DNA from: Gemmatimonadales bacterium
GTDB taxonomy: Bacteria > Gemmatimonadota > Gemmatimonadetes > Gemmatimonadales > GWC2-71-9
Assembly (NCBI GenBank): GCA_025927545.1
Contig: JAICLE010000001.1
Location: 70,313-134,312, forward strand
Reading direction: 5' to 3'
DNA: 64,000 bases
Shown here: positions 1 through 64,000 of the stretch, piece after piece
How positions within the stretch are numbered: position 1 is the stretch's first letter
Layout of the letters: each line of letters opens with the position of its first letter
Translations under genes and position numbers: made by a program
The notes under the pieces: model-generated
What the model saw: the letters and a program-made list of their open reading frames with translations, nothing else
Database searches by the model: none
Told to the model about the DNA's origin: nothing

Positions 1-1
1 C

Positions 2-760
2 GCCTTCATCACCGTCAACGACATCGGGGGCGCCCCGGTGGACCTGACCGTCGGTCAGTTCCAGGTCTCGGACCCGATGTTCAAGCGGGAGCTGCGGCTC
101 GAGTTCGAGGACTATGCGATCTACCGGGCGCGGATGGGCGACTCACCCGTGGATCTCACCTACGACCGTGGGTTCGTGGCCAGCGCCGACGTGCTCGGCT
201 TCGGCGTGACGGGGCAGGTCGTCAACGGGAACGGCCGCGGCGCAGCGCAAGCCAATCGCAAGTTCGACAGCGACTTCGGCAAGAATTTCGCCCTCCACCT
301 CACCCGTGATCTGACGCGGGGGGTGCGGGTCGGCGGGTTCGGCTATCTCGGGCGCACCACCGCCGACGAGATCGAAAACCAGACGACGATGCTCGGGCTC
401 GACGCCACCCTGGAGCACGGTCCGCTCGAGGTGAACCTGCAGTACCTCCACCGCAACGACGACCGGCCCACCTTCACGTTCGCCAGCCAGCGAACCGACG
501 TGGATGGCGGCCTCGCGGAGCTCGTGGTGCGCCCCATGCGATCGCGCTGGCACGGGTTCGCGCTGTACAACCTGGTCACCGCCGACGCGCCCATCCTGAG
601 TGTGCGCCTGGGCGAGTTGGGCCCGCTTCGCCGCTACGAGACCTTGACCGGCGGAGTGGGTTACCTCGTGCGCCGGAACTTCCGGCTCACCGGGGAGGCG
701 ACGCAGGACCTGATGCAGGGGGGCACGCGCTGGACGCTGGGCTTCGTGTCCGCGTTCTAG
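2..760 (+). CDS. outer-membrane beta-barrel (porin-like) protein, 5' end outside window
   Basis: The reading frame is open to the window edge, with no stop upstream of the listed GTG at 38. It has alternating beta-strand-like sequence and a C-terminal ...WTLGFVSAF ending in Phe, typical of OM beta-barrels. No specific family recognised. Confidence 0.55.
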   Translation, partial: AFITVNDIGGAPVDLTVGQFQVSDPMFKRELRLEFEDYAIYRARMGDSPVDLTYDRGFVASADVLGFGVTGQVVNGNGRGAAQANRKFDSDFGKNFALHLTRDLTRGVRVGGFGYLGRTTADEIENQTTMLGLDATLEHGPLEVNLQYLHRNDDRPTFTFASQRTDVDGGLAELVVRPMRSRWHGFALYNLVTADAPILSVRLGELGPLRRYETLTGGVGYLVRRNFRLTGEATQDLMQGGTRWTLGFVSAF

Positions 761-769
761 CTCGCTGCG

Positions 770-1294
770 TCAGCGGATCTCCAGCCGATACATCGCGTGG
801 CACGCGTTGCAGCGGCCGGTGATCCGTCCGAGCCCCGCGAGGATCGCGGCGGCATCCGGTCCGACGGCCGGCAGCGAGTCGAACGCGCGGTGAGTGTCGA
901 GCGCGAGCGCCATCCAGTCAGCCGGGAGCAGGGCCTCGAGCTCGGGGTCCGCGGCCATCGCCATCCCCGCCGGTCGGGCGGCGATCCGGACGGCGGCGGA
1001 GTCGCCTCTGGCGCCGGCCACGAGCACCCCCTGAACCGACTGGAGCATGATCCGCATCTCGGCCAGGACCGCCTCCCGAGCCGCGTTCGGCAGCGTCAGG
1101 GTGCGGCGGGGTGGAACCGGAGTACCGGGTGACGCGGAGTCAGCGGCGGCTGATGAGGCATGCGCATGAGTCCCGGCGTGGGCTGGCGAAGCCGCCTCTG
1201 CGCGGCGGCGCGTGGACAGCCCAATAGACCAGACCACATTCGCGGCCGTCCACAGTACCAGGCCCACGAGGACTGCCGTCTTGCCAAGGGACAT
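770..1294 (-). CDS. membrane-anchored class II c-type cytochrome (cytochrome c'/c556-like)
   Basis: 174-aa ORF with a GAGGAA RBS upstream of the ATG at 1294. It has an N-terminal hydrophobic anchor (AVLVGLVLWTAANVVWSIGL), a His/Ala/Pro-rich linker (PAHAGTHAHAS), and a helical domain ending CNACHAMYR. That is the C-terminal CxxCH..YR signature of class II cytochromes c. Confidence 0.55.
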   Translation of the reverse strand: MSLGKTAVLVGLVLWTAANVVWSIGLSTRRRAEAASPAHAGTHAHASSAAADSASPGTPVPPRRTLTLPNAAREAVLAEMRIMLQSVQGVLVAGARGDSAAVRIAARPAGMAMAADPELEALLPADWMALALDTHRAFDSLPAVGPDAAAILAGLGRITGRCNACHAMYRLEIR

Positions 1295-1382
1295 ACGTTC
1301 CTCGGGTCGAGTGCCAAGCCGAATATCGGCCGGCTTCTCCCGCTCATCAAGCGCGCTCGGAAAGTCTCGCGCAGGAGCCCTA

Positions 1383-1414
1383 TTGACTCTCTACCATGGT
1401 ATAGGGTGTATCCT
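1383..1414 (+). promoter_or_regulatory. MerR-family type promoter (long 20-bp spacer with internal dyad)
   Basis: TTGACT (1383-1388), 20 bp, TATCCT (1409-1414). The spacer carries the imperfect dyad ACTCTCTACCA|TGGTATAGGGT around CCATGG (9 of 11 positions pair). It lies 97 nt upstream of the MerR-like gene on the same strand. Confidence 0.5.
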
Positions 1415-1510
1415 GCCTTCACGTGAGGACCGAACCTCACTGGGGCCACCCGATGTGGACCTCACGACGTGGGAGATCACATGCGCCGACCAGCATCCGC
1501 CCACCCCGCC

Positions 1511-1960
1511 ATGACCGTCGGTCAGCTCGCGCGCCGGGCGGGCGTGGGGGTCCAGACGGTCCGCTATTACGAGCGGCGGCACCTGCTTCCGACCGCGGCC
1601 CGCCGCGCCTCGGGCTACCGGGAGTTCAGTCCGGCGGCGCTCGACCGGGTTCGCTTCATCCGGCGGGCGCAGGAGCTGGGCTTTACCCTGTCCGAAATCG
1701 CCGAGCTGCTCGCGCTCCGGCTCGATCCGCATACCACTGCGGCCGAGGTCAAGGCGCGAGCCGGGCAGAAGATCGACGAGATCGACGGAAAGATCCGCGA
1801 CCTCGAGCGGATCCGGCACGGGCTGACCCACCTGGCCGGGCGTTGTCGCGGCGGCCGCGGCCCCACGGGAGATTGCCCGCTGCTCGAGGCGCTCGGGCCA
1901 CTGAGCGGCGGAGCCGGGCACGAATCGGATCACCCCGTCACATCCAATCCGGGAGATTGA
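1511..1960 (+). CDS. MerR family transcriptional regulator, CueR-like metal-binding loop
   Basis: HTH MTVGQLARRAGVGVQTVRYYERRHLL, followed by a dimerisation helix and a C-terminal CRGGRGPTGDCPLLEAL loop (C-x9-C then PLLEAL, compare the CueR C-x7-C-PIIENL loop). Start placed at ATG 1511, just before the HTH; the ORF opens at 1469. Confidence 0.85.
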   Translation: MTVGQLARRAGVGVQTVRYYERRHLLPTAARRASGYREFSPAALDRVRFIRRAQELGFTLSEIAELLALRLDPHTTAAEVKARAGQKIDEIDGKIRDLERIRHGLTHLAGRCRGGRGPTGDCPLLEALGPLSGGAGHESDHPVTSNPGD

Positions 1961-1962
1961 CC

Positions 1963-2205
1963 ATGCCGACCACCGAACGCGAGCTGGACTGCACCTCCAC
2001 CGTACACGAGCTCATCGAGCAGCATCCTGCCACCCGAGCGGTTTTCCAGCGCTTGGGCATCGACACCTGCTGCGGCTCGGCCGTCAGCGTTCAGGAGGCT
2101 GCACAGCGAGACGGTCTCGATCCCAACCGGCTGTGCGGCGAGCTCAGGGCGGCGGTCGAGGCCGAGGGGAGCCCCATCGGATACCGAGCAATTCCGTCGG
2201 ATTGA
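1963..2205 (+). CDS. stand-alone ScdA_N / DUF542 domain protein (N-terminal domain of RIC iron-centre repair proteins)
   Basis: 80 aa. TVHELIEQHPATRAVFQRLGIDTCCGSAVSVQEAA matches the DUF542 pattern with its CCG motif. GGGAGA RBS lies 7 nt upstream, and the ATG is 2 nt after the merR-like stop. Confidence 0.75.
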   Translation: MPTTERELDCTSTVHELIEQHPATRAVFQRLGIDTCCGSAVSVQEAAQRDGLDPNRLCGELRAAVEAEGSPIGYRAIPSD

Positions 2206-2282
2206 GACAACCGTCACGCCGGTGCCGCGCGGAAGGCGCGATCGTTGGATTCAGTGAAGTGAATGGGGGCAAGGTGCGCGAA

Positions 2283-3398
2283 ATGGCAACTGCAGATTTC
2301 GAGTCGCCGGAAGCCACGGATGCCGGTGAGCTCACCGGCGAACGGGTCCGCGAGGTGTTGGCCACGGTCCGCTACCCGGGGCTCAGCCGGGATCTCGTCT
2401 CCTTCGGGATGGTGGAGCACGTGAGCGTCTGCGATCGGCGGGTGAAAGTACGGCTCGCGATCGCCACCCGCGATCCGGGCATCCCCGCGCAGCTCCGAAC
2501 CCGCATTGCCGACGCGCTCCTCCCACTGGGCGCCGCGACCGTTGCGGTCGAGATCGCACCGCCGAGCACGACGCCGAAGCCCACCGCGCGCGGCACGCCG
2601 GACCCATGGGCGGAGCAGGTCCGGCTCGCCGCGGTGCGGCACGTGGTGGCGGTCGGTGCGGGCAAGGGCGGCGTGGGGAAGAGCACGGTCGCGGCAAATC
2701 TGGCGCTGCTGCTGGCCCGCGAGGGACTGCGCGCGGGCCTGCTGGACGCCGACATCTATGGTCCGAGCCTGCCGTTGCTGCTGGGCATCGAGGACGGTGC
2801 CGGGCGCGTCCGGATGACGCCCGACAAGCACATCCTGCCGCTCGAGGCGCACGGGCTCCCGCTCATCAGCTTCGGCTTCTTTCTGGGCGAAGGCTCGCCC
2901 GCGATCTGGCGCGGACCGATGGTCTCCAAGGCGGTGAAGCAGTTCTCGCGCGGCGTGGCGTGGCCCGAACTCGACGTGCTGATCGTGGACCTCCCACCCG
3001 GTACGGGGGACATCCCGCTCAGCCTGGCGCAGGCCGTCGTGCTGTCCGGCGCGGTCGTGGTCACGCAGCCGGCCCGGGTGGCCACCGCGGAGGCGCGGAA
3101 GGCCGCCCAGATGTTCCAAACCCTGGAGGTGCCGGTACTCGGTATCGTGGAGAACATGGCCGGAGCGTTCGGGCACGGAGCAGGCGCGGCGATCGCCGCC
3201 GAGCTGGCGGTGCCCTTTCTCGGCTCGGTCCCGTTCGACGAGGGCATGGTGGCGGAAGGAGACGCCGGGATCCCGACGGCGCTCGCACGGCCGCGCAGCG
3301 AGGCCGCCCTGGCGATGGAGGTCGTCGCACACGCCGTCGCCTCGGCGCTGGGGTGGCAGCACGTGGCCGACGGGTCGGCCCCCGGGGCCGAGCGGTGA
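2283..3398 (+). CDS. apbC: Mrp/NBP35 (ApbC) family Fe-S cluster carrier ATPase with N-terminal DUF59-like domain
   Basis: Deviant Walker A GKGGVGKSTVAANLA, followed by DADIYGPSLP, and an N-terminal VREVLATVRYPGLSRDLVSFGMV region. The start could instead be GTG 2274. Confidence 0.9.
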   Translation: MATADFESPEATDAGELTGERVREVLATVRYPGLSRDLVSFGMVEHVSVCDRRVKVRLAIATRDPGIPAQLRTRIADALLPLGAATVAVEIAPPSTTPKPTARGTPDPWAEQVRLAAVRHVVAVGAGKGGVGKSTVAANLALLLAREGLRAGLLDADIYGPSLPLLLGIEDGAGRVRMTPDKHILPLEAHGLPLISFGFFLGEGSPAIWRGPMVSKAVKQFSRGVAWPELDVLIVDLPPGTGDIPLSLAQAVVLSGAVVVTQPARVATAEARKAAQMFQTLEVPVLGIVENMAGAFGHGAGAAIAAELAVPFLGSVPFDEGMVAEGDAGIPTALARPRSEAALAMEVVAHAVASALGWQHVADGSAPGAER

Positions 3399-4717
3399 CG
3401 CCGGCAGCGCCTGCGGCGCCTACTCGACCGGCCTTCACGCCGGGGCCGGGCGCGCCGGGCGGGCTCGCGCCCGCCCCGGGGTCCATCCGCCTGGCCGCCG
3501 AGCACTTCGTTGCCGCGGCGATCTACCTGCTGGCCGGCGCGCTCGGACTCCTCTGGGTGGCGCCGGAGCTCGCGGGCGGCGCATACCTCTCGCCCCATGT
3601 GGCCGGAGTCACCCACCTCTTCACCCTCGGCTGGCTCACGATGACGGCATTCGGGGCGCTCTGCCAGCTCCTGCCGGTGGCACTGGGCACGCCGGTGCGC
3701 TCGACCCGTCTGGCCCACGCGGGCTTCTGGGCGTTCGCGCCCGGCGTCGGCCTGTTCGCGGCGGGCGTTGCGACCAGCCAGGTGGCGCTGCACCACCTCG
3801 GGATCCTTCTGGTGGCCATCGGCATTCTGCTCGTGCTGTCGAATGTCGGCGGGGCGCTCCCGCGCGCTCGGACGCGAGACGTGACCTGGGCCGCGATCGC
3901 GCTGGCGCTCGGGTTCCTCGCATCCACCCTCGTGCTGGGGATCATCCTGCTCCACAACCTGCACACCGGCTTCATCGCCGGCGCACGGGACCGGGTGCTG
4001 GCGACGCACCTCCACGTCGCGATCGTGGGATGGCTGCTCATGATGATCGTGGGTGTGTCCCATCGGCTGCTGCCGATGTTCCTCCTGTCGCACGGTGCGG
4101 ACACGTCGTGGACCCGGCGCGCGCTCGCGCTGCTGGCCTCCGGCGTCGTGGTCCTCGGCACGGGTCTCACCTTGCAGCAGCCCGCGGCGGCCTGGGCGGG
4201 CGCGCTGCTGCTGCTGGGCGGGCTGGGGTGCTTTCTCCGCCAGGCCTGCGGGTTCTATCGGGCGCGGGTCCGGAAGAAGCTCGATGTGGGCATGCGGTTC
4301 GTCGCCACCGCGCTCGGGTTTCTCACGACGAGCGCCCTCCTGGGCGTGGCAGTGCTGGCAACCGGCGGCTCGGCGCCGCGGCTGGCCACCGCCTACGTGA
4401 TCGCCGGCCTTCTCGGAGGGATCGTGCTCTACGTCATCGGATTCTTCTACAAGATCGTGCCGCTCCTCGCCTGGACCGCGCGCTTCCGCGGCCGGATGGG
4501 AAAGGAGCCGGTGCCGACAGTCGCGCAGCTCTACTCCGCGCGGCTGGGCTACGTGCAGCTCGGGCTCATGGCCGGAGGAGTGGCGATTCTGGCGGCGGGC
4601 ACCGCCGCGGGCTCGGCGCACGCCGCCCGCTGTGGCGCGGTCCTCTTCCTGGGCGGAGTGCTCGTGTTCCTGGCCCAGCTCGGCCGCGTCGCCCGAGGGC
4701 GGGGAGCGGCGGCATGA
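3395..4717 (+). CDS. uncharacterised 12-TM His-rich membrane protein with three-fold internal repeat
   Basis: The GTG start overlaps the apbC stop (GTGA at 3395-3398). About 12 hydrophobic helices. A motif repeats in helices 2, 6 and 10: THLFTLGWLTMTAFGALCQLLPV / THLHVAIVGWLLMMIVGVSHRLLPMF / AYVIAGLLGGIVLYVIGFFYKIVPLL. The part of the 2606-4717 ORF upstream of 3395 is a shadow over apbC. Confidence 0.7.
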   Translation: MTPAAPAAPTRPAFTPGPGAPGGLAPAPGSIRLAAEHFVAAAIYLLAGALGLLWVAPELAGGAYLSPHVAGVTHLFTLGWLTMTAFGALCQLLPVALGTPVRSTRLAHAGFWAFAPGVGLFAAGVATSQVALHHLGILLVAIGILLVLSNVGGALPRARTRDVTWAAIALALGFLASTLVLGIILLHNLHTGFIAGARDRVLATHLHVAIVGWLLMMIVGVSHRLLPMFLLSHGADTSWTRRALALLASGVVVLGTGLTLQQPAAAWAGALLLLGGLGCFLRQACGFYRARVRKKLDVGMRFVATALGFLTTSALLGVAVLATGGSAPRLATAYVIAGLLGGIVLYVIGFFYKIVPLLAWTARFRGRMGKEPVPTVAQLYSARLGYVQLGLMAGGVAILAAGTAAGSAHAARCGAVLFLGGVLVFLAQLGRVARGRGAAA

Positions 4718-5583
4718 GCGGCGGCATCGGAGTCCGGCCGGTAGCGGCCGGCGATCGGGTCAGTGACGTGCTCGCGCGCGACGAGGCGCTGGTGGAAGTG
4801 TTCGTGCGCCAGTCGCACCACTTCACCAAGTTGCGCAACCGTACCATGCGCAAGGTCATGGCGCGGCTCGTCACCGTGGAGGATGCGGCCCGGATCGCGG
4901 GCGCCGACGCGGCGGCCCTCGTCGGGGAGCTCAACGCGGCGTTGGGGATCGTGTCGGATTCCGGGGCGCCCAGCGGCGTCGCCGACGAGGCGCGCGCCCT
5001 CCGTCCCGAAGCTTCGCCGGCAAGCGCGGCCCCCGGACGCCCCAGCGGCGCGAGGGTCATGGAGATCGATGTGCGGGAGGATCTCCGCGCCGGCCGAGAG
5101 CCATTCTCCAGGATCATCGCGGCCGTCCAAGCGGCAGGCGCCGGCGAGGTGCTGTGGCTCCGCGCGACGTTCGAGCCGGTGCCGCTCTACACCGTGCTCG
5201 CCAAGCGTGGATTCGTGCACGAGGCGAGAGCGGAGGGCCCGGAGGACTGGTCGGTCTGGTTCTGGCGGCCGGAGACGTCCGGGGGACAGCCGGCCGCCGC
5301 GGCGCCGCCGGCGGAGGCGGCCGATACGGAAGCTGCTTCGGAGGCTCCGCGAGAACCAGCCACCGCAACCGTCCGCCTCGACGTGCGCGGCCTCGAGCCG
5401 CCGGAGCCGATGGTCCGCACTCTCGCGGCACTGGAGACGCTGCCGGAGGGCCACACATTGGTGCAGATCAACGTGCGGGTGCCGCAGTTCCTGCTGCCGA
5501 TCCTCGCTGAGCGCGGCTATGCGTGGGAGGTGGACGAATCGCCTGCCGAGCACGTCGTCGTTCGGATCCGGCGGCGCACTTGA
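4714..5583 (+). CDS. DUF1858-like domain fused to two DUF2249-like (TusA/SirA-fold) domains
   Basis: The ATG overlaps the stop of the membrane gene (ATGA at 4714-4717). N-terminal VSDVLARDEALVEVFVRQSHHFTKLRNRTMRKVMARLVTVEDAARIAG is DUF1858-like. It is followed by MEIDVREDLRAGREPFSRII... and VRLDVRGLEPPEPMVRTLAALETLPEGHTLVQIN..., which are DUF2249-like repeats. Confidence 0.7.
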   Translation: MSGGIGVRPVAAGDRVSDVLARDEALVEVFVRQSHHFTKLRNRTMRKVMARLVTVEDAARIAGADAAALVGELNAALGIVSDSGAPSGVADEARALRPEASPASAAPGRPSGARVMEIDVREDLRAGREPFSRIIAAVQAAGAGEVLWLRATFEPVPLYTVLAKRGFVHEARAEGPEDWSVWFWRPETSGGQPAAAAPPAEAADTEAASEAPREPATATVRLDVRGLEPPEPMVRTLAALETLPEGHTLVQINVRVPQFLLPILAERGYAWEVDESPAEHVVVRIRRRT

Positions 5584-5701
5584 TCGGATCTTCACCCCGA
5601 GCGCGAGCGAGAGACCCAATCATCCGTTCCGGACGCACCGGCGGGAAGGCTGGGTGTCCAGCCACGCGATCATCATCCATCTCAAACCGGAGAATCAACC
5701 C

Positions 5702-5935
5702 ATGACCCCACAGACCCTCGAGCTCGACGTTCGCGCGATTCCGCCGCGGGAGAAGCATCCGTCCATCTTCCGCACGTTCGATGGGCTCTCGAGCGGCCAG
5801 GCGATGGTGATCATCAACGATCACGACCCGCGTCCGCTGCGCTACCAGTTCATGGCCGAGCGGGCCGACAGCTTCGACTGGCAGTACGAGGCGGAAGGGC
5901 CGGAGATCTGGCGGGTGCGCATCAGCCGGCGCTGA
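5702..5935 (+). CDS. DUF2249 domain protein
   Basis: 77 aa. LELDVRAIPPREKHPSIFRTFDGLSSGQAMVIINDHDPRPLRYQF...GPEIWRVRISRR follows the canonical DUF2249 pattern. GGAG RBS is 9 nt upstream. Confidence 0.8.
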   Translation: MTPQTLELDVRAIPPREKHPSIFRTFDGLSSGQAMVIINDHDPRPLRYQFMAERADSFDWQYEAEGPEIWRVRISRR

Positions 5936-5981
5936 GCACGAATTCCGGTTGACGCTGGGCGGAAGTGGCCTTCACTCGGTT

Positions 5982-6026
5982 GTCATCCTGAGGGTCCCTG
6001 AGCGCAGCGAAGGGGCCTGAAGGATC
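5982..6026. repeat. short hairpin-forming intergenic repeat (expanded copy), related to 26862-26886
   Basis: GTCATCCTGAG-GGTCCCTGAG-CGCAGCGAAGG-GGCCTGAAGGATC shares the TCATCCTGAG...GCGAAGGAT core with the second copy. It lies in the 202-nt gap between the DUF2249 and crp/fnr genes. Confidence 0.45.
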
Positions 6027-6137
6027 TACTCCGCCGGCGTCCGACCCATTCCCGGGCAAGTTCCCTCGCGTCCCCCCGGGAGGACAGTGCGAGGCATCGG
6101 GATGACTGAATTGGCTGAGCGACAAACCCGAAGCCCA

Positions 6138-6869
6138 TCAGCCGCCGTCTTCTTCATACCGCGGCCGCTCGCCGGGCCGCGCGAGGGTGCGGAGCTGCCC
6201 CACGTCGGGCAGCAGCAGACGGCGGCGGCCCTGCTCGATCACGAGCCCCTTCTCGCGGAGCTGCTTGAACGCGCGGGAGACGGATTCGCGAGCCGTGCCC
6301 AACTCGACCGACAGCGCCTCGCGCGTGCGGTCGAGCGTGACCACCACGCCGTCGGCGCTCTCGGTGCCGGTGCGATCGGCCAGGGCCGCCAGATAGAGCG
6401 CCAGCCGGGCGGCCACGTCGCGGAACGCGAGCGTCTGGGTGAGCTGGACCAGGTGGCGAAGGCGGCGCCCGAGGTCGCGGATGATCGCCGCGGCGACATC
6501 GGGGTCCGTGCGGTAGAGCGCCTCGAACTCGGCGCGGGGGACGAACAGCAGCACGCTCGGCTCCTCCGTGATGGCGGAGGCGGGGTAGGGGCCGCCGTCG
6601 AACAGCGGCAGCTCGGCCACGGGCTGGCCGGGACCCTCGGTGTGGAGCACCTGCTCGCGGCCGGAAGGACTTGCGCGGTAGATCCGGACGCGCCCGGAAG
6701 CGATGACGTAGAGGCCGCGGTACGGTTCGCCCGCGGTGAAGAGCAGGGAGCCGGCGGGATGACTGCGGAGCACGCTCCGCTGGGCCAGCCGGCGGAGCGC
6801 GGCCGGCTCGAACGCGGCGAAGAGGGGGAGCCGCTGCAGCAGGGCGACGGGATCGCCGGCGGGTGACAT
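6138..6869 (-). CDS. Crp/Fnr family transcriptional regulator (no N-terminal Cys cluster; Dnr/NnrR-like class)
   Basis: cNMP-binding-like beta-roll (LFTAGEPYRGLYVIASGRVRIYRASPSGREQVL) and a C-terminal HTH (TREALSVELGTARESVSRAFKQLREKGLV). Start at ATG 6869; the ORF extension to 7244 is Ser/Thr/Pro-rich with no recognisable domain and runs over the opposite-strand DUF59 gene. Confidence 0.85.
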   Translation of the reverse strand: MSPAGDPVALLQRLPLFAAFEPAALRRLAQRSVLRSHPAGSLLFTAGEPYRGLYVIASGRVRIYRASPSGREQVLHTEGPGQPVAELPLFDGGPYPASAITEEPSVLLFVPRAEFEALYRTDPDVAAAIIRDLGRRLRHLVQLTQTLAFRDVAARLALYLAALADRTGTESADGVVVTLDRTREALSVELGTARESVSRAFKQLREKGLVIEQGRRRLLLPDVGQLRTLARPGERPRYEEDGG

Positions 6870-6897
6870 GGTGCGCAATCTATCCGGGGAGGTTTCG

Positions 6898-7206
6898 ATG
6901 AGTGAGGCCGAGCAGTCCGTCGATCCGCGCCTCGATCCGCTGTGGCAGGCGCTGAGCTCGGTGATCGACCCGGAGATCGGGCTCGACATCGTCACGCTGG
7001 GCCTGGTGTACGACCTGGAGATCCGGGACGACGTCGCCCGGATCACCCACACGCTCACCACGCCCGGCTGCCCGATGGAGAAGGTCATCACGGACGGTAT
7101 CCGGAGTGCCGGGGCGATGGTGGAGGGCGTGCGGGGCGTGGAGACCGAGCTGGTGTGGGAGCCGGCGTGGCATCCGGGGATGATCTCGGGCGGCGGATTT
7201 TCCTGA
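6898..7206 (+). CDS. DUF59 (MIP18/SufT/PaaD-like) Fe-S assembly protein
   Basis: SSVIDPEIGLDIVTLGLVYDLEI...TLTTPGCPM is the classic DUF59 motif. GGGGAGG RBS is 7 nt before ATG 6898. Confidence 0.8.
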   Translation: MSEAEQSVDPRLDPLWQALSSVIDPEIGLDIVTLGLVYDLEIRDDVARITHTLTTPGCPMEKVITDGIRSAGAMVEGVRGVETELVWEPAWHPGMISGGGFS

Positions 7207-7251
7207 GCCGGAATCCCGCCGGCGGGTGTCCCGGAGGGGTCCAACCGAGGC

Positions 7252-7257
7252 TATATT
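7252..7257 (+). promoter_or_regulatory. possible -10 element (TATATT) for the tRNA-Cys gene
   Basis: This is the only AT-rich hexamer in the GC-rich gap, about 20 nt upstream of the tRNA 5' end. No convincing -35 element. Confidence 0.3.
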
Positions 7258-7277
7258 ACGCGCCCGTGCGGGTCCCG

Positions 7278-7348
<71 letters not shown>

Positions 7349-7571
7349 CTCGTCGAAGTATTGCCTCTGCCCGCCGTGTCGCCATCTCACGCTCGTGCTC
7401 TGGACACTGCCTGCCGATCCATTCCGTGCGCGTCCGGCACCGTATCTCTTCCCCATCCGCCCCGCACTCCGCCCTCTCGAATGGCCGCATAGCTCGCAGG
7501 GTCGCTGACCGGTCGGCGAAGGCATCGCGGCCTCCGCGTCGTGCCAGGCACGTATCCGGAGGGGTTGAGCC

Positions 7572-9041
7572 ATGTCACTCCAGGTGACACGCCAGCTCGT
7601 CGGCCTCGGAGCGGGCCGAGCCGCGCATCGAACGGTTCATGCGTGGCTCCTCACCCTCGGCTTTGCAATCGCCGGGACCGCCGCCGGCGCCGGTCGGCTG
7701 CCAGCACAGGTCGAACACCAGCATCACGACTCGACGGCAGCCCAAGCGGCAAGCATGTCCAGCATGCCGCCCATGCCGGGCATGCCGCGGCGCCCCTTCG
7801 GCATCCCGATGACCCGCATGGGCTCAGGGACCACCTGGCTTCCCGATGCGTCCTCCATGAGGGCCTGGCACTTCACGGCCGGCCCCTGGATGCTGATGGT
7901 GCACGGCGACGCATTCCTGCAGTTCGATCATCAGGGTGGCCCCCGGGGGGACGACCAGATCGGGAGCATCAATTGGGGGATGCTGATGGCGATGCGCCAG
8001 CTGGCCGGCGGCACGCTGCACCTGCACGGCATGGCGAGCGCGGAGCCGCTCACGATCGGCAGGCAGGGGTATCCGCTCCTGCTGCAGAGCGGCGAGACCT
8101 TCCGAGGCGTGCCGCTCCACGACCGGCAGCACCCGCACGACCTGTTCATGGAGCTCTCGGCCTTCTACGAGCGGCCTATCACCCGGCGAGTCGGCTTCAT
8201 GGTGTACGCGGCGCCGGTGGGAGAACCGGGGATCGGGCCCGTGGCCTACATGCACCGCCCCTCGGCCCTGAACGACCCCTTCGCGCCGCTGTCGCACCAC
8301 TGGACCGACGCCACGCACATCACCTATGGGGTGCTCACGGCGGGGCTCTTCAGCCGCACGCTCAAGCTGGAAGGCACGCTGTTCAACGGACGCGAGCCGG
8401 ACGAAGATCGTTACGATTTCGACTTCCACCCGCTCGATTCCTACGGGCTCCGCCTGTCGGCAAACCCGACGCCGCACTGGGCCCTGAGCGGGAGCTATGG
8501 CTACCTGAAGCAGCCCGAAGCACTTCATCCGGAAGAAAACCAGCGTCGCCTCGGCGCGTCCGTGCTGCACACGGTGCGGCTGGGCCGCCAGGTCGAGTGG
8601 GCATCCGCGCTGATCTACGGCGGCAACAAGCATGTGACGCCAGGCGGAGCGGAAGCCGGACGCTGGGAGCACAGCCTCATGGCCGAGTCCAACCTGCAGC
8701 TCGACGCGGCCAACACGGTCTTCGGGAGAGTCGAGTACGTGCGCAAGAGCGCTGAGGACCTGGTCATTCCCGCGACGCCGGACCAGGAGTTCGACGTCGG
8801 CACGCTTGCGCTCGGCTACGTTCGCGAGCTCGCCGACTTCCGCGGCGCGACACTCGGGCTCGGCGCCCGCGGGGCGATCAACCTGGTGCCGCGGACGCTC
8901 GAGGGCGTGTACGGGAGCCGGACCCCCGTGGGAGTCGCCGTGTTTCTCCGCGTTCGGCCGAGGCTGCTCGAGGGCGCGCACGCGATGGATGCCGAGATGC
9001 ACGCGGCACGGAGTGACACGACGGGTGGGTGGCCACCGTGA
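7572..9041 (+). CDS. Met/His-rich secreted, probably outer-membrane beta-barrel, protein of unknown family
   Basis: GGAGGGG RBS. N-terminal signal-like segment, then QVEHQHHDSTAAQAASMSSMPPMPGMPRRPFGIPMTRM, followed by beta-strand-like alternation (FDVGTLALGYVRELADFRGATLGLGARGAINLV). The 3' end overlaps the start of the CopB-type ATPase gene. Confidence 0.6.
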   Translation: MSLQVTRQLVGLGAGRAAHRTVHAWLLTLGFAIAGTAAGAGRLPAQVEHQHHDSTAAQAASMSSMPPMPGMPRRPFGIPMTRMGSGTTWLPDASSMRAWHFTAGPWMLMVHGDAFLQFDHQGGPRGDDQIGSINWGMLMAMRQLAGGTLHLHGMASAEPLTIGRQGYPLLLQSGETFRGVPLHDRQHPHDLFMELSAFYERPITRRVGFMVYAAPVGEPGIGPVAYMHRPSALNDPFAPLSHHWTDATHITYGVLTAGLFSRTLKLEGTLFNGREPDEDRYDFDFHPLDSYGLRLSANPTPHWALSGSYGYLKQPEALHPEENQRRLGASVLHTVRLGRQVEWASALIYGGNKHVTPGGAEAGRWEHSLMAESNLQLDAANTVFGRVEYVRKSAEDLVIPATPDQEFDVGTLALGYVRELADFRGATLGLGARGAINLVPRTLEGVYGSRTPVGVAVFLRVRPRLLEGAHAMDAEMHAARSDTTGGWPP

Positions 9042-11083
9042 GCCCGGGGGAGCCACACGCGCATCGCGCGCACCACCACGAGGGCCACCCGCCCGGCGCG
9101 GCTCACGACAAGCACGCCGGCCACAGCGTGGCGATGTTCCGCGACAGGTTCTGGCTCACCCTGCTCCTGACCATTCCGACCCTCATCTGGGGCCACATGC
9201 TCCAGAGCGTGCTCGGTTATCGGGCGCCGCAGTTCCCCGGCTCGGGCTGGATCCCACCGCTCTTCGGCACCGTGGTCTTCTTCTACGGCGGGTGGCCGTT
9301 CATCCAGGGCGCCGTGCGCGAGCTCCGCGACCGGCTGCCTGGGATGATGACGCTCATCGCGCTGGCCATCGCGGTCGCCTTCGGCTTCAGCGCCGCCGTC
9401 ACGCTGGGCTATCCCGGCATGCCGCTCTGGGAAGAGCTCGCGACGCTGGTCGCCATCATGCTGCTGGGACACTGGATCGAGATGCGCTCCATCTCCCAGG
9501 CCCAGGGCGCCCTGGCCGAGCTGGTCAAGCTGCTGCCGAACACGGCCACGCGGGTGGTTGCCGGCGGCGGCCCGGAACGCCTCGAGGAAGTGCCGCTCGC
9601 GGCGCTCGCCGACCGGGATCTGGTGCTGGTCCGGCCCGGCGCCAGCGTGCCCGCGGACGGCGTGGTGCGCTCGGGCCGCAGCGCGCTCGACGAATCGATG
9701 ATCACCGGTGAATCCCGCCGGGTCGACAAGGCCGAGGGGGACACCGTCATCGCGGGGACGGTCAATGGCGGCGGCTCGCTCCGGGTCGCGGTGACCGGGA
9801 CCGCTGAGCGGACGATGCTGGCGGCCATCATGCGCCTGGTCGAGCAGGCCCAGACCTCGCGCAGCCGAGCGCAGGCGCTGGCCGACCGGGCCGCGTTCTG
9901 GCTCACGGTCGTGGCGCTCGTGGCGGGGGCCGTGACGCTAGTCGCGTGGCTTGCCGCGGGGGCGGAGCCGGCCTACGCCGTGGAGCGGCTGGTCACCGTG
10001 CTGGTCATCGCCTGTCCGCACGCGCTCGGGCTGGCGGTCCCGCTCGTGATCGCGATCTCGACCACGCTGGGGGCGCGGAGCGGCCTGCTGGTCCGCGACC
10101 GGCGCGGCCTGGAGGAGGCGCGGCTGCTCGACGCCGTGGTGTTCGATAAGACGGGCACCCTCACGCTCGGGTCGCACCGGGTCGTGAGCACGCGGATGGC
10201 CGCTGACGTGAGCGAGGTGGAAGCGCTCCGGCTCGCCGCCGCGGTGGAACGGGACGCCGAGCACCCGATCGGCCGGGCGATCGTGGCGAGCGCCCGGGAG
10301 CGCGGGCTCGAGATCCCGATGGCCGCGGACTTCGTAGCCATTCCGGGTCGGGGTGTGCAAGCCGTGGTGGAGGGACGACGCTTGGCCGCCGGCGGCCCCA
10401 ACCTGCTCCGCGAGGCAGGGCTCGCTCAGCCCACCGAGCTGCAGGCGTTTGCCGTTGAGGCGGCGGCGCGCGGCCAGGGAGTCGTGTACCTGCTCGAGGG
10501 CGACCGTGTTCTCGCGGCGTTCGCCGTCGCCGACGCGGTGCGGCCCGAGTCACGGGAAGCCGTCCGGCGGTTACACGAGCTGGGGATCGGGGTGGTCATG
10601 ATGACGGGCGACGCTCAGGCGGTCGCCGACGCGGTGGCCCGGGAGCTCGGCATCGACACCGTGTTCGCGCAGGTGCTGCCGGGAGACAAGGCGGCGCGCA
10701 TCGAGGCGTTGCAGCGCGGAGGGAAGCGGGTGGCGATGGTGGGTGACGGCGTGAACGATGCGCCCGCGCTGGTGACCGCGGACGTCGGTATCGCCATCGG
10801 GGCCGGCACCGACGTGGCGGTCGAGGCGGGCGACGTGGTGCTGGTTCGGAGCGACCCGCGCGACGTGCCGCGGATCGTGGCGCTGAGCCGGGCGAGCTAC
10901 CGGAAGATGGTGCAGAACCTCTGGTGGGCCGCCGGGTACAATATTGTGGCCATCCCGCTCGCGGCCGGCGTTCTGGCGCCGATCGGCGTGGTGCTCTCGC
11001 CGGCGGTCGGGGCGGTGCTGATGTCGCTCAGCACCGTGATCGTGGCCGTCAACGCGCAACTGCTGCGGCGGGCGCACGTGTGA
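9029..11083 (+). CDS. copB: heavy-metal (copper) translocating P1B-type ATPase, CopB-like (CPH motif, His-rich N-terminus)
   Basis: His-rich N-terminus HAHRAHHHEGHPPGAAHDKHAGH, TM motif ACPHALGLAVP, DKTGTLT, AEHPIGRAIV, MTGD, GDGVNDAPAL. GTG start at 9029, or GTG 9038 forming a GTGA overlap with the upstream stop. Confidence 0.9.
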   Translation: MATVSPGEPHAHRAHHHEGHPPGAAHDKHAGHSVAMFRDRFWLTLLLTIPTLIWGHMLQSVLGYRAPQFPGSGWIPPLFGTVVFFYGGWPFIQGAVRELRDRLPGMMTLIALAIAVAFGFSAAVTLGYPGMPLWEELATLVAIMLLGHWIEMRSISQAQGALAELVKLLPNTATRVVAGGGPERLEEVPLAALADRDLVLVRPGASVPADGVVRSGRSALDESMITGESRRVDKAEGDTVIAGTVNGGGSLRVAVTGTAERTMLAAIMRLVEQAQTSRSRAQALADRAAFWLTVVALVAGAVTLVAWLAAGAEPAYAVERLVTVLVIACPHALGLAVPLVIAISTTLGARSGLLVRDRRGLEEARLLDAVVFDKTGTLTLGSHRVVSTRMAADVSEVEALRLAAAVERDAEHPIGRAIVASARERGLEIPMAADFVAIPGRGVQAVVEGRRLAAGGPNLLREAGLAQPTELQAFAVEAAARGQGVVYLLEGDRVLAAFAVADAVRPESREAVRRLHELGIGVVMMTGDAQAVADAVARELGIDTVFAQVLPGDKAARIEALQRGGKRVAMVGDGVNDAPALVTADVGIAIGAGTDVAVEAGDVVLVRSDPRDVPRIVALSRASYRKMVQNLWWAAGYNIVAIPLAAGVLAPIGVVLSPAVGAVLMSLSTVIVAVNAQLLRRAHV

Positions 11084-11088
11084 GCCGG

Positions 11089-12507
11089 CTAGCGGGCCAT
11101 GGTCTCCAGTGCCGCCCGCGCGGCGTAGTAGCCGGCCATTCCGTGCACCCCACCCCCAGGCGGCGTTGAAGCCGAACAGAGGTACACTCCCCGGATCGGG
11201 GTCCGATACGGCGACGGCCGCGCCACCGGCCGGGCGAACACCTGACGCAGCTCCGTCGCGCCGCCGCTGATGTCACCACCCACCAGATTGGCATTCCGCC
11301 GCTCGAGCTCGGCCGGCGGCATGACGCTCCGCGCAAGGATCCGCTCCCGGAACCCCGGCGCGAACCGCTCGACCTGCCGCTCGATCCGATCGGTCACGTC
11401 GAGCGTACACCCGTTGGGCACGTGGCAATAGGCCCACGCCGTGTGCCTGCCCCGCGGCGCGCGCGAGGCGTCGAACAGCGTCGGCTGGACGAAGAGCACG
11501 AACGGCCGCTCGTGCACTTCGCCGCGCGCGGGCGCTGCCTCCGCTGCCGCGATCTCCTCGAGCGTGCCGCCCAGGTGCACCGTGGCCGCCCGCGCGCACG
11601 CTGGCGCGGTCCACGGGACCGGGCCGTCCAGTGCCCAGTCGAGCTTGAACGCCGCGGCGCCATAGCGGTAGCGCCGGAGCGCGCGGCGGTAGCCCGGCGG
11701 GAGTCGGTCGCCCGCGATCCGGATAAGCTGGTGCGGCCCCACGTCCAGCATGACGACGCGCGCCGAGTGCACCTCGTCGAGTCGGGATACCGCCGCGCCC
11801 GTCCGGATCTCGCCGCCCAGGGAGCGGAGATGGCCCGCGAGCGCGTCGGCCAGGCGCTGGGAGCCGCCCCGGACGATCGGCCAGCCCACGGCGTGTCCGG
11901 CGACCGCGAGCAGAAGCCCGAAGGCGCCCGTCCCGGGTGACTCGAGCGGCAGGAACGAGTGCGCCGCGCAGCCCGCGAAGAGCGCGCGGGCCGCCGTACC
12001 GTGCAGGCCGCGGGCGAGCAGCATGGCCGGCTGCAGCGCGCGAAGGCCGAACCGCGCCAGCAGCAACGGATGCCGCGGAACGTGGAGCGGCGGCGCCAGT
12101 ACGTCTGCCGCGAGACGGTCCCATGCCTCCACGAATGGCGCCAGGAGGCCTCGCCAGCTTTCGCCACCCGGGCCCAGTCCGGCCGCCGTGGCCTCGATCG
12201 AGCGCTCGAGCACCGCCGCCGATCCATCGTCGAGCGGGTGGGCCAGGGCTGCCGGCGGCTGAACCCAGTCGAGACCGAAGTCGTGCAGCGGCAGGCTCCG
12301 GAAGCACGGCGACGCGATCGCGAACGGGAGCACGGCCGCGCACGCGTCGTGAGTGAACCCCGGCAGCGTCAACGCTTCCGACCGCAGGCCACCGCCAAAG
12401 GCCGGCGCGGCCTCACGGATCTCGGTGCGGAGCCCGGCGCGCGCAAGCAGGATGGCGGCCGCCAAGCCGTTCGGACCGGAGCCCACGACGACGGCGTCGG
12501 GAGTCAT
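11089..12507 (-). CDS. NAD(P)/FAD-dependent oxidoreductase, phytoene-desaturase (CrtI-like) family
   Basis: N-terminal dinucleotide fold DAVVVGSGPNGLAAAILLARAG and a C-terminal GVYLCSASTPPGGGVHGMAG. Confidence 0.85.
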   Translation of the reverse strand: MTPDAVVVGSGPNGLAAAILLARAGLRTEIREAAPAFGGGLRSEALTLPGFTHDACAAVLPFAIASPCFRSLPLHDFGLDWVQPPAALAHPLDDGSAAVLERSIEATAAGLGPGGESWRGLLAPFVEAWDRLAADVLAPPLHVPRHPLLLARFGLRALQPAMLLARGLHGTAARALFAGCAAHSFLPLESPGTGAFGLLLAVAGHAVGWPIVRGGSQRLADALAGHLRSLGGEIRTGAAVSRLDEVHSARVVMLDVGPHQLIRIAGDRLPPGYRRALRRYRYGAAAFKLDWALDGPVPWTAPACARAATVHLGGTLEEIAAAEAAPARGEVHERPFVLFVQPTLFDASRAPRGRHTAWAYCHVPNGCTLDVTDRIERQVERFAPGFRERILARSVMPPAELERRNANLVGGDISGGATELRQVFARPVARPSPYRTPIRGVYLCSASTPPGGGVHGMAGYYAARAALETMAR

Positions 12508-12551
12508 GCCGGCGTTAGATTCCGCCAGACTTCAGCCCAGCGGATGCTCTC

Positions 12552-14159
12552 ATGCAGCCTCGCGCCCTCTCGCTGTTCCTCGTCCTCCTGACTCCGATCG
12601 GCACCGCCGCCGCGGCGCCTCCGCCACAACGGCCCTCTCTGGCATACAGTATCGATCTCAACCGGCGCGCGGACGATCTTTTCCACGTGACGCTCCGAGT
12701 CGCCGGGCTCACGAAGGCAAACGCGATCTACCAGTTCGCCGCCACCGCGCCGGGCACCTACGAAACCATGAATATCGGGCGCTACGTGAAGACGTTCGAG
12801 GCGCTGGACGCCCGGGGACGGCGGGTGCCCATCGACCGGATCGGCGTGAACCAGTGGCGGCTCTCGCAGCCAGCGAGAGTCCGGACCATCCGGTACGCCG
12901 TATCCGAAACCTGGGACAGCCCGCTCGACCACCCGATCTACCGGATGTGCGGCACCTCCATCGAGAACGATCACGTGCTGATCAACCCCCACGCCGTGAT
13001 CGGCTATCCGGAAGGCCTCCAGGCCGCGCCGGTGCGGCTCCGGCTGGCCTATCCAGCCGCATGGCAGGCGGGCACCGCCCTCAAGCGCGGCCCCGACGGC
13101 GTCTACGTGGCCGACAGCTACGACCAGCTGGTGGATTCCCCGATCCTGCTCGGCCGGCTTTCCAAGGCGCGCCTGGTGGTGACCGGAGTGCCGATCGACG
13201 TCTACACCTACTCCGCCACCGGGAAGATCAGGTCGTCCCAGCTCCTCGGCTCGATGAGCGGGATGCTCCACGCCGCCGGCAAATTTCTTGGCCGGCTGCC
13301 GGTGGACCGCTACACCTTCCTCTACCATTTCGGCGACTCCGCGGCGGGTGCCTGGGAGCACTCGTACAGCTCCGAGTACGTGCTGCGGGAGGGCGAGTTC
13401 ACCGATTCGGTGGGCCGGCGAGTGACCGACATCGCCGCTCACGAGTTCTTTCACGTCGTGACCCCGCTCAACATTCACAGCGAGATCATCGAGCATTTCA
13501 ACTTCGTCACGCCCGTGCCCTCGCGGCACCTCTGGCTGTATGAGGGCACCACGGAGTGGGCGGCGCACGACATGCAGCTCCGGGCCGGCCTGGTGACGCT
13601 GGAGGCCTACCTTCAGACCCAGATAGGCAAGATGCAGGTCGCCCGCCAGAGGTTCGACAGCACCTGGAGCCTGCTCAAGCTGTCGCTCACCTCCTACAGC
13701 GACTCGGGCCAGGCGCAGTACGGCAACATCTACCAGCGCGGCGCGCTCACCGCGGGGCTGCTCGACATCCGGCTCCTCGAGCTCTCGCACGGCGATCGCG
13801 GGCTCCGCGATCTCATCATCGAGCTGACGCACCGGTACGGGAAGCGCCGGGCGTTCCCCGACTCGACGTTCGTGGATACGCTGGTGGCGATGACCTACCC
13901 CGAGATCCGGGAGTTCTTCGACCGCTACGTCCTGCACGCGCAGCACCTGCCGATCAGGGAGTACTACGCCAGGCTCGGCATCACCCTGATCCAGGATGAC
14001 AGGGGGCAGCCGGTCCGCTTCGAGATCAACCCGAGCCCCACGCCGGGGCAGCTCGCGCTGCGCGAGGCCTGGCTCGGGAGGGCGGTCAGGAGTAGTAGCG
14101 CTTCAGGTAAGCGGCGACGCCGTCGAGGTCGGGAAAGAGCCGGCGCTCGTCGACGCTGA
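12552..14159 (+). CDS. secreted zinc metallopeptidase, M61-like (HExxH...E)
   Basis: Signal peptide, HEFFHVV followed by LYEGTTEWAAH. It is a paralogue-like relative of 16659-18491 but has no obvious PDZ. The last ~24 codons overlap the convergent FRG gene. Confidence 0.75.
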   Translation: MQPRALSLFLVLLTPIGTAAAAPPPQRPSLAYSIDLNRRADDLFHVTLRVAGLTKANAIYQFAATAPGTYETMNIGRYVKTFEALDARGRRVPIDRIGVNQWRLSQPARVRTIRYAVSETWDSPLDHPIYRMCGTSIENDHVLINPHAVIGYPEGLQAAPVRLRLAYPAAWQAGTALKRGPDGVYVADSYDQLVDSPILLGRLSKARLVVTGVPIDVYTYSATGKIRSSQLLGSMSGMLHAAGKFLGRLPVDRYTFLYHFGDSAAGAWEHSYSSEYVLREGEFTDSVGRRVTDIAAHEFFHVVTPLNIHSEIIEHFNFVTPVPSRHLWLYEGTTEWAAHDMQLRAGLVTLEAYLQTQIGKMQVARQRFDSTWSLLKLSLTSYSDSGQAQYGNIYQRGALTAGLLDIRLLELSHGDRGLRDLIIELTHRYGKRRAFPDSTFVDTLVAMTYPEIREFFDRYVLHAQHLPIREYYARLGITLIQDDRGQPVRFEINPSPTPGQLALREAWLGRAVRSSSASGKRRRRRGRERAGARRR

Positions 14160-14883
14160 CCAGATCGAGCTGGTCGCGGATGCGGCCGGCGTGCTGGGCC
14201 GGGATCACGATCTTGGTGAGCGCGCCGCCCAGACCGTGGCGCTCGAGGAAATCGTCGAACGTCTGGCGCTTCTCGGAACAGAGGGTGAACGCGGCGGACT
14301 GGGCCACGATGCGCGCATCGAGCGACGGCGGCTCCAGCATGCAGGCGAACGGCCGGCTGCCCTCGCGCATGGCGAACAGCGCCGATGGCGTGAACGGCCG
14401 GTCGCCGGCAAAAATCCCTTCCAGGTCCTGGATGAGCAGCGCGAGCTCCGGCAGGCGGAAGAAGCGGTGGACCTCCTTCCAGTCGAGCCGCCACACGGCG
14501 CGGTCGGCTCCGCCGGAGCCCTCGACGGTGGCGAAGTGCGCCGCCACGAGCGGCGAGTAGGTCCAGTCGAGCAGCCGGGTGGGGAGGCCGTGGTGCTGCG
14601 CCGCCACCAGCACCTCCCAGTCGTTCTCCGGCGGACTGCCGAAGTAGGGACGGGAGTAGCGGATGAAGTTGCGGAGGATGTACTCCTCCAGGTCCGCCTT
14701 GGTGTGCGGCGCCGAGGCGCCGCCGAGCTGGTCCAAACTTGTAAGCAGCGGCCTGCGGGCGTCGCCGGCGCCGGGGTAGACGCCGCTGCTCCGCCGCCGG
14801 CCGGTGGCGGGGTCCGGTTCCGGCGGCGTGGTCTGGGCGATGAGATCACCCAGCGAGGTGACGGCCACTTCGCGGATCGCCAT
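14086..14883 (-). CDS. FRG domain protein
   Basis: VLVAAQHHGLPTRLLDWTYSPLVAAHFA is the FRG-domain core. Start at ATG 14883; the ORF opens at TTG 14919. Confidence 0.75.
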   Translation of the reverse strand: MAIREVAVTSLGDLIAQTTPPEPDPATGRRRSSGVYPGAGDARRPLLTSLDQLGGASAPHTKADLEEYILRNFIRYSRPYFGSPPENDWEVLVAAQHHGLPTRLLDWTYSPLVAAHFATVEGSGGADRAVWRLDWKEVHRFFRLPELALLIQDLEGIFAGDRPFTPSALFAMREGSRPFACMLEPPSLDARIVAQSAAFTLCSEKRQTFDDFLERHGLGGALTKIVIPAQHAGRIRDQLDLVSVDERRLFPDLDGVAAYLKRYYS

Positions 14884-14945
14884 GCGCTGATATGAAGCGC
14901 GCTCGAGAGGGTCGCGCAAGCCCGGCAGTGCCGCGATCTTGCCCC

Positions 14946-15872
14946 ATGCACCAGTTCGACCTCTGCGCCCTCGCCGCTCGGCTGCCGCCCCGGCCGCTCA
15001 CCCGCTTTGCGCCCAGCCCTACCGGCTACCTGCACTTGGGCCACGCTGCCAACGCGGTCTGGGTGTGGGGGCTCGCCCGGGCACTCGGCGGTCGGGTGCT
15101 GCTCCGGCTCGAGGACCACGACCGGAGCCGCTGCCGGCGCGCGTACGAGGCGGCGCTGCTCGAGGACCTGGAGTGGCTCGGACTGGAGCCGGACATCGGC
15201 GCGGTGGCGGAGTTCCGCTCCGGCGCGTCGCCGCTCCGGCAGAGCGACTCCGGGAGCGAGTACGCCGTCGCGCTCGAGCGGCTCGGCGCCGGCGTCTTCG
15301 TGTGCGACTGTTCGCGCAAGGACGTCACGGGTGAAGCCGGCGACGTCGTCAACCAGGAGACACGATATCCGGGGCGCTGCCGCGACCGCGGTCTCGAGCC
15401 GGCGCCCGGCCGTGGGCTCCGGCTCCGGATGGAGCCCGGCGCGGAGCGATTCGTCGATGCCCGACTGGGCTCGCAGGAGCAGCATCCCGCCGAGCAATCC
15501 GGCGACCTGCTGCTCCGCGACCGCTTGGGGCAGTGGACCTACCAGTTTGCGGTCGCCGTGGACGACCTCAGGCACGGGGTGGACCTGATCGTCCGGGGCG
15601 AGGACCTGCTGGGCTCGACCGGCCGCCAGATCCGGCTGGGCCGCCTGTTGGGACGGCCCGCACTGCCGGCGTTTGTGCATCATCCGCTCATCCGGAATCC
15701 GGGCGGCGGGAAGCTGAGCAAGTCGCGCGGGGACACCGGTATCCGGGAGCTGCGCGCGGCCGGCGCCGCACCGGCCGAGGTGCTGGGGCGGGCGGCCTGG
15801 CTCACCGGCCTCCAGGCCGAGCCCGACCCGCTGCGTCCGGATGATCTGGCCAAGCTGTTCGCCGGGAGTTAG
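14946..15872 (+). CDS. gluQ: glutamyl-Q tRNA(Asp) synthetase
   Basis: RFAPSPTGYLHLGHAANAV (HIGH-type motif), KLSKS, and short GluRS-catalytic-domain-only length. Confidence 0.85.
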   Translation: MHQFDLCALAARLPPRPLTRFAPSPTGYLHLGHAANAVWVWGLARALGGRVLLRLEDHDRSRCRRAYEAALLEDLEWLGLEPDIGAVAEFRSGASPLRQSDSGSEYAVALERLGAGVFVCDCSRKDVTGEAGDVVNQETRYPGRCRDRGLEPAPGRGLRLRMEPGAERFVDARLGSQEQHPAEQSGDLLLRDRLGQWTYQFAVAVDDLRHGVDLIVRGEDLLGSTGRQIRLGRLLGRPALPAFVHHPLIRNPGGGKLSKSRGDTGIRELRAAGAAPAEVLGRAAWLTGLQAEPDPLRPDDLAKLFAGS

Positions 15873-15882
15873 CATCCCCCGG

Positions 15883-16632
15883 ATGAGACAACCGCGTCAG
15901 ACGCTCGCCGCCTTCGCATGGACGCTCTGGGCGCCCCTGCTGAGTGCCGGGCTCATCAATCTCGCCGAGGCCCAGGCGCTGCCGCGCGTGATCATCGAGA
16001 CACAGCTCGGGAACATCGAGGTGGAGATCGACAGCGTCCACGCGCCGCTTACCTCGGCGAATTTCCTCCGTTACGTGGACCTGGGCTTCTATCGCTTCGG
16101 CCGGTTTCACCGTACCGTCCGGGCGGACAACCAGCCTCACGACAAGGTGAAGATCGAGGTGGTGCAGGCGGGACTCGACTCGCTCCGGGTCAAGGATTTC
16201 CCGCCGATCACGCTCGAGCGGACCAAGCTCACCGGCCTGTCGCACAAGGACGGCACCATCTCGATGGCGCGCGATGGGCCCAACACGGCGACCTCGGACT
16301 TCTTCATCTGCATCGGCGATCAGCCATCGCTCAATTTCGGCGGGAAGCGGAATCCGGACGGTCAGGGGTTCGCGGCGTTCGGCCGGGTGGTGCTGGGGAT
16401 GGACGTGGTGCGGAAGATCCAGGGCGCGCCTGCCGTGGGGCAGCGGCTCGAGCCGCCGATACCGATCGCGGACATCGTGCGGAAGCGCGCGGCCGGTGGC
16501 GGCGGCGCGGTGGAGGTCGTGGGCGACAGCGCGAGCCGTCCTGATACCGCGCGAGCGATCGGAACTGACAGCCTGGGCGAAGCCGGGGCCGACACGGGCC
16601 AGGCAGGCGCGGTCGACAGTACTTCCCGGTAA
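15883..16632 (+). CDS. secreted cyclophilin-type peptidyl-prolyl cis-trans isomerase
   Basis: Signal peptide, SANFLRYV, GTISMARDGPNTATSDFFICIG, FGRVVLGMDVVRKI, and a low-complexity C-terminal tail. Confidence 0.85.
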   Translation: MRQPRQTLAAFAWTLWAPLLSAGLINLAEAQALPRVIIETQLGNIEVEIDSVHAPLTSANFLRYVDLGFYRFGRFHRTVRADNQPHDKVKIEVVQAGLDSLRVKDFPPITLERTKLTGLSHKDGTISMARDGPNTATSDFFICIGDQPSLNFGGKRNPDGQGFAAFGRVVLGMDVVRKIQGAPAVGQRLEPPIPIADIVRKRAAGGGGAVEVVGDSASRPDTARAIGTDSLGEAGADTGQAGAVDSTSR

Positions 16633-16658
16633 GGCGCACGCACACAGCCGCCGCGGCG

Positions 16659-18491
16659 CTATTGTGCCGTCGTCCCCCGGAGGATCCCCTCCCTTACCCG
16701 CACCGCCTTGGCCGACGCAGTCGGGTCGATCGTCAGCCGGTTCTCCACCCGGGTCACCAGCCGCACCTCCCCGTTCAGTGTCATCGTCCGGCCATCGCGG
16801 CGCACCTCGATAGGCAGCGGCTGCCCCGCCTCCTTCCCGAACCGTTCGCGGAACTGCTCACCGAAGGTGGAGTCGGTGACCGCGATACCACCAAGTCGGA
16901 GGAGCACGTCATCCGGCTTCACGCCGGCCTCTCCCGCCGCGCTGCCGGGATCGACCTGCTTGATCACGATGCCGCCTGTCGAGTCCATCGCGGTGGCGAT
17001 GCCGAGACGCGCCTCCCGGATGGTGTCGGCCACCTCGCGGAGCCCGGCCAGCGGGAGCACCTGCGCCCAGGGGTAGGGCACGCGGCCGTCCACGTACCGG
17101 GCCGCGAAATCCTTGAAGCTCTTTCCGGCTGCGTTGCGTGAGACCGCGCGCCACCAATCCGCCCCCGTGAAGCCGCGGCCCGCCTTGTAGGTGGAGCGGT
17201 AGAGCTCCCGCATGACGTCGTCCAGCGAGTGGCGATTGTCGCTCGCGTCCCGGATGAGCACGTCGAGCAGGAGGCCGGCGAGCGACCCCTTGGGGTAGTA
17301 GAGATAGGAGCTGCCGTCGGTCGGGTGGATCCAGGTCGAGAGCGAGGCGTCCTCGAGCGCCGTGGGCGGCGCCTCCGACAGCTTGCCGATCTTCTCGCTG
17401 GTGACGCCCAGGAACTGGGCGCTGTCGATGATCCCGCCGCGCAGGATCGCGAGGTCGGCGTAGTAGTCGGTGATGCCTTCGCTCACCCAGAGCCAGGGCG
17501 TCGGCTCGCTTCGGTCGTACCGGTACGGCACCATGTCCGCCGGCCGGAGCCGCTTCACGTTCCAGGCGTGGAAGATCTCGTGCGCCGTGATCGAGGCGAG
17601 GATGGGATTCCCGATGAACTGAGGGCTGTAGATGCCCACGTGGGAGTTGGTGTGCTCCAGCGCGCTCCCGCCGCCGTAGGAGGAGTCGAAGATCATCATC
17701 ACCGTGTAGTGCGGCCACGGCGTCTCGCGGAACACGGCGGCCTCGGCGGGGATCATCTTTCCGATCTCGTCCCACGTCTGCGCCCGCGCGGGGCCGGTCA
17801 TCGCTCCCGCCGGATAGGTGGCCAAACGGGTCCAGACCCCCGCCACCCTGGCACTGTCGTAATCCATCCGGCCCACGAAGAACGGCTTGTCCACGAGGTC
17901 GTGATAGTTCCCCTCGTGGTACGTGCCCGCCCGTTGCGGTACGGCCTGCATGCCCGTGGCAATGAGCCAGCCGGGCTCGGTCTTGATCGTCACCGTGGCG
18001 GGAAAGTTGGTGCCGCGCCCCTCGGGGTAGAGCAGGACATTGGTGCCGTTGAACAGGGCGAAATCGGGCCGGGACCACGCCATCGCATTGTCCAGCGAAT
18101 CGGCGAGGTAGTCGAACCGTACCGTCACCGACCGGGCCCCGGCCGGCAGCAGCCGCCAGGTGTCGTAGTCGAGCTTGTCCCAGGCCAGTGCCCTGCCGGC
18201 CGCCCGCGGGTTGAAGTTGGAGACCCAGCGCGCGAAGAAGCTCAGCTCGTAGGCGCCCGGCGTCCACGCCGGAAGCGAGAGCAGCACCGGCCCCGACCCC
18301 GCGACGTCGAAGCTCATCGCGACCTTGATCGTCCGGGATCGCGCGGTGCTCGAGTCGAAGGTGATCTCGTAGCGCACGTTCCCGATGGGAGCCGATACCG
18401 GCGCGGTGGTGCGCTGGGCCGCGGCCGGCGCGGCGGCCAGTGCCCCGATGGCGATCACCAGACCCGACCCGGGCAGGAACCTGCGACGCAT
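16659..18491 (-). CDS. M61 family peptidase with C-terminal PDZ domain
   Basis: HEIFHAWNV...WVSEGITDYY and PDZ GGIVIKQVDPGSAAGEAGVKPDDVLLRLGG. Start at ATG 18491 (GAGG RBS, giving signal peptide MRRRFLPGSGLVIAIGALAAAPAAAQ) is preferred over ATG 18518. Confidence 0.85.
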   Translation of the reverse strand: MRRRFLPGSGLVIAIGALAAAPAAAQRTTAPVSAPIGNVRYEITFDSSTARSRTIKVAMSFDVAGSGPVLLSLPAWTPGAYELSFFARWVSNFNPRAAGRALAWDKLDYDTWRLLPAGARSVTVRFDYLADSLDNAMAWSRPDFALFNGTNVLLYPEGRGTNFPATVTIKTEPGWLIATGMQAVPQRAGTYHEGNYHDLVDKPFFVGRMDYDSARVAGVWTRLATYPAGAMTGPARAQTWDEIGKMIPAEAAVFRETPWPHYTVMMIFDSSYGGGSALEHTNSHVGIYSPQFIGNPILASITAHEIFHAWNVKRLRPADMVPYRYDRSEPTPWLWVSEGITDYYADLAILRGGIIDSAQFLGVTSEKIGKLSEAPPTALEDASLSTWIHPTDGSSYLYYPKGSLAGLLLDVLIRDASDNRHSLDDVMRELYRSTYKAGRGFTGADWWRAVSRNAAGKSFKDFAARYVDGRVPYPWAQVLPLAGLREVADTIREARLGIATAMDSTGGIVIKQVDPGSAAGEAGVKPDDVLLRLGGIAVTDSTFGEQFRERFGKEAGQPLPIEVRRDGRTMTLNGEVRLVTRVENRLTIDPTASAKAVRVREGILRGTTAQ

Positions 18492-18553
18492 GCGGACGCC
18501 TCGTGTGAGAGGATTCATGAGCCGGACGAACGGAGGTGAAGGGTGCGCCTGCC

Positions 18554-18587
18554 GCCGGGTAGATACAAGGGGGACGGCCGGGTAGAT
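18554..18587. repeat. direct repeat GCCGGGTAGAT x2 (23-nt period) in divergent promoter region
   Basis: Exact 11-mers at 18554-18564 and 18577-18587, between the M61 peptidase start and the symporter start. Confidence 0.5.
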
Positions 18588-18619
18588 TTTCCGCTCCTTT
18601 CTTTCCGGAATCTGTCCCC

Positions 18620-19933
18620 ATGACCCACCCGGCTCCGCGGCGCCGTCTGGCGCTGCACACCAAGATCCTGCTCGGTCTGGTCCTCGGCGCGGTGGCCGGC
18701 GTGGTCAGCAATATCTACGCGCGCGAATCGCCCGCGCTGAAGTGGGTGGTGGACGACGTGGCCCAGCCGATCGGGCAGATCTTCCTCCGGATGCTCTTCA
18801 TGGTCGTGGTCCCGCTCGTGTTCGCCTCGGTCACCATGGGCGTGGCATCGCTGGGCGATCTCCGGCGCATCGGCCGGGTCGGGGTCAAGACGCTGGTCAT
18901 CTTCCTGCTCACGACGGCGCTCGCCGTGTGCGTCGGGCTCACGCTGGTCAACCTGATCCGGCCCGGCGACGCGCTCGATCCTGCCATGCGCACGGCGCTC
19001 ATGGCGGAATATTCGTCGCAGGCCGGGGAGAAGCTGGTCGCCTCCGAGGAGACCAGGTTCGGCGTCAACACGTTCGTCAACGTCGTCCCGCGCAACCCGG
19101 TCGCCTCCGCGGCCAACGGCGACATGCTGGGCCTCATCTTCTTCAGCCTCGTGTTCGGCATCGCGCTCACCCTGATCGCCGAAGAGGCGGCCAAGCCGGT
19201 GATGCGGCTCCTGGAGGGGATCAATCAGGCTGTCATGGTGATCATCGGCTTCGCGATGCGGCTGGCGCCCCTTGGCGTGGCCGGGCTCATCTTCTCGGTC
19301 ACGGCCAGGTTCGGCTTCGACGTACTCAAATCACTCGGCCTCTACGTCGTCACGGTGCTGGTCGCACTGGCGATCCACCAGTTCGGCGTGATCGGTCTCA
19401 TCGCGAAGGCCTTCGTCGGGATCGGCCCGCGCAGCTTCTTCTCGCGCGCCCGCGCGCTGATGATCACCGCATTTTCCACGTCCAGCTCGAACGCCACGCT
19501 TCCGACCACCATCCGCACGGCGGAGGACAACTTCGGGGTGCCCCCGGAGATTGCCGGGTTCGTTCTTCCGCTCGGCGCGACGATGAACATGAACGGGACG
19601 GCGCTGTTCGAAGGGGTGACCGTGCTCTTCCTGGCCCAGGTGTTCGCGGTCCAGATGGATCTGGTGACCCAGATCGTCGTGATCATCATGGCGGTGGTCA
19701 CGGCCATCGGCGTGGCGGGCGTGCCCAGCGGCTCGATTCCGCTGCTGGTGATGGTACTCGGGATGGTGGGGGTGCCGCCGGAGGGAATCGCGCTTGTCCT
19801 GGGGGTCGACCGGATTCTGGACATGGCGCGGACGGTGCCCAACGTCACGGGCGACCTGCTCACCGCGCTCATCGTTGCCCGGAGCGAGCGGCTGCCGCTG
19901 GTAGTGCCGGAGCGGAGCGACACCGCGGCGTGA
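18620..19933 (+). CDS. dicarboxylate/amino acid:cation symporter (DAACS/GltP family)
   Basis: FSTSSSNATLPTT, GATMNMNGTAL and GVPSGSIPLL motifs in a multi-TM protein. Confidence 0.9.
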   Translation: MTHPAPRRRLALHTKILLGLVLGAVAGVVSNIYARESPALKWVVDDVAQPIGQIFLRMLFMVVVPLVFASVTMGVASLGDLRRIGRVGVKTLVIFLLTTALAVCVGLTLVNLIRPGDALDPAMRTALMAEYSSQAGEKLVASEETRFGVNTFVNVVPRNPVASAANGDMLGLIFFSLVFGIALTLIAEEAAKPVMRLLEGINQAVMVIIGFAMRLAPLGVAGLIFSVTARFGFDVLKSLGLYVVTVLVALAIHQFGVIGLIAKAFVGIGPRSFFSRARALMITAFSTSSSNATLPTTIRTAEDNFGVPPEIAGFVLPLGATMNMNGTALFEGVTVLFLAQVFAVQMDLVTQIVVIIMAVVTAIGVAGVPSGSIPLLVMVLGMVGVPPEGIALVLGVDRILDMARTVPNVTGDLLTALIVARSERLPLVVPERSDTAA

Positions 19934-19952
19934 GGGCGGGGGTGAAGTTGTC

Positions 19953-21089
19953 CTAGCTCCGGCCGGCCCCCGCCAGCACCGCCGCCTTGGCTTCGATCCC
20001 GGCCAGCAGCGCCGAGTACGACGCCGCGAACTTCGCCACGCCTTCCGTCTCCAGCGCCTGCGTGATCGCGCCGAGGTCGATGCCGAGTTCGGCCAGCGCA
20101 CGGAGCTGCCCGGGCGCGGCGGCCACGCCGTCCTGAATCCGCACGACGGGACTGCCGTGCTCGCGATAGGCCGCGAAGGTCTCGGGCGGCAGCGTGTTGA
20201 CCGTGCGGGGCGCCACCAGCGCTTCAACGTAGCGCACGTCGGAGTAGCGCGGGTCCTTGGTGCTGGTGGACGCCCAGAGTGGCCGTTGGGGACGGGCGCC
20301 GGCCTTGGCCAGACGGTCCCAGCGCGGTGTGCCCAGCGACCACTCGAACAGCCGGTAGGCGGCGCAGGCGTTGGCAATCGCGATCCGGCCCCGGAGCGCT
20401 TCCGGGTCGCCCAGGCGGTCGAGCAGCGGGTCCACTTTCGCGTCCACCCGGCTCACGAAGAAGCTCGCCACCGAGGCGATCGTCCGGAGCGGGAGCCCGG
20501 CCTCGACCCGGCGCTCGAGTCCTTCGAGGAAGGCCTCGATCACTTCCGCGTAGCGCTCCACCGAGAAGAGCAGGGTGACGTTGACGCTCACGCCGGCGGC
20601 GATGCAGTGGGTGATCGCCGGCAGTCCCTCGCGCGTGCCGGGAATCTTGATCATCGCGTTGGTGCGGTCGAGAAGGCGCCAGAGCCGCTCGGCCTCGTGG
20701 ATGGTCGCGTCGGTGTCCCGCGCGAGCGCGGGCGACACCTCGAGCGAGACCAGCCCGTCGCTTCCCCCCGTGGCGTGGTGCACGCCGGCGAAGGCGTCGC
20801 ACGCCGCCTGGACGTCGGCCACGGCCAGGTGCTCGAAGATCTCCTGCGCGCTCCGGCCCGTGTCGGCCAGCCCGCGGATCTCGGCGTCGTAGAGCCGGCT
20901 CGCCGCGATCGCTGTCTCGAAGATGGTGGGGTTGGAGGTCATTCCCCGGAGCCCGTCGTCCGCGATGAGCCGGGCCAACTCGCCGCTGGTCATCAGGTCG
21001 CGGGTGATGTAGTCGTACCAGGGGCTCTGGCCCAACTCGCCGAGGCGGACGAGCGGGTTCACCGCGGGTGACGTGCGACCGGTCGTCAT
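19953..21089 (-). CDS. tal: transaldolase
   Basis: [13 protein letters not shown]...[11 protein letters not shown]...IKIPGT. The ATG at 21089 overlaps the tkt stop (ATGA). The listed 746-aa ORF is an artefactual 5' extension over tkt. Confidence 0.9.
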
Positions 21090-23350
21090 GCGCTGCCCTC
21101 CCTGGCGCCGGGGGTGTGCCGCCGTGCCAGCAGTTGCCGCACCATCTCGGCGGCGTGCTCGGCGGTGAACTTGAACTCCTGGAACAGCCGGCCGCCTGGC
21201 GCACTGGCGCCGAACCCTTCCATGGCCAGCACGGCGCCTTCGTCCGTGACCCAGCGCCGCCAGCCGAAAGGCGAGGCCGCCTCGATGCCCAGGCGCGCGC
21301 GCACGGCCGGCGGCAGGACCTCGCTCCGATATGCCTCCGGCTGCGCGGCGAACAGCTCCCATGACGGCATCGAGACCACCCGGACCCGCACCCGGTCGGC
21401 CTGCAGCAGCCGGGCGGCGCCCAGCGCCACGTGGACCTCGGAGCCGGTGGCGATGAGGATCGCCTGCGGCGTCCCGCCCGGCGGATCGAGCAGGACGTAG
21501 GCGCCGCGCGACACGCCGTCGGCCGCGCCGAGGGTCGCGCGGTCGAGTACGGGGAGCTTCTGGCGGGTCAGGACCAGCATCGTCGGACCCACGGTGCGCG
21601 CCATCGCGATGCGCCAGGCTTCGATCGTCTCGGTCGCGTCGGCGGGCCGCAGCGTGACGAGGTTCGGAATGGCGCGGAGCATGGCCAACTGCTCGACCGG
21701 CTGGTGCGTCGGGCCGTCCTCGCCGAGCCCGATCGAGTCGTGCGTGCCGATGTAGATGACCGGCAGGTGCATGATCGCGGCAAGCCGGACGGCCGGCTTC
21801 ATGAAATCCGAGAAGACCAGAAAGCTGCTGCCGAAGCCGCGGACGCCGCCGTGGGCGGCGATGCCGTTGAGGCAGGCCGCCATCCCGTGCTCCCGAATGC
21901 CCCAATGAATGGTCCGGCCCGTGGTGGTCGGGCCGAAGGTGCCGCCCTGCTTGAGGGTGGTGCCGGTGCTGCCGCCCAGATCCGCGGAGCCGCCGACGAG
22001 GTTGGGCACCGCCGCCGCGATGGCCTGCAGCGCCAGCCCGGATGCCTGGCGCGTGGCCAGCGGAGCGCTGTCGCGAGTCAGCGCGGGGAGCTCGCGGTCC
22101 CAGCCGTCGGGAAGGGTGCCGGCGAGCCACTGCTCCAGCTCCCGCGCGGCGTCCGGGTGCTCGGCCGCGTACGCGGCGAGGCGCGTGCGCCACTCGGCCT
22201 CGAGCGCCACGCCCCGAGCCGCCGACTCGCGCCAGTGGCCGAGCGCGTCCTCGGGCACGTAGAACGCGGGCTCCGCGGGCCAGCCCATGATCTCCTTGGT
22301 GCGCCGCACCTCGGCGGCGCCGAGCGGCTCGCCGTGGGCCTGATTCGTATTCCGCTTGGTCGGGGCCGGGTCGGCGATGTACGTCCGGAGGATGATGAGC
22401 GTCGGCCGCGCGGTTTCGTCGCGGGCCGCCTCGAGTGCCGCGGCGATGGCGGTGAGGTCGTTGCCGTCGGCGACGCGGACCACGTGCCAGCCGTACGCCT
22501 CGTAGCGGCGCTGCACGTCATCGGAGAACGAGAGTGCGGTGTCCCCGTCGATGGTGATGTGGTTGTCGTCGTAGATCAGCGCGAGCTTGCCCAGCCGGAG
22601 ATGCCCGGCGAGCGAGCAGGCCTCGCTCGCCACGCCCTCCATCATGTCGCCGTCACTGGCGAACGCCCAGGTGCGGTGGTCCACGATCCGGTGGCCCGGG
22701 CGGTTGAACCGGTCGGCCAGGAAGCGCTCCGCCATCGCCATCCCGACCGCGTTGCCGACGCCCTGGCCCAGCGGCCCGGTCGTGGTCTCGACCCCCGGCG
22801 TGTGGCCGCGCTCGGGATGGCCCGGCGTACGGGAGCCCCACTGGCGGAACGCCTTGAGGTCGTCGAGCGAGAGATCGTAGCCCGACAGATAGAGCAGGGA
22901 GTAGAGCAGCATCGAGGCGTGGCCGCACGACAGCACGAAGCGGTCGCGGTCGGGCCAGACGGGGTTCCCGGGATTGTGCCGGAGGTAGCGGTGCCACAGC
23001 ACGTAAGCCGCGGGCGCGAGCGCCATCGGCGTGCCGGGGTGACCCGACTGCGCGGCTTCGACCGCATCCATCGAGAGGGCGCGGATGGCGTTGATGCTGC
23101 GCCAGGCGAGTGCGTCGGGCCGGGCGTCCGGTGCGGCGTCCGTCCTGGTGGCGCCTCGCGTGGGCCGGGTGCCGGTGCTCTCTGCGGTCAGACGGGCTCC
23201 TTTCGGGCGCGGTTTCCCGGCGCCGAGCGACGTACGGAGGGGAAGCGAGGAAGATAATCGCGGATGCGGCGCGAAACACTCGGTTCCGGGCCCGTTCTCG
23301 ACGTGACCGCTCGGCCCGGTTATGATGCGACCGACCCCGCTCCACTCCAC
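21086..23350 (-). CDS. tkt: transketolase
   Basis: [28 protein letters not shown] plus TPP and pyrimidine-binding regions. Coordinates are the maximal GTG-started ORF; the true start is probably the CTG at 23191 behind an AAGGAG RBS (see findings). Confidence 0.9.
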
Positions 23351-23397
23351 GTCATCGTGGGCCCGGTCGGCCTGGCGCCCACGCCGGAGGCACAGCC

Positions 23398-25158
23398 GTG
23401 ATCGGCAGACTGCTGGGGCGCCGCGCCATCCTGTCGGAGCGCGAGCAGGACCTGCGCGCGCGCGAGCACGAGCTGCTGGACCGGCTCGCGGGCGCGCTCG
23501 AACGGTTCGGCACCGACGTCGACGCGGACGACCTCCGCCGGTTCCAGGAGGCGCGCGACCAGCTCGAGGGCCTGTTCCTCCTGGTCGTGGCCGGCGAGTT
23601 CAACTCCGGCAAGTCGAGCTTCATCAACGCGCTGCTCGGCGAGCGGGTGCTGCCCGAAGGCGTCACCCCCACCACCGACCGGATCAACCGGCTGCGCTAC
23701 GGCGCGGAGCCCTCCGAGCACCTGCTGGAGGCGTACCTGCTCGATCGCACCTACCCGGCCGACCTGCTGCGCGAGATCACCATCGTGGACACGCCGGGCA
23801 CCAACGCCATCATCCGGCGTCACGAGGAGCTGACGCGGGACTTTCTCCCCCGCTCCGATCTCGTGCTCTTCGTCACCAGCGCCGACCGGCCGTTCACCGA
23901 GAGCGAGCGCGGGTTCCTCGAGCAGATCCGCGAGTGGGGCAAGAAGATCGTGTTCGTGGTGAACAAGATCGACATTCTCACCCGGCCCGAGGACCAGCAG
24001 CAGGTGCTCGACTTCGTGCGGGACAACGCCGCGGCGCTGGTCGGCGAGCCGCCTCGGCTGTTCGCGGTGTCCGCCCGCGACGCGCTCGCGGCGCGCGCCG
24101 CGGGCTCGGCCGAAGGCTGGCAGGGGAGCGGCTTCGAGGCCATGGTGCAGTACCTGGTGCGCACGCTCGACCAGCAGGAGCGGATCCGCCTCAAGCTGCT
24201 CAATCCGCTCAACGTGGGGCTCCGCCTGGCGGCCCGGTACAAGGACGTCGCGTTCCAGCGGCTCAAGCTGCTGGCGCAGGACATCGAGACCATCCAGAGC
24301 ATCGACCGGCAGCTCGCCCTCTTCCACGACGAGATGGTGCGCGACGTGGAGCCGCGGCTCTCCCGGCTCGACGTGCTGCTGGGGGACATGGAGCAGCGCG
24401 GCATGCGGTTCTTCGAGGAGACGCTCCGCATCGGTCGGATCCGCACCCTGCTGGACAGTGAGGGGGTGCGGCGCGCGTTCGAGCGTGAGGTCATTGGCGA
24501 CACGCCAGCCCAGCTCGAGGCGGAGACCGGCCGGATCATCGACTGGATCGTCGAGCGGAACCTGAAGGCGTGGCAGGACGTGAGCGGCTACATCGACCGG
24601 CGGCAGATCGAGCGCCACCGCGAGGGCATGGTGGGGGAGGTGGGCGGCAGCTTCACCTACAACCGGCAGGCGCTGCTCGAGTCGATCGGGCGGGTGGCGC
24701 GGGAGACCGTCGGAAGCTACGATCGGGATGCCGAGGCGCGCGCCATCGCCAACGACGTGCAGGGGACGTTCGCCACGACCGCCCTTGCCCAAGCCGGCGC
24801 GCTCGGCCTGGGCACGCTGGTCGTCACCCTCCTCACGGGCGCCGTGGCCGATGTGACCGGACTTCTCCTCGCTACCGCGCTCGCCATTGGCGGCTTCTAC
24901 GTGATCCCGCGCAAGCGCCGGCAGGCGCAGCGCGAATTCTCGCGGCGCATCGCCGAGCTGCGCACCAGGCTGCGTGAGGGACTCACCCGGCAGGTGCATC
25001 TCGAGATCACCCAGTCCGCCGAGCGGATCAACCAGGCGATCGCTCCCTACCGCCGCTTTGTGCAGAGCACGCAGCAGGAGCTCACCGACGCGCGCGGCGC
25101 GCTGGTGGCCACCGAGGACTCGCTGCTGCGCCTCCGGGAGGAGATCGAACGGCCATGA
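23398..25158 (+). CDS. bacterial dynamin-like GTPase with C-terminal membrane-insertion segment
   Basis: G1 [10 protein letters not shown]3 DTPG, G4 NKID, long helical stalk, and hydrophobic paddle [44 protein letters not shown] is 7 nt before the GTG. Confidence 0.85.
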
Positions 25159-25781
25159 TGGACGAGACGGAGCCGGGGGGCGGCCGCTGGGAGCGGGCGC
25201 GGCGGGCGCAGAGCGGCCGGCCGCTGCTCGGCATCCTTCTGGTCGGGGTCGTGGTGCCGATCCTCATCGGGGCGGCGGTGGTGCTGATCGCCGGCCGGGG
25301 CGTCGGCTTCGAAGCGGTCCGCCGGCTCACCGCGCGGAAGTTTCCCGACATCCAGTGGATCGACCGGGCGGAGTTTGCCCGCTGGCGCGAGGACCCGAGC
25401 CGCACCCAGCCGCTCGTGCTGGACGCGCGCACCCTGCCCGAATATCAGATCAGCCATCTGCGCGAGGCGGTGCGGATGGATGCGGGCCGGCCGAGCCTCC
25501 GGCCGCTGCGCGGCCTCCCGAAGAACGCCCCGCTCGTAGTGTACGGGTCGGTCGGCTACCGCGGGGGGCGGCTGGCGCACTGGCTGCAGGGGCAGGGGTA
25601 CACCAACGTGCGGAATCTCAGCGGCGGAATCTTCCAGTGGACCAACGAAGGCCGCCCGATTTTCCGCGATGGCCGGCCCACCCTCGAGGTGCATCCGTAT
25701 GACAGCCGCTGGGGGCGGCTGCTGGAGTCCCGCTACCGGGCAGCGGTGCCCGACGTCGAGACTCCGTTCGCGGCGCCGTGA
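25155..25781 (+). CDS. membrane-anchored rhodanese-homology domain protein (catalytic Cys replaced)
   Basis: ATGA overlap with the dynamin stop. N-terminal TM LLGILLVGVVVPILIGAAVVLIA. Rhodanese fold LVLDARTLPEYQISHLREAV...LVVYGSVGYRGGRLAHWLQGQGYTNVRNLSGGIFQW, with Gly where the active-site Cys is expected. Confidence 0.75.
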   Translation: MMDETEPGGGRWERARRAQSGRPLLGILLVGVVVPILIGAAVVLIAGRGVGFEAVRRLTARKFPDIQWIDRAEFARWREDPSRTQPLVLDARTLPEYQISHLREAVRMDAGRPSLRPLRGLPKNAPLVVYGSVGYRGGRLAHWLQGQGYTNVRNLSGGIFQWTNEGRPIFRDGRPTLEVHPYDSRWGRLLESRYRAAVPDVETPFAAP

Positions 25782-25793
25782 GCCGGCCGCGCC

Positions 25794-26291
25794 TCAGATG
25801 ACCGAGGGCTCGGGGGCGCGGGCGTCGTCGTCTTCGTCGCCCTCGCCGCTCTGGTTCCAGATGTCGGCTGTCAGCTTCCACGAGCCGTCGCGCTGCCGCT
25901 TGAGGCACATGACGTACTTCCCGGAGTCGGCCGGCTCCTCCTCGGTGGCCGGAAGATTGTAGCGTCCGACCAGGTAGCCGAGGTCGCCGTCAACCTCCAC
26001 GGCGAGTGTCGTCACCTCCAGCCCCTCATCAGTTCCCTGGCTCCAGTACGCGCCAATGGCCTCACGCCCCCGCACCGGCTCGTGGTCCGGAGGAAGGAGC
26101 ACGGCGTCGTCCGCATACAGGTCGGCGAGCGCCTTGGCGTCACCCTCGTTCGAGGCGGTGACGTAACGCCGCACCGCCGCCTCGATGGCCTGGCGCGCCC
26201 CCGCCTCCGGCGGTTTCGGAGTTGAAGCACACGCCGATACCAGGGCGGCACTCAGCAGGCAGGCCAGCCCGATCCCTGCGCGGCCTGTCAT
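25794..26291 (-). CDS. SnoaL-like / DUF4440 (NTF2-fold) lipoprotein
   Basis: Lipobox LVSAC, then YVTASNEGDAKALADLYADDAVLLPPDHEPVRGREAIGAYW, and an acidic C-terminal tail. Start at ATG 26291. Confidence 0.75.
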   Translation of the reverse strand: MTGRAGIGLACLLSAALVSACASTPKPPEAGARQAIEAAVRRYVTASNEGDAKALADLYADDAVLLPPDHEPVRGREAIGAYWSQGTDEGLEVTTLAVEVDGDLGYLVGRYNLPATEEEPADSGKYVMCLKRQRDGSWKLTADIWNQSGEGDEDDDARAPEPSVI

Positions 26292-26446
26292 TCTGGCGTC
26301 ATTCTTGCTAGATTCCCCAGTTGTCATTCGCCGGTCTGCCATGCAGGCCCTCACATTCACCCTCGAATTGGATCTTTGTGGCACGCAGACCACGTCATCG
26401 CAGCGCAGTTTCCACCTCCAGCTTTCGCCGGTCACCCGGCCGCTCC

Positions 26447-26764
26447 ATGCAGTCCCACCGCGATTGGCTCCTCGACCTCCACGGTTCGGTGTGCGCGTAT
26501 TGCGGGACCGAGACGCCTTCCGAGACGATTACGCTGGATCACGTCCGCCCCCGCCGGGGGCAGACCGCCTATGACCGCCCGGACAATCTGGTCCTGGCGT
26601 GCAGGGAGTGCAACGCGGCCAAGGCGGACACGCCACTGGTCGCGTTCCTCATGCAGAAGCGCGCCCGTGGCGTGTTTCTTCTGCATTACGGCGAGCACCT
26701 CTCGGAGCCTCTGAAGGAGCTGGCGCGGCAGGTGTCTGAACGGCCGATGCTGCCGAAGGACTGA
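26447..26764 (+). CDS. small HNH endonuclease
   Basis: CAYCG...ITLDHVRPRRGQTAYDRPDNLVLACRECNAAK, 105 aa. Confidence 0.8.
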   Translation: MQSHRDWLLDLHGSVCAYCGTETPSETITLDHVRPRRGQTAYDRPDNLVLACRECNAAKADTPLVAFLMQKRARGVFLLHYGEHLSEPLKELARQVSERPMLPKD

Positions 26765-26788
26765 CCCCGCGCGGGGAGTGGAAACGAC

Positions 26789-26822
26789 AAGGGGCGGCCG
26801 AGGTGGCCGCCCCTTCTTGCTT
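26789..26822 (+). terminator. rho-independent terminator after the HNH gene
   Basis: Perfect 11-bp stem AAGGGGCGGCC / GGCCGCCCCTT with a 5-nt loop GAGGT, followed by CTTGCTT. Confidence 0.7.
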
Positions 26823-26861
26823 AGGTGGGGGGCAGGTCACAGACGCGGCGGCGCTCCAGCC

Positions 26862-26886
26862 TCATCCTGAGCGACGCGAAGGATGA
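26862..26886. repeat. short hairpin repeat (compact copy), related to 5982-6026
   Basis: TCATCCT-GAGCGACGCGA-AGGATGA, a perfect 7-bp stem with an 11-nt loop. It shares the TCATCCTGAG..GCGAAGGAT core with the first copy. Confidence 0.5.
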
Positions 26887-26909
26887 CGCACCTCTACCAG
26901 GAGACGCCG

Positions 26910-27416
26910 ATGCGAGACCCCTCCCGCCACAGCATCACCCGGGACCTGATGAAGGGCGCCGTCGCCGGCGCCGTAGCCACGTGGGTCATGGGCCGGGTGA
27001 CGAGCGCCATGTATGATCGCGAAGACCGCCGCGCCAGACGGCGCGAAGACGCGGCCCGCCAGGGGAAGACCGCGTACGGCGTGGCCGCGGAGAAGGCGGC
27101 GCGGGCAGTCGGATCCGACCTGGGTGACGATCAGCGTGAGAAGCTCGGCTCCGCGATCCACTGGGCTCTCGGCATCGGCGCCGGCGCGGCGTACGCCGTG
27201 CTTCGCCGCCGGTTCAATGCCGTTGGCCGGACCGCGGGCTTCGGTTTCGGCACCGCCTTCTGGGCCGCCATCGACGAAGGACTGGTGCCCGCGCTGGGGC
27301 TCACCAAGGGACCGGCGGCGTTTCCCTGGCAGACCCACGCCCGCGGACTGGCCGGCCACCTGTCCTTCGGCGCCGTGACCGACGGAACCCTTCGGCTGCT
27401 GGACGCGGTCGCCTGA
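26910..27416 (+). CDS. hypothetical membrane protein (possibly DUF1440-like)
   Basis: Hydrophobic segments KGAVAGAVATWVMG, AIHWALGIGAGAAYAVL, GFGFGTAFWAAI and GLAGHLSFGAV. ATG 26910 has an AGGAG RBS 6 nt upstream; the ORF opens at ATG 26883, inside the hairpin. Confidence 0.6.
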   Translation: MRDPSRHSITRDLMKGAVAGAVATWVMGRVTSAMYDREDRRARRREDAARQGKTAYGVAAEKAARAVGSDLGDDQREKLGSAIHWALGIGAGAAYAVLRRRFNAVGRTAGFGFGTAFWAAIDEGLVPALGLTKGPAAFPWQTHARGLAGHLSFGAVTDGTLRLLDAVA

Positions 27417-27429
27417 CGAGGTCGACCGG

Positions 27430-31113
<3,684 letters not shown>

Positions 31114-31258
31114 CAGAGTCTCCGTCCTTGCGGTTGACCGAAAGATAACGACCCGGCCCTTCCGGTCCCCTTGCCAATCCCTCCGAAAGTCGTAAGCTCA
31201 AGGACATCTGTTATCACAACAGTGATGGGCGGACGACCATCAACTCGAGGGGGTCGGT

Positions 31259-31987
31259 ATGCCGGATCGGGCGTGGAGCTGGGCGGGCTTGCTGGGCATC
31301 ATGGCCGCGCTCGCGGCGGGATGTGGCGGCGGGGGCAGTGGAGGTGGCGACACCCAACCCGATCCCTCACCGCCGGCCATCGCCAAGGCGCCCGCGGAGA
31401 GTGGGGACGCGCAGACCGGGCCGGTGGGCCAGTCGCTCCCGAACGAGCTCAGGGTCGTGGTGACGCGGGACGGCGCACCTCAGGCAAACGCCACAGTGAC
31501 CTGGTCCACGACCGGCGGCAGCCTGGATCCCGCCTCGGGAGCGACGGATGCGGCCGGCATCGGCGCCGCTAGCTGGACCCTCGGCCCCGATGCGGGGGCG
31601 CAGACGGCCGAGGCCGCGGTCCAGGGCGCCACCGGGTCACCGGTCTCGTTCAGCGCGACCGCCACGTCCGTCGGGCCTCCCCCGCCGCCACCGCCGGCCA
31701 CCGTGGCGGTCACCCTCGGGAACATCTTCTTCCAGAGCAACCGGAACGCCACCCGGAACCCCGCCGTCGATACCGTGGCGGTGAACGGCACGGTCACCTG
31801 GACCTGGGTGAACACCGGCGCGACGGAGCACAGCGTGCTCTCGACCGGCAGCACCAGCTTCACCAGCAGCACGACCCGTGCGGGCGACGGCACGGCGTAC
31901 CACTTCCAGTTCACCGAGGCCGGCACGTATACCTACAACTGCGCGGTCCACGGCAACCTGATGACCGGGCGGATCGTGGTCAGGTAG
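31259..31987 (+). CDS. lipoprotein with Ig-like (Big-type) domain and C-terminal type-1 copper cupredoxin domain
   Basis: Lipobox LAAGCGG. Ig-like VVVTRDGAPQANATVTWSTTGGSLDPASGATDAAGIGAASWTLG. Cupredoxin GTVTWTWVNTGATEHSV...YTYNCAVHGNLMTGRIVV, with H, C, H, M ligands. Confidence 0.8.
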   Translation: MPDRAWSWAGLLGIMAALAAGCGGGGSGGGDTQPDPSPPAIAKAPAESGDAQTGPVGQSLPNELRVVVTRDGAPQANATVTWSTTGGSLDPASGATDAAGIGAASWTLGPDAGAQTAEAAVQGATGSPVSFSATATSVGPPPPPPPATVAVTLGNIFFQSNRNATRNPAVDTVAVNGTVTWTWVNTGATEHSVLSTGSTSFTSSTTRAGDGTAYHFQFTEAGTYTYNCAVHGNLMTGRIVVR

Positions 31988-33584
31988 CGAGCGCCAGGTA
32001 CTTTCCGGCTTCCGCTTCCACCCGGGCCTCGTCCCAGCCGCGCTCGCGCGCCATCAGCTCCGCCACTCGCCGGGCCGCGGCCACACCGCGGTCCGGCGCC
32101 TCGTAATAGAGGTGGATCCGGCGCACCAGCACATCCGCCACTGTCTGCGCCATCTCCCGCCGCACCGCATGCACTACCTCGGCCTCGACGGCGGGGTGCG
32201 GCGGCGCCAGCCGGCGGAGCAGCCGGCGCTCTCCCACGCCCAGGTTGTAAATCCCGGCGGCCTCGGTGCCATAGTGGCGCAGCAGGTGCTCGACGCTGTC
32301 GGGGGTGACGCCCAGCTCGAGGCCACGCTCGCGGAACTGGGCGAGGTCCGCGGCCTCGCCGCCGGGGAGCGGCTCCTCGTCGGTCCGCGTCCCCGCCGAG
32401 CGCGGACGACCATCGCGGAACCGCAGCTCCCGCACCGCCCGGTTCACCACCTCCTCGGCCATGGCGCGATAGGTGGTGAGCTTCCCGCCCACGACGGTGA
32501 TCATCCCCCCCGAGCCCTGCACGATGGCGTGGTCCCGCGAGCGGCTCGAGGCCCGGGTCACCTCGCGGTCGGCCAGGAGCGGACGGAGACCGGCCCAGGA
32601 CGCGCGCACGTCGTCGATGCCGAGCCGGGCGTTGGGGAAGCGCGCGTTGGCGGAGCGGAGGAGATAGACCACGTCGTCCGCGGTGATGGAGAGCTCCTCG
32701 GGGGGCTCGACGGTATCGGTGTCGGTGGTGCCGATGTAGGACAGGTCGCCCCAGGGAAGGATGAAGAGGACCCGGCCGTCAATGGGGCTGGTGAAGACGA
32801 TCGCCTCGCGGTGATCGAGGCGGCTCCGCTCCACGACCACGTGAATGCCCTTGGTGGGCTGAAGCAGCGGCGCCGACCCCGAGTCCTCGAGCACACGGAC
32901 GCGGTCGGCCCAGGGACCGGTGGCGTTGACGACCACGCTGGCCCGCAGGGTGGCGTGGCCTCCGGTGAGCCGGTCCTCGAGCGCCGCGCCCACCACCCGG
33001 CCGGCGGTGCGTTCGAGCGCGCGGACCGCGGTGTAGTTTGCCACCAGCGCGCCATGGTGGACCGCGGAGCGCACCGTGGCGAGCGTGAGGCGGGCGTCGT
33101 CACACTGCGCGTCGTAGAACCGTGCCCCACCCAGCAGGCCACGCTCGCGCAGCATCGGCTCGGCCTCGAGCAGCGCGCGCTTGCCCAGCATGCGGTGCGT
33201 CCTCACATTCCGGAACAGCGCGAGCGCATCGTACAGCCACATCCCCGCGGCCAGGCGCCAGAGGGCGATTCTGTCGCCGCGGTGCAGGGGAAAGACGAAC
33301 GGGAGCGGCCAGACGAGGTGCGGCGCGATCCGGAGCAGCGTCCGCCGCTCCCGGTTGGCCTCCAGCACCAGACGGAGGTTGCCGGTCTCGAGATAGCGGA
33401 GTCCGCCATGTACCAGGCGGCTCGAGTGCGAGCTGGTGCCGGCGCCGAAGTCCTGCTGCTCGACCAGTACTGTCCTGAGGCCGCGCATGGCCGCGTCGCG
33501 CGCCACGCCGGCGCCGGTGATGCCACCCCCGATCACGAGCAGATCGGCCGGCTGTGCCGTGAGCTGCTCGAGTGTCGCCCGCAC
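31980..33584 (-). CDS. glpD: FAD-dependent glycerol-3-phosphate dehydrogenase
   Basis: DLLVIGGGITGAGVARDAAMRG...SSHSSRLVHGGLRYLE. Start ambiguous: GTG 33584 (used here) or ATG 33662. The 3' end overlaps the cupredoxin gene by 8 nt. Confidence 0.85.
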   Translation of the reverse strand: MRATLEQLTAQPADLLVIGGGITGAGVARDAAMRGLRTVLVEQQDFGAGTSSHSSRLVHGGLRYLETGNLRLVLEANRERRTLLRIAPHLVWPLPFVFPLHRGDRIALWRLAAGMWLYDALALFRNVRTHRMLGKRALLEAEPMLRERGLLGGARFYDAQCDDARLTLATVRSAVHHGALVANYTAVRALERTAGRVVGAALEDRLTGGHATLRASVVVNATGPWADRVRVLEDSGSAPLLQPTKGIHVVVERSRLDHREAIVFTSPIDGRVLFILPWGDLSYIGTTDTDTVEPPEELSITADDVVYLLRSANARFPNARLGIDDVRASWAGLRPLLADREVTRASSRSRDHAIVQGSGGMITVVGGKLTTYRAMAEEVVNRAVRELRFRDGRPRSAGTRTDEEPLPGGEAADLAQFRERGLELGVTPDSVEHLLRHYGTEAAGIYNLGVGERRLLRRLAPPHPAVEAEVVHAVRREMAQTVADVLVRRIHLYYEAPDRGVAAARRVAELMARERGWDEARVEAEAGKYLALAT

Positions 33585-33599
33585 CGAGGACCGACCCCC

Positions 33600-34145
33600 G
33601 TGAGCCTGCCCCCCGCCGCGCACCTGCCCCGTCCCAGCACCTGGTTCGCGTGGCACGCTCATCGGATCCGTCCCGGCATGCGGGTCGTCGACCTGGCCTG
33701 CGGCCAGGGCCGCCACAGCATCGCGGCAGCGCTGCTCGGCGCGCAGGTGACGGGGATCGATCGCGACGAAGCGCGGCTGGCCGCCGCGCGCGAGCTCGCG
33801 ACCGCGCAGGGAGCGTCGGTCGAGTGGCAGGTGGTCGATCTGGCAGGGCCGTGGCCGGAGCTGGGCAATTTTGATGCGGTTCTGGTCTTCAATTATCTTG
33901 ACCGTGCGCGCATGGCCGATATTCGCGGCCTGGTCGCGCCGGGCGGACTGCTGATCATGGAGTCGTTCCTGGCCGGCCAGCGCGAACTTGGCTGGGGCCC
34001 GACGTCGGAGGACCACCTGCTGCGCCCCGGCGAGCTGGCGCGTCTGGTCGCCCCGTTCCGGGTGGAGCACGGCCGCGAGGTGCTGGAGCCGGTCGATGCC
34101 GAGCGCTGGCGCGCGGTCGCGAGCGTTCTGGCCCGGCGCGCGTGA
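33600..34145 (+). CDS. class I SAM-dependent methyltransferase
   Basis: Motif I RPGMRVVDLACGQGRHS, then VLVFNYL and APGGLLIME. Start uncertain: GTG 33600 is preferred because residues before ATG 33678 look like part of the fold. Confidence 0.7.
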   Translation: MSLPPAAHLPRPSTWFAWHAHRIRPGMRVVDLACGQGRHSIAAALLGAQVTGIDRDEARLAAARELATAQGASVEWQVVDLAGPWPELGNFDAVLVFNYLDRARMADIRGLVAPGGLLIMESFLAGQRELGWGPTSEDHLLRPGELARLVAPFRVEHGREVLEPVDAERWRAVASVLARRA

Positions 34146-35482
34146 ATAGTACAACGACTCTCGCCCACTTTCTCGACAGGACCTCATTGCACGATTCCCG
34201 GCCGGGCCGGCGGGTGGCCATCGTGGCCGGCCTGCGCACGCCCTTCGCCAAGAGCGGCACCGTCTTCCGCGACGTCTCCGCGACCGCGCTGGCGCGCCAC
34301 GCGGCCCGCGAGCTGCTCGTGCGCAGCGAGCTCGACGGGCGCGAGGTCGACGAAGTGATCTTCGGGCAGGTGGTGTCGTCGGTGCGCGCGCCCAACGTGG
34401 CGCGCGAGGTGAGTCTCCTGCCGCAGCTCCTGCCCAGCGTTCCCGCCTACACGCTCAACCGTGCCTGCGCCTCCGCCGCGCAGGCGATCACCAACGCCGC
34501 CGACCAGATCGCGCTGGGGCACGCGGACACCATCCTGGCGGGCGGGGTCGAGTCGCTCTCCGACATACCGGTGCTGCACTCGCGGCGGTTCAGCCAGATC
34601 CTCGTGGAGGCCGGCAAGGCGCGGAGCGCGGGGCGCCGGGTCCGCGCGCTCGCCCGGACCCGTCCGCGGGACCTGGTCCCGGTCACCCCCGCGGTCGCCG
34701 AGCCCTCCACGGGTGAGACGATGGGCCAGTCCGCCGAGAAGATGGCCAAGGAGAACGGCATCACCCGGGAGGCGCAGGACCGCCTCGCGCTGATGAGCCA
34801 TGAGCGCGCCGCCGAGGCCACCGCCGACGGCCGTCTTACGGCCGAGATCGCGCCCTGGTTCGGCGGCCGCGACATGGACCAGATCGTCACCGCGGACAAC
34901 GGCATCCGCTCCGATACCTCGCTCGAGGCGCTGGCGGAGCTCCGCCCCGTCTTCGATCGCCGCTACGGCTCGGTCACCGCGGGCAACTCGTCGCCGCTTA
35001 CCGATGGCGCCGCCGCCGTCCTCCTCATGGCGGAGGAGAAGGCCGCGGCGCTGGGCTACGAGCCGCTGGCGTTCATCAGGAGCTACGCGGTGGCCGCCGT
35101 CGATCCCGGCTGGCAGCTTCTGATGGGTCCGGTGTACGCGGTGCCCCGCGCGCTCGAGCGCGCGGGGATCGCGTGGGCGGAGCTTGGGCTGGTGGAGATC
35201 CACGAAGCGTTCGCGGCGCAGGTGCTCTCCAACGTGCAGGCCTGGGACTCGGAGGCCTGGGCAGAGCGGCTGGGCCTGGCCGCGCCGGTGGGGCGGGTGG
35301 ACTGGGAATGCACCAACGTGATGGGGGGGTCGATCGCGATCGGCCACCCGTTCGGCGCCACCGGGGCGCGCCTGGTCACGACGCTGGCCAACGAGATGCA
35401 GCGGCGCGACGTGCAGTTCGGGCTGGTCTCCATCTGCGCGCAGGGCGGGATGGGCTACGCCGTCGTGCTGGAGCGCGACTAG
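34142..35482 (+). CDS. fadI: 3-ketoacyl-CoA thiolase, FadI-like
   Basis: VAIVAGLRTPFAKSG, NRACASAAQAI, GNSSPLTDGAAAV and GGSIAIGHPFGATGAR follow the E. coli FadI layout closely. The GTG overlaps the upstream stop (GTGA). Confidence 0.9.
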   Translation: MNSTTTLAHFLDRTSLHDSRPGRRVAIVAGLRTPFAKSGTVFRDVSATALARHAARELLVRSELDGREVDEVIFGQVVSSVRAPNVAREVSLLPQLLPSVPAYTLNRACASAAQAITNAADQIALGHADTILAGGVESLSDIPVLHSRRFSQILVEAGKARSAGRRVRALARTRPRDLVPVTPAVAEPSTGETMGQSAEKMAKENGITREAQDRLALMSHERAAEATADGRLTAEIAPWFGGRDMDQIVTADNGIRSDTSLEALAELRPVFDRRYGSVTAGNSSPLTDGAAAVLLMAEEKAAALGYEPLAFIRSYAVAAVDPGWQLLMGPVYAVPRALERAGIAWAELGLVEIHEAFAAQVLSNVQAWDSEAWAERLGLAAPVGRVDWECTNVMGGSIAIGHPFGATGARLVTTLANEMQRRDVQFGLVSICAQGGMGYAVVLERD

Positions 35483-37611
35483 TGTCGGCCCTCACGACGA
35501 CGGTCGAGGACGGGATCGCGGTCGTCACGTTCGACCTGCCGGGCGAGCCGGTCAACAAGCTGAGCGATGCGGTCAAGGTGGAGTTCGAGGCGCTCCTGAT
35601 CCGGCTGCGCGACGACCAGGCGATCCGCGCGGCGGTCCTCATCTCCGGGAAGCCGGACAGCTTCATCGCCGGCGCCGACATCGACGAGTTCTCGGCGCTC
35701 ACCACCGAGAGCGCGGCGGAGCGGCTGAGCTTCGAGGGGCAGGAGATGGTGAACCGGGTGGAGGCGCTCGCCAAGCCCGTGGTGGCGGCGATCCACGGCG
35801 CCTGCCTGGGCGGAGGCCTCGAGCTCGCGCTGGCGTGTCATTATCGCGTGGCCACCGACCATCCCAGGACCCAGCTCGGCCTTCCCGAGGTGCAGCTCGG
35901 CCTCCTGCCGGCGGCGGGCGGCTGCCAGCGACTGCCGCGGCTCATCGGCGCCCGCGCGGCGCTCGACATGATCCTCACCGGCCGGAGCGAGCGGGGCGCC
36001 CGGGCGCTCCGCCTCGGGCTGGTCGACGAGTTGGCGCCGCCGAGCATTCTCAGCGCCGCCGCGGTGGCCGCGGCCGACCGGGTCGCGCGGCAGGGGCCGC
36101 CCCGCCGCTCGCCGGGCGGCGGGCTCCAGGCCTACTTCCTCGACCGCACCGCGGCCGGGCGTCGGATGGTCTATCGCGCCGCCGAGAAGCGGGTCCGGGC
36201 CCGCACCGGCGGCCACTACCCGGCGCCGCTGCGCGCGCTCGACGCGGTGCGAGTCGGGCTCGAGCAGGGGGTCACCGCCGGGCTTGCCGAGGAGCACCGC
36301 GCGTTCGGCGAGCTCGCCGTCGGGGAGGTCTCCCGCAAGCTGGTGCAGGTCTTCTTCGCCACCGCCGCGCTCAAGAAGGACGACGGGATCCCCCCCGGCA
36401 TGGCGGTGCCGCGGCAGATCCGGCGTCTCGGCGTGGTGGGCGCGGGGTTCATGGGGGCGGGCATCGCCGGCACCGCGGCGCTCAACGTCGAGGTGGACAC
36501 ACGGCTCAAGGACGCCGACCTCGTGCGCGTGGGGAAGGGGCTCAAGGCTGCCGGCGCCCCGCTGGCGGAGCGGCTCAGGCGGAAGCGGCTCACGCGGCCG
36601 CAGTACGAGCGGCTCGGCGCGCTGCTCTCCGGCGGCGACGATTACCGTGGGTTCGCGCGCGCCGACCTCGTGATCGAGGCCGTGTTCGAGGATCTCGAGC
36701 TCAAGCGCCGCGTGCTGATGGAAGTCGAGGCCGTAACCCGGCCGGAAGCGATCTTCGCCAGCAACACCTCGACGATCCCGATCCGCGAGATTGCCGCGCG
36801 AGCGGAGCGGCCCGATCGGGTGCTGGGGATGCATTTCTTCTCGCCGGTGGAGAAGATGCCGTTGCTCGAGGTCATCCCGACCGACGCCACCGCGGCCGAG
36901 GCGATCGTGACCGCCGTCCGGTTCGGCCGCCGGATGGGGAAGACGGTGATCGTGGTGGCCGATCAGCCCGGCTTCTGGGTCAACCGCATTCTCTCGCCGT
37001 ATCTCAACGAGGCGGCGATTCTGCTCACCGAGGGCGTCCCGATCGAGGTCATCGACCGGACCATGACGGCGTGGGGCTTTCCCGTCGGGCCGATCGCGCT
37101 GCTCGACGAGGTTGGCCTCGATGTGGCGCAGAGGGCCGGCGGGGTGATGCACGCCTCGTTCGGCGACCGGCTGCGGCCGCCGGAGACGCTCGCCCGCCTT
37201 CTGGCCGAGGGGCGGCTGGGCCGGAAGAACGGCCGCGGCTTCTATCGCTATCGCGACGGCCACAAGGCCGGCGCGGACGATTCCGTCTATCCGCTCCTCG
37301 GTGTTCGCCCCGTGGAGGACGCGGATCCGTCGGTGGTGGAGCGGCGCCTGGTGTATGCGATGCTCAATGAAGCGGCCATGGCGATGGACGACGACGTGGT
37401 GCGAAGCCCGCGCGACGGCGACATCGGCGCCCTCTTCGGCATCGGATTTCCCGCGTTCCGCGGCGGCCCGCTCCGTCTGGTGGACGACCTCACCGCCGCG
37501 CGCGTGGTGGACGTGCTGCGGGATCTCGAGGACGTGCACGGCCCGCGCTTCGCGCCCGCCGCGAGCCTGCTCGAGATGGACGCGCACGGCCACCGCTACT
37601 ACCCCGCCTGA
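35482..37611 (+). CDS. fadJ: multifunctional enoyl-CoA hydratase / 3-hydroxyacyl-CoA dehydrogenase, FadJ-like
   Basis: Crotonase domain (AAIHGACLGGGLELALACH) and HADH domain (LGVVGAGFMGAGIA). GTG 35482 shares its first base with the fadI stop. Confidence 0.9.
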   Translation: MSALTTTVEDGIAVVTFDLPGEPVNKLSDAVKVEFEALLIRLRDDQAIRAAVLISGKPDSFIAGADIDEFSALTTESAAERLSFEGQEMVNRVEALAKPVVAAIHGACLGGGLELALACHYRVATDHPRTQLGLPEVQLGLLPAAGGCQRLPRLIGARAALDMILTGRSERGARALRLGLVDELAPPSILSAAAVAAADRVARQGPPRRSPGGGLQAYFLDRTAAGRRMVYRAAEKRVRARTGGHYPAPLRALDAVRVGLEQGVTAGLAEEHRAFGELAVGEVSRKLVQVFFATAALKKDDGIPPGMAVPRQIRRLGVVGAGFMGAGIAGTAALNVEVDTRLKDADLVRVGKGLKAAGAPLAERLRRKRLTRPQYERLGALLSGGDDYRGFARADLVIEAVFEDLELKRRVLMEVEAVTRPEAIFASNTSTIPIREIAARAERPDRVLGMHFFSPVEKMPLLEVIPTDATAAEAIVTAVRFGRRMGKTVIVVADQPGFWVNRILSPYLNEAAILLTEGVPIEVIDRTMTAWGFPVGPIALLDEVGLDVAQRAGGVMHASFGDRLRPPETLARLLAEGRLGRKNGRGFYRYRDGHKAGADDSVYPLLGVRPVEDADPSVVERRLVYAMLNEAAMAMDDDVVRSPRDGDIGALFGIGFPAFRGGPLRLVDDLTAARVVDVLRDLEDVHGPRFAPAASLLEMDAHGHRYYPA

Positions 37612-37885
37612 CCGCCGCGAAGTGAAACGCTGACCCTCGCGGGCGTTTCCGCCCGCGACGCCCCCGCCCATCGGGTCGCGCCCGCCACCCGGTTCTCTCC
37701 GATGTTCAGCCCGGAACAGTCCGTTGCTCGCGCCGCGAGGCGTGCAGGTCGCGCCCCGAATCCGGCGGGTCGCGACGGAGGCGTTGTGGCCCCGAAAGTG
37801 GGACGTCAATGTCTTCCGTGTCGCACCGCGCGGCCGCATGCGATGTCCGTTGCTTCCGATCCTCTCGCGGCGCAGGAGACTTCCC

Positions 37886-40800
37886 ATGACCCTTCCTCGT
37901 GTGGTATCACGGGGCCTCGCCCGCGCGGCGTTCGTCGCGTCGGGCGCCCTCGCGCTCATCGCCCACCTCGGGTCGGCGCAGCAGCCGGCCCGGCAGCCGT
38001 CGACGCTGACGGGCACGGTCACCAGCGCCGAGGGCACACCGCTCGGCCAGGCCACCGTGCTGGTGCAGGATCTCAACCTCGGGGCCACGACGCGCTCCGA
38101 CGGGACGTATTCCATCGCCATTCCCGGCGCCCGCGTGCCGGCCGCGCCGGTGACGGTGACCGCGCGCGCGGTGGGCTTCAAGCCGGCTACGGCACGCGTC
38201 ACGCTCGCCGGGTCCGCGACCCAGAACTTCAGCCTGGCGGAGAACCCGCTCCGGCTGGGCGAGATCGTCGTGACCGGCGCCGGCACGGTGTCCGAAGTCG
38301 AGAAGCTCGGCACCGGCCGGAGCGCCGTCGACTCGGTCGCGATCGTGCGCAGCAACGAGCCGAACATCGTCAACGCGCTTGCGGCGAAGGCGCCGAACGT
38401 GAACGTGACGTCGAGCTCGGGCGATCCGGGCGCGTCGTCGTTCATCCAGATCCGAGGTACCACCACCATTACTGCGCAGGACGGCCAGCCGCTCATCGTG
38501 GTGGACGGGGTGCCGGTCGACAACTCGATCAACTACAACAACCCGCTGAGCAGCTCGCTCAACGCCAGCGCGGCGCCGGCCAACCGCGCGCTGGACATCA
38601 ACCCTGACGACATCGCGAACGTCGAGATCCTCAAGGGAGCGGCCTCCGGCGCGATCTACGGCTCGCGAGCGGGCCAGGGCGTCATCCTGATCAGCACCAA
38701 GCACGGACAGCCCGGGCCGACCCGCTACTCGCTGCGGAGCTCGATCGGGCTCAACCAGCACACCCAGTTGCCGGAGTTCCAGACCAAGTACGGCCTCGGG
38801 ACGGGCGGTGTGGCCCCGACGTGCGTGACCGGCGGCGCCCTCAACTGCGCGGTGCCGTTTGCCTCCGCGGGGAGCTGGGGGCCGCTCCTGGCGCCCGGCA
38901 CGCAGGTGTTCGACCACTCGGCGGAAATGTTTCAGGACGGCTACACCACCGACAACACGCTCACCGTTTCCGGCGGCAGTGAGCGGACCACCTTCTACCT
39001 GTCGGGTGGCTACAACTACGACCGGGGGTACATCGTCGGCCCCAACAGCCATTACCGGCGGATCGCCGTCCGGTTCAACGGCTCGCACCGGATCTTCGAC
39101 AATCTGAAGGTCGGGGCCAACGTGGCCTACACCGACGGGAGCGGCGGGTCCGTGGTGAGCCGGAACAGCACCGAGGGACTCCTGCTCGGCGCCTGGCGCA
39201 CGCCGCCCGACTTCAACAACCAGCCGTTCCTCGACCCGGTGTACGGGCTGCACCGCTCGTTCCGGTTTCCCAACCCGGGTCCGGGCAGCGAGCAGCAGGG
39301 CCGGATCTACGACAATCCGTTCTTCTCGGCCAACGAGAACGTCGCCACCAGCGATGTGGGCCGGACCTACGGCAACGTCAACGCCGAGTTCACGGCGCTC
39401 CGCTGGCTGACGTTCAACTACACGCTGGGCCTCGACTACGCCAACGACGAGCGGACCCAGGGCTGGCCGTGGCAGACCTCGAACACCACCGTGGTGGGCA
39501 CCAACGGCGTGGGCGGCGTCAACGCGGGCTACATCCGGACCAGCCAGATCGACCACAACCTGACGGCCACCGCGCACTACACCATGAGCCCGGTGTGGTC
39601 GGGCACGCTGACGCTGGGCCAGAACCTCAACTCCAACAGCCTGCAGAGCCGGCAGACGCTCGGCACCGGCCTCATCGCCCCGCAGCCGTTCAACCTGGGG
39701 AACACCTCGTCCCAGCTCCCGCCCTACGACTTCCGGCAGACCGTGCGGCTCGAGTCGTACTTCGCGCAGGCGACCGCGGACCTGTGGAACCAGCTCTTCC
39801 TGACCGCGGCGGTCCGGAACGACGGCGCGTCCACGTTCGGCGTCAGCTCCCGGCGTAACTGGTTCCCCAAGGGGAGCGCGGCCTGGACCTTCTATCGGGG
39901 GCCGGACAACGAGAAGCGCTGGCTCACGTTCGGGAAGCTGCGGGCGGCCTACGGCCAGAGCGGCACCCAGCCGCAGCCATATCTGCTCCAGTCGGTGTTC
40001 AACTCGACCACGCTGGCCGAAGGCGGCTGGGGCCCGAGCAGCTCCACGCAACTCGGCGGCGTCGGCGGGCTGGTGACCCGGTACAACCTGCCCACGACCG
40101 AGCTCGGGCCCGAGCGGGTGAAGGAGTTCGAGACTGGCGTGGACCTCGGGCTGCTGGGGGACAAGGCCGACTTCGGCGTCACCTACTATCGCCAGAACTC
40201 GAGCGGCGTGATCCTCAACATTCCCGTGGCCGGCAGCACCGGATACACCGAGGAGCCCGCCAACGCGGCCGCGCTGCGCAACATCGGCGTGGAGCTCGCG
40301 TTGAACGTGCGGCCGGTCACGACGCGCGACTTCTCCTGGGAACTCGGCGCCCAGTGGGCCGACAACAAGAGCCTGGTCACCGACCTGGCGGGCGTGCAGT
40401 TCGCGCCGTTCCCGTTCAGCGGCGGCTCCAACGGCCTGGGCGTGCAGGGCGTGGCCATCGAGGGCCAGCGGATCGGCGTGTTCTACGGCACCGACTACGT
40501 CCGCTGCGGGCGCGGCCTCGTCATCAACGACGTCAACATCGACCAGACGCCGGGCCAGTGCCTGGGCGCGCCCACCGGCGCGCTGTACATCGATGGCACC
40601 GGCTATCCGCAGCTCGACGCCTCCAACAACTACATCGTGGGCGATCCGAATCCCGACTGGACCGGCTCGCTCCGCACCGCGTTCCGCTACAAGAAGATCT
40701 CGCTCACCGGCCTGCTCGACATCCGGCACGGCGGGCAGAACTACAACGGCACCCGGGGCGCGATGGACCACTTCGGCACCTCGAAGGAATCCCAGACGTT

Positions 40801-41203
40801 CCGCGACGGCGGAAACTTCGTGTTCGGCCAGAGCTACTTCCAGGGCCAGCAGGTGGCCGGCCCGGGCGCCGGGATGGCGGTGCCGCTGGGTGAGGCCTGG
40901 TTCACCGGCCCCGGCGGCACGTTCAACGGCCCGGTGTCGGCGTTCATCGAGGACGCGGGGTTCGTCAAGCTGCGCGAGATCTCGGTGGGCTACACGCTGG
41001 ACGCCCCCTGGGTCAACCGGCTCCTCGGATTCAGCAGCGTGGACCTCAGGGTCTCGGGCCGGAACCTGGTGACCTGGACCGACTACACCGGCATCGACCC
41101 CGAGACGTCGCTGCTGGGCTCGGCGACGTCGGTCCGGGGGATCGACTACTTCAACGATCCGCAGACGCGGTCGTTCGTCTTCTCACTCACGCTCAACCGC
41201 TGA
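37886..41203 (+). CDS. SusC/RagA family TonB-dependent outer-membrane receptor
   Basis: Signal peptide, carboxypeptidase-regulatory-like domain (LTGTVTSAEGTPLGQATVLVQDLNLGATTRSDGTYSI), plug (DIANVEILKGAASGAIYGSRAGQGVILI), long barrel, and C-terminal FVFSLTLNR. AGGAG RBS. Confidence 0.9.
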   Translation: MTLPRVVSRGLARAAFVASGALALIAHLGSAQQPARQPSTLTGTVTSAEGTPLGQATVLVQDLNLGATTRSDGTYSIAIPGARVPAAPVTVTARAVGFKPATARVTLAGSATQNFSLAENPLRLGEIVVTGAGTVSEVEKLGTGRSAVDSVAIVRSNEPNIVNALAAKAPNVNVTSSSGDPGASSFIQIRGTTTITAQDGQPLIVVDGVPVDNSINYNNPLSSSLNASAAPANRALDINPDDIANVEILKGAASGAIYGSRAGQGVILISTKHGQPGPTRYSLRSSIGLNQHTQLPEFQTKYGLGTGGVAPTCVTGGALNCAVPFASAGSWGPLLAPGTQVFDHSAEMFQDGYTTDNTLTVSGGSERTTFYLSGGYNYDRGYIVGPNSHYRRIAVRFNGSHRIFDNLKVGANVAYTDGSGGSVVSRNSTEGLLLGAWRTPPDFNNQPFLDPVYGLHRSFRFPNPGPGSEQQGRIYDNPFFSANENVATSDVGRTYGNVNAEFTALRWLTFNYTLGLDYANDERTQGWPWQTSNTTVVGTNGVGGVNAGYIRTSQIDHNLTATAHYTMSPVWSGTLTLGQNLNSNSLQSRQTLGTGLIAPQPFNLGNTSSQLPPYDFRQTVRLESYFAQATADLWNQLFLTAAVRNDGASTFGVSSRRNWFPKGSAAWTFYRGPDNEKRWLTFGKLRAAYGQSGTQPQPYLLQSVFNSTTLAEGGWGPSSSTQLGGVGGLVTRYNLPTTELGPERVKEFETGVDLGLLGDKADFGVTYYRQNSSGVILNIPVAGSTGYTEEPANAAALRNIGVELALNVRPVTTRDFSWELGAQWADNKSLVTDLAGVQFAPFPFSGGSNGLGVQGVAIEGQRIGVFYGTDYVRCGRGLVINDVNIDQTPGQCLGAPTGALYIDGTGYPQLDASNNYIVGDPNPDWTGSLRTAFRYKKISLTGLLDIRHGGQNYNGTRGAMDHFGTSKESQTFRDGGNFVFGQSYFQGQQVAGPGAGMAVPLGEAWFTGPGGTFNGPVSAFIEDAGFVKLREISVGYTLDAPWVNRLLGFSSVDLRVSGRNLVTWTDYTGIDPETSLLGSATSVRGIDYFNDPQTRSFVFSLTLNR

Positions 41204-41234
41204 CGTCCGGGCGGAGAACCACAGGAGGCGCGCC

Positions 41235-42809
41235 ATGACACACGCATGGAAGCTGGCGGCCGTCGTGGCCCTCGCGCTCGGCGCGGCGGGCTGCAACGAC
41301 TTCCTCTCGGGGAACGGGGTCAGCACCGATCCCAACAACATCGACCGCCTCACCCGGCCGGGACCGCTTTACATCGGCATCCAGGCGGCGCAGGGAGTGC
41401 AGTTCCAGGGCCAGCTCGCGCGCAACGCGGCGATGTACGTGCAGCAGATCGCCGGGAACTCGCGGCAGCAGATCGGGTTCGACCGCTACGCGATCGACCC
41501 GGTGACGATCGACCCCAACTGGACCTCCGTTTATGGGTCCAACCGCACGCTCAACGGCGGCGGCGGGCTGCTCGACATCCGCAAGATGGAGCAGCTCGCG
41601 CGCGGGCTGGGCGATTCGCTCTACATCGGGATCGGGAAGGTGTACGAGGCGCTGGTGATGGGCATGGCCGCCGACGTCTGGGGGGACATTCCCTACCGCG
41701 AGGCCGCCGACTCGACCAACCCGACGCCGGCGTTCGACCCGCAGCTCCAGGTCTACGCCGACCTGCAGGCGCAGCTCGATTCGGCGATCACCATCTACCT
41801 GCCCGCGGCAGGACCGAGCAACCTCGGACCGCCCCAGGACAACGCCGAGCTGATCTACGCCGGGCGCGACGCGGCGGGGCTGCGCGAGGTGTACACCCAG
41901 GTGGCGCACTCGCTCAAGGCGCGGCTATACCTGCACACGGCCGAGGTGGACCCGGCCTCGTACGCGCTGGCGCTGGCCGAGGTGCCGCTCGGGATCAACA
42001 CGCCCGACAACGACTTCAACTGGTTCGCGGACGCCACGCCCAACGGGAACAACATCTGGTGGCAGTTCCAGACCCAGCGGGGTGACATCGGTCCGGGCGC
42101 CGCGATCATCGACGTGATGAAGCGCCGGATCGACGGAGGGCTGGCCGACAGCGCGCGGCTCGAGTTCTACTTCGCGCCGGCCGCCGATGCCGACGGTACG
42201 CCGCTCGGCTTCTTCGGCTACCGGCCGGCGGGAACGACCAACATGCAGACCGCTCCCGGGATCGACCCGGGCAACGGCATCACGCCCCCCGGCGGCACGC
42301 CCCAGTACGCGGGTTTCAACTTCATCGATCCCAACGTCGACCCCGGCGACTTCCGGCAGCCCGAGCTCACCTACGTCGAGACGCAACTCATCGGGGCAGA
42401 GGCGGCGTTCCAGGGCGGCGGGCAGGGGGCAGCGCAGCCGTTCCTCGATGCGGCGCGGGCCAACCGCGGCTACGGGGCGCGCGGCGCCACCGAGAACGTG
42501 TTCCCGGCGATCGGCTCGGCCCCGGCGACGCTGCAGAACATCATGGAGGAGAAATACGTCGGGGAGTTCCTGAACATCGAGGCGTGGAACGACTGGAAGC
42601 GGACCTGCCTTCCGTCGCTGGCCCCGGCGCCGCCCGTCGGCAGCACCGCGCCCGGTACCACGCCCATCGCGGGCCGGATGCCGTACGGGATCACCGAGAT
42701 CAACGCCAACCCGAACACGCCGAACGCCCCGCCGGCGGGGCGGAACGCGAACGATCCCAATCCATGCCCGGTGCTCGACTACACCTCGTCCACGCCGCTC
42801 GCCAACTGA
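41235..42809 (+). CDS. SusD/RagB family outer-membrane lipoprotein
   Basis: Immediately downstream of susC-like. Lipobox LGAAGCN, helical TPR-like body (AHSLKARLYLH). AGGAGG RBS. Confidence 0.8.
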   Translation: MTHAWKLAAVVALALGAAGCNDFLSGNGVSTDPNNIDRLTRPGPLYIGIQAAQGVQFQGQLARNAAMYVQQIAGNSRQQIGFDRYAIDPVTIDPNWTSVYGSNRTLNGGGGLLDIRKMEQLARGLGDSLYIGIGKVYEALVMGMAADVWGDIPYREAADSTNPTPAFDPQLQVYADLQAQLDSAITIYLPAAGPSNLGPPQDNAELIYAGRDAAGLREVYTQVAHSLKARLYLHTAEVDPASYALALAEVPLGINTPDNDFNWFADATPNGNNIWWQFQTQRGDIGPGAAIIDVMKRRIDGGLADSARLEFYFAPAADADGTPLGFFGYRPAGTTNMQTAPGIDPGNGITPPGGTPQYAGFNFIDPNVDPGDFRQPELTYVETQLIGAEAAFQGGGQGAAQPFLDAARANRGYGARGATENVFPAIGSAPATLQNIMEEKYVGEFLNIEAWNDWKRTCLPSLAPAPPVGSTAPGTTPIAGRMPYGITEINANPNTPNAPPAGRNANDPNPCPVLDYTSSTPLAN

Positions 42810-42811
42810 GC

Positions 42812-43261
42812 ATGGCCGCTCGCTCCCGCACCCCGCTCGTCGTCCCCCTGCTCGTGCTGGCGGGGTGCTACACCTACCGCCCGCTGCCGGCCGCCGTGCC
42901 GGCAGCGGGCCTTCGCGTTCAGGCCACACTTACCGATGCCGGCAGCGACTCGCTCGCGGGGCGGCTCGGCCGCGACGTGGGGGCGGTGGCCGGCGATGTG
43001 GAGCACGCGGATTCCGCCGATCTCACGCTGGCCGTCCGGGAAGTGGAGAACCAGCGCGGCGAGCGGAGTGACTGGTCGGGCGAGACGGTAGTGATCCCCC
43101 TCCGCTTCGTCCGCGCGCTCGAGCAGCGCCGGCTCTCGCCCGGGGGCACCGGCCTGCTCGGCGGGGCGGTCGCGGCGGGGCTCGTAGCCATCACGCAGGT
43201 ATTCGGCGGCGGTGGTGTCCTGGAAGGCGGCGGAGGCACGGGGGGAAGCGGGGCGAGGTAG
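42812..43261 (+). CDS. hypothetical lipoprotein with Gly-rich C-terminal hydrophobic tail
   Basis: The ATG is 2 nt after the susD-like stop. Lipobox LVLAGCY. C-terminal GLLGGAVAAGLVAITQVFGGGGVLEGGGGTGGSG. Confidence 0.6.
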   Translation: MAARSRTPLVVPLLVLAGCYTYRPLPAAVPAAGLRVQATLTDAGSDSLAGRLGRDVGAVAGDVEHADSADLTLAVREVENQRGERSDWSGETVVIPLRFVRALEQRRLSPGGTGLLGGAVAAGLVAITQVFGGGGVLEGGGGTGGSGAR

Positions 43262-43285
43262 ACGCGCCCCGCCGCTCGCGCCTCC

Positions 43286-43696
43286 TCAATACACGCCGAT
43301 GGCGGACCGATCCAGGTCCGTCTCCAGCGTCCATTCGATCCACTGTCCGGGCTGCACCACAACCGATTCGGTGAGCGCGCCCCCGGTGCCGCCGATCGGG
43401 TGCCCCCAGAGCCGGACTTCGCGGCCCTGGCCCAGCAGCCGGGCGGGGAGGCTGAAATTGACGGAGCTGCTCGCGTTGGCAATGCCGACCCGCATGGGCT
43501 GGCCGTCCCGCACCACGTAGATGATCACGTCCAGCCAGTTGTGGTTGTCGATTTCGAGCGGAACGGCGGCGCTGGCATCGTCGGGGGCGGGCTGACCCGG
43601 CGTGGTGGTCGGGGCGTGGTGGCACGCCGAGCCGGAGAGGACGAGAGCGGTGAGCAGGACGGCCTGGCAACGGGCCTGCAGCAGGGAGTGGCGCAT
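43286..43696 (-). CDS. hypothetical small lipoprotein
   Basis: GAGGAGG RBS. Lipobox LSGSAC. 136 aa, beta-rich, no family recognised. Downstream of the LytTR regulator on the same strand. Confidence 0.65.
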   Translation of the reverse strand: MRHSLLQARCQAVLLTALVLSGSACHHAPTTTPGQPAPDDASAAVPLEIDNHNWLDVIIYVVRDGQPMRVGIANASSSVNFSLPARLLGQGREVRLWGHPIGGTGGALTESVVVQPGQWIEWTLETDLDRSAIGVY

Positions 43697-43734
43697 GAGA
43701 CCTCCTCGGCCGCGGGGAACACGGCCATCCCAAT

Positions 43735-44583
43735 CTACGGCGCGTCGTCCCTGCCGAATAGACGCCGGAGATTCACCCGGTAGTGCCGCGAGGTCGGCAC
43801 CTGCGAGCCGCCGTCGAGGATCACCAGGTATTCGCCGTTGAACCACGGCTGGATCTGGCGGATGCGGTCGACGTTGACGATCGCCGACCGGCTGATGCGG
43901 ATGAACTGCTCCGGATCGAGGTGCCGCTCGATTCGCGCCAGCGCCTCCCGCTGGGCATGGACCTGTTTGCCCGCGTGCACGTTCACCAGCTTGCCTGCCG
44001 CCTCCACCCAATCGATCGTGTCGGTCCGGATGAAATAGGCGGCATCGGCGCGGCGGATGAGCAGCCGGGCACGCCGCTGCCGTTCGGCGTCGCGACGGTC
44101 GAGCAGGGCGAGGAGCCGCTCCGAGGCGGCTGCATCGCGGCGATCCTGCGGGAAGAGCGAACGGGCGCGCGCCACCGCGGTACGGAGGCGGCCGCGATCC
44201 ACGGGCTTGAGCACGTAGTCGAGCGCCTGCACCTCGAACGCCTGGAGCGCCCAGTGCGCCCGATCGGTCACGAACACGAGTCCGGCCGGGACCTGTGGCG
44301 CGAGCTCCCGGGCCAGCGCGAGCCCGTTCATGTCCGGCAGCATGACATCGAGGAAGACGAGGCTCGGCCGCTCGCCGGTGATCGCCTCGAGGGCGGCCTC
44401 ACCCGTGGCGCACTCGGCGGCCACGCGTACGCCCGGCTCGTCGTCGAGCAACTGCCGCAGGTGGCGCCGGGCCACCTCGTCCGCATCGACGAGCACGGCC
44501 CCCAGTTGCCGCACCAGGGGGGCCGTCGAGGCCTCGGCGGAGAGTTGTTGCCGTACTTGCAGCTTGCCGTCTGCTGAGAACAT
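43735..44583 (-). CDS. LytTR/AlgR family response regulator
   Basis: Receiver (LVFLDVMLPDMNG...DYVLKP) plus a LytTR DNA-binding domain (FIRISRSAIVNVDRIRQIQPWFNGEYLVIL). The listed 587-aa ORF is an artefactual extension. Confidence 0.85.
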   Translation of the reverse strand: MFSADGKLQVRQQLSAEASTAPLVRQLGAVLVDADEVARRHLRQLLDDEPGVRVAAECATGEAALEAITGERPSLVFLDVMLPDMNGLALARELAPQVPAGLVFVTDRAHWALQAFEVQALDYVLKPVDRGRLRTAVARARSLFPQDRRDAAASERLLALLDRRDAERQRRARLLIRRADAAYFIRTDTIDWVEAAGKLVNVHAGKQVHAQREALARIERHLDPEQFIRISRSAIVNVDRIRQIQPWFNGEYLVILDGGSQVPTSRHYRVNLRRLFGRDDAP

Positions 44584-44769
44584 GCCGGCTACCTCGTCCG
44601 ATCCTGCCCGGCGGCGCGCCGGGCTCTTCCATTCTCTTCGTCGCAGGCTCGGAAAGGTTTCACCAGGGTGCCACCCGGGACGCCGCCGCGCGCCTTGTGC
44701 ATCGGGTGACGACTGATTCCCTTCCATGGACACCGCTCCAGGCTCAACGGGCCCATCCCCGAGGCCGTC

Positions 44770-47028
44770 GTGTCCGACATCCCAGCCCGCCTGCGCGCCG
44801 CCCTCGGCGACCGCTACCTGATCCAGGAGGAGATCGGGCGGGGCGGGGCCGCGACGGTCTACCTGGCCGAGGATGTCAAGCACGATCGGAAGGTGGCCAT
44901 CAAGGTGCTCCGGCCCGACAACGGGCCGTCGGGGTACGAGCCACAGCGCTTCCTCCGCGAAATCCGGATCGCCGCCCGCCTGTCCCATCCCCAGATCCTG
45001 CCGCTCCACGATTCGGGTGAGCACGACGGCCTGTTCTACTTCGTGATGCCGTACGCGGGTTGCGAGAGCCTCCGTGGACGGCTCGAACGCGAAGGAGCGC
45101 TGCCGGTGGACGTTGCGCTTCGCATCACCCGGGCCGTCGCCGGGGCGCTGGCCTACGCCCACCGGCTCGACGTGATCCACCGCGACATCAAGCCGGAAAA
45201 CATCCTGCTGCAGGAAGGGGAGCCGGTCGTGGCCGATTTCGGCGTCGCCACCGCGCTCTCCGCGGCCGGTGGCGACAACATCTACGTGACCGACCGGGGC
45301 TTCGCCGTGGGCACGCCCGCGTACATGAGTCCCGAGCAAGCCAGCGGAGAGAGCGGCCTCGACGGCCGGGCCGACCAGTACAGTCTGGCCTGCGTGCTGT
45401 ACGAGATGCTGGCCGGCCGCCCGCCCTTCGCCGGGAGCGGCCCGCGGGCCACCATGGCGCGCCATGCGATCGAGACCGCCGCGCCGGTCCGGACCCACCG
45501 GCCGACCGTGCCCGTGGCCGTGGAGCGCGCCCTCGAGCGCGCGCTCGCGAAGTCGCCGGCCGAGCGATTCCCCACGATGGCCGACTTCGCGGCGGCGCTC
45601 ACCGACCCGTCATCCGACGGTGCATCCGCCGGCGCCGTGTCCGCGGTGGATGCCCGGGCCATCGCCGTGCTCCCGTTCGTCAACGCCAGCGCCGACCCCG
45701 ACAACGAGTACTTCAGCGACGGGATCACCGAGGAGCTGATCACGGCGCTCACCAAGGTCGAGGGGCTGCACGTGGCGTCGCGCACGTCGGTGTTCGCGCT
45801 GAAGGGGGCACGGGAGGACGTCCGTACGCTCGGCGCCCGCCTCAATGTCTCCGCGGTCCTGGAAGGCTCGGTGCGGCGCGCGGGCAACCGGCTCCGGATC
45901 ACGGCCCAGCTCACCAGCGTGGGTGACGGACGCACGCTCTGGTCCGAGCGGTACGATCGCGAGCTGGCCGACGTCTTCGCCATCCAGGACGAGATCGCCG
46001 GCACCATCGTGGATACGCTCCGGGCCACCCTGCTCCAGGACCTCGGCGATCCCGTTCCGGTGCGGTACACCGCCAATCTCAAGGCGTACCACCTCTACCT
46101 GAAGGGGCGGTACTCGTGGAACCGGCGCACGCCATCGGCAATCGCCCAGGGGATCGGGTACTTCGAAGCGGCGATCGCGGAAGATGCGGGCTACGCCCTG
46201 GCGTACACGGGCCTGGCGGATTCCTACGCGCTGCAGATCGACTACCGCGGCTCGCCGGTCAAGGAGGGTCTCGAGCGCGCCCGCGCCGAAGCCCAGCGCG
46301 CGCTGGCGCTCGACGAGACGCTCGCCGAGGCGCACACGTCGCTTGCCTGGGTGGTGTTCATCTACGATTGGGATTGGCCGCGCGCCGACCGCCACTTTCG
46401 CCGCGCGCTGGAGCTCAATCCGCGCTACTCGGTCGCGCGCCAGTGGTACGCCTGGTTCCAGGTGGCCATGGGCCAGACGGAGCTGGCGCTGGCCGAGGGG
46501 CGGCGCGCAATCGCGCTCGATCCCGCGTCGGTGTCGATCCGCCGGAGCGTGGGCTGGCTCCACTACTACGCCCGGCAACCGGATCAAGCGCTCGAGCACC
46601 TGCGCCGCGCACTGGCCATGAATCCGACCGCCGAGGAAAATCATCGGCTCCTCGGCCTCGCCTACCTGCAGGCTCGCCAGTGGGACGAGGCGGCGGCGGC
46701 GTTCCGCGAGTCGCTCGCGGTGTCGGACAGCCCGGCCCTCGCCCTGGCGGGGCTCGCCGCCGTCGCAGCGGGACGAGGCCGGACCGACGAAGCCTCAGCC
46801 GGTCTGGCCGACCTGGAGGCGCGGGCGCGAGCGAGCTACGTGTCGCCGGTGGCCTTCGTGATGGTGCATGCCGCGCTAGGCCAGGCTGACCAGGCGTTCG
46901 ATTGGCTCGAACGCACGTACGAGGAACGACGCGGGTGGCTGGCATATCTGAACGTGGAGCCGATGCTGGATCCGCTGCGGGGCGATCCGCGGTTACGCCG
47001 GCTGGCCGAGCGGATGCACCTCGCCTAG
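44770..47028 (+). CDS. Ser/Thr protein kinase with TolB-like and TPR C-terminal region
   Basis: GRGGAATVYLA, HRDIKPENILL, DFGVA, then AIAVLPFVNASADPDNEYFSDGITEELI followed by TPR repeats. Confidence 0.9.
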   Translation: MSDIPARLRAALGDRYLIQEEIGRGGAATVYLAEDVKHDRKVAIKVLRPDNGPSGYEPQRFLREIRIAARLSHPQILPLHDSGEHDGLFYFVMPYAGCESLRGRLEREGALPVDVALRITRAVAGALAYAHRLDVIHRDIKPENILLQEGEPVVADFGVATALSAAGGDNIYVTDRGFAVGTPAYMSPEQASGESGLDGRADQYSLACVLYEMLAGRPPFAGSGPRATMARHAIETAAPVRTHRPTVPVAVERALERALAKSPAERFPTMADFAAALTDPSSDGASAGAVSAVDARAIAVLPFVNASADPDNEYFSDGITEELITALTKVEGLHVASRTSVFALKGAREDVRTLGARLNVSAVLEGSVRRAGNRLRITAQLTSVGDGRTLWSERYDRELADVFAIQDEIAGTIVDTLRATLLQDLGDPVPVRYTANLKAYHLYLKGRYSWNRRTPSAIAQGIGYFEAAIAEDAGYALAYTGLADSYALQIDYRGSPVKEGLERARAEAQRALALDETLAEAHTSLAWVVFIYDWDWPRADRHFRRALELNPRYSVARQWYAWFQVAMGQTELALAEGRRAIALDPASVSIRRSVGWLHYYARQPDQALEHLRRALAMNPTAEENHRLLGLAYLQARQWDEAAAAFRESLAVSDSPALALAGLAAVAAGRGRTDEASAGLADLEARARASYVSPVAFVMVHAALGQADQAFDWLERTYEERRGWLAYLNVEPMLDPLRGDPRLRRLAERMHLA

Positions 47029-47073
47029 CCGCGGCCGCTGGCACCTCCCCCTTGCGTCGGTATACGTTCCGGA

Positions 47074-47415
47074 ATGTATCGGATCGCCGGCGAGTCGGAT
47101 CTCGCCCTGCTGCTCGCCGCCCCCATTGCCGTGCTGTACAAACACAGCCCGATCTGCCCTACCAGCAGCCTGGCCCACGACGAGATGATGGTGTTGAACG
47201 GACGCTGCCAGGTCCCTGTCTTTCTGCTGGACGTGGTCCGGCACCGGCCGCTCTCCCGCGCAGTCGCCGAGCGGATCGGGGTCGCCCACGCATCGCCGCA
47301 GGTGATCATCCTGCGCGCCGGGGTGGGCATCTGGCACCGCTCGCACTTCGAGATCGAGGCGCGGGCGGTCGCGCGTGCGCTGGACGACGTTATCGGCGGC
47401 GCCGCGCTGCGCTGA
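47074..47415 (+). CDS. YtxJ-like (DUF2847) monothiol thioredoxin-fold protein
   Basis: VLYKHSPICPTS corresponds to the YtxJ KHS-x-x-CP-x-S motif. 113 aa. Confidence 0.7.
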   Translation: MYRIAGESDLALLLAAPIAVLYKHSPICPTSSLAHDEMMVLNGRCQVPVFLLDVVRHRPLSRAVAERIGVAHASPQVIILRAGVGIWHRSHFEIEARAVARALDDVIGGAALR

Positions 47416-47424
47416 CCCGGCTAC

Positions 47425-48207
47425 TCACCGGGTGCGCACGGCCCTGCGGAAGCTGGAGGGGGAGAGCCCGGTTTCGGCCCGGAACACATTGGAAAAGTGG
47501 CTCTGGTCGGCGAAGCCGGCGGCCAGCGCGATCTCCGCGAGCGGTGCGTCCGATTCAGCCAGCTCAGTTGCGGCGCGCGTGATACGCACCAGCCGGAGGT
47601 ACGCGCCAACGCTTCGGCCGTAAGCCTTCCGGAAGCCGCGGGCGAGCGTCACCGGGTGCACCCCGACCGCTGCCGCCGCCTGCCCCAGGCTCCCGGTCCA
47701 CCCCGGGTTGTGGAGGAGGTCGCGCGCCTCCGTCAGCCAGCGCGGCGGGGTGCCCGTGAGTCGGAGCTCCCGCTCGCGCGCCGCCAGGGCCAGGATTTCC
47801 AGCAGCAGGCCCTCGATCGCCAGCGGCGCCGCGGTGTCCCAGCGCCGCAATTCCCCGCGGATGCGCCAGGCGAGCACGGCCAGCGTGGCATGGCGCACAC
47901 TCCGGCGCTCCTCCAGTACCAACCCGCAGGAGCCCAGGTGGTCCACGCGCGAGGCATCGGCCTCGACCAGCAGGCCTTCGGTATCCAACGTCCCGAACCG
48001 GTTGCTGTGCCTCTCGTCGGCGGGCGTGACCTTGAAGGTGCCCGGGGTGCAGTCCAGGGTGACGCCGTGGAACTTCTCGGTGAACCTGCCCGAGTAGACG
48101 AAACAGAGGGTGGGCCCCGGGTGCGTATGCCATGGCAGGCTGCTTCCCGCCGCATGATGCCCTTCGGTGAGGATGAACCCTTCGACGCTCGCCGTGTGTG
48201 CCGCCAT
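47425..48207 (-). CDS. AraC family transcriptional regulator (cupin + HTH)
   Basis: N-terminal cupin-like WHTHPGPTLCFVYSG. C-terminal AraC HTH (IALAAGFADQSHFSNVFRAETGLSPSSFR). Confidence 0.85.
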   Translation of the reverse strand: MAAHTASVEGFILTEGHHAAGSSLPWHTHPGPTLCFVYSGRFTEKFHGVTLDCTPGTFKVTPADERHSNRFGTLDTEGLLVEADASRVDHLGSCGLVLEERRSVRHATLAVLAWRIRGELRRWDTAAPLAIEGLLLEILALAARERELRLTGTPPRWLTEARDLLHNPGWTGSLGQAAAAVGVHPVTLARGFRKAYGRSVGAYLRLVRITRAATELAESDAPLAEIALAAGFADQSHFSNVFRAETGLSPSSFRRAVRTR

Positions 48208-48329
48208 GTCGCCTCGCTTTCCGATCGTTCCGCCACTTCCGAGACGTCGCTGGCGGCTAGGTGCACACAAATTGGCTGCCGTGCTGCAAGACGGGCCGGA
48301 CCCCGCACGCTATCTATGCGAGCAGGCTG

Positions 48330-48359
48330 CAGGAGGTTTCACCCGTCAGGAGGTTTCAC
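48330..48359 (+). repeat. tandem duplication of the ribosome-binding region (CAGGAGGTTTCAC x2, 17-nt period)
   Basis: Exact 13-mers at 48330-48342 and 48347-48359. The second copy ends directly at ATG 48360. Confidence 0.6.
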
Positions 48360-48788
48360 ATGCATGGATGGACACGGCTCGCTGGCCTGGCACTGCTGGC
48401 CGCGGTCGGATGCGGCGGCGGCGATTCCGGGACGCCCACCAGCCCTGCCGCCCCGGGCGGCGCCAACGCCGTGACGGTCGGGAACAATTTTTTCCAACCG
48501 GCAGCGTTGTCGGTGGCGACTGGCGCCACCGTGACCTGGACTTGGGCGCAGGGCGACGTGAGCCACAACGTCACCTTCGATGACGGCGGCCCGAGCTCGC
48601 CCACGCAGAGCGCCGGCAGCTTCCAGCGGACGTTCACCGGCGCCGGCACCTACACGTATCATTGCACCATTCACGGCGCAGCGGTCATGCACGGGACGGT
48701 TACGGTCACCGCCGCGGGCACCGGCGGCACCGGCGGCAGCGGCGGCAGCGGCATGGGTGGAGGGACGGGAGGGGGTGGCTATCCGTAG
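48360..48788 (+). CDS. type-1 copper cupredoxin lipoprotein with Gly-rich tail
   Basis: Lipobox LAAVGCGG. GATVTWTWAQGDVSHNV...YTYHCTIHGAAVMHGTVTV has H, C, H, M ligands. It is a paralogue of the C-terminal domain of 31259-31987. Confidence 0.8.
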   Translation: MHGWTRLAGLALLAAVGCGGGDSGTPTSPAAPGGANAVTVGNNFFQPAALSVATGATVTWTWAQGDVSHNVTFDDGGPSSPTQSAGSFQRTFTGAGTYTYHCTIHGAAVMHGTVTVTAAGTGGTGGSGGSGMGGGTGGGGYP

Positions 48789-48794
48789 GGCGGG

Positions 48795-49865
48795 TCACCC
48801 GCCTGCGTGGCGCAGCAGCCGCACGACGGCCCGTTCCTGCTCGCTGAGTCCGGCGGCCTCCGACACCTTCGGCGGGCCGCCGTTCTTCAGCCGGTCCTCG
48901 AGCGTGCCCGCCTCGTAGCTCTCGAGCACGACGGGGTGCACGTAGTATTTCCGGCACACGGCCCGGGTGTTGTTCAGCTGCCCGGCGACCTCGTCGATCA
49001 CCCGCACGATGGCGGATTTGGCCTCGCGCTCCGACGCCGCGGGACCGATCGCCTGCAGCGCCGCCAGCGCCTGCAAGGTGCCGGCCCAGGTGCGGAAGTC
49101 CTTGGCCGTGAAGTCCTCACTCGTGAGCTCCCGCAGATAATCATTCACGTCGCTCGACCCGATGGACACCCGCTCACCGTCCTCGGCCACGTACTGGAAC
49201 AACTCCGCTCCCGGGAGCGCCTGGCAGCGGGCCACGATGCGCGCGAGCCGGCGATCGCTGAGCGCGACCCGCTGCATCTTGCCGCTCTTGCCCCGGAACT
49301 CGAAGTGGAGCGTGGAGCCGGAGACCTCCACATGGCGGCTCCGGAGCGTGGTCAGGCCGAACGAATGATTCGACTTGGCGTACTCGTCGTTGCCCACCCG
49401 GATCGCGGTGGACTCGAGCAGCCGGACAACGGTCGCGAGCACCTTTTCCCTGGGCAGCCCGGGCAGCGCGAGGTCCTGCTCGAGCCGAGCCCGAAGCCGA
49501 GGCAGTGCCTCGCTGAACGCGAGCATCCGGCTGAACTTGGTCTCGTCCCGCACCTCGCGCCACCGGTGGTGGTAGCGGTACTGCTTCCGGCCGCGGGCGT
49601 CTCGTCCGGTCGCCTGCAGGTGACCGTTGGCGGCCGGGCAGATCCAGACGTCGGTGTAGGCCGGTGGGATGGCCAGCCGGCGGATGCGCTCCAGCGTTGC
49701 CCGGTCGCGGATCGCTCGGCCGTCCGGACCGACGTAGCTGAAGCCTCGGCCCGCTCGCCGGCGGTGAATGCCGGGAGACGAGTCGCTCACGTACCGCAGC
49801 CCCGCGGCCTGGGCCGACTCTTCCGGCTCCGGTGAGGGCTGGTGCTTCCGACGGGCTGGACTCAT
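48795..49865 (-). CDS. DNA topoisomerase IB (poxvirus-like bacterial type)
   Basis: GLRYVSDSSPGIHRRRAGRGFSYVGPDG, LAIPPAYTDVWICPAANGHLQATGRDARGRKQYRYH. ATG 49865 is preferred over ATG 49907 because the intervening codons are A/T-ending, atypical for this genome. Confidence 0.85.
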   Translation of the reverse strand: MSPARRKHQPSPEPEESAQAAGLRYVSDSSPGIHRRRAGRGFSYVGPDGRAIRDRATLERIRRLAIPPAYTDVWICPAANGHLQATGRDARGRKQYRYHHRWREVRDETKFSRMLAFSEALPRLRARLEQDLALPGLPREKVLATVVRLLESTAIRVGNDEYAKSNHSFGLTTLRSRHVEVSGSTLHFEFRGKSGKMQRVALSDRRLARIVARCQALPGAELFQYVAEDGERVSIGSSDVNDYLRELTSEDFTAKDFRTWAGTLQALAALQAIGPAASEREAKSAIVRVIDEVAGQLNNTRAVCRKYYVHPVVLESYEAGTLEDRLKNGGPPKVSEAAGLSEQERAVVRLLRHAGG

Positions 49866-50064
49866 GGATCCTGTAGTTGGCGCTTCATCGGTCGAGACCT
49901 TGATCATAGCGTCGCCCGCGGACCCGTAAGGTGACGCCAGTCACAGGCTTGCATAAAGATTCACCGGCTCGACCCTCTACACACCGCTCACCGCCTGCGC
50001 TAGCTTCGGGGCGTTTGTCGGGCGGCCCTCGCCGGCCCGCTCCAGCCTCCGACAGGATGCCACC

Positions 50065-51000
50065 GTGATCATGCGACAGGGCCTGCTCTGGCTCTCCCAC
50101 CGGCAGGGCGTATTCAACTTTGTCCGCCGCAACGGGCTGGCGCGGCGGTTCGCCTCGCGGTTCGTGGCGGGCGAGTCGATCGAGGAGGGCGTCGCGGCCG
50201 CCGGGGAGCTGGCACGGCGCGGCATCACCGCTTCGCTCGACCTGCTGGGGGAAAGCGTGACGGCCGAGGCGGAGGCCCGGCTGGCACGGGACCAGTACCT
50301 CCGGATGCTCGAGCGCATGGCGGCCAGCGGAGTCGAGGTGAACGTCTCGATCAAGCTGACGCAGATGGGGCTCGACATCTCCGAGCCGCTCTGCGTCGGC
50401 AACATGACGGCGATCCTGGAGCGGGCCGCCGCGCTGCACGGCTTCGTGCGGCTGGACATGGAGGGCTCCGCGTACACCCAGCGCACGCTCGATTTCTTCC
50501 GCCGGTACCTGTTCGACCGGTTCGGTGCGCACTGCGGGGTGGTGATCCAGGCGATGCTCCGCCGCTCCGAGGCGGACATCGAGGACCTCGTCGCGATGAA
50601 GGCGCGGGTCCGGCTCTGCAAGGGCGCCTACCTCGAGCCGGCCGCCGTCGCCTTTCCGGAGAAGGCGGACGTGGACCGGAACTACGTCCGCCTCATGGAG
50701 CGGCTGCTGCTGGCAGGCAACTACCCGGGGATCGCTACCCACGACGAGGCGATCATCTCCCACGCGCGCGCCTTCGTCCGCCGGCAGGACATCCCGACCG
50801 ACCGGTTCGAGTTCCAGATGCTCTACGGCGTGCGGCGTGACCTCCAGGGAACCCTGCGCCAGGCGGGCTGCCGGCTCCGGGTCTACATCCCTTTCGGGAC
50901 CCAGTGGTATCCTTACCTGATGCGGCGACTGGCGGAGCGACCCGCCAACATCGCCTTCTTCCTTGGCAACATGGTGCGGGAGTCGATACCGGGACGATGA
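50065..51000 (+). CDS. monofunctional proline dehydrogenase
   Basis: ITASLDLLGESV, VNVSIKLTQMG, VRLCKGAY, IATHDE, EFQMLYGV and PYLMRRLAERPAN motifs. Confidence 0.85.
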   Translation: MIMRQGLLWLSHRQGVFNFVRRNGLARRFASRFVAGESIEEGVAAAGELARRGITASLDLLGESVTAEAEARLARDQYLRMLERMAASGVEVNVSIKLTQMGLDISEPLCVGNMTAILERAAALHGFVRLDMEGSAYTQRTLDFFRRYLFDRFGAHCGVVIQAMLRRSEADIEDLVAMKARVRLCKGAYLEPAAVAFPEKADVDRNYVRLMERLLLAGNYPGIATHDEAIISHARAFVRRQDIPTDRFEFQMLYGVRRDLQGTLRQAGCRLRVYIPFGTQWYPYLMRRLAERPANIAFFLGNMVRESIPGR

Positions 51001-51311
51001 GCGAGCTGACGCTGGGCGGCTACATGGCGAAGCACGACCGGGCGGCGGCCTTCGGCGGGAGCGATGGCCAGGCGTACTCGGTCGCCGTGTACGTGGACGA
51101 GGAGCCGGACGTGCGCGGCCTCTTCGGGGCCGCGCTGCTCTTTGTCCGCTGGTCGCCGAGCGGCGACAGGCCGGTGGGGCACGTGGAGAGCCAGACGCTC
51201 GCCTGGGGACGGACCGAGGCCGAGGCTGCCGAGCGGCTCAACGCGCTGTCCCTCTACGACGTCAAGGCCGCGCTGGACGAGGCGATCGCCCGCGCGCCCG
51301 CGGAGTGGTGA
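50997..51311 (+). CDS. hypothetical protein (104 aa)
   Basis: The ATG overlaps the proline dehydrogenase stop (ATGA), and its stop overlaps the rsgA GTG. G/C-ending codon usage. No family recognised. Confidence 0.55.
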   Translation: MSELTLGGYMAKHDRAAAFGGSDGQAYSVAVYVDEEPDVRGLFGAALLFVRWSPSGDRPVGHVESQTLAWGRTEAEAAERLNALSLYDVKAALDEAIARAPAEW

Positions 51312-52213
51312 CCGCGCTCCAGGGCACGGTGCTCGAGCGCGATGGCGCGGTGTACCGCGTCGCGACCGCGGCCGGGGAGATCCGCGCGGTGCTGGCGGGA
51401 AAAGCCAAGCGCGATACCGCCCGGGTCGTCGTGGGCGACCGGGTGCGGCTCGAACCCGATCCCGAGGCGTTGCTGCACGCCATCGTCGGCGTCGAGCCGC
51501 GCACCGCGCTCCTGGAGCGCCGCGTGCCGGAGGGGCGCGGCGCGCGCCCGGTGGCGGCGAACGTCGACCAGGTCTTCGTCGTCACCGCCGCGATCGACCC
51601 CGCTCCCATTCCCCAGCTCATCGACCGACTGCTCGTCGTGGCCGAAGCCAACGAGATCGCCGCCTCGGTAGTGGTCAACAAGGTGGATCTCGACTCCGGC
51701 ACCGCGCTGCGCGCGCGGCTCGGGCGCGCCGGGTACGCCGTCTACCCCACCAGCGTCCGCACGGGCGAGGGAATCGACGTGTTTGCCGCGGCGCTGGCCG
51801 GCCGGACCTCGGTCGTGACCGGCCCCTCAGGCGCCGGAAAGTCGAGCCTGCTCAACCGGGTACAGCCCGGCCTCCAGCTCCGCACGGCGGAGATCAGCGC
51901 CCGGGGCCGGCGTGGCCGGCACACGACCGTATCGGCGGTCATGCTCCCCCTCGACGCCGGCGGGTACCTGGTGGACACCCCCGGCTTCAGCGAGGTGGGG
52001 TTGTGGGGGATCGACCCGGCGGAGCTCGACTCCTGCTTCCCCGAGTTCCGTCCGTTCCTCGGCGAGTGCCGCTACGCCGATTGCCGGCATCGAACCGAGC
52101 CGGGCTGCCGCGTGCGCGACGCGGTGGCCGCGGATGACGTGGCCCGCGACCGATGGGAGAGCTATCTGGTGCTGCTGGAGGAGCTGGAGAACGAGCCGGA
52201 GGAGTGGGAGTGA
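51305..52213 (+). CDS. rsgA: ribosome small-subunit-dependent GTPase A
   Basis: OB-fold N-terminus, circularly permuted GTPase (NKVDL ... GPSGAGKSSLLN), and a C-terminal zinc motif CRYADCRHRTEPGC. Confidence 0.85.
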   Translation: MVTALQGTVLERDGAVYRVATAAGEIRAVLAGKAKRDTARVVVGDRVRLEPDPEALLHAIVGVEPRTALLERRVPEGRGARPVAANVDQVFVVTAAIDPAPIPQLIDRLLVVAEANEIAASVVVNKVDLDSGTALRARLGRAGYAVYPTSVRTGEGIDVFAAALAGRTSVVTGPSGAGKSSLLNRVQPGLQLRTAEISARGRRGRHTTVSAVMLPLDAGGYLVDTPGFSEVGLWGIDPAELDSCFPEFRPFLGECRYADCRHRTEPGCRVRDAVAADDVARDRWESYLVLLEELENEPEEWE

Positions 52214-52234
52214 ACGGCGGTAAGCGGTGAGCGG

Positions 52235-52552
52235 TCACCGCTTCTTTGTCCACCGCTCCCCGTCCCGCGTCTCGACCTTCTCCATCACCCGGTCGAACGC
52301 GGCGTCCAGGTCGATGCCCTCGCGATTGGCCAGGCAGATGAGCACGAACAGGATGTCGGCCATCTCCATCGCGAGGTCGCCTTCGGGCTCGTCCTTCTTT
52401 TTGGTCTTCTGGCCGAAGCGGTGATTCACTTCGCGGGCCAGCTCGCCGACTTCCTCCGTCAGCCGGGCCAGGTTGGTGAGCGGGTGGAAATAACCCTCCT
52501 CGTACTGGCTGATCCAGGCGTCCACCCGCCGCTGCGCCTCGGCGAGCGACAT
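52235..52552 (-). CDS. MazG-like nucleotide pyrophosphohydrolase domain protein
   Basis: LTEEVGELAREV...EMADILFVLICLAN is the EExxE/DxxD MazG core. 105 aa. Confidence 0.85.
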   Translation of the reverse strand: MSLAEAQRRVDAWISQYEEGYFHPLTNLARLTEEVGELAREVNHRFGQKTKKKDEPEGDLAMEMADILFVLICLANREGIDLDAAFDRVMEKVETRDGERWTKKR

Positions 52553-53119
52553 CTAGGCGCGCCCGGCGGCGGCGGGGACGGCCCCCTCGGTGCGTCGCGC
52601 GGCGAGCGCTTTGATCAGCGCCCGCATGAACTGGGGCAGGTCGGCCGGGGTGCGCGAGGAGATCAGGTTGCCGTCCACCACGACGGGGCTGTCCTCCCAT
52701 AGCAGGCCGGCGTTCACCAGGTCGTCCCTGATCGCGCCGACGCTGGTCCCCCGCTTGCCGCGGACGATCCCGGCCGAGATCGGCACCCAGCCCGCGTGGC
52801 AGATGAAGGCCACGGGCTTATCGGCCTCGTAGATGTCGCGGGTGAGCTGGAGGAGCTTCTTCGAGCGCCGCATGATGTCGGGGGCATAGCCGCCCGGAAT
52901 CACCAGGCCGTCGAAGCGCTCGGCGGAGAGGTCGTCCACGTTCGCGTCCACCGTGAGCGGATACCCGCGCTTTCCCTGATAGGTGCGCTCGCCGGTACCG
53001 GCCACCAGCGTGCGGGCTCCCTCTTCCTCCAGCCGGATCTTGGGATACCAGAGCTCGAGATCTTCGTAGAGGGGACCGGCGAAGAACAGGACGTTGATGC
53101 CTGAAAGCGACATGGTCAT
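52553..53119 (-). CDS. DJ-1/PfpI family protein
   Basis: FDGLVIPGGYAPD...KPVAFICHAGWVPISAG, with the nucleophile-elbow Cys-His. Its stop codon abuts the mazG-like ATG. Confidence 0.85.
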   Translation of the reverse strand: MTMSLSGINVLFFAGPLYEDLELWYPKIRLEEEGARTLVAGTGERTYQGKRGYPLTVDANVDDLSAERFDGLVIPGGYAPDIMRRSKKLLQLTRDIYEADKPVAFICHAGWVPISAGIVRGKRGTSVGAIRDDLVNAGLLWEDSPVVVDGNLISSRTPADLPQFMRALIKALAARRTEGAVPAAAGRA

Positions 53120-53220
53120 CTTCGTGCGTGAGGGGTGGGCGGGTGCTGGCCTGCGATTCCCCAAAGGTATAATGTTTGATCGCCTGCGCACCTCATCCCG
53201 GACCCCGGAACCATTTGCCC

Positions 53221-53463
53221 ATGCGAGCCCGCGAGCGCATCCTGGCCAACCTCGAGTCCCTCTACCGCGAGTCGTACGACCGGGCCAAGCGGTCGGGCGA
53301 CGAGGGCCGCATGATCGATCTCGACAGCGCCTACACGCGCGACCAGCTCATGCTCGAGATCCTGCTCGACATCCGCGACCTCTTCTCCGTCGCGCCGGCC
53401 GCCTCGGGCGGAAGCGCCCTCGAGAAGCTGGAGGCGGTTCGCCGGCTCACCAAGCTCCGCTGA
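53221..53463 (+). CDS. hypothetical small helical protein (80 aa)
   Basis: ATG-started ORF with genome-typical codon bias, 11 nt upstream of the amidohydrolase gene. No family recognised. Confidence 0.5.
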   Translation: MRARERILANLESLYRESYDRAKRSGDEGRMIDLDSAYTRDQLMLEILLDIRDLFSVAPAASGGSALEKLEAVRRLTKLR

Positions 53464-53474
53464 AAGGCCTCCTG

Positions 53475-55151
53475 ATGCCCGCCCGCTCACGCGCCGGCGT
53501 GTGGCCGTTCCTGGCGCTCGCCGGACTTCTTGCCTGCCACGCCGCCCCGGCGCCGAGACCAGCCGATCTGGTGGTGTACGGTCGGGTCTGGACCGGCGAC
53601 TCCGCCCGGCCCTGGGCGGGCGGCGTGGCGGTCTCGGGCGACACGGTGCGGGCGGTGGGCGACAGCGCGGACGTCGCGCGCCTCGCGGGACCGGGCACGC
53701 GTGTACTCGCCAATGGCTCGGCCATGGTCGTCCCCGGGTTCATGGACGGCCACCTTCACTTCATCGACGGCGGTTTTCAGCTCGCACGGGTGGACCTTCG
53801 GCCGGCCAACTCGCCCGAGGAGTTCATCGCCCGGCTCAAGGCGTACGCCTCGGAGCGCCGGCCGGGCGAGTGGATCCTCGGCGGCGACTGGGACCACGAA
53901 CGCTGGCCGGGCGCGCCGCTGCCGCGGCGTGAATGGATCGACTCGGTAACGCCGAACAACCCGGTCTTCGTCAACCGGCTTGATGGCCACATGGGGCTGG
54001 CCAACTCCGCGGCCTTGCGCGCGGCGGGCATCAATCGCTCGACCAGGGATATCGCCGGGGGCGTCATCGTGCGCGACCCGCGCACCGGGGAGCCGACCGG
54101 GATTCTCAAGGACGGCGCCATGGGCCCCGTCCAGGCCGCCATCCCCGTGCCCACGGACGAGCAGCGCGATGCCGCGCTCCGCCGCGCGCTGGCATTTGCG
54201 GCCTCGAAAGGCGTCACCGCCTTCGCTCACGTGAGCGTGGACCCTGCCGACCTGGCCACCTACCTGCGCGCAAAGCAGGCCGGTGCGCTCACCGCCCGGG
54301 CCGCGCTCTACTTCCCGCTCGAGACCTGGCACCAGGTGGCCGACACCATCGCGAAGCGGGGTCGAGGCGACGACTGGGTCTGGATCGGCGGGGTCAAGGG
54401 CTTCATGGACGGCTCGCTCGGCTCGACCACCGCGCTGTTCTATCAGCCCTACAACGACGATCCCACCACCTCGGGCGTGCTGGTGACGCCGGAGGACTCG
54501 CTCCGCGCCTGGATCGGCGCGGCCGACTCGGCGGGGCTCCAGGTGGCGGTGCACGCCATCGGCGAGCGGGCCAACGGTCTCCTGCTCGACATCTACGACA
54601 GCGTCGCGAAGGCGCACGGTCCGCGCGACCGGCGGTTCCGGGACGAGCACGCCCAGCACCTCCGGCGGCAGGACATCGATCGGCTCGCACGCATGGGCGT
54701 CATCGCCTCGATGCAACCGTATCACGCCATCGACGACGGCCGCTGGGCCGAAAAGAGAATCGGCCCCGAGCGGATCAAGACTACGTACGCGTTCCGCTCG
54801 CTGCTCGACCGGGGCGCCCACCTCGGGTTCGGCTCCGACTGGACCGTGGCACCGATCGACCCGATTCTCGGCATCTACGCCGCCGTCACCCGGCGCACGC
54901 TCGATGGGAAGCACCCGGACGGCTGGATCCCGGAACAGAAGATCACGGTGGACGAAGCGCTCCGGGCCTACACCGGCGGGAATGCGTATGCCGTCTTCGC
55001 CGAGCGTACCCGCGGCCGGCTGGCACCAGGGTACAAGGCCGATCTGGTCCTCCTGGACCAGGATCTCACCCGGATCCCGCCCGAGGCGATCGAGCGGGCA
55101 GGGGTGCGGGCCACGGTGGTGGGCGGCAAGCTCGTGTATCAGCGGCCCTAG
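53475..55151 (+). CDS. secreted amidohydrolase-3 (YtcJ-like) metal-dependent hydrolase
   Basis: Signal peptide, DLVVYGRVWTGD, VVPGFMDGHLHF, AVHAIGERAN, FGSDW. Confidence 0.85.
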   Translation: MPARSRAGVWPFLALAGLLACHAAPAPRPADLVVYGRVWTGDSARPWAGGVAVSGDTVRAVGDSADVARLAGPGTRVLANGSAMVVPGFMDGHLHFIDGGFQLARVDLRPANSPEEFIARLKAYASERRPGEWILGGDWDHERWPGAPLPRREWIDSVTPNNPVFVNRLDGHMGLANSAALRAAGINRSTRDIAGGVIVRDPRTGEPTGILKDGAMGPVQAAIPVPTDEQRDAALRRALAFAASKGVTAFAHVSVDPADLATYLRAKQAGALTARAALYFPLETWHQVADTIAKRGRGDDWVWIGGVKGFMDGSLGSTTALFYQPYNDDPTTSGVLVTPEDSLRAWIGAADSAGLQVAVHAIGERANGLLLDIYDSVAKAHGPRDRRFRDEHAQHLRRQDIDRLARMGVIASMQPYHAIDDGRWAEKRIGPERIKTTYAFRSLLDRGAHLGFGSDWTVAPIDPILGIYAAVTRRTLDGKHPDGWIPEQKITVDEALRAYTGGNAYAVFAERTRGRLAPGYKADLVLLDQDLTRIPPEAIERAGVRATVVGGKLVYQRP

Positions 55152-55330
55152 CCTGCGGCGGCCGCTCGCCGGCTGACCAGACTTGGTACGCTGTCGTATT
55201 CTTGCGGCTTGACCCCGGGTCCGGTCGTTTCGCATCTTCAGTCGCTCCCATCCACACATGCAGCTCGCGCCCGCGCCCCGGACCCGTCCGGGGCACGCTC
55301 CGTCGAGCGCCGCCTGAACAGGAGGCTGGC

Positions 55331-57640
55331 TTGCCAACACGGATCGTGGGTCCGCTGCTCCTGCTTGCCCTACTCTCCCCCGGACCTCGGCTGCGCGCCC
55401 AGCAGAGCACCCGGGTCGCCGACTCCTACGCCGATCGGTTCGCCGAGGTGATGGCGCTCGACGCGACGCCGGACGGCGTGGCCGACGTGAGCGGGCTCGT
55501 GCTGCAGCGCGACGTGGCGCGGTTCACCCTCGGCAGCGGCAAGCTCTACCTCCTCAGGCCCATCGGCGGCCGCACGGTGGGCGCACTGTTCCACGGTAGC
55601 GGCACCTTCGCCTTCGCCCCAGGTTCCTCCATCGAGCAGGCTCGGCTCGCCCGATACGAGAAGACGACGGCCATCGAGGCGCCGATCACCGATGTGGTCT
55701 TCCTCTTCGCCGACACCACGCTCGCCGAGCTGCGCGCGAAGCTCACGTTCCACGCCGAAGCGGCGCCTGGCGACGTCCGCACCCGCGTGCGTGAGACATT
55801 GAAGTATCTGGGCGACGAGGACTCGAAGAGCTTCGACCCCGATCTGATGGCCGCACTGCTGAACGGCGACAGCACGGATCTGTTCTATGCCTACGTTCGG
55901 CGCCAGGGGGCGGATCCGCTCATGTTCACCCTCGATCCCTACGAGGTGGAGGCGGTCAGCTTGAGCGGCAAGGCCACCCGGTGGTGGTCGGATGATCGGG
56001 AGGTGCTCTCGCAATTTCCCCGCTCGGGCCGCACACGGGACCCGCAGGTCACCGGCGAGCGCCTCGATCCGGCCGAGATCCGGCGGTACGTCATGAGCAT
56101 CGACCTGCCGCAGCGCGGGATCGGGGAGATCGCCTTTGCCGCCACGGCCAGGGTCGACATCGCGGCTGCCAGCGCGGCCGGTCCATGGGTGCCCTTCGAG
56201 CTGTTCGACAAGCTCGACGTCGATTCGGCCCGCTGGTCGACCGGCGAGCCGGCGGCCGTGTTCAAGGGCAAGGACAGCGGCTTTCTATGGGTCAACCTCG
56301 GGTCTCGCCTCCAGCCCGGGGAGGTGCGGAGCCTGAGCGTGTCCTATCACGGAGACCTGATCGACCGCATCGTCGACTTTTTCCGGATCAAGACCTCGGT
56401 CGCGTGGTACCCGCTCTCCCTCGACGGGCGCACGCTGGCCACCTTCGATCTCACCTTTCACACCCCGGACGCCTATCTCCTCGCGAGCGTCGGCGACCGG
56501 GTGGATTCCAGCCAGGCCGGCCGGATGATCACCACCCGCTGGGTGACGCCCGGCCCGATCCGGAACGCCTCCTTCAATCTCGGGCTCTTCAAGGACTACA
56601 CCGTCGCCGAGCCGGGCGTTCCGCCCGTCACCGTCATGGTCTCCGAGGAGGCGCACAAGAAGATCTCGCGGTTCCACCAGAAGAACATGCGGCAGGTGGT
56701 CGGGGGTGACGTCACCCGCAGCCTGCAGTTCTTCCAGGACGTGTACGGGCCGACCAAGCTGAAGCACTTCTACGCCACCGAGATTCCCGAATTCCACGGC
56801 GAGGCGTTCCCGGGGATGCTGCACCTGTCGTGGGTCACCTTCCAGCAGACCGATGATCAGGGCACCGACGAGGTGTTCCGCGCGCACGAGGTGGCGCACC
56901 AGTGGTGGGGCATCGGCGTGGACTACATGACCTACCACGACCGGTGGCTGAGCGAGGGCTTCGCCGAGTTCTCGGGGCTGTGGTACATGCAGACCGTGCG
57001 GCACAGCAACGACAAGTACTTCAACCTGCTGCGGCAGTACCGGAGCTCCATCTGGCTCCGCCGGGACGTGCCGGGCCCGATCGCGCTCGGCCACCGGGTG
57101 CAGTCATCCAGGGATCATGACGTCGACGATTACGGGACGATCGTGTACAAGAAGGGCGCCTGGGTGGTGCACATGCTCCGCATCATGATGCTCGACCTGA
57201 AGACCATGAGCGAGGAGCCGTTCAAGGAGACGATGCGCGACTTCTACGCGAGCTACGAGGGCAAGCGGGCCTCGACCGCCGACTTCCGCCGGGTAGTCGA
57301 GCGCCACATGGGGCTCGACATGGGCTGGTTCTTCGACCAGTGGGTCAACGGGACCGCGCTCCCGACCTATCGTGTGGCCTGGCGCTCGGAGCCGATGCCG
57401 GACGGCCAATACCGCGTCCGCCTCCAGGTGGGACAGGAAGGCGTCCCGGCCGACTTCCTCATGTACGTACCGGTGACTCTCGATCTCGGCAAGGACCGGG
57501 TGGCGCGCCTCCGCGTAAAGGTCACGGGGGCGCAGTCCGAGATCGTGCTGCCGCCCATGCCGGCGGCTCCGAAGGCGGTCAAGTTCAACGATTTCGAGGG
57601 AGTACTGGCCGACGTCAAGGTGGTGGACTGGAAAAAGTGA
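55331..57640 (+). CDS. M1 family metallopeptidase (aminopeptidase N-like), secreted
   Basis: HEVAHQWWG...[12 protein letters not shown] start at 55331, 6 nt after AGGAGG, gives signal peptide [25 protein letters not shown]. The ORF opens at 55202. Confidence 0.85.
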
Positions 57641-57693
57641 CTATCTTTCGGTCGTTCACGGCGCCCGCCCGCGACCCTCCTCCCCCGAGTGCG

Positions 57694-59820
57694 ATGGCCA
57701 CACGAACTTCCCCCCGTGCCCGAGCCTCCGCCAGGCTGGAGAAGGCGGACCTGCTCGACATGTACCGCGTCATGCTGCTGGCGCGTCGGATCGACGACAA
57801 GGAGATCCAGCTCAAGCGGCAGAACAAGATCTTCTTCCAGATCTCGGGCGCCGGGCACGAGGGTGTGCTCGTCGCCGCGGCACGGGTGCTCCGCCCCGCC
57901 TACGACTGGTTCTATACCTACTATCGTGACCGGGCGCTCTGCCTTGGCCTCGGCATGACGGCCACCGAGCAGCTTCTCTCCGCCGTGGGCGCTGCCGACG
58001 ACCCCAATTCCGGCGGCCGCCAGATGCCCTCGCACTGGGGGCACAAGGCGCTCAACATCGTCAGCGCGTCGAGCCCCACCGGCACCCAGTTCCTCCAGGC
58101 GGTCGGCTGCGCCGAAGCGTGGCTTCGGTCCTCACGCATTCCCGCCATCGGGGAGCGCGAGGCGCTGGCGCACGCCGATGAGGTCGTCCTCTGCACCGCG
58201 GGCGAGGGCACCACGAGCGAAGGGGAGTTCTGGGAGGCGATCAACTCCGCCACCAACCTGAAGCTTCCGGTCGTCTTCCTGATCGAGGACAACGGGTACG
58301 CCATCTCCGTCCCGGTCGAGGTGAACACCGCGGGCGGGTCCATCTCGCGCCTGCTCACCGGGTTCCCGGGACTGCTCATCCAGGAGGTGGACGGCTGCGA
58401 TGTGCTCGCCTCCTACGACGTGCTCGCCAGGGCGGTGGACTATGCCCGTGCCCGGAAGGGCCCGGCGCTGGTCCACGCCAGCGTCATCCGCCCCTACAGC
58501 CATTCGCTCTCCGATGACGAGGTGCACTACCGGCCGCCGGCCGAGCGGCAGGCCGACGCCGAGCGCGACCCGCTGCACCGATTCCCGGCCTACCTGCTGG
58601 AGCAGGGGATCGCGACCCAGCCGGAGCTCGACCGGATCGCGGAAGAGGTCGCGGAGGAGGTACGGGTGGCCGCCGAGACCGCGCTCGCTTCGCCCCAGCC
58701 GGCCACGAGCACGATCGACGATTACGTATACTCGCCCGACGTGGACCCGACGTCGGAGCAGTTCGACACCGAGGACGACCCCCGCTTCGCCGGCGACCCG
58801 ACCACCATGGTGGACCTGCTCAACGTCTGTCTGCGGGACGAGATGGCACGGGACCCACGGATCATCGTCTTCGGTGAGGACGTGGCGGACTGCAGCCGCG
58901 AGGCCAACCTGCCGGACGTGAAGGGCAAGGGCGGCGTCTTCAAGGTGACCTGGGGATTGCAGCGCGCATTCGGGAACGACCGGGTGTACAACTCGCCGCT
59001 GGCGGAGGCCAACATCATCGGCCGCGCCATCGGCCTGGCCACGCGCGGGCTCAAGCCGGTGGTCGAGATCCAGTTCTTCGATTACATCTGGCCGGCGTAC
59101 ATGCAGCTCCGGAACGAGCTGGCGCTCATGCGGTGGCGCTCCAACAACGCGTTCTCGGCGCCGGTCGTGGTCCGGGTCACATATGGCGGCTACCTGAAGG
59201 GCGGGTCGGTGTACCACTCGCAGACCGGAGCGGCCGTGTTCACCGGCGTACCGGGTCTCCGGGTGGTCTGCCCCGCGACCGCGCTCGACGCGAACGGTCT
59301 GCTCCGTACCGCGATTCGCTGCGACGATCCGGTGATGTTCCTCGAGCACAAGCACCTCTACCGCCAGACCTACAACAAGGCGCCCAACCCGGGGCCCAAT
59401 TTCATGATCCCGCTGGGCAAGGCCAAGGTGGTGCGGCCGGGGACCGACCTCACGGTGGTGACCTACGGCGCACTGGTGCAGCGGGCCATCTGGGCGGCCA
59501 AGCGCGCCGAAGAGCTGCATGGGATCAGCGCCGAGATCGTGGACCTCCGCTCGCTCTCGCCCGTCGATTGGGAGACGATCGGGGAGTCGGTGCGGAAGAC
59601 CAACCGCTTGATCGTGGCCTACGAGGACTCGCTCTCATGGGGCTACGGCGCCGAGATCGCGGCGCGGGTGGCGGACGAGATGTTCTCGTGGCTCGACGCG
59701 CCCGTCCGCCGGGTGGCCTCGACGGATACTTTCGTCGCCTACGCCCCCGAGCTCGAGGACGTCATCCTGCCACAGGTCGACGATCTGGAGCAGGCGATGG
59801 TGGAAATAGCGGGATTTTAG
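57694..59820 (+). CDS. fused alpha/beta E1 component of a TPP-dependent 2-oxoacid dehydrogenase
   Basis: Alpha half ([30 protein letters not shown]) and beta half (VFGEDVAD...[30 protein letters not shown]) in a single 708-aa ORF. Confidence 0.85.
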
Positions 59821-59834
59821 GGAAGCTGTGATCC

Positions 59835-60392
59835 CTAGTCTGTCGAGTCTGCTGCGTCGGCGGCGTCCGCCTCGTCCGATGCCTTCTCGCTCGGCATCTG
59901 CGCTTCCATCTCCTTGCTCATGCGGTTGATCTCCGCCTCGTTTGCTCGGAAGAACTCGAGGTTCGCCCGGCTCACTCCCGTGACCTTCACCACCGAGTCG
60001 GGCGACAGTTTCATCTGCTTCATCAGGCCGTAGGACATTCCCGCCTGCAGGAACGCCCCCTGCGCCAGCGCGAGCTCACGCGGCGTCATGCCGGCCTTGG
60101 TGATGGCCGCCTTGACTGACGGCGCCGAGTTGTAGCGGGCTGTGAGCTGGTCGATCGACAGGTCGCCGGAGTTCTCCAGCGCGGGGCCAAGGCTCGGATC
60201 CGCCTGCGCCGCCTTGCCCAGGTTCAGCATGGCGTTCATGAACTGCCGGTACTTCGGCATCGTGAACGTATAGGCGCTGATCGCTTTCAGGTCCTTGTCA
60301 CCCTGGCCCTGGGCGGCAGCCGTCGAGGCGAGGAGGCAGGGTACCGCCAGTGCCAGGGCAAGCGCGCGGGCGCGCGCGGCGAAATACGGCAT
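59835..60392 (-). CDS. hypothetical secreted protein with acidic C-terminal tail
   Basis: GGAG RBS, signal peptide ALALALAVPCLLASTAAAQG, helical body, and tail EKASDEADAADAADSTD. It lies 44 nt downstream of the kinase on the same strand. Confidence 0.6.
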   Translation of the reverse strand: MPYFAARARALALALAVPCLLASTAAAQGQGDKDLKAISAYTFTMPKYRQFMNAMLNLGKAAQADPSLGPALENSGDLSIDQLTARYNSAPSVKAAITKAGMTPRELALAQGAFLQAGMSYGLMKQMKLSPDSVVKVTGVSRANLEFFRANEAEINRMSKEMEAQMPSEKASDEADAADAADSTD

Positions 60393-60436
60393 CGTCGACT
60401 CCGAATATGGTTGATTAAGGAGGTGCGGCTGGAAAG

Positions 60437-62305
60437 CTATGGGCGCATTGCCTCGCGGATCTCCCCGGCCGCGGCGATCGCGATGTCCACGTCGCGCGAT
60501 AGCGCCTTGGCCTGCTGCGTGGCCTGGGTAAGATCCCCGAGTACGGCCGCCACCCCCGCCGAGCGGAGCCGGAGCAGGTCGAACCGCACGTTCTGCATGG
60601 CCAGCACGCACGACTCGAGATGGCCCGCGACCTGGCTCCGCCGGCTCCGCAGCTCGACCATCGTCTGCCGCTGACGCTCGAGCAGGTTGAGCCGCCGGCC
60701 GCGCTCCGCGTCGTCCGCCTCCCGGGAGAGCGCCGCGATCCGCTCCTCCACCTGGGCCAGGTCCTCTCCGCCCAGATTGCTGTCGATCGCGTGCAGCGTC
60801 CGGGCGGCGTCGGTGGCACGCTCGTACAGGCCGTTGACCGTCTGCTGAATGTCGGGCAGCAGCTTGCGCTCCGAGGCCGGCAGTCGGTCCATCAGCTTGA
60901 GGATCGCCAGGCGGTCGCCCTGCATCTGCCTGATGGCGCCGACCTGTATCCCGAACTCCTCGGACCTGGGCGGTGGGAGTTGCCGTGCCAGCGCCGACGA
61001 GCCTTTCACCATGGTGGTCTCGACCGCGTCGGGCGCGGGCGGGCGCGTCAGGACGTCGCGCCAGCTATAGCCCGCCTGCCAGAGCTGGGCGTAGCTCCGC
61101 AGCAACCCGATGCCCATGCCGAAGGTCGGGAAGAGAAACCAGGGGTGCTGGAGGCCCGTGGCCGCGTTGATGCCCATGCAGCCGAGAGACACGGCGGCCC
61201 AGCTCGCGAATTGCCCCCGCACCCGCTGGACGATCCGCGGCTCGCCGGTGTCGGGGATGGCCAATTCGTCGGGCCGGCGGCCGCGGTAGTCGCGGGGCCG
61301 GCGCTCGCCGCGCGCTGCCGGCATCGGCCCGGGCGCGGGACGGCGCTCGCGTTCGGCGGGGCCGGCCCCCCCGGCCAGCGGTCGCCGGGTGGCCGGGCTG
61401 GGGCGCTGGCCCCGGAAAGAGGTGCCGGTGGGCCGGTAACCGCTCACGCTGCGGCTCTCGAGCGACCGGCGAAGCGCATCGGCGCTGGGCCACCGGTTTT
61501 CCGGATCCTTCTCCAGGCAGCGGCTCACCGCGAGCGCCAGGTCCTCCGGCACGTCGGCGCGCCGGGTGCGGATGTCCGGTGCCGGCTCGGTGATCTGCTT
61601 CATGAGGATTCCGGCCACCGTCGGCGCGGAGAACGGGAGCTCGCCGGTCAGCATCTGGAAGCTCACGACTCCGAGGCTGTATACGTCCGAGTGGCCGTCG
61701 ATCTCCCGCTCCCCGGCGGCCTGCTCGGGGCTCATGAACGCGGGGGTGCCGATCGCCACGCCGGCACCGGTGAGCGTCGCGCCCGAAGTGGACGAGAGCG
61801 CCTTGGCGATCCCGAAGTCGGTCACCATCACCCGGCCCCGGGTGCCCTCGAGCAGGATGTTGTCGGGCTTGATGTCCCGGTGGATGATCGAGAGCGCGTG
61901 CGCGGCGCTGAGCGCGTCGGCGGCCTCCCGCATGATCCGCCGGGTCTCCTCGATCGGGAGCTTGCCCCGTCGTTTGATTCGCGCGGCGACCGACTCACCG
62001 TCCACGTAGCCCATGACGAAGTACACCAGACCGCCGCCCTCGCCGACGGAGTGGATCGGAACGATGTTGGGGTGGGAGAGCCGGGCCGCGGTCTGCGCCT
62101 CGCGCGTGAACCTCTCCCGGATGTCCTTCTGGAACGCCAGTTCAGGCGGGAGCACCTTGATGGCGACGCGGCGCTGGAGACGCTCATCCCGCGCCCGGTA
62201 CACCACGCCCATGCCGCCGCGCCCAATTTCCCCCTCCAGCGTGTAGGCCGTCCCCAGCGCCTCGGCAAGGCGCGCGGGAAGCGGTCTATCGGCGGAGTCG
62301 GTCAT
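60437..62305 (-). CDS. Ser/Thr protein kinase with Pro/Arg linker, two TM helices and a long C-terminal coiled-coil domain
   Basis: GRGGMGVVYRA, HRDIKPDNILL, DFGIA. TM pair WAAVSLGCMGINAATGL / WFLFPTFGMGIGLL. Helical C-terminus follows. Start at ATG 62305. Confidence 0.9.
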   Translation of the reverse strand: MTDSADRPLPARLAEALGTAYTLEGEIGRGGMGVVYRARDERLQRRVAIKVLPPELAFQKDIRERFTREAQTAARLSHPNIVPIHSVGEGGGLVYFVMGYVDGESVAARIKRRGKLPIEETRRIMREAADALSAAHALSIIHRDIKPDNILLEGTRGRVMVTDFGIAKALSSTSGATLTGAGVAIGTPAFMSPEQAAGEREIDGHSDVYSLGVVSFQMLTGELPFSAPTVAGILMKQITEPAPDIRTRRADVPEDLALAVSRCLEKDPENRWPSADALRRSLESRSVSGYRPTGTSFRGQRPSPATRRPLAGGAGPAERERRPAPGPMPAARGERRPRDYRGRRPDELAIPDTGEPRIVQRVRGQFASWAAVSLGCMGINAATGLQHPWFLFPTFGMGIGLLRSYAQLWQAGYSWRDVLTRPPAPDAVETTMVKGSSALARQLPPPRSEEFGIQVGAIRQMQGDRLAILKLMDRLPASERKLLPDIQQTVNGLYERATDAARTLHAIDSNLGGEDLAQVEERIAALSREADDAERGRRLNLLERQRQTMVELRSRRSQVAGHLESCVLAMQNVRFDLLRLRSAGVAAVLGDLTQATQQAKALSRDVDIAIAAAGEIREAMRP

Positions 62306-62681
62306 GGCTGGCCCAGCCGCTGGCGGGCGGCGGAGCAGGCAGTGGCGCGAGAAAATGTCGGTGGGCCGCCAATCATGGCAGACAATCTGTACCCGTGCCG
62401 CGCGAGCGGCAACTAAAATCGCGGGCTCGAGACTCACCGCCCCGTCGGCGTAACCGGCAGGTCGCTCGTCCCCGCGGCCATATTGGCAGCGATTTCCTAG
62501 GAATTCCGGCAGCTCCTGTCGACCCGATCCCCGGCGGGAAACCGAACCGAACGATAAGTTGTTATGTGGCAAGCCCGGACACAATCAGTGACGGTGGCAC
62601 GGTCGGTGCGAAACTGCCCCGATCTTTTGCCGATTCGTCTTTTACCCCGTTAGAACGGGGACTTGGAAGGAGTAGTTTCGA

Positions 62682-64000
62682 ATGGCCGAACGTTTGACTC
62701 TGCCTGTGCTGCCACTGCGCGAGGTCGTGCTCTTTCCCGGAGTGACCGCGCCGATCGGCGCCGGCCGCCCGGCCACGCTACGCGCCATCGAGGCTGCGCT
62801 GGCAACGCCGGAGCGCCTGGTATTTGCGGTGTCGCAGCGCCAGAACGTGGAAAGCGTCAACCCGGATGTGCTTTACACCATCGGCACGATCGCCAAGATC
62901 GGGCAGCTCCAGCGCGGGCTCTCGGGCATGCAGTTGCTCCTTCACGGGGAGCGGCGCGGCATCGCCATCCACTATACGGACAAAGAGGGGTACCTCCAGG
63001 CCATCGTGCGTGAGGCCGAGGAGATGCTGCCTCTCAACCCCGAAGACTCGGCGTTCGTGGCTCTGCACCGTGAGGCGCGGGCCCGGGCGGCGGAGCTCGG
63101 GCAGAAGTCCGGCCTGCCGGATGAAGTGGTGCAGCAGGTCCTCGCCGGGGTGAACGAGGCCGGGCGGTTCGCCGACCTGGTGGCCGGCTACATCGACATC
63201 ACCCCATCCCAGCGGCAGGCGCTGCTCGAGACGCTCAGCGTCGAGGAGCGGCTCCGTCGCGTGCTGGTCCACGTGCAGCGCCAGATCGGTGTGCTCGACG
63301 CTCAGGAGGACATCAAGTCGCAGGTCCAGGAGGAACTGGGGGAGCGGCAGCGCGAGATGTTCCTGCGCGAGCAGCTCAAGACCATCCAGCGCGAGCTGGG
63401 TGAGGGCGACGAGCGCGATGACCTGCAGGAGCTTCGGGAGAAGCTCGAGGCCCTCGACCTCCCGGCCGAGGCGCGGAAGGAAGTCGATCGCGAGCTCAAC
63501 CGCTTGACTCGCATCGGGCGCGAGTCGATGGAGAGCCAGGTCATCCGCACGTTCCTGGAAAACATCGTCGAGCTGCCCTGGAACGTCCGCAGCAAGGAGC
63601 ACCTCGAGCTGGCCGAGGCGCAGCGGATCCTCGACGAGGACCACTACGCGCTGGGTGACGTCAAGGATCGAGTGCTCGAGTTTCTCGCCGTTCGCCAGCT
63701 CCGCATGCAGCAGGACGCGGCGGAGGCTGCGGCCGAGAATGGCGAGGCAAAGGCGGATGAGGTGGAAGCGGGCGAGTCCACCGATACGCCAGCGGCCACC
63801 GCCACGGTCCCGCCGCCCAACGTTCCGATCAAGGGGAACGATGACGATCGCGCCCGCGGGCCGATCCTGCTGTTCGTGGGCCCGCCGGGTGTCGGCAAGA
63901 CCTCGGTGGCCAAGAGCATCGCCCGGGCGATGGGGCGGAAGTACGTCCGCATCTCACTCGGCGGCGCGCGTGACGAGGCCGACATCCGCGGCCACCGGCG
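62682..64000 (+). CDS. lon: ATP-dependent Lon protease, 3' end outside window
   Basis: Translated by hand because it is not in the ORF track (no stop in window). GGAAGGAG RBS. MAERLTLPVLPLREVVLFPGVTAPI is the LON N-domain. Then LREQLKTIQRELGE, and Walker A GPILLFVGPPGVGKTS near 63880. Confidence 0.9.
   Translation, partial: MAERLTLPVLPLREVVLFPGVTAPIGAGRPATLRAIEAALATPERLVFAVSQRQNVESVNPDVLYTIGTIAKIGQLQRGLSGMQLLLHGERRGIAIHYTDKEGYLQAIVREAEEMLPLNPEDSAFVALHREARARAAELGQKSGLPDEVVQQVLAGVNEAGRFADLVAGYIDITPSQRQALLETLSVEERLRRVLVHVQRQIGVLDAQEDIKSQVQEELGERQREMFLREQLKTIQRELGEGDERDDLQELREKLEALDLPAEARKEVDRELNRLTRIGRESMESQVIRTFLENIVELPWNVRSKEHLELAEAQRILDEDHYALGDVKDRVLEFLAVRQLRMQQDAAEAAAENGEAKADEVEAGESTDTPAATATVPPPNVPIKGNDDDRARGPILLFVGPPGVGKTSVAKSIARAMGRKYVRISLGGARDEADIRGHR

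Follow-up and report, generated by a model that had tools for sequence, protein, structure and literature searches.

The window, meaning the whole 64,000-nucleotide stretch of Gemmatimonadales DNA analysed here, contains a tightly spaced gene string between positions 770 and 7206. On the forward strand, the gene for a metal-sensing-type MerR regulator (merR, 1481..1960) is followed by genes for a stand-alone ScdA_N (DUF542) protein of 80 aa with the Cys-Cys motif DTCCG (scdA, 1963..2205), a Mrp/NBP35-family P-loop ATPase (mrp, 2283..3398), a 12-TM membrane protein (3395..4717), a protein with one DUF1858 and then two DUF2249 domains (4714..5583), and a single-domain DUF2249 protein of 77 aa (5702..5935). 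A membrane-anchored class II c-type cytochrome (770..1294, reverse strand) is encoded divergently from merR, and a Cys-free Crp-family regulator (crp, 6138..6869, reverse strand) is encoded divergently from a SufT-like DUF59 protein (duf59, 6868..7206, forward strand). The likely true starts of merR and duf59 are ATG 1511 (MTVGQLARRAG) and ATG 6898. The string and its junctions lie as a sequence-only reading had described them: in the letters, the merR TGA (1958-1960) stands 2 nt before the scdA ATG at 1963, mrp and the 12-TM gene share GTGA at 3395-3398, the 12-TM gene and the fusion gene share ATGA at 4714-4717, and a GGAGA stands 9 nt ahead of the start of the single DUF2249 gene at 5702.

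Most domain assignments of that reading passed profile searches, with ScdA_N (PF04405) at 3.3e-12, above the Pfam cut-off, DUF59 (FeS_assembly_P, PF01883; conserved motif TTPGCP) at 3e-16, DUF1858 at 7.6e-12 and the two DUF2249 domains at 1.4e-36 in the fusion protein, PF10006 at 1.6e-30 in the single DUF2249 protein (conserved motifs KHP and NDHDP), MerR and MerR-DNA-bind (the latter 8.7e-21) in the MerR protein, and cNMP_binding and HTH_Crp_2 in the Crp protein. The assignments of the cytochrome, the ATPase, the 12-TM protein and the two DUF2249 proteins needed correction. The cytochrome has a CxxCH motif (CNACH) near its C-terminus and scores 17.2 bits against PF01322, below the Pfam cut-off of 26.5; we place it in class II (c'/c556 family) because homologues at 45% identity carry PF01322. 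Met79 and Met82 are invariant, and both c' itself and c556 are candidates. The ATPase matches ParA/NUBPL (PF10609) at 4.3e-77, with an FeS_assembly_P (DUF59-like) domain at its N-terminus, and reaches 250.9 bits against the ApbC equivalog model, below the cut-off of 348. A CxxC cluster-binding motif after the ENM motif was found in 0/65 orthologues, and 11 of the 12 orthologues printed have a single Cys. As the motif is missing from all 65, the Fe-S handling previously attributed to this protein as Mrp/ApbC is not directly transferable.

The 12-TM protein, previously labelled only as His-rich, gave no Pfam family above cut-off. Its AlphaFold2 model (pLDDT 81.6, pTM 0.84, 12 TM helices) matched subunit I of the haem-copper oxidases and NO reductases in Foldseek searches, with CcoN of cbb3 oxidase (TM 0.72-0.74) and NorB of cNOR (0.69) as matches, and 31 of 50 members of its family, which comprises 2551 clusters at 50% identity, match Pfam COX1, with E-values down to 1.3e-17. 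This fold is what a minimal catalytic enzyme would show, in which the oxidase-like protein consumes NO or O2, like NOR or as proposed for NnrS, and the DUF2249 and DUF59 proteins serve as electron- or metal-donating subunits; hemerythrin and cupin genes, frequent neighbours in metagenomic loci, would also suit such an enzyme, as would the NnrS and pseudoazurin genes among the neighbours of the Mesorhizobium module. However, the canonical six-His centre is absent: the family has counterparts for only two of the six His ligands, H74 (TM2) and H205 (TM6), each predicted to lie about 7 residues from the outer end of its helix and the only invariant His, and TM7 and TM10 lack a conserved one. Furthermore, the protein has no conserved partner resembling subunit II or NorC for electron entry, and the Pfam NnrS model matched neither the window protein nor more than 1/50 family members (4e-4). 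We consider a catalytic role quite unlikely. The protein is a stripped-down relative of the respiratory oxidases that keeps their fold.

The two DUF2249 proteins are orthologues of Thermus DrpA and DrpB. The single-domain protein (hereafter DrpA) is 63% identical to Thermus DrpA, and the fusion protein (DrpB) is 37% identical over 276 aa to Thermus DrpB, with the same three-domain architecture as published. DUF2249 exceeds the Pfam cut-off for TusA and is therefore TusA-like; it differs in lacking the catalytic Cys of TusA, with 'PPRE' or 'EPPEP' in place of 'CPEP'.

Comparison of gene neighbourhoods, which the sequence-only reading had proposed as a check, showed a conserved order in Gemmatimonadota and a conserved core across phyla, and its view of these genes as one functional unit is borne out by the counts. 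Across the 80 Gemmatimonadota loci, the oxidase-like gene is immediately followed by drpB in 60/71, immediately preceded by mrp in 59/71 and has drpA nearby in 59/63; this order is far beyond chance. In the informative metagenomic loci, DUF2249 accompanies the oxidase-like gene in 52/53 and a DUF59 gene is no more than 3 kb away from it in 51/53. DUF2249, the oxidase-like protein and DUF59 thus form the invariant core, which was found in at least five phyla, its carriers including Ignavibacteria, Polyangia, Thermus, rhizobia and Gemmatimonadota; 'hypothetical' neighbours in Thermus and Mesorhizobium belong to the same oxidase-like family (hhalign probability 100%; E 7e-46 and 2e-43). The cytochrome was present in 1/80 related loci; beyond the closest relatives it does not accompany the module. 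Natural fusions join the oxidase-like protein to DUF2249 and ScdA_N (P0159) or to DUF59 (P0236, P0241), and in the Haloferax nar operon an Mrp-like P-loop NTPase is fused to DUF2249. Together with the stop/start overlaps in the window and the partial membrane association of Thermus DrpB, which has no TM segment, these suggest a physical complex. Only 14/53 metagenomic loci have an adjacent transcription factor, which makes a purely regulatory core function unlikely.

Genes of nitrogen-oxide respiration recur around the module. It is adjoined by narGH in Thermus and Polyangia, by nrfHA in one locus (L090), and by nosZ clusters in Ignavibacteria, Mesorhizobium and six Gemmatimonadota loci; nosZ, narG or nrfA lies within 6 kb in 11/80 metagenomic loci. 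Among the Gemmatimonadota, nosZ was within 7 kb in only 6/80 loci and most loci stand alone, and no nar, nir, nor, nos or nrf gene was seen among about 45 ORFs scanned in the window. Published work agrees with these neighbourhoods, since denitrification induces DUF2249 genes in Haloferax, the NnrR regulon of Bradyrhizobium includes a DUF1858 gene, and Thermus drpAB mutants show reduced nitrate reductase activity (below). The nitrogen-oxide part of the earlier proposal is consequently well founded, and the cluster most likely encodes a membrane complex with an accessory role in nitrogen-oxide respiration or NO stress.

The same proposal described a single CueR-controlled regulon that protects or repairs metal centres during copper stress and perhaps NO stress, with a MerR promoter driving every gene up to the final DUF2249 gene. 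The promoter was indeed seen (1383..1414, forward strand), with TTGACT at 1383-1388, TATCCT at 1409-1414 and a 20-bp spacer that holds the near-perfect dyad CTCTACCATGGTATAG at 1389-1404, unique in the window against a chance expectation of 0.04 matches. The MerR loop has two Cys (C-x9-C) and, as in CueR, no third, that position being Ala. The protein probably senses a monovalent metal; its best solved relatives are MerR (4ua1, 5crl), CueR and CadR. Tight gene packing and an operon for a His/Met-rich protein and a CopB-type ATPase, 0.4 kb downstream of duf59, would also fit copper control. Against this, the ZntR, CueR and MerR models of NCBIfam all score about 1e-34, all below their cut-offs, and cannot be told apart for this regulator. 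MerR occurs in 9/80 related loci and 0/80 metagenomic loci; the CopB-like operon adjoins the module in 2/80, the closest relatives only, and lacks an upstream MerR operator. The same promoter and operator precede merR-scdA in L002, L066, L068 and L058, and face scdA where merR is divergent (L027, L039), so the conserved target is scdA alone. In merR-carrying loci scdA is paired with merR, and in most others it belongs to the duf59 operon, which runs divergently from crp; the MerR/ScdA_N pair is a lineage-specific add-on. The copper link, which comes down to the two-Cys loop and the CopB-like operon, is weak, and we regard the single CueR regulon as very unlikely.

Nor is the string one plain MerR operon, as a putative CRP-type site, GAGACAACCGTCAC (2204..2217, forward strand, GTGA-N6-TCAC type), falls between scdA and mrp, where it overlaps the stop codon of scdA and precedes the ATG of mrp by about 66 nt. 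This assignment rests on conservation and position: TGAGACAnCCGTCAC lies upstream of mrp in 29/29 crp-mrp intergenic regions, GTGAC-N4-GTCAC is found in 29/29 duf59-crp intergenic regions, and a Crp-type site precedes mrp in 51/64 loci overall, including the window and L002. In 42/80 related loci crp is no more than 7 kb away from the module, and the Crp protein, rather than MerR, is its widely conserved regulator. As previously noted, it lacks the FNR Cys cluster, having no Cys whatever, and its recognition helix reads RESVSR. The suggested Dnr/NnrR class does not extend to DNA recognition, the conserved site being GTGAC-N4-GTCAC and not TTGAT-N4-ATCAA, which was found in 0/29 duf59-crp regions and, with two mismatches, once among 29 crp-mrp regions.

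We tentatively favour, at somewhat less than even confidence, the view that the window holds the Gemmatimonadota version of a widespread DUF2249/oxidase-like/DUF59 module serving nitrogen-oxide respiration or NO exposure. With only two invariant His, the oxidase-like protein would use H74 and H205 to bind one cofactor, which is probably either a metal ion or a single b-type haem. DrpB, DrpA and DUF59 would dock on its cytoplasmic face, joined in Gemmatimonadota by the Cys-less Mrp-type ATPase and the small ScdA_N protein. The promoter at the Crp site would be the main source of mrp, oxidase-like, drpB and probably drpA transcripts, and MerR would place scdA, and by read-through perhaps the remaining genes, under two-Cys, probably monovalent-metal-sensing control. 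In Thermus drpAB mutants, NarG protein is made, its activity is about 10% and nitrate control is lost; this suggests that the complex, acting during nitrogen-oxide respiration or NO exposure, may sustain the activity of metal centres in N-oxide-handling enzymes and may feed back on a Crp activator resembling Thermus DnrT.

The low NarG activity would also suit a machine that delivers or inserts cofactors and has no part in sensing, in which DUF59, DUF2249, ScdA_N and the Mrp-like protein pass iron, an Fe-S fragment or copper to the oxidase-like protein, which moves it into or across the membrane and so matures N-oxide reductases. The near-universal DUF59, the TusA-like DUF2249, the suf operon abutting the Ignavibacteria locus, and the CopB-like operon and MerR of the window would fit such a supply, and SufT, a characterised DUF59 relative, has a role in Fe-S maturation (PMC4982691). 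However, both Cys motifs are lost in the Mrp-like ATPase, the catalytic Cys is missing from DUF2249, and permanent fusions to a membrane protein resemble subunits rather than transient chaperones. The oxidase fold is not known to include metal transporters, and we judge pure delivery to be rather unlikely.

In Thermus, oxidase-like and DUF59 genes lie about 1.3 kb downstream of drpB, giving the same core as in the window. The window Crp protein is 39% identical to the Thermus Crp/Fnr regulator at the dnrT position, next to a GAF-domain (DnrS) gene; the Thermus drp promoter is DnrT-dependent, and an identical 13-mer, TGACCCAGGTCAT, stands ahead of both drpA and the oxidase-like gene. Thermus DrpA has been reported as periplasmic, which is at odds with the cytoplasmic location that the positive-inside topology and the C-terminal fusions imply. 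As the sequence-only reading held, no biochemistry is assigned to the membrane component or to its DUF2249/DUF1858 partners. To treat the combination as an undescribed system was nevertheless an overstatement, since the Thermus DrpA/DrpB orthologues have published mutant phenotypes, and Pei et al. 2014 are credited with connecting DUF2249 to novel oxidase homologues.

The gene string lies in DNA of approximately 70% G+C whose best protein matches come from Gemmatimonadales, and its genes and junctions fall where the sequence-only reading had placed them. The merR gene (1481..1960) ends in a TGA at 1958-1960 and is followed by the ATG at 1963 of the ScdA_N gene (scdA, 1963..2205). GTGA at 3395-3398 couples mrp (2283..3398) to a gene for a 12-TM membrane protein (3395..4717, +; the oxidase-like gene hereafter), ATGA at 4714-4717, likewise read from the sequence, couples the latter to a fusion gene (drpB, 4714..5583), and the last DUF2249 gene (drpA, 5702..5935) begins at 5702 with GGAGA ahead of its start. 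The promoter-like site proposed to be of MerR type was also found, with TTGACT, a 20-bp spacer and TATCCT (1383-1414) and, inside it, the near-perfect dyad CTCTACCATGGTATAG, which occurs once in the whole window. Profile searches upheld the domain calls of MerR, ScdA_N, ParA/NUBPL with an N-terminal DUF59-like domain, DUF1858 with two DUF2249 domains, a single DUF2249, Crp, and DUF59 (duf59, 6868..7206, +). The Crp protein (crp, 6138..6869, -) consists of cNMP_binding and HTH_Crp_2 domains and contains no Cys at all, and thus has no FNR-type N-terminal Cys cluster.

The gene proposed to encode a cytochrome c' lies at 770..1294 (-). Its product has a C-terminal CxxCH and scores 17.2 bits against PF01322 (class II cytochrome c; cut-off 26.5), a domain that is carried by its relatives at 45% identity. 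NO binding in cytochromes c' is based on a five-coordinate haem without a Met sixth ligand, and the invariant Met79 and Met82 of the first helix make a c556-type Met-His haem equally possible. On the other side of this gene, a 240-aa ORF (38-760, +) has no Pfam match and a C-terminus (...GFVSAF) typical of outer-membrane beta-barrels; the window start may cut this ORF.

No nar, nir, nor, nos or nrf gene was found among the approximately 45 window ORFs scanned. A scan of 700-7700 for generic sigma-70 promoters and intrinsic terminators returned nothing, RNA folding was not significant in the drpB-drpA and drpA-crp spacers (z of -0.14 and -1.9), and the sole Rfam match was a tRNA. This is a tRNA-Cys (GCA) gene at 7278-7349 (+), found with both ARAGORN and Rfam between duf59 and the next operon.

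The product of the oxidase-like gene matched no Pfam or NCBIfam family, and a sequence search of PDB chains with its family profile returned nothing even at E<=10, so that a fold search was needed. An AlphaFold2 model built from 28 relatives (pLDDT 81.6, pTM 0.84) contains 12 TM helices, and Foldseek matched it to the cbb3 oxidase CcoN (3mk7; TM 0.72-0.74, E 2e-6), to the cNOR NorB (4xyd; TM 0.69) and to aa3 oxidases. As modelled, the protein has the fold of subunit I of the haem-copper oxidases and NO reductases. The family to which it belongs comprises 2551 clusters at 50% identity (E<=1e-3), and 31 of 50 diverse members matched Pfam COX1 at E<0.01 (best 1.3e-17), the window protein itself falling below the gathering score (13.4 bits vs 34.8). 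When the family was compared by hhalign with CyoB of Escherichia coli alone, no significant match resulted (probability 3%); the top local alignment pairs H205-x-H207 with H419-x-H421 in TM10 of CyoB, which is only a hint of internal three-fold symmetry.

Canonical subunit I has six His ligands (in TM2, in TM6, two in TM7 and two in TM10) for two haems and CuB/FeB. Across the 50 diverse members, the only invariant His are H74 (TM2) and H205 (TM6), with H207 at 78%; there is no conserved His in TM7 or TM10 in these sequences, and the symmetric position in TM10 is Tyr334 (76%). A [H/Y]-x6/12-G-x7-G...P pattern recurs in TM2, TM6 and TM10, Tyr334 being its third position, a repetition in keeping with the internal three-fold symmetry of this fold. 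The protein is thus without the six-His catalytic centre. We found no subunit II, NorC or CcoO partner in the window, nor one conserved in related loci. A minimal NO- or O2-consuming enzyme, a reading for which the fold speaks and against which the missing ligands and partner subunits speak, is in our judgement improbable. The positively charged loops suggest that both termini are cytoplasmic, as in the oxidases, which would put H74 and H205 approximately seven residues from the outer helix ends. Lying at equal depth in neighbouring repeats, these two residues would most simply be ligands of one haem or metal ion.

We identified conserved partners of this protein both within and beyond the Gemmatimonadota. 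In the loci of this phylum, drpB lies directly 3' of the oxidase-like gene in 60/71 cases and mrp directly 5' in 59/71, with drpA nearby in 59/63. Within 7 kb in 80 Gemmatimonadota loci, which are related to each other, were DUF59 (51), Crp (42), ScdA_N (32), MerR (9), CopB (2) and the cytochrome (1). Elsewhere, the core follows nosZ-nosLDFY-Rrf2 and stands beside suf in Ignavibacteria, lies between Crp/hemerythrin genes and narGH in Polyangia, and occurs among pseudoazurin, NnrS, DUF1858, Crp/Fnr and nosRZD genes on the Mesorhizobium plasmid pML2037; it is also present on two further unassigned contigs, and absent from one sampled locus outside the Gemmatimonadota.

A metagenome scan with an alignment of the non-Gemmatimonadota members (A4) gave 547 confirmed relatives, from which 80 loci were kept. 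These loci were picked via one conserved peptide pattern and annotated with iterated profiles built here, which could drift; Mrp hits were counted only where 180 aa or more were matched, because the iterated Mrp model took in DUF59 proteins via the N-terminal DUF59-like domain of Mrp. Among the 53 metagenomic loci flanked on either side by 1.2 kb or more, DUF2249 was found within 3 kb in 52 and DUF59 in 51, followed at the same distance by DUF1858/ScdA_N (19/53), Cupin (14/53), Crp (14/53), a four-helix oxidase-like mini-protein (10/53), Hemerythrin (8/53), NosZ (5/53), Rrf2 (3/53), Mrp (3/53) and MerR (0/53). A nosZ, narG or nrfA gene lies within 6 kb in 11 of the 80 metagenomic loci, far above chance for a single-copy gene. 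We additionally identified natural fusions at the cytoplasmic C-terminus of the oxidase-like protein, to DUF2249 plus ScdA_N in one metagenomic locus (P0159) and to DUF59 in two others (P0236, P0241). These neighbour counts and fusions indicate that the invariant core consists of DUF2249, the oxidase-like protein and DUF59, of which DUF1858/ScdA_N is a frequent fourth member; genes of this large oxidase-like family nearly always have genes for DUF2249 and DUF59 proteins beside them. The NnrR regulon of Bradyrhizobium includes a DUF1858 gene, and a P-loop NTPase/Fe-S carrier fused to DUF2249 is encoded in the Haloferax nar operon and induced under denitrification (PMC11218638).

Small proteins of 144-151 aa are encoded beside the module on the Thermus JL-18 plasmid (L085:9780-10214), in two other loci (L087:8672-9127; L091:20603-21058) and in six Gemmatimonadota loci (L006, L013, L019, L050, L051, L080). 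The Thermus protein matches positions 344-406 of Pfam COX1, and precomputed COX1 hits exist for those of L087 and L091, the latter with a weak NnrS hit as well; from their size, we read them as four-helix proteins that match the TM9-12 part of COX1. No such mini-protein is encoded in the window.

The partners DrpA and DrpB have no solved relatives detectable by sequence, and they resemble the published denitrification regulatory proteins of Thermus. The DUF2249 protein of 77 aa shares 63% identity with DrpA of Thermus thermophilus (72 aa aligned, E 1e-37). The fusion, of 289 aa, aligns collinearly with DrpB along its whole length (276 aa, 37% identity) and has the same architecture of DUF1858 and two DUF2249 domains. 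In Thermus, the drp promoter requires DnrT, a CRP-family activator (Chahlafi et al. 2018, PMC6282519). Without DrpB the nar and dnr promoters are constitutive, and without both DrpA and DrpB nitrate control is gone and NarG protein is made with approximately 10% activity (PMC6282519). DrpB is partly membrane-bound despite having no TM segment, and DrpA is reported to be periplasmic though without a signal peptide (PMC6282519). The conflict between this report and the cytoplasmic DUF2249 implied by the fusions and the topology remains.

In Thermus JL-18, the genes after narCGHJIK are, in order, drpA, drpB, those for the four-helix COX1-like mini-protein, for a protoglobin and for a 'hypothetical protein' of 383 aa, and a DUF59 gene. 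By hhalign (probability 100%, E 7e-46), the 383-aa protein is a member of the oxidase-like family, and the oxidase-like and DUF59 genes lie 1.3 kb 3' of drpB. As the words 'oxidase' and 'DUF59' are absent from the main text of PMC6282519, these two genes appear to be undiscussed there. An identical 13-mer, TGACCCAGGTCAT, occurs twice on the plasmid pTTJL1801 (L085), at 8717-8729, 51 nt 5' of drpA, and at 11060-11072, 47 nt 5' of the oxidase-like gene. As a candidate DnrT box, it would join the two genes in one regulon. These Thermus promoter boxes and the sites of the window type have a common TGAC-N4-GTCA core, and the window Crp protein shares 39% identity with the Crp/Fnr regulator that Thermus encodes at the dnrT position, beside the GAF-domain DnrS gene. 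In contrast to Thermus, the window has the order oxidase-like gene, drpB, drpA, and stop and start codons overlap; the locus has neither an adjacent nar operon nor a DnrS-type GAF protein, and it adds a MerR/ScdA_N pair as well as a Cys-less Mrp ATPase.

The usual Gemmatimonadota layout places scdA(-) and duf59(-) divergently from crp(+), mrp, oxidase-like gene, drpB and drpA. We found GTGAC-N4-GTCAC in all 29 duf59-crp intergenic regions and TGAGACAnCCGTCAC in all 29 crp-mrp regions; the conserved site is GTGA-N6-TCAC, which fits the RESVSR recognition helix of the Crp protein. A candidate Crp-type site stands 5' of mrp in 51/64 loci, and the window retains GAGACAACCGTCAC at 2204-2217, overlapping the scdA stop codon approximately 66 nt 5' of the mrp ATG. 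The assignment of this regulator to the Dnr/NnrR class holds for the absence of the Cys cluster but not for recognition of TTGAT-N4-ATCAA, which was found in 0/29 duf59-crp regions and, with two mismatches, once among the 29 crp-mrp regions. Within 700-7700, the sole matches to FNR/Dnr boxes (5458, 5804) are inside coding sequence. In the window (6869-6898), the crp and duf59 starts are approximately 28 nt apart, as in the rest of this clade, or overlap if duf59 starts at 6868, and the GTGAC-N4-GTCAC palindrome of the 29 other loci is missing from this gap. A perfect palindrome of the same consensus as the module sites, GTGACGCCAGTCAC, is located at 49931-49944 between genes for topoisomerase IB (48795-49907, -) and proline dehydrogenase (50065-51000, +), and may be another target of the window Crp or of a related Crp regulator.

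The MerR promoter/operator is kept wherever merR occurs, and where merR and scdA diverge (loci L027 and L039) it faces scdA, indicating that the ScdA_N gene is the conserved target of MerR. Taken together with the conserved Crp-type site, this means that the string is better read as two units, a MerR-driven merR-scdA with possible read-through, and a second unit that would be driven from the Crp-type site and extend from mrp over the oxidase-like gene to drpB and probably to drpA. The first reading had instead proposed a single CueR-like operon in a regulon against copper and/or nitrosative stress on metal centres. The window MerR does have the HTH, the coiled coil, the C-terminal two-Cys loop and the long-spacer promoter with dyad of the CueR type, and in a structure-based alignment to MerR/CueR the two loop Cys (C-x9-C) line up and Ala takes the place of the third Cys found in Hg/Zn sensors, which would be compatible with a CueR-like site for a monovalent metal. 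The loop spacing, however, is C-x9-C, or C-x6-C in some orthologues, as against C-x7-C in CueR, Ala replaces the Ser77 of CueR, and the conserved target is an ScdA_N gene rather than a copper exporter. In appearance, the operator is closer to the dyads of ZntR, PbrR and CadR than to CueR boxes. The product also scores below the NCBIfam CueR equivalog (116.6 bits vs 147.4), and the ZntR and MerR models score equally and likewise below their cut-offs. The part of the CueR call that stands is the HTH, the dimerisation helix and the two-Cys loop without a third Cys.

Downstream of the module, a gene at 7572-9041 (+) encodes a protein of 489 aa that matches no Pfam or NCBIfam family and has a His/Met-rich N-terminal stretch (QVEHQHHD...MSSMPPMPGMP). 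The last 13 nt of this gene overlap the start of a gene at 9029-11083 (+) for a CopB-like P1B-type ATPase, which is His-rich at its N-terminus and carries a CPH motif. The two are, from these motifs, probably a copper-export pair. Such a pair adjoins the module only in two Gemmatimonadota loci (L003 and L004), and we found no MerR operator 5' of the CopB-like operon. The copper-centred regulon, for which the MerR loop and these neighbours would speak, has in our estimation very little likelihood, and the copper-stress reading of the window should not be propagated without experiments.

The Mrp-like product has a deviant Walker A motif (GKGGVGKS), a ParA/NUBPL domain (PF10609, 259 bits) and an N-terminal DUF59-like domain, and does not reach the ApbC equivalog cut-off. 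In Mrp, ApbC and NBP35, a CxxC ligates a bridging [4Fe-4S] cluster; ENMAGAFGHGAG stands at this place in the window protein, and the motif is found in 0/65 orthologues. The N-terminal domain of the window protein is without the usual CP motif, and that of the whole clade has lost its Cys; of the 12 orthologues listed, 11 have a single Cys. The earlier Mrp/ApbC call therefore stands for the P-loop ATPase domain and fails for the Fe-S cluster motif, and with both CxxC and CP motif absent Fe-S carriage by this ATPase is not to be assumed. On these residues, the window protein and its 65 orthologues form a Cys-less branch of the Fe-S carrier family. A machine for cofactor delivery with no sensing role, for which the near-universal DUF59 speaks and against which the Cys-less ATPase speaks, we consider unlikely.

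The reading we prefer, tentatively and at somewhat less than even confidence, is a complex built around the oxidase-fold protein. This protein would hold one cofactor near the outer face via H74 and H205. DrpB, DrpA and DUF59 would dock on its cytoplasmic face, joined in Gemmatimonadota by ScdA_N and the ATPase. The complex would serve N-oxide respiration or NO stress, maintaining metal centres and exerting feedback on the Crp activator, which is related to DnrT of Thermus. Its observed basis consists of the homologies, the fold, the three-gene core, the fusions, the regulatory sites and the enrichment near N-oxide reductase genes. A more far-reaching proposal, possible and at present doubtful, is that the DUF2249/12-TM/DUF59 triad represents an unrecognised type of membrane complex in many phyla, in which an oxidase fold cut to a two-His cofactor site has been repurposed as a sensor/transducer or metal-centre maintenance device for nitrogen-oxide metabolism, with TusA-like DrpA/DrpB as cytoplasmic output. 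If true, it would supply the missing membrane partner of the Thermus Drp model. The nar/nos/nrf neighbours and the Thermus drpAB phenotypes point to an accessory step in nitrogen-oxide respiration, a process that controls N2O and NO emissions. The placing of DrpA and DrpB in one module with an oxidase-fold protein gives a concrete hypothesis for the membrane anchor and the signal carrier of DrpB in Thermus, and the complex would show what a respiratory-oxidase fold becomes after losing its catalytic centre. The MerR/ScdA_N add-on and the Cys-less Mrp ATPase of the window are lineage-specific variations.

Comparison with known systems places the module beside several others. The window scdA has in common with RIC/YtfE/ScdA the ScdA_N domain and a link to nitrosative stress, and the RIC layout of a small N-terminal helical domain with a second module is paralleled by DrpB (DUF1858 and DUF2249); however, the 80-aa window protein is without the hemerythrin-like di-iron domain of RIC and scores 35.6 bits against the RIC equivalog (cut-off 204.7). 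NnrS, a haem- and copper-containing protein of NnrR/NsrR regulons that adjoins the module in Mesorhizobium, resembles the oxidase-like protein in its 12 TM helices, distant kinship to the oxidase superfamily, N-oxide-linked context and lack of a clear enzymatic role. The window protein gave no match to NnrS (PF05940) even at E<=10, and one of 50 relatives matched at 4e-4; by these profile scores, NnrS would be a separate family. Pei, Li, Kinch and Grishin reportedly described novel homologue families of the haem-copper oxidase/NO reductase superfamily in 2014 (Protein Sci 23:1220). These reportedly have in common with the present protein a 12-TM subunit I fold, the loss of most canonical His, DUF2249 neighbours and, in some loci, companion four-helix COX1-like mini-proteins; PMC11218638 credits Pei et al. 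2014 with the link of DUF2249 to novel oxidase/NOR homologue families. The near-universality of the core, the fusions, the membership of drpAB in the core and the common Crp-type sites were not found in the Thermus Drp and Haloferax RNA-seq papers. The window locus belongs to the Drp module as well as to the 'novel oxidase/NOR homologue' families, and its lineage has added the Cys-less Mrp ATPase and the MerR/ScdA_N pair and, in its closest relatives, the class II cytochrome c and the CopB-like operon.

Follow-up and report, generated by a model that had tools for sequence, protein, structure and literature searches.

A divergent relative of heme-copper oxidase subunit I in a conserved Fe-S carrier and DUF2249 operon of Gemmatimonadota

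The open reading frame at positions 3395-4717 (+) of the window, the whole 64-kb stretch of DNA analyzed here, is a real gene whose product, as judged from profile comparisons and a predicted structure, is a divergent, stripped-down and unusually symmetric relative of heme-copper oxidase (HCO) subunit I. With confidence that is about evenly balanced, we posit that this protein is a single-heme membrane component of the HCO fold that affords NnrS-like protection of Fe-S and iron centers during nitrosative stress or denitrification. Aerobic respiration and NO reduction depend on the HCO superfamily, in which the origin of the 12-helix catalytic subunit is still debated. The family described here offers a useful experimental way into that history because it combines clear three-fold symmetry at the sequence level, an apparent "wrong"-pore cofactor and, in some genomes, co-occurring single-module relatives. 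The concept itself is not new: Pei, Li, Kinch and Grishin reportedly used computation to predict, in 2014, HCO homology (HCOH) proteins built of three evolutionary units (Protein Sci 23:1220). The target joins that kind, of which the preliminary description of this locus was unaware.

The gene is tightly packed between its neighbors (Table 1), its GTG start overlapping the ApbC stop codon just before it (GTGA) and its stop overlapping the ATG of the next gene (ATGA, 4714-4717). Hydropathy analysis and an AlphaFold2 model (mean pLDDT 84.1, pTM 0.85) agree on 12 transmembrane (TM) helices, matching the "about 12" hydrophobic helices counted earlier: helices 1-6 span residues 28-60, 67-97, 104-127, 130-157, 163-191 and 195-230, and helices 7-12 span 239-259, 263-290, 298-326, 328-367, 382-405 and 408-433. 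Because positive charges cluster in the even-numbered loops, the predicted topology is N-in/C-in. Homologs number more than 1200, and the family extends to 2555 clusters of 50 % identity at E<=1e-3, with members down to 22 % identity. It is widespread and entirely unannotated, its members all being labeled "hypothetical protein", and a search of the target protein against Pfam and NCBIfam found no model that covers it. An alignment of 73 members reveals conserved intrahelical polar residues at Q91, N150, N188, R224 and K353, the last in 60 of the 73.

Table 1. Features of the target gene, its product and its operon (positions in the window; locus counts refer to 83 related loci)
Feature	Positions	Strand	Basis and remarks
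Small ScdA_N (DUF542) protein gene	1963..2205	+	Pfam ScdA_N E 3.4e-12; upstream of target, same orientation; 33/83 loci
ApbC/Mrp-type Fe-S cluster carrier ATPase gene, N-terminal DUF59	2283..3398	+	Pfam ParA/NUBPL 6.5e-77, FeS_assembly_P
Target gene, 12-TM HCOH-type membrane protein	3395..4717	+	440 aa; GTG start, TGA stop; translation
Repeat module 1, residues 28-160, helices 1-4	3476..3874	+	Closest of the three to CcoN helices 9-12; hhalign
H74 codon, helix 2, family-invariant; predicted heme axial ligand facing pore A	3614..3616	+	Conservation, alignment
H133-H134 codons, start of helix 4, clade-specific HH pair	3791..3796	+	Conservation counts
Repeat module 2, residues 161-295, helices 5-8	3875..4279	+	H205-L-H207 in helix 6; hhalign
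H205 codon, helix 6, family-invariant; predicted heme axial ligand facing pore A	4007..4009	+	Conservation, alignment
H207 codon, helix 6, ~70 % of family	4013..4015	+	84/120 representatives; His-to-Pro spacing
Repeat module 3, residues 296-436, helices 9-12	4280..4702	+	Without histidine ligands; hhalign
DrpB-like gene, DUF1858 + two DUF2249	4714..5583	+	Pfam; architecture as Thermus DrpB; 77/83 loci
DrpA-like gene, single DUF2249, 77 aa	5702..5935	+	Pfam DUF2249 E 1.6e-30; 67/83 loci
Crp/Fnr-family transcription regulator gene, converging on operon end	6138..6869	-	Pfam cNMP_binding + HTH_Crp_2; 42/83 loci
Stand-alone DUF59 (FeS_assembly_P, SufT-like) gene	6868..7206	+	Pfam E 3e-16; 53/83 loci

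Structure and sequence comparisons converge on the same relatives. When the AlphaFold model is compared with the PDB by Foldseek, the top 20 matches are exclusively CcoN, NorB, qNOR or COX1, headed by CcoN (8smr_E and 3mk7_A, TM 0.71-0.72) and NorB (4xyd_A and 3o0r_B, TM 0.70-0.71). The family profile matches CcoN at E 2.4e-10 and NorB at 4e-4, and hhalign relates the family to CcoN with 95.5 % probability (E 1.5e-8). Of 73 diverse members, 47 match Pfam COX1 (best E 1.3e-17); the target protein itself scores 13.4 bits against COX1 PF00115, for which the cut-off is 34.8. A divergent scaffold of the subunit I type, proposed earlier at low confidence, is thus well supported by the fold (TM up to 0.72) and by the profile match to CcoN (E 2e-10). 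With CcoN and NorB the target shares a 12-helix fold of similar length (TM ~0.7), detectable homology, the N-in/C-in topology and a helix 2/6/10 motif, H-x(4)-G-W ... G-x(6)-P.

What has been stripped away is the canonical ligand set. HCOs employ six histidine ligands, one in helix II for the low-spin heme, one in helix VI plus the helix-VII HH pair for CuB/FeB, and an HxH in helix X that serves both hemes. Five of these six are absent from the target, which rules out a canonical oxidase or NO reductase. Read in colinear register, the target has V72 in place of the helix-II ligand and A333 and V335 in place of the helix-X pair, and helix 7 (239-259) contains no histidine. The only residue at a canonical position is H207, which corresponds to the helix-VI CuB histidine and is kept in about 70 % of members; its His-to-Pro spacing of 20 residues is the same as for the histidines in helices VI and X of CcoN, and the hhalign placement of the CcoN helix-VI histidine is ambiguous, requiring a 2-residue gap. 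Unlike CcoN and NorB, the target also has no electron-entry subunit gene (CcoO/CcoP, NorC or CoxB/CyoA) beside it or in the 83 related loci; the genuine ccoNOQP operons that we compared do contain the expected partner genes.

The three-fold symmetry is unusually legible. Profile-profile comparison by hhalign relates the three modules to each other with probabilities of 98.4-98.6 % (E 1e-15 to 6e-15 over 124-129 columns; module 1 versus modules 2 and 3, 98.4 and 98.6 %), and profiles built from just six sequences still yield 88-95 % (E 3e-6 to 7e-8). These profiles indicate that the modules are mutually homologous, far beyond chance, as the preliminary description had surmised in seeing three repeats of a four-helix module; hhalign superposes precisely the motif that it had pointed out in helices 2, 6 and 10. 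All three modules find their best CcoN match in CcoN module 3, with probabilities of 97.4 (E 1.4e-11), 90.7 and 91.2 % for modules 1, 2 and 3, respectively. The module 2 alignment pairs H205/H207 with the CcoN helix-X HxH, and in module 3 the HxH positions are taken by A333/V335, with Y334 (conserved in 56 of 73 aligned members) between them.

All of the intramembrane histidines listed earlier are present in the protein (H68, H74, H133, H134, H187, H190, H205, H207 and H223), and they differ greatly in conservation. Counted over 120 representatives of the 50 %-identity clusters, H74 (120/120, and 73/73 aligned members) and H205 (119/119) are invariant; H207 (84), H233 (71) and H37 (63) are partly conserved; and H68 (25), H223 (13), H190 (12), H134 (9), H187 (6) and H133 (3) are rarer. 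Conservation of the listed set therefore holds for H74 and H205, and in part for H207, and fails for the remainder, at 3-25 of 120. An H / HH / HxH binuclear center, which the preliminary description had entertained, does not survive as a property of the family, since the HH pair occurs in 3 and 9 and the helix-5 histidines in 6 and 12 of the 120 representatives; nor does HH match the oxidase pair, as it lies at the start of helix 4 and the position equivalent to the helix-VII HH is G124/V125. The proposed shift of the oxidase pattern by four helices does make geometric sense: H74 aligns with the second histidine of the CcoN helix-X HxH, H205 aligns with the first and also with the CcoN helix-II heme ligand, and H205-x-H207 keeps the HxH spacing to the G-W and Pro anchors. 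Assigning the helix-II histidine of the oxidases to the first-His position has moderate alignment support (CcoN module 1 versus 3, 91 %; family module 2 versus CcoN module 1, 45 %).

These alignments suggest where a cofactor could lie. In the oxidase architecture that Iwata et al. reportedly described in 1995, four helices of one arc and the final helix of the arc before it enclose each pore. The first-His position points into the pore of its own arc, the second-His position into the one that follows; by this rule, H74 and H205 would share one pore, and both are predicted to face pore A (helix 2 and helices 3-6), which is empty in real oxidases, CcoN and NorB included. Their geometry and distance are taken from homology, and two invariant histidines would fit one heme better than a heme-copper center. 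The favored reading is that the protein retains the 12-helix, three-fold pseudo-symmetric fold of subunit I, has lost the canonical heme and copper ligand set, and probably binds one b-type heme toward the periplasmic face, with H74 (helix 2) and H205 (helix 6) as axial ligands, a site that would correspond by rotation to the bis-His low-spin heme site formed by helices X and II.

A protein of this description has a close match in the literature. The three-unit HCOH proteins of Pei et al. 2014 reportedly have 12 TM helices in three four-helix units, of which each resembles oxidase helices 9-12 most. They reportedly conserve two histidines and are predicted to hold one heme, are linked by genome context to denitrification, to NO detoxification and to DUF2249, and have stand-alone four-helix relatives. 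Compared by description, our family appears to match this kind in all of these respects (its next most conserved histidine, H207, reaching 70 %), and each was re-derived independently here; a difference is that the Gemmatimonadota clade of the target adds about six conserved histidines that are not family-wide. To our knowledge, HCOH-type proteins have seen no experimental study since they were described computationally. NnrS (PF05940), reportedly placed in the same class by Pei et al. 2014, is the best functional analog: it is a 12-TM protein of NO-responsive regulons, reported to contain heme and copper, and contributes to NO resistance. It differs in gene neighborhood, and the target protein does not match PF05940 at E<=1 (gathering score 28 bits); 3 of the 73 family members match the NnrS profile weakly (best E 4.2e-4), compared with 47 for COX1. 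The earlier judgment that the protein is not NnrS or CopD agrees with the lack of any such Pfam match, and we rejected CopD, CtaG and characterized transporters as identities on the same ground, with neither Pfam nor NCBIfam giving a match.

Synteny and gene fusions show that the target supplies the membrane part of an operon that is conserved and translationally coupled. The order ApbC, family gene, DrpB-like, DrpA-like recurs in 66-77 of 83 Gemmatimonadota loci, the ApbC gene (NCBIfam ApbC 2.8e-74, below the curated cut-off) being directly upstream in 66. In a distant locus (L087, whose member is 40 % identical) ScdA_N lies directly upstream of the family gene, followed by DUF59 and DUF2249; at another distant member (P0264) the order is Crp, 2xDUF2249, family gene, DUF59, and yet another adjoins a NirK-like copper oxidase gene. 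Natural C-terminal fusions join family members to DUF2249 plus ScdA_N (P0162) or to DUF59 (P0234, P0244 and P0382), and because the fusions are C-terminal to an N-in/C-in protein, the fused domains would be cytoplasmic. Physical contact of the target with its cytoplasmic partners is accordingly plausible, and operon and fusions together point to NO- or denitrification-linked Fe-S handling, or to sensing. The window holds no denitrification enzyme genes, no convincing FNR box precedes the operon, and the nearby Crp/Fnr-family regulator has no N-terminal cysteine cluster. Farther downstream in the window, 4 kb from the target, lies a copper P-type ATPase gene; it and its neighbor are common to only 2 of the 83 related loci.

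Studies of the partner proteins lend the operon a physiological context. The Thermus thermophilus DUF2249 proteins DrpA and DrpB act in nitrate respiration, DrpB binding to the cytoplasmic membrane without a TM segment; they have the same architectures as the two genes directly downstream of the target, in reversed order, and are counterparts of its partners, not homologs of the target. Denitrifying conditions induce DUF2249 genes and an ApbC-DUF2249 fusion in Haloferax, and the Haloferax paper cites Pei et al. 2014 for the link of DUF2249 to the HCO superfamily. The family is thus tightly coupled to ApbC, DUF59, ScdA_N, DUF1858 and DUF2249, all of which recur in NO-stress and denitrification clusters, and solving one component would probably explain the others. 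We envision that the heme would bind, within the membrane, NO or some other small redox-active gas and that the protein, acting through the ApbC/Mrp Fe-S carrier, DUF1858-DUF2249-DUF2249, DUF2249, DUF59 and ScdA_N partners docked on its cytoplasmic face, with a Crp/Dnr-type regulator nearby, would protect or repair Fe-S and iron centers under nitrosative stress or denitrification. The predicted placement counts against this scheme: the predicted heme lies near the periplasmic face and all partner domains are cytoplasmic.

The same partners could serve signaling instead. A membrane-embedded heme sensor might relay an NO, O2 or redox signal through docked DrpB-like and DrpA-like proteins to the neighboring Crp/Dnr-type regulator, in the manner proposed for DrpA/DrpB in the nitrate respiration of Thermus, a possibility that we take seriously while considering it doubtful. 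Thermus DrpA and DrpB control expression of the dnr and nar operons; the membrane association of DrpB implies a membrane partner, and the DrpB-like neighbor of the target has the same DUF1858+2xDUF2249 architecture; a Crp-family regulator adjoins the operon in 42 of 83 loci and also neighbors a distant member. Yet linkage and fusion to ApbC and DUF59 are at least as tight as those to the Drp-like proteins and would go unexplained by pure signaling, the Thermus paper mentions no HCO-like partner, and an FNR-type box is missing upstream of the operon. The line between the protective and sensory roles is drawn solely by which partners are present. If, instead, the protein had given up redox cofactors altogether, as loss of five of the six canonical ligands might suggest, it could merely anchor ScdA_N, DUF2249, DUF59 and ApbC at the membrane, where the fusions indeed put partners at its cytoplasmic C-terminus, with the two histidines playing a structural part; this is quite improbable, as two absolutely conserved intramembrane histidines at heme-ligand-homologous positions, retained down to 22 % identity, are hard to explain without a ligand. 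We give even less credence to a metal conduit, in which His- and polar-lined pseudo-symmetric pores would move Fe or Cu across the membrane to or from the ApbC/DUF59 machinery. The conserved intrahelical polar residues, the adjoining Fe-S carrier genes and the copper ATPase downstream are what speak for it; but the nearest folds are redox enzymes, MATE, MFS and membrane pyrophosphatase folds reach a Foldseek TM of <=0.23, and the invariant histidines, sitting at heme-ligand positions, are better explained by cofactor binding than by a translocation path. The copper channel that the preliminary description had offered as its alternative likewise gains no support, the copper ATPase being rare among related loci.

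The histidines peculiar to the target's own clade, the Gemmatimonadales/Gemmatimonadaceae subfamily, raise a bolder prospect, which we regard as unlikely: that here the oxidase-empty pore became, or remained, a catalytic pocket, with a heme on H205 and a second metal, Cu or Fe, held by H74, the H133/H134 and H187/H190 pairs and perhaps H68, forming a binuclear center able to reduce NO or O2. All of 38 close Gemmatimonadota homologs (64-93 % identity) share H134, H187, H108 and H223, and nearly all have H190; H133/134 and H187/190 are no more than a helical turn from where helices 4 and 5 end on the periplasmic side, on the same arc as the H74/H205 pore; and the order H ... HH ... HxH mimics that of the oxidases shifted by four helices. 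Against this, neither the HH pair nor the histidines of helix 5 extend beyond this clade, the extra histidines occurring in just 3-13 of the 120 representatives; the pair is displaced from the helix-VII equivalent; the conserved operon supplies no CcoO- or NorC-type electron donor; and histidine conservation within the clade (10 of 13 at >=90 %) is not clearly above a background in which about half of all columns are as conserved. If true, the protein would be a single-subunit NO or O2 reductase of a new and minimal type, with its active site rotated by one module relative to the known family and, together with the stand-alone four-helix HxH proteins that some genomes encode close by, a living intermediate in the triplication behind respiratory oxidases.

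Such single-module proteins accompany the family elsewhere. Single-unit four-helix HCO homologs, one module instead of three fused, include Pfam DUF2871, and YgdD/DUF423 has been proposed to form a homotrimer. None is encoded within this window; in 7 related loci, however, four-helix proteins of 150 aa with the HxH motif 'SAHTHAI.VGF' are encoded at most 7 kb from the 12-TM gene, and they match one module of the target family (E 1e-9 to 1e-13) as well as positions 313-391 of Pfam COX1 (E 9e-12).

The target gene lies in a window of about 70% G+C; it opens with GTG at 3395, closes with TGA at 4715-4717 and encodes 440 residues. A GTGA links its start with the preceding gene's stop, and an ATGA links its stop with the ATG of the next gene, indicating translational coupling on both sides. 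Hydropathy and an AlphaFold2 model (38 homologues as input; pLDDT 84.1, pTM 0.85) concur on 12 transmembrane helices, and the concentration of Arg and Lys at both termini and in the loops following helices 2, 4, 6, 8 and 10 argues for an N-in/C-in protein in which helices 2, 6 and 10 begin on the periplasmic side. The preliminary description had read the protein as three repeats of a four-helix module, and profile-profile comparison bears this out: the modules (residues 28-160, 161-295 and 296-436; helices 1-4, 5-8 and 9-12) are pairwise homologous across virtually their whole length (probability 98.4-98.6%, E 1e-15 to 6e-15, 124-129 aligned columns), and the signal persists after thinning to six sequences (88-95%, E 3e-6 to 7e-8).

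The fold is that of a divergent oxidase subunit I, as had been proposed. In a Foldseek search of the PDB with the model, CcoN (subunit I of cbb3 oxidase; TM 0.71-0.72) and NorB of cNOR (0.70-0.71) head the list and the next ranks are all taken by other subunit I proteins; transporter folds reach TM 0.23 at most. In sequence, the protein itself scores below threshold against Pfam COX1 (E 0.035) and has no match in an NCBIfam scan, and PDB sequence searches with the protein alone or with a profile of close homologues found nothing; only a profile of 73 diverse members reached CcoN chains (E 2.4e-10) and NorB (4e-4). Direct alignment of the family with a CcoN-type set of six C-family subunit I sequences taken from plasmids gave 95.5% (hhalign, E 1.5e-8), and 25 of the 38 close and 47 of the 73 diverse members match COX1 in Pfam (best E 1.3e-17); NnrS is matched weakly, and in only 3 of the 73. 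The family is large, with more than 1200 homologues in a 90%-clustered database, all labelled "hypothetical protein", and 2555 clusters of 50% identity at E<=1e-3, nearly all of 420-450 aa; one longer member (P0148, 862 aa) carries an extra part without a Pfam domain. Weak plasmid-borne tblastn hits resembling CcoN (35-38% identity; Ralstonia, Acetobacter) were considered as possible relatives but proved to belong to cbb3-type operons that are divergent yet ordinary, with genes for subunit II and cytochrome c. Two subunit I genes of this kind served solely as comparators: their products share 27-29% identity with CcoN and retain the full set of six ligand histidines; their neighbours are subunit II and cytochrome c genes, joined in Ralstonia by a SCO protein.

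In the best target/CcoN alignment, target helices 1-4 fall on helices 9-12 of CcoN, as if the protein were a circularly permuted oxidase. We reject that reading as unproven, since all three target modules prefer CcoN module 3 (97.4, 90.7 and 91.2%); the signal thus arises because module 3 is the most prototypical one, and not from a rearrangement. Compared with each other, the modules of CcoN score 91, 53 and 16% in an alignment of only six sequences; at matched depth the target modules are still more alike than those of CcoN, a difference that is real but smaller. Seven related loci encode, within 7 kb of the 12-helix gene, four-helix proteins of about 150 aa with an HxH-containing motif (SAHTHAI.VGF...LFPRP), which match one module of the target family (E 1e-9 to 1e-13) and positions 313-391 of Pfam COX1 (E 9e-12), which places their homology in oxidase helices 9-12. 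Such proteins could form a homotrimeric, oxidase-like assembly; the window holds no stand-alone relative of this type.

Coordinates of the target gene, its neighbours and related genes (L-numbers denote related or comparator loci)
Feature	Position	Strand	Remark
ORF with CxxCH motif	770-1294	-	174 aa
MerR-family regulator	1469-1960	+	directly upstream of ScdA_N gene, same orientation
ScdA_N protein	1963-2205	+	
ApbC/Mrp with N-terminal DUF59	2283-3398	+	
Target gene	3395-4717	+	
DUF1858+2xDUF2249 (DrpB-like) protein	4714-5583	+	
FNR/Dnr-box-like TTGGTGCAGATCAA	5458-5471		1 mismatch; inside DrpB-like gene, about 230 nt 5' of DrpA-like start
DUF2249 (DrpA-like) protein	5702-5935	+	
FNR/Dnr-box-like ATGGTGATCATCAA	5804-5817		2 mismatches; inside DrpA-like gene
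Crp-family regulator	6138-6869	-	
DUF59 protein	6868-7206	+	
tRNA-Cys (GCA)	7278-7349	+	immediately past DUF59 gene
His/Met-rich protein	7572-9041	+	489 aa
P-type ATPase	9029-11083	+	
M61 glycyl-aminopeptidase	12552-14156	+	
M61 glycyl-aminopeptidase	16662-18518	-	
Four-helix protein	L087:10906-11361	+	
Four-helix protein	L019:9121-9702	+	
Four-helix protein	L057:2335-3273	+	
Four-helix protein	L012:429-887	-	
Four-helix protein	L056:3768-4223	-	
Four-helix protein	L025:137-592	-	
Four-helix protein	L086:654-1136	-	
Divergent cbb3-like subunit I	L001:6864-10498		Ralstonia solanacearum megaplasmid
Divergent cbb3-like subunit I	L006:2378-6724		Acetobacter ascendens plasmid

Every histidine listed in the preliminary description is present in the protein, and their conservation is uneven. 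Seven (H74, H108, H134, H187, H205, H207 and H223) are invariant in the 38 close Gemmatimonadota homologues (64-93% identity), and only H74 and H205 are invariant among the 73 members with identity down to 22%. Across 120 full-length representatives of 50%-identity clusters, histidine is found at H74 in 120/120, H205 in 119/119, H207 in 84/120, H233 in 71/120, H37 in 63/120, H68 in 25/120, H223 in 13/120, H108 and H190 in 12/120 each, H134 in 9/120, H187 in 6/120 and H133 in 3/120. The HH pair (H133/H134) and the helix-5 histidines (H187/H190) are therefore a trait of the window's own clade and not of the whole family.

CcoN (P. nitroreducens numbering) carries its ligands at H68 in helix II, H215 in helix VI, H265/H266 in helix VII and H353-x-H355 in helix X. 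In module alignments, H205-L-H207 of target helix 6, V72-T-H74 of helix 2 and A333-Y334-V335 of helix 10 all superpose on CcoN H353-V-H355. The helix-II histidine of CcoN aligns with the first position of this HxH motif (CcoN module 1 against module 3, 91%), and target module 2 against CcoN module 1 places H205 on H68, at 45%. The second HxH position stands 20 residues from a conserved proline in helices VI and X of CcoN as in target helices 2 and 6, a spacing that identifies the helix VI CuB ligand with the second position. In colinear register, H207 is the sole canonical ligand, out of six, that the target protein retains, and helix 7 is devoid of histidine; a canonical oxidase or NO reductase is excluded. 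The oxidase-like histidine order noticed in the preliminary description, taken as the oxidase pattern shifted by four helices, suits H74 and the HxH motif well but not the HH pair, which lies at the start of helix 4, the position equivalent to the helix-VII HH of oxidases being G124/V125; its observations thus stand, and of its interpretation the fold survives and the HH pair does not. A binuclear centre confined to the window's clade and built with its clade-specific histidines is kept alive by the enrichment of such residues there, and we consider it improbable.

In oxidases, the low-spin heme occupies the pore of arc XI-XII-I-II, with ligands from the first position of helix II and the second position of helix X, and the high-spin heme and CuB occupy the pore of arc VII-X, with ligands from helix X (first), helix VI (second) and the helix-VII HH. 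Subunit I reportedly forms three four-helix arcs, each pore comprising an arc and the last helix of the preceding one, a description attributed to Iwata et al. 1995. The ligand layout implies that a first-position residue faces the pore of its own arc and a second-position residue the next pore. By this geometry H74, at the second position of helix 2, and H205, at the first position of helix 6, would both face the pore of arc 3-6, which is empty in real oxidases. We posit that this site corresponds, by rotation, either to a bis-His heme site or else to a pocket of the proximal-His/distal-His kind.

The neighbourhood of the gene is conserved. Among 83 loci retrieved with the close-homologue alignment, all from Gemmatimonadota, a DUF1858-DUF2249 gene occurs in 77, a DUF2249 gene in 67, ApbC in 66, DUF59 in 53, Crp in 42, ScdA_N in 33 and the MerR regulator in 9, the commonest order being ApbC / target gene / DrpB-like / DrpA-like. 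For individual distant members the context comes from the contigs that encode them: a 40%-identity member from a Longimicrobiales-like clade lies in the order ScdA_N / gene / DUF59 / DUF2249, a second shows Crp, 2xDUF2249, the gene and DUF59, and a third adjoins a NirK-like copper oxidase; the neighbours of one further member were uninformative. Natural fusions in metagenome family members join the protein to DUF2249 and ScdA_N (P0162), to DUF59 (FeS_assembly_P; P0234, P0244 and P0382) and apparently to an ApbC fragment (P0163), and the fused domains, coming after the C-terminus, are placed in the cytoplasm. A search for FNR/Dnr boxes found 10 matches across the window against 3.6 expected, none of them upstream of the operon, and a scan of 1200-7400 for sigma-70 promoters and terminators found nothing. 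Elsewhere in the window a Pfam scan found housekeeping genes only and no denitrification enzymes.

ScdA_N is the N-terminal domain of RIC/YtfE iron-centre repair proteins, and ApbC and DUF59 belong to the Fe-S carrier and maturation machinery. In Thermus, DrpB (DUF1858+2xDUF2249; membrane-bound without a transmembrane segment) and DrpA (DUF2249) control nitrate-respiration operons, and their architectures are those of the two genes downstream of the target. Denitrifying conditions induce all four DUF2249 genes of Haloferax, one of which is an ApbC-DUF2249 fusion belonging to the nar operon; the Haloferax paper credits Pei et al. 2014 with an association of DUF2249 with the HCO superfamily. NnrS, a 12-helix relative from the same class that contains heme and copper, contributes to NO resistance. 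On these grounds we favour a role for the target protein as the putative single-heme membrane partner of an Fe-S protection or repair module linked to nitrosative stress and denitrification. The main rival, a sensory role acting via the Drp-like proteins, appears unlikely to us, if less so than the binuclear centre.

Pei, Li, Kinch and Grishin (2014) reportedly defined "HCO homology" (HCOH) proteins, said to include single-unit four-helix families closest to helices 9-12 and three-unit 12-helix families such as NnrS, most of the latter having a pair of conserved histidines and one predicted heme, with a genomic context said to point to denitrification and NO detoxification. Every property derived for the target protein agrees with this account of the three-unit class, and the predicted placement of H74 and H205 in one pore fits "two conserved histidines, one heme"; the protein is thus best placed in a known class, characterised only computationally. 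Papers citing Pei et al. 2014 confirm its scope. The target is an oxidase relative that is real, widespread and experimentally unexplored, and unsurprising given the 2014 analysis; possibly beyond that work are an explicit placing of the two invariant histidines in the pore that normally stands empty, the tight Gemmatimonadota ApbC / DrpB-like / DrpA-like operon and the fusions, and the clade-specific enrichment of histidines.

Several other genes of the window deserve mention. The gene for the 489-aa protein, which lacks a Pfam match and whose N-terminal region is rich in His and Met, runs into the start of the gene for the P-type ATPase, whose N-terminus is His-rich (HAHRAHHHEGH...); the two are probably a copper or heavy-metal export pair, and their presence in only 2 of the 83 related loci places them outside the conserved module. 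The 174-aa ORF upstream, which Pfam does not match, combines a hydrophobic N-terminal segment with a CNACH (CxxCH heme-c) motif at the C-terminus and may encode a cytochrome c'-like protein; it has a counterpart in only one related locus. Two paralogous M61 glycyl-aminopeptidase genes, one with a PDZ domain, stand a few kb apart in opposite orientations, and housekeeping genes make up the remainder, with transketolase, a 2-oxoglutarate dehydrogenase whose E1 and E2 are fused, a pair of TonB receptor and SusD genes, and two Ser/Thr kinases.
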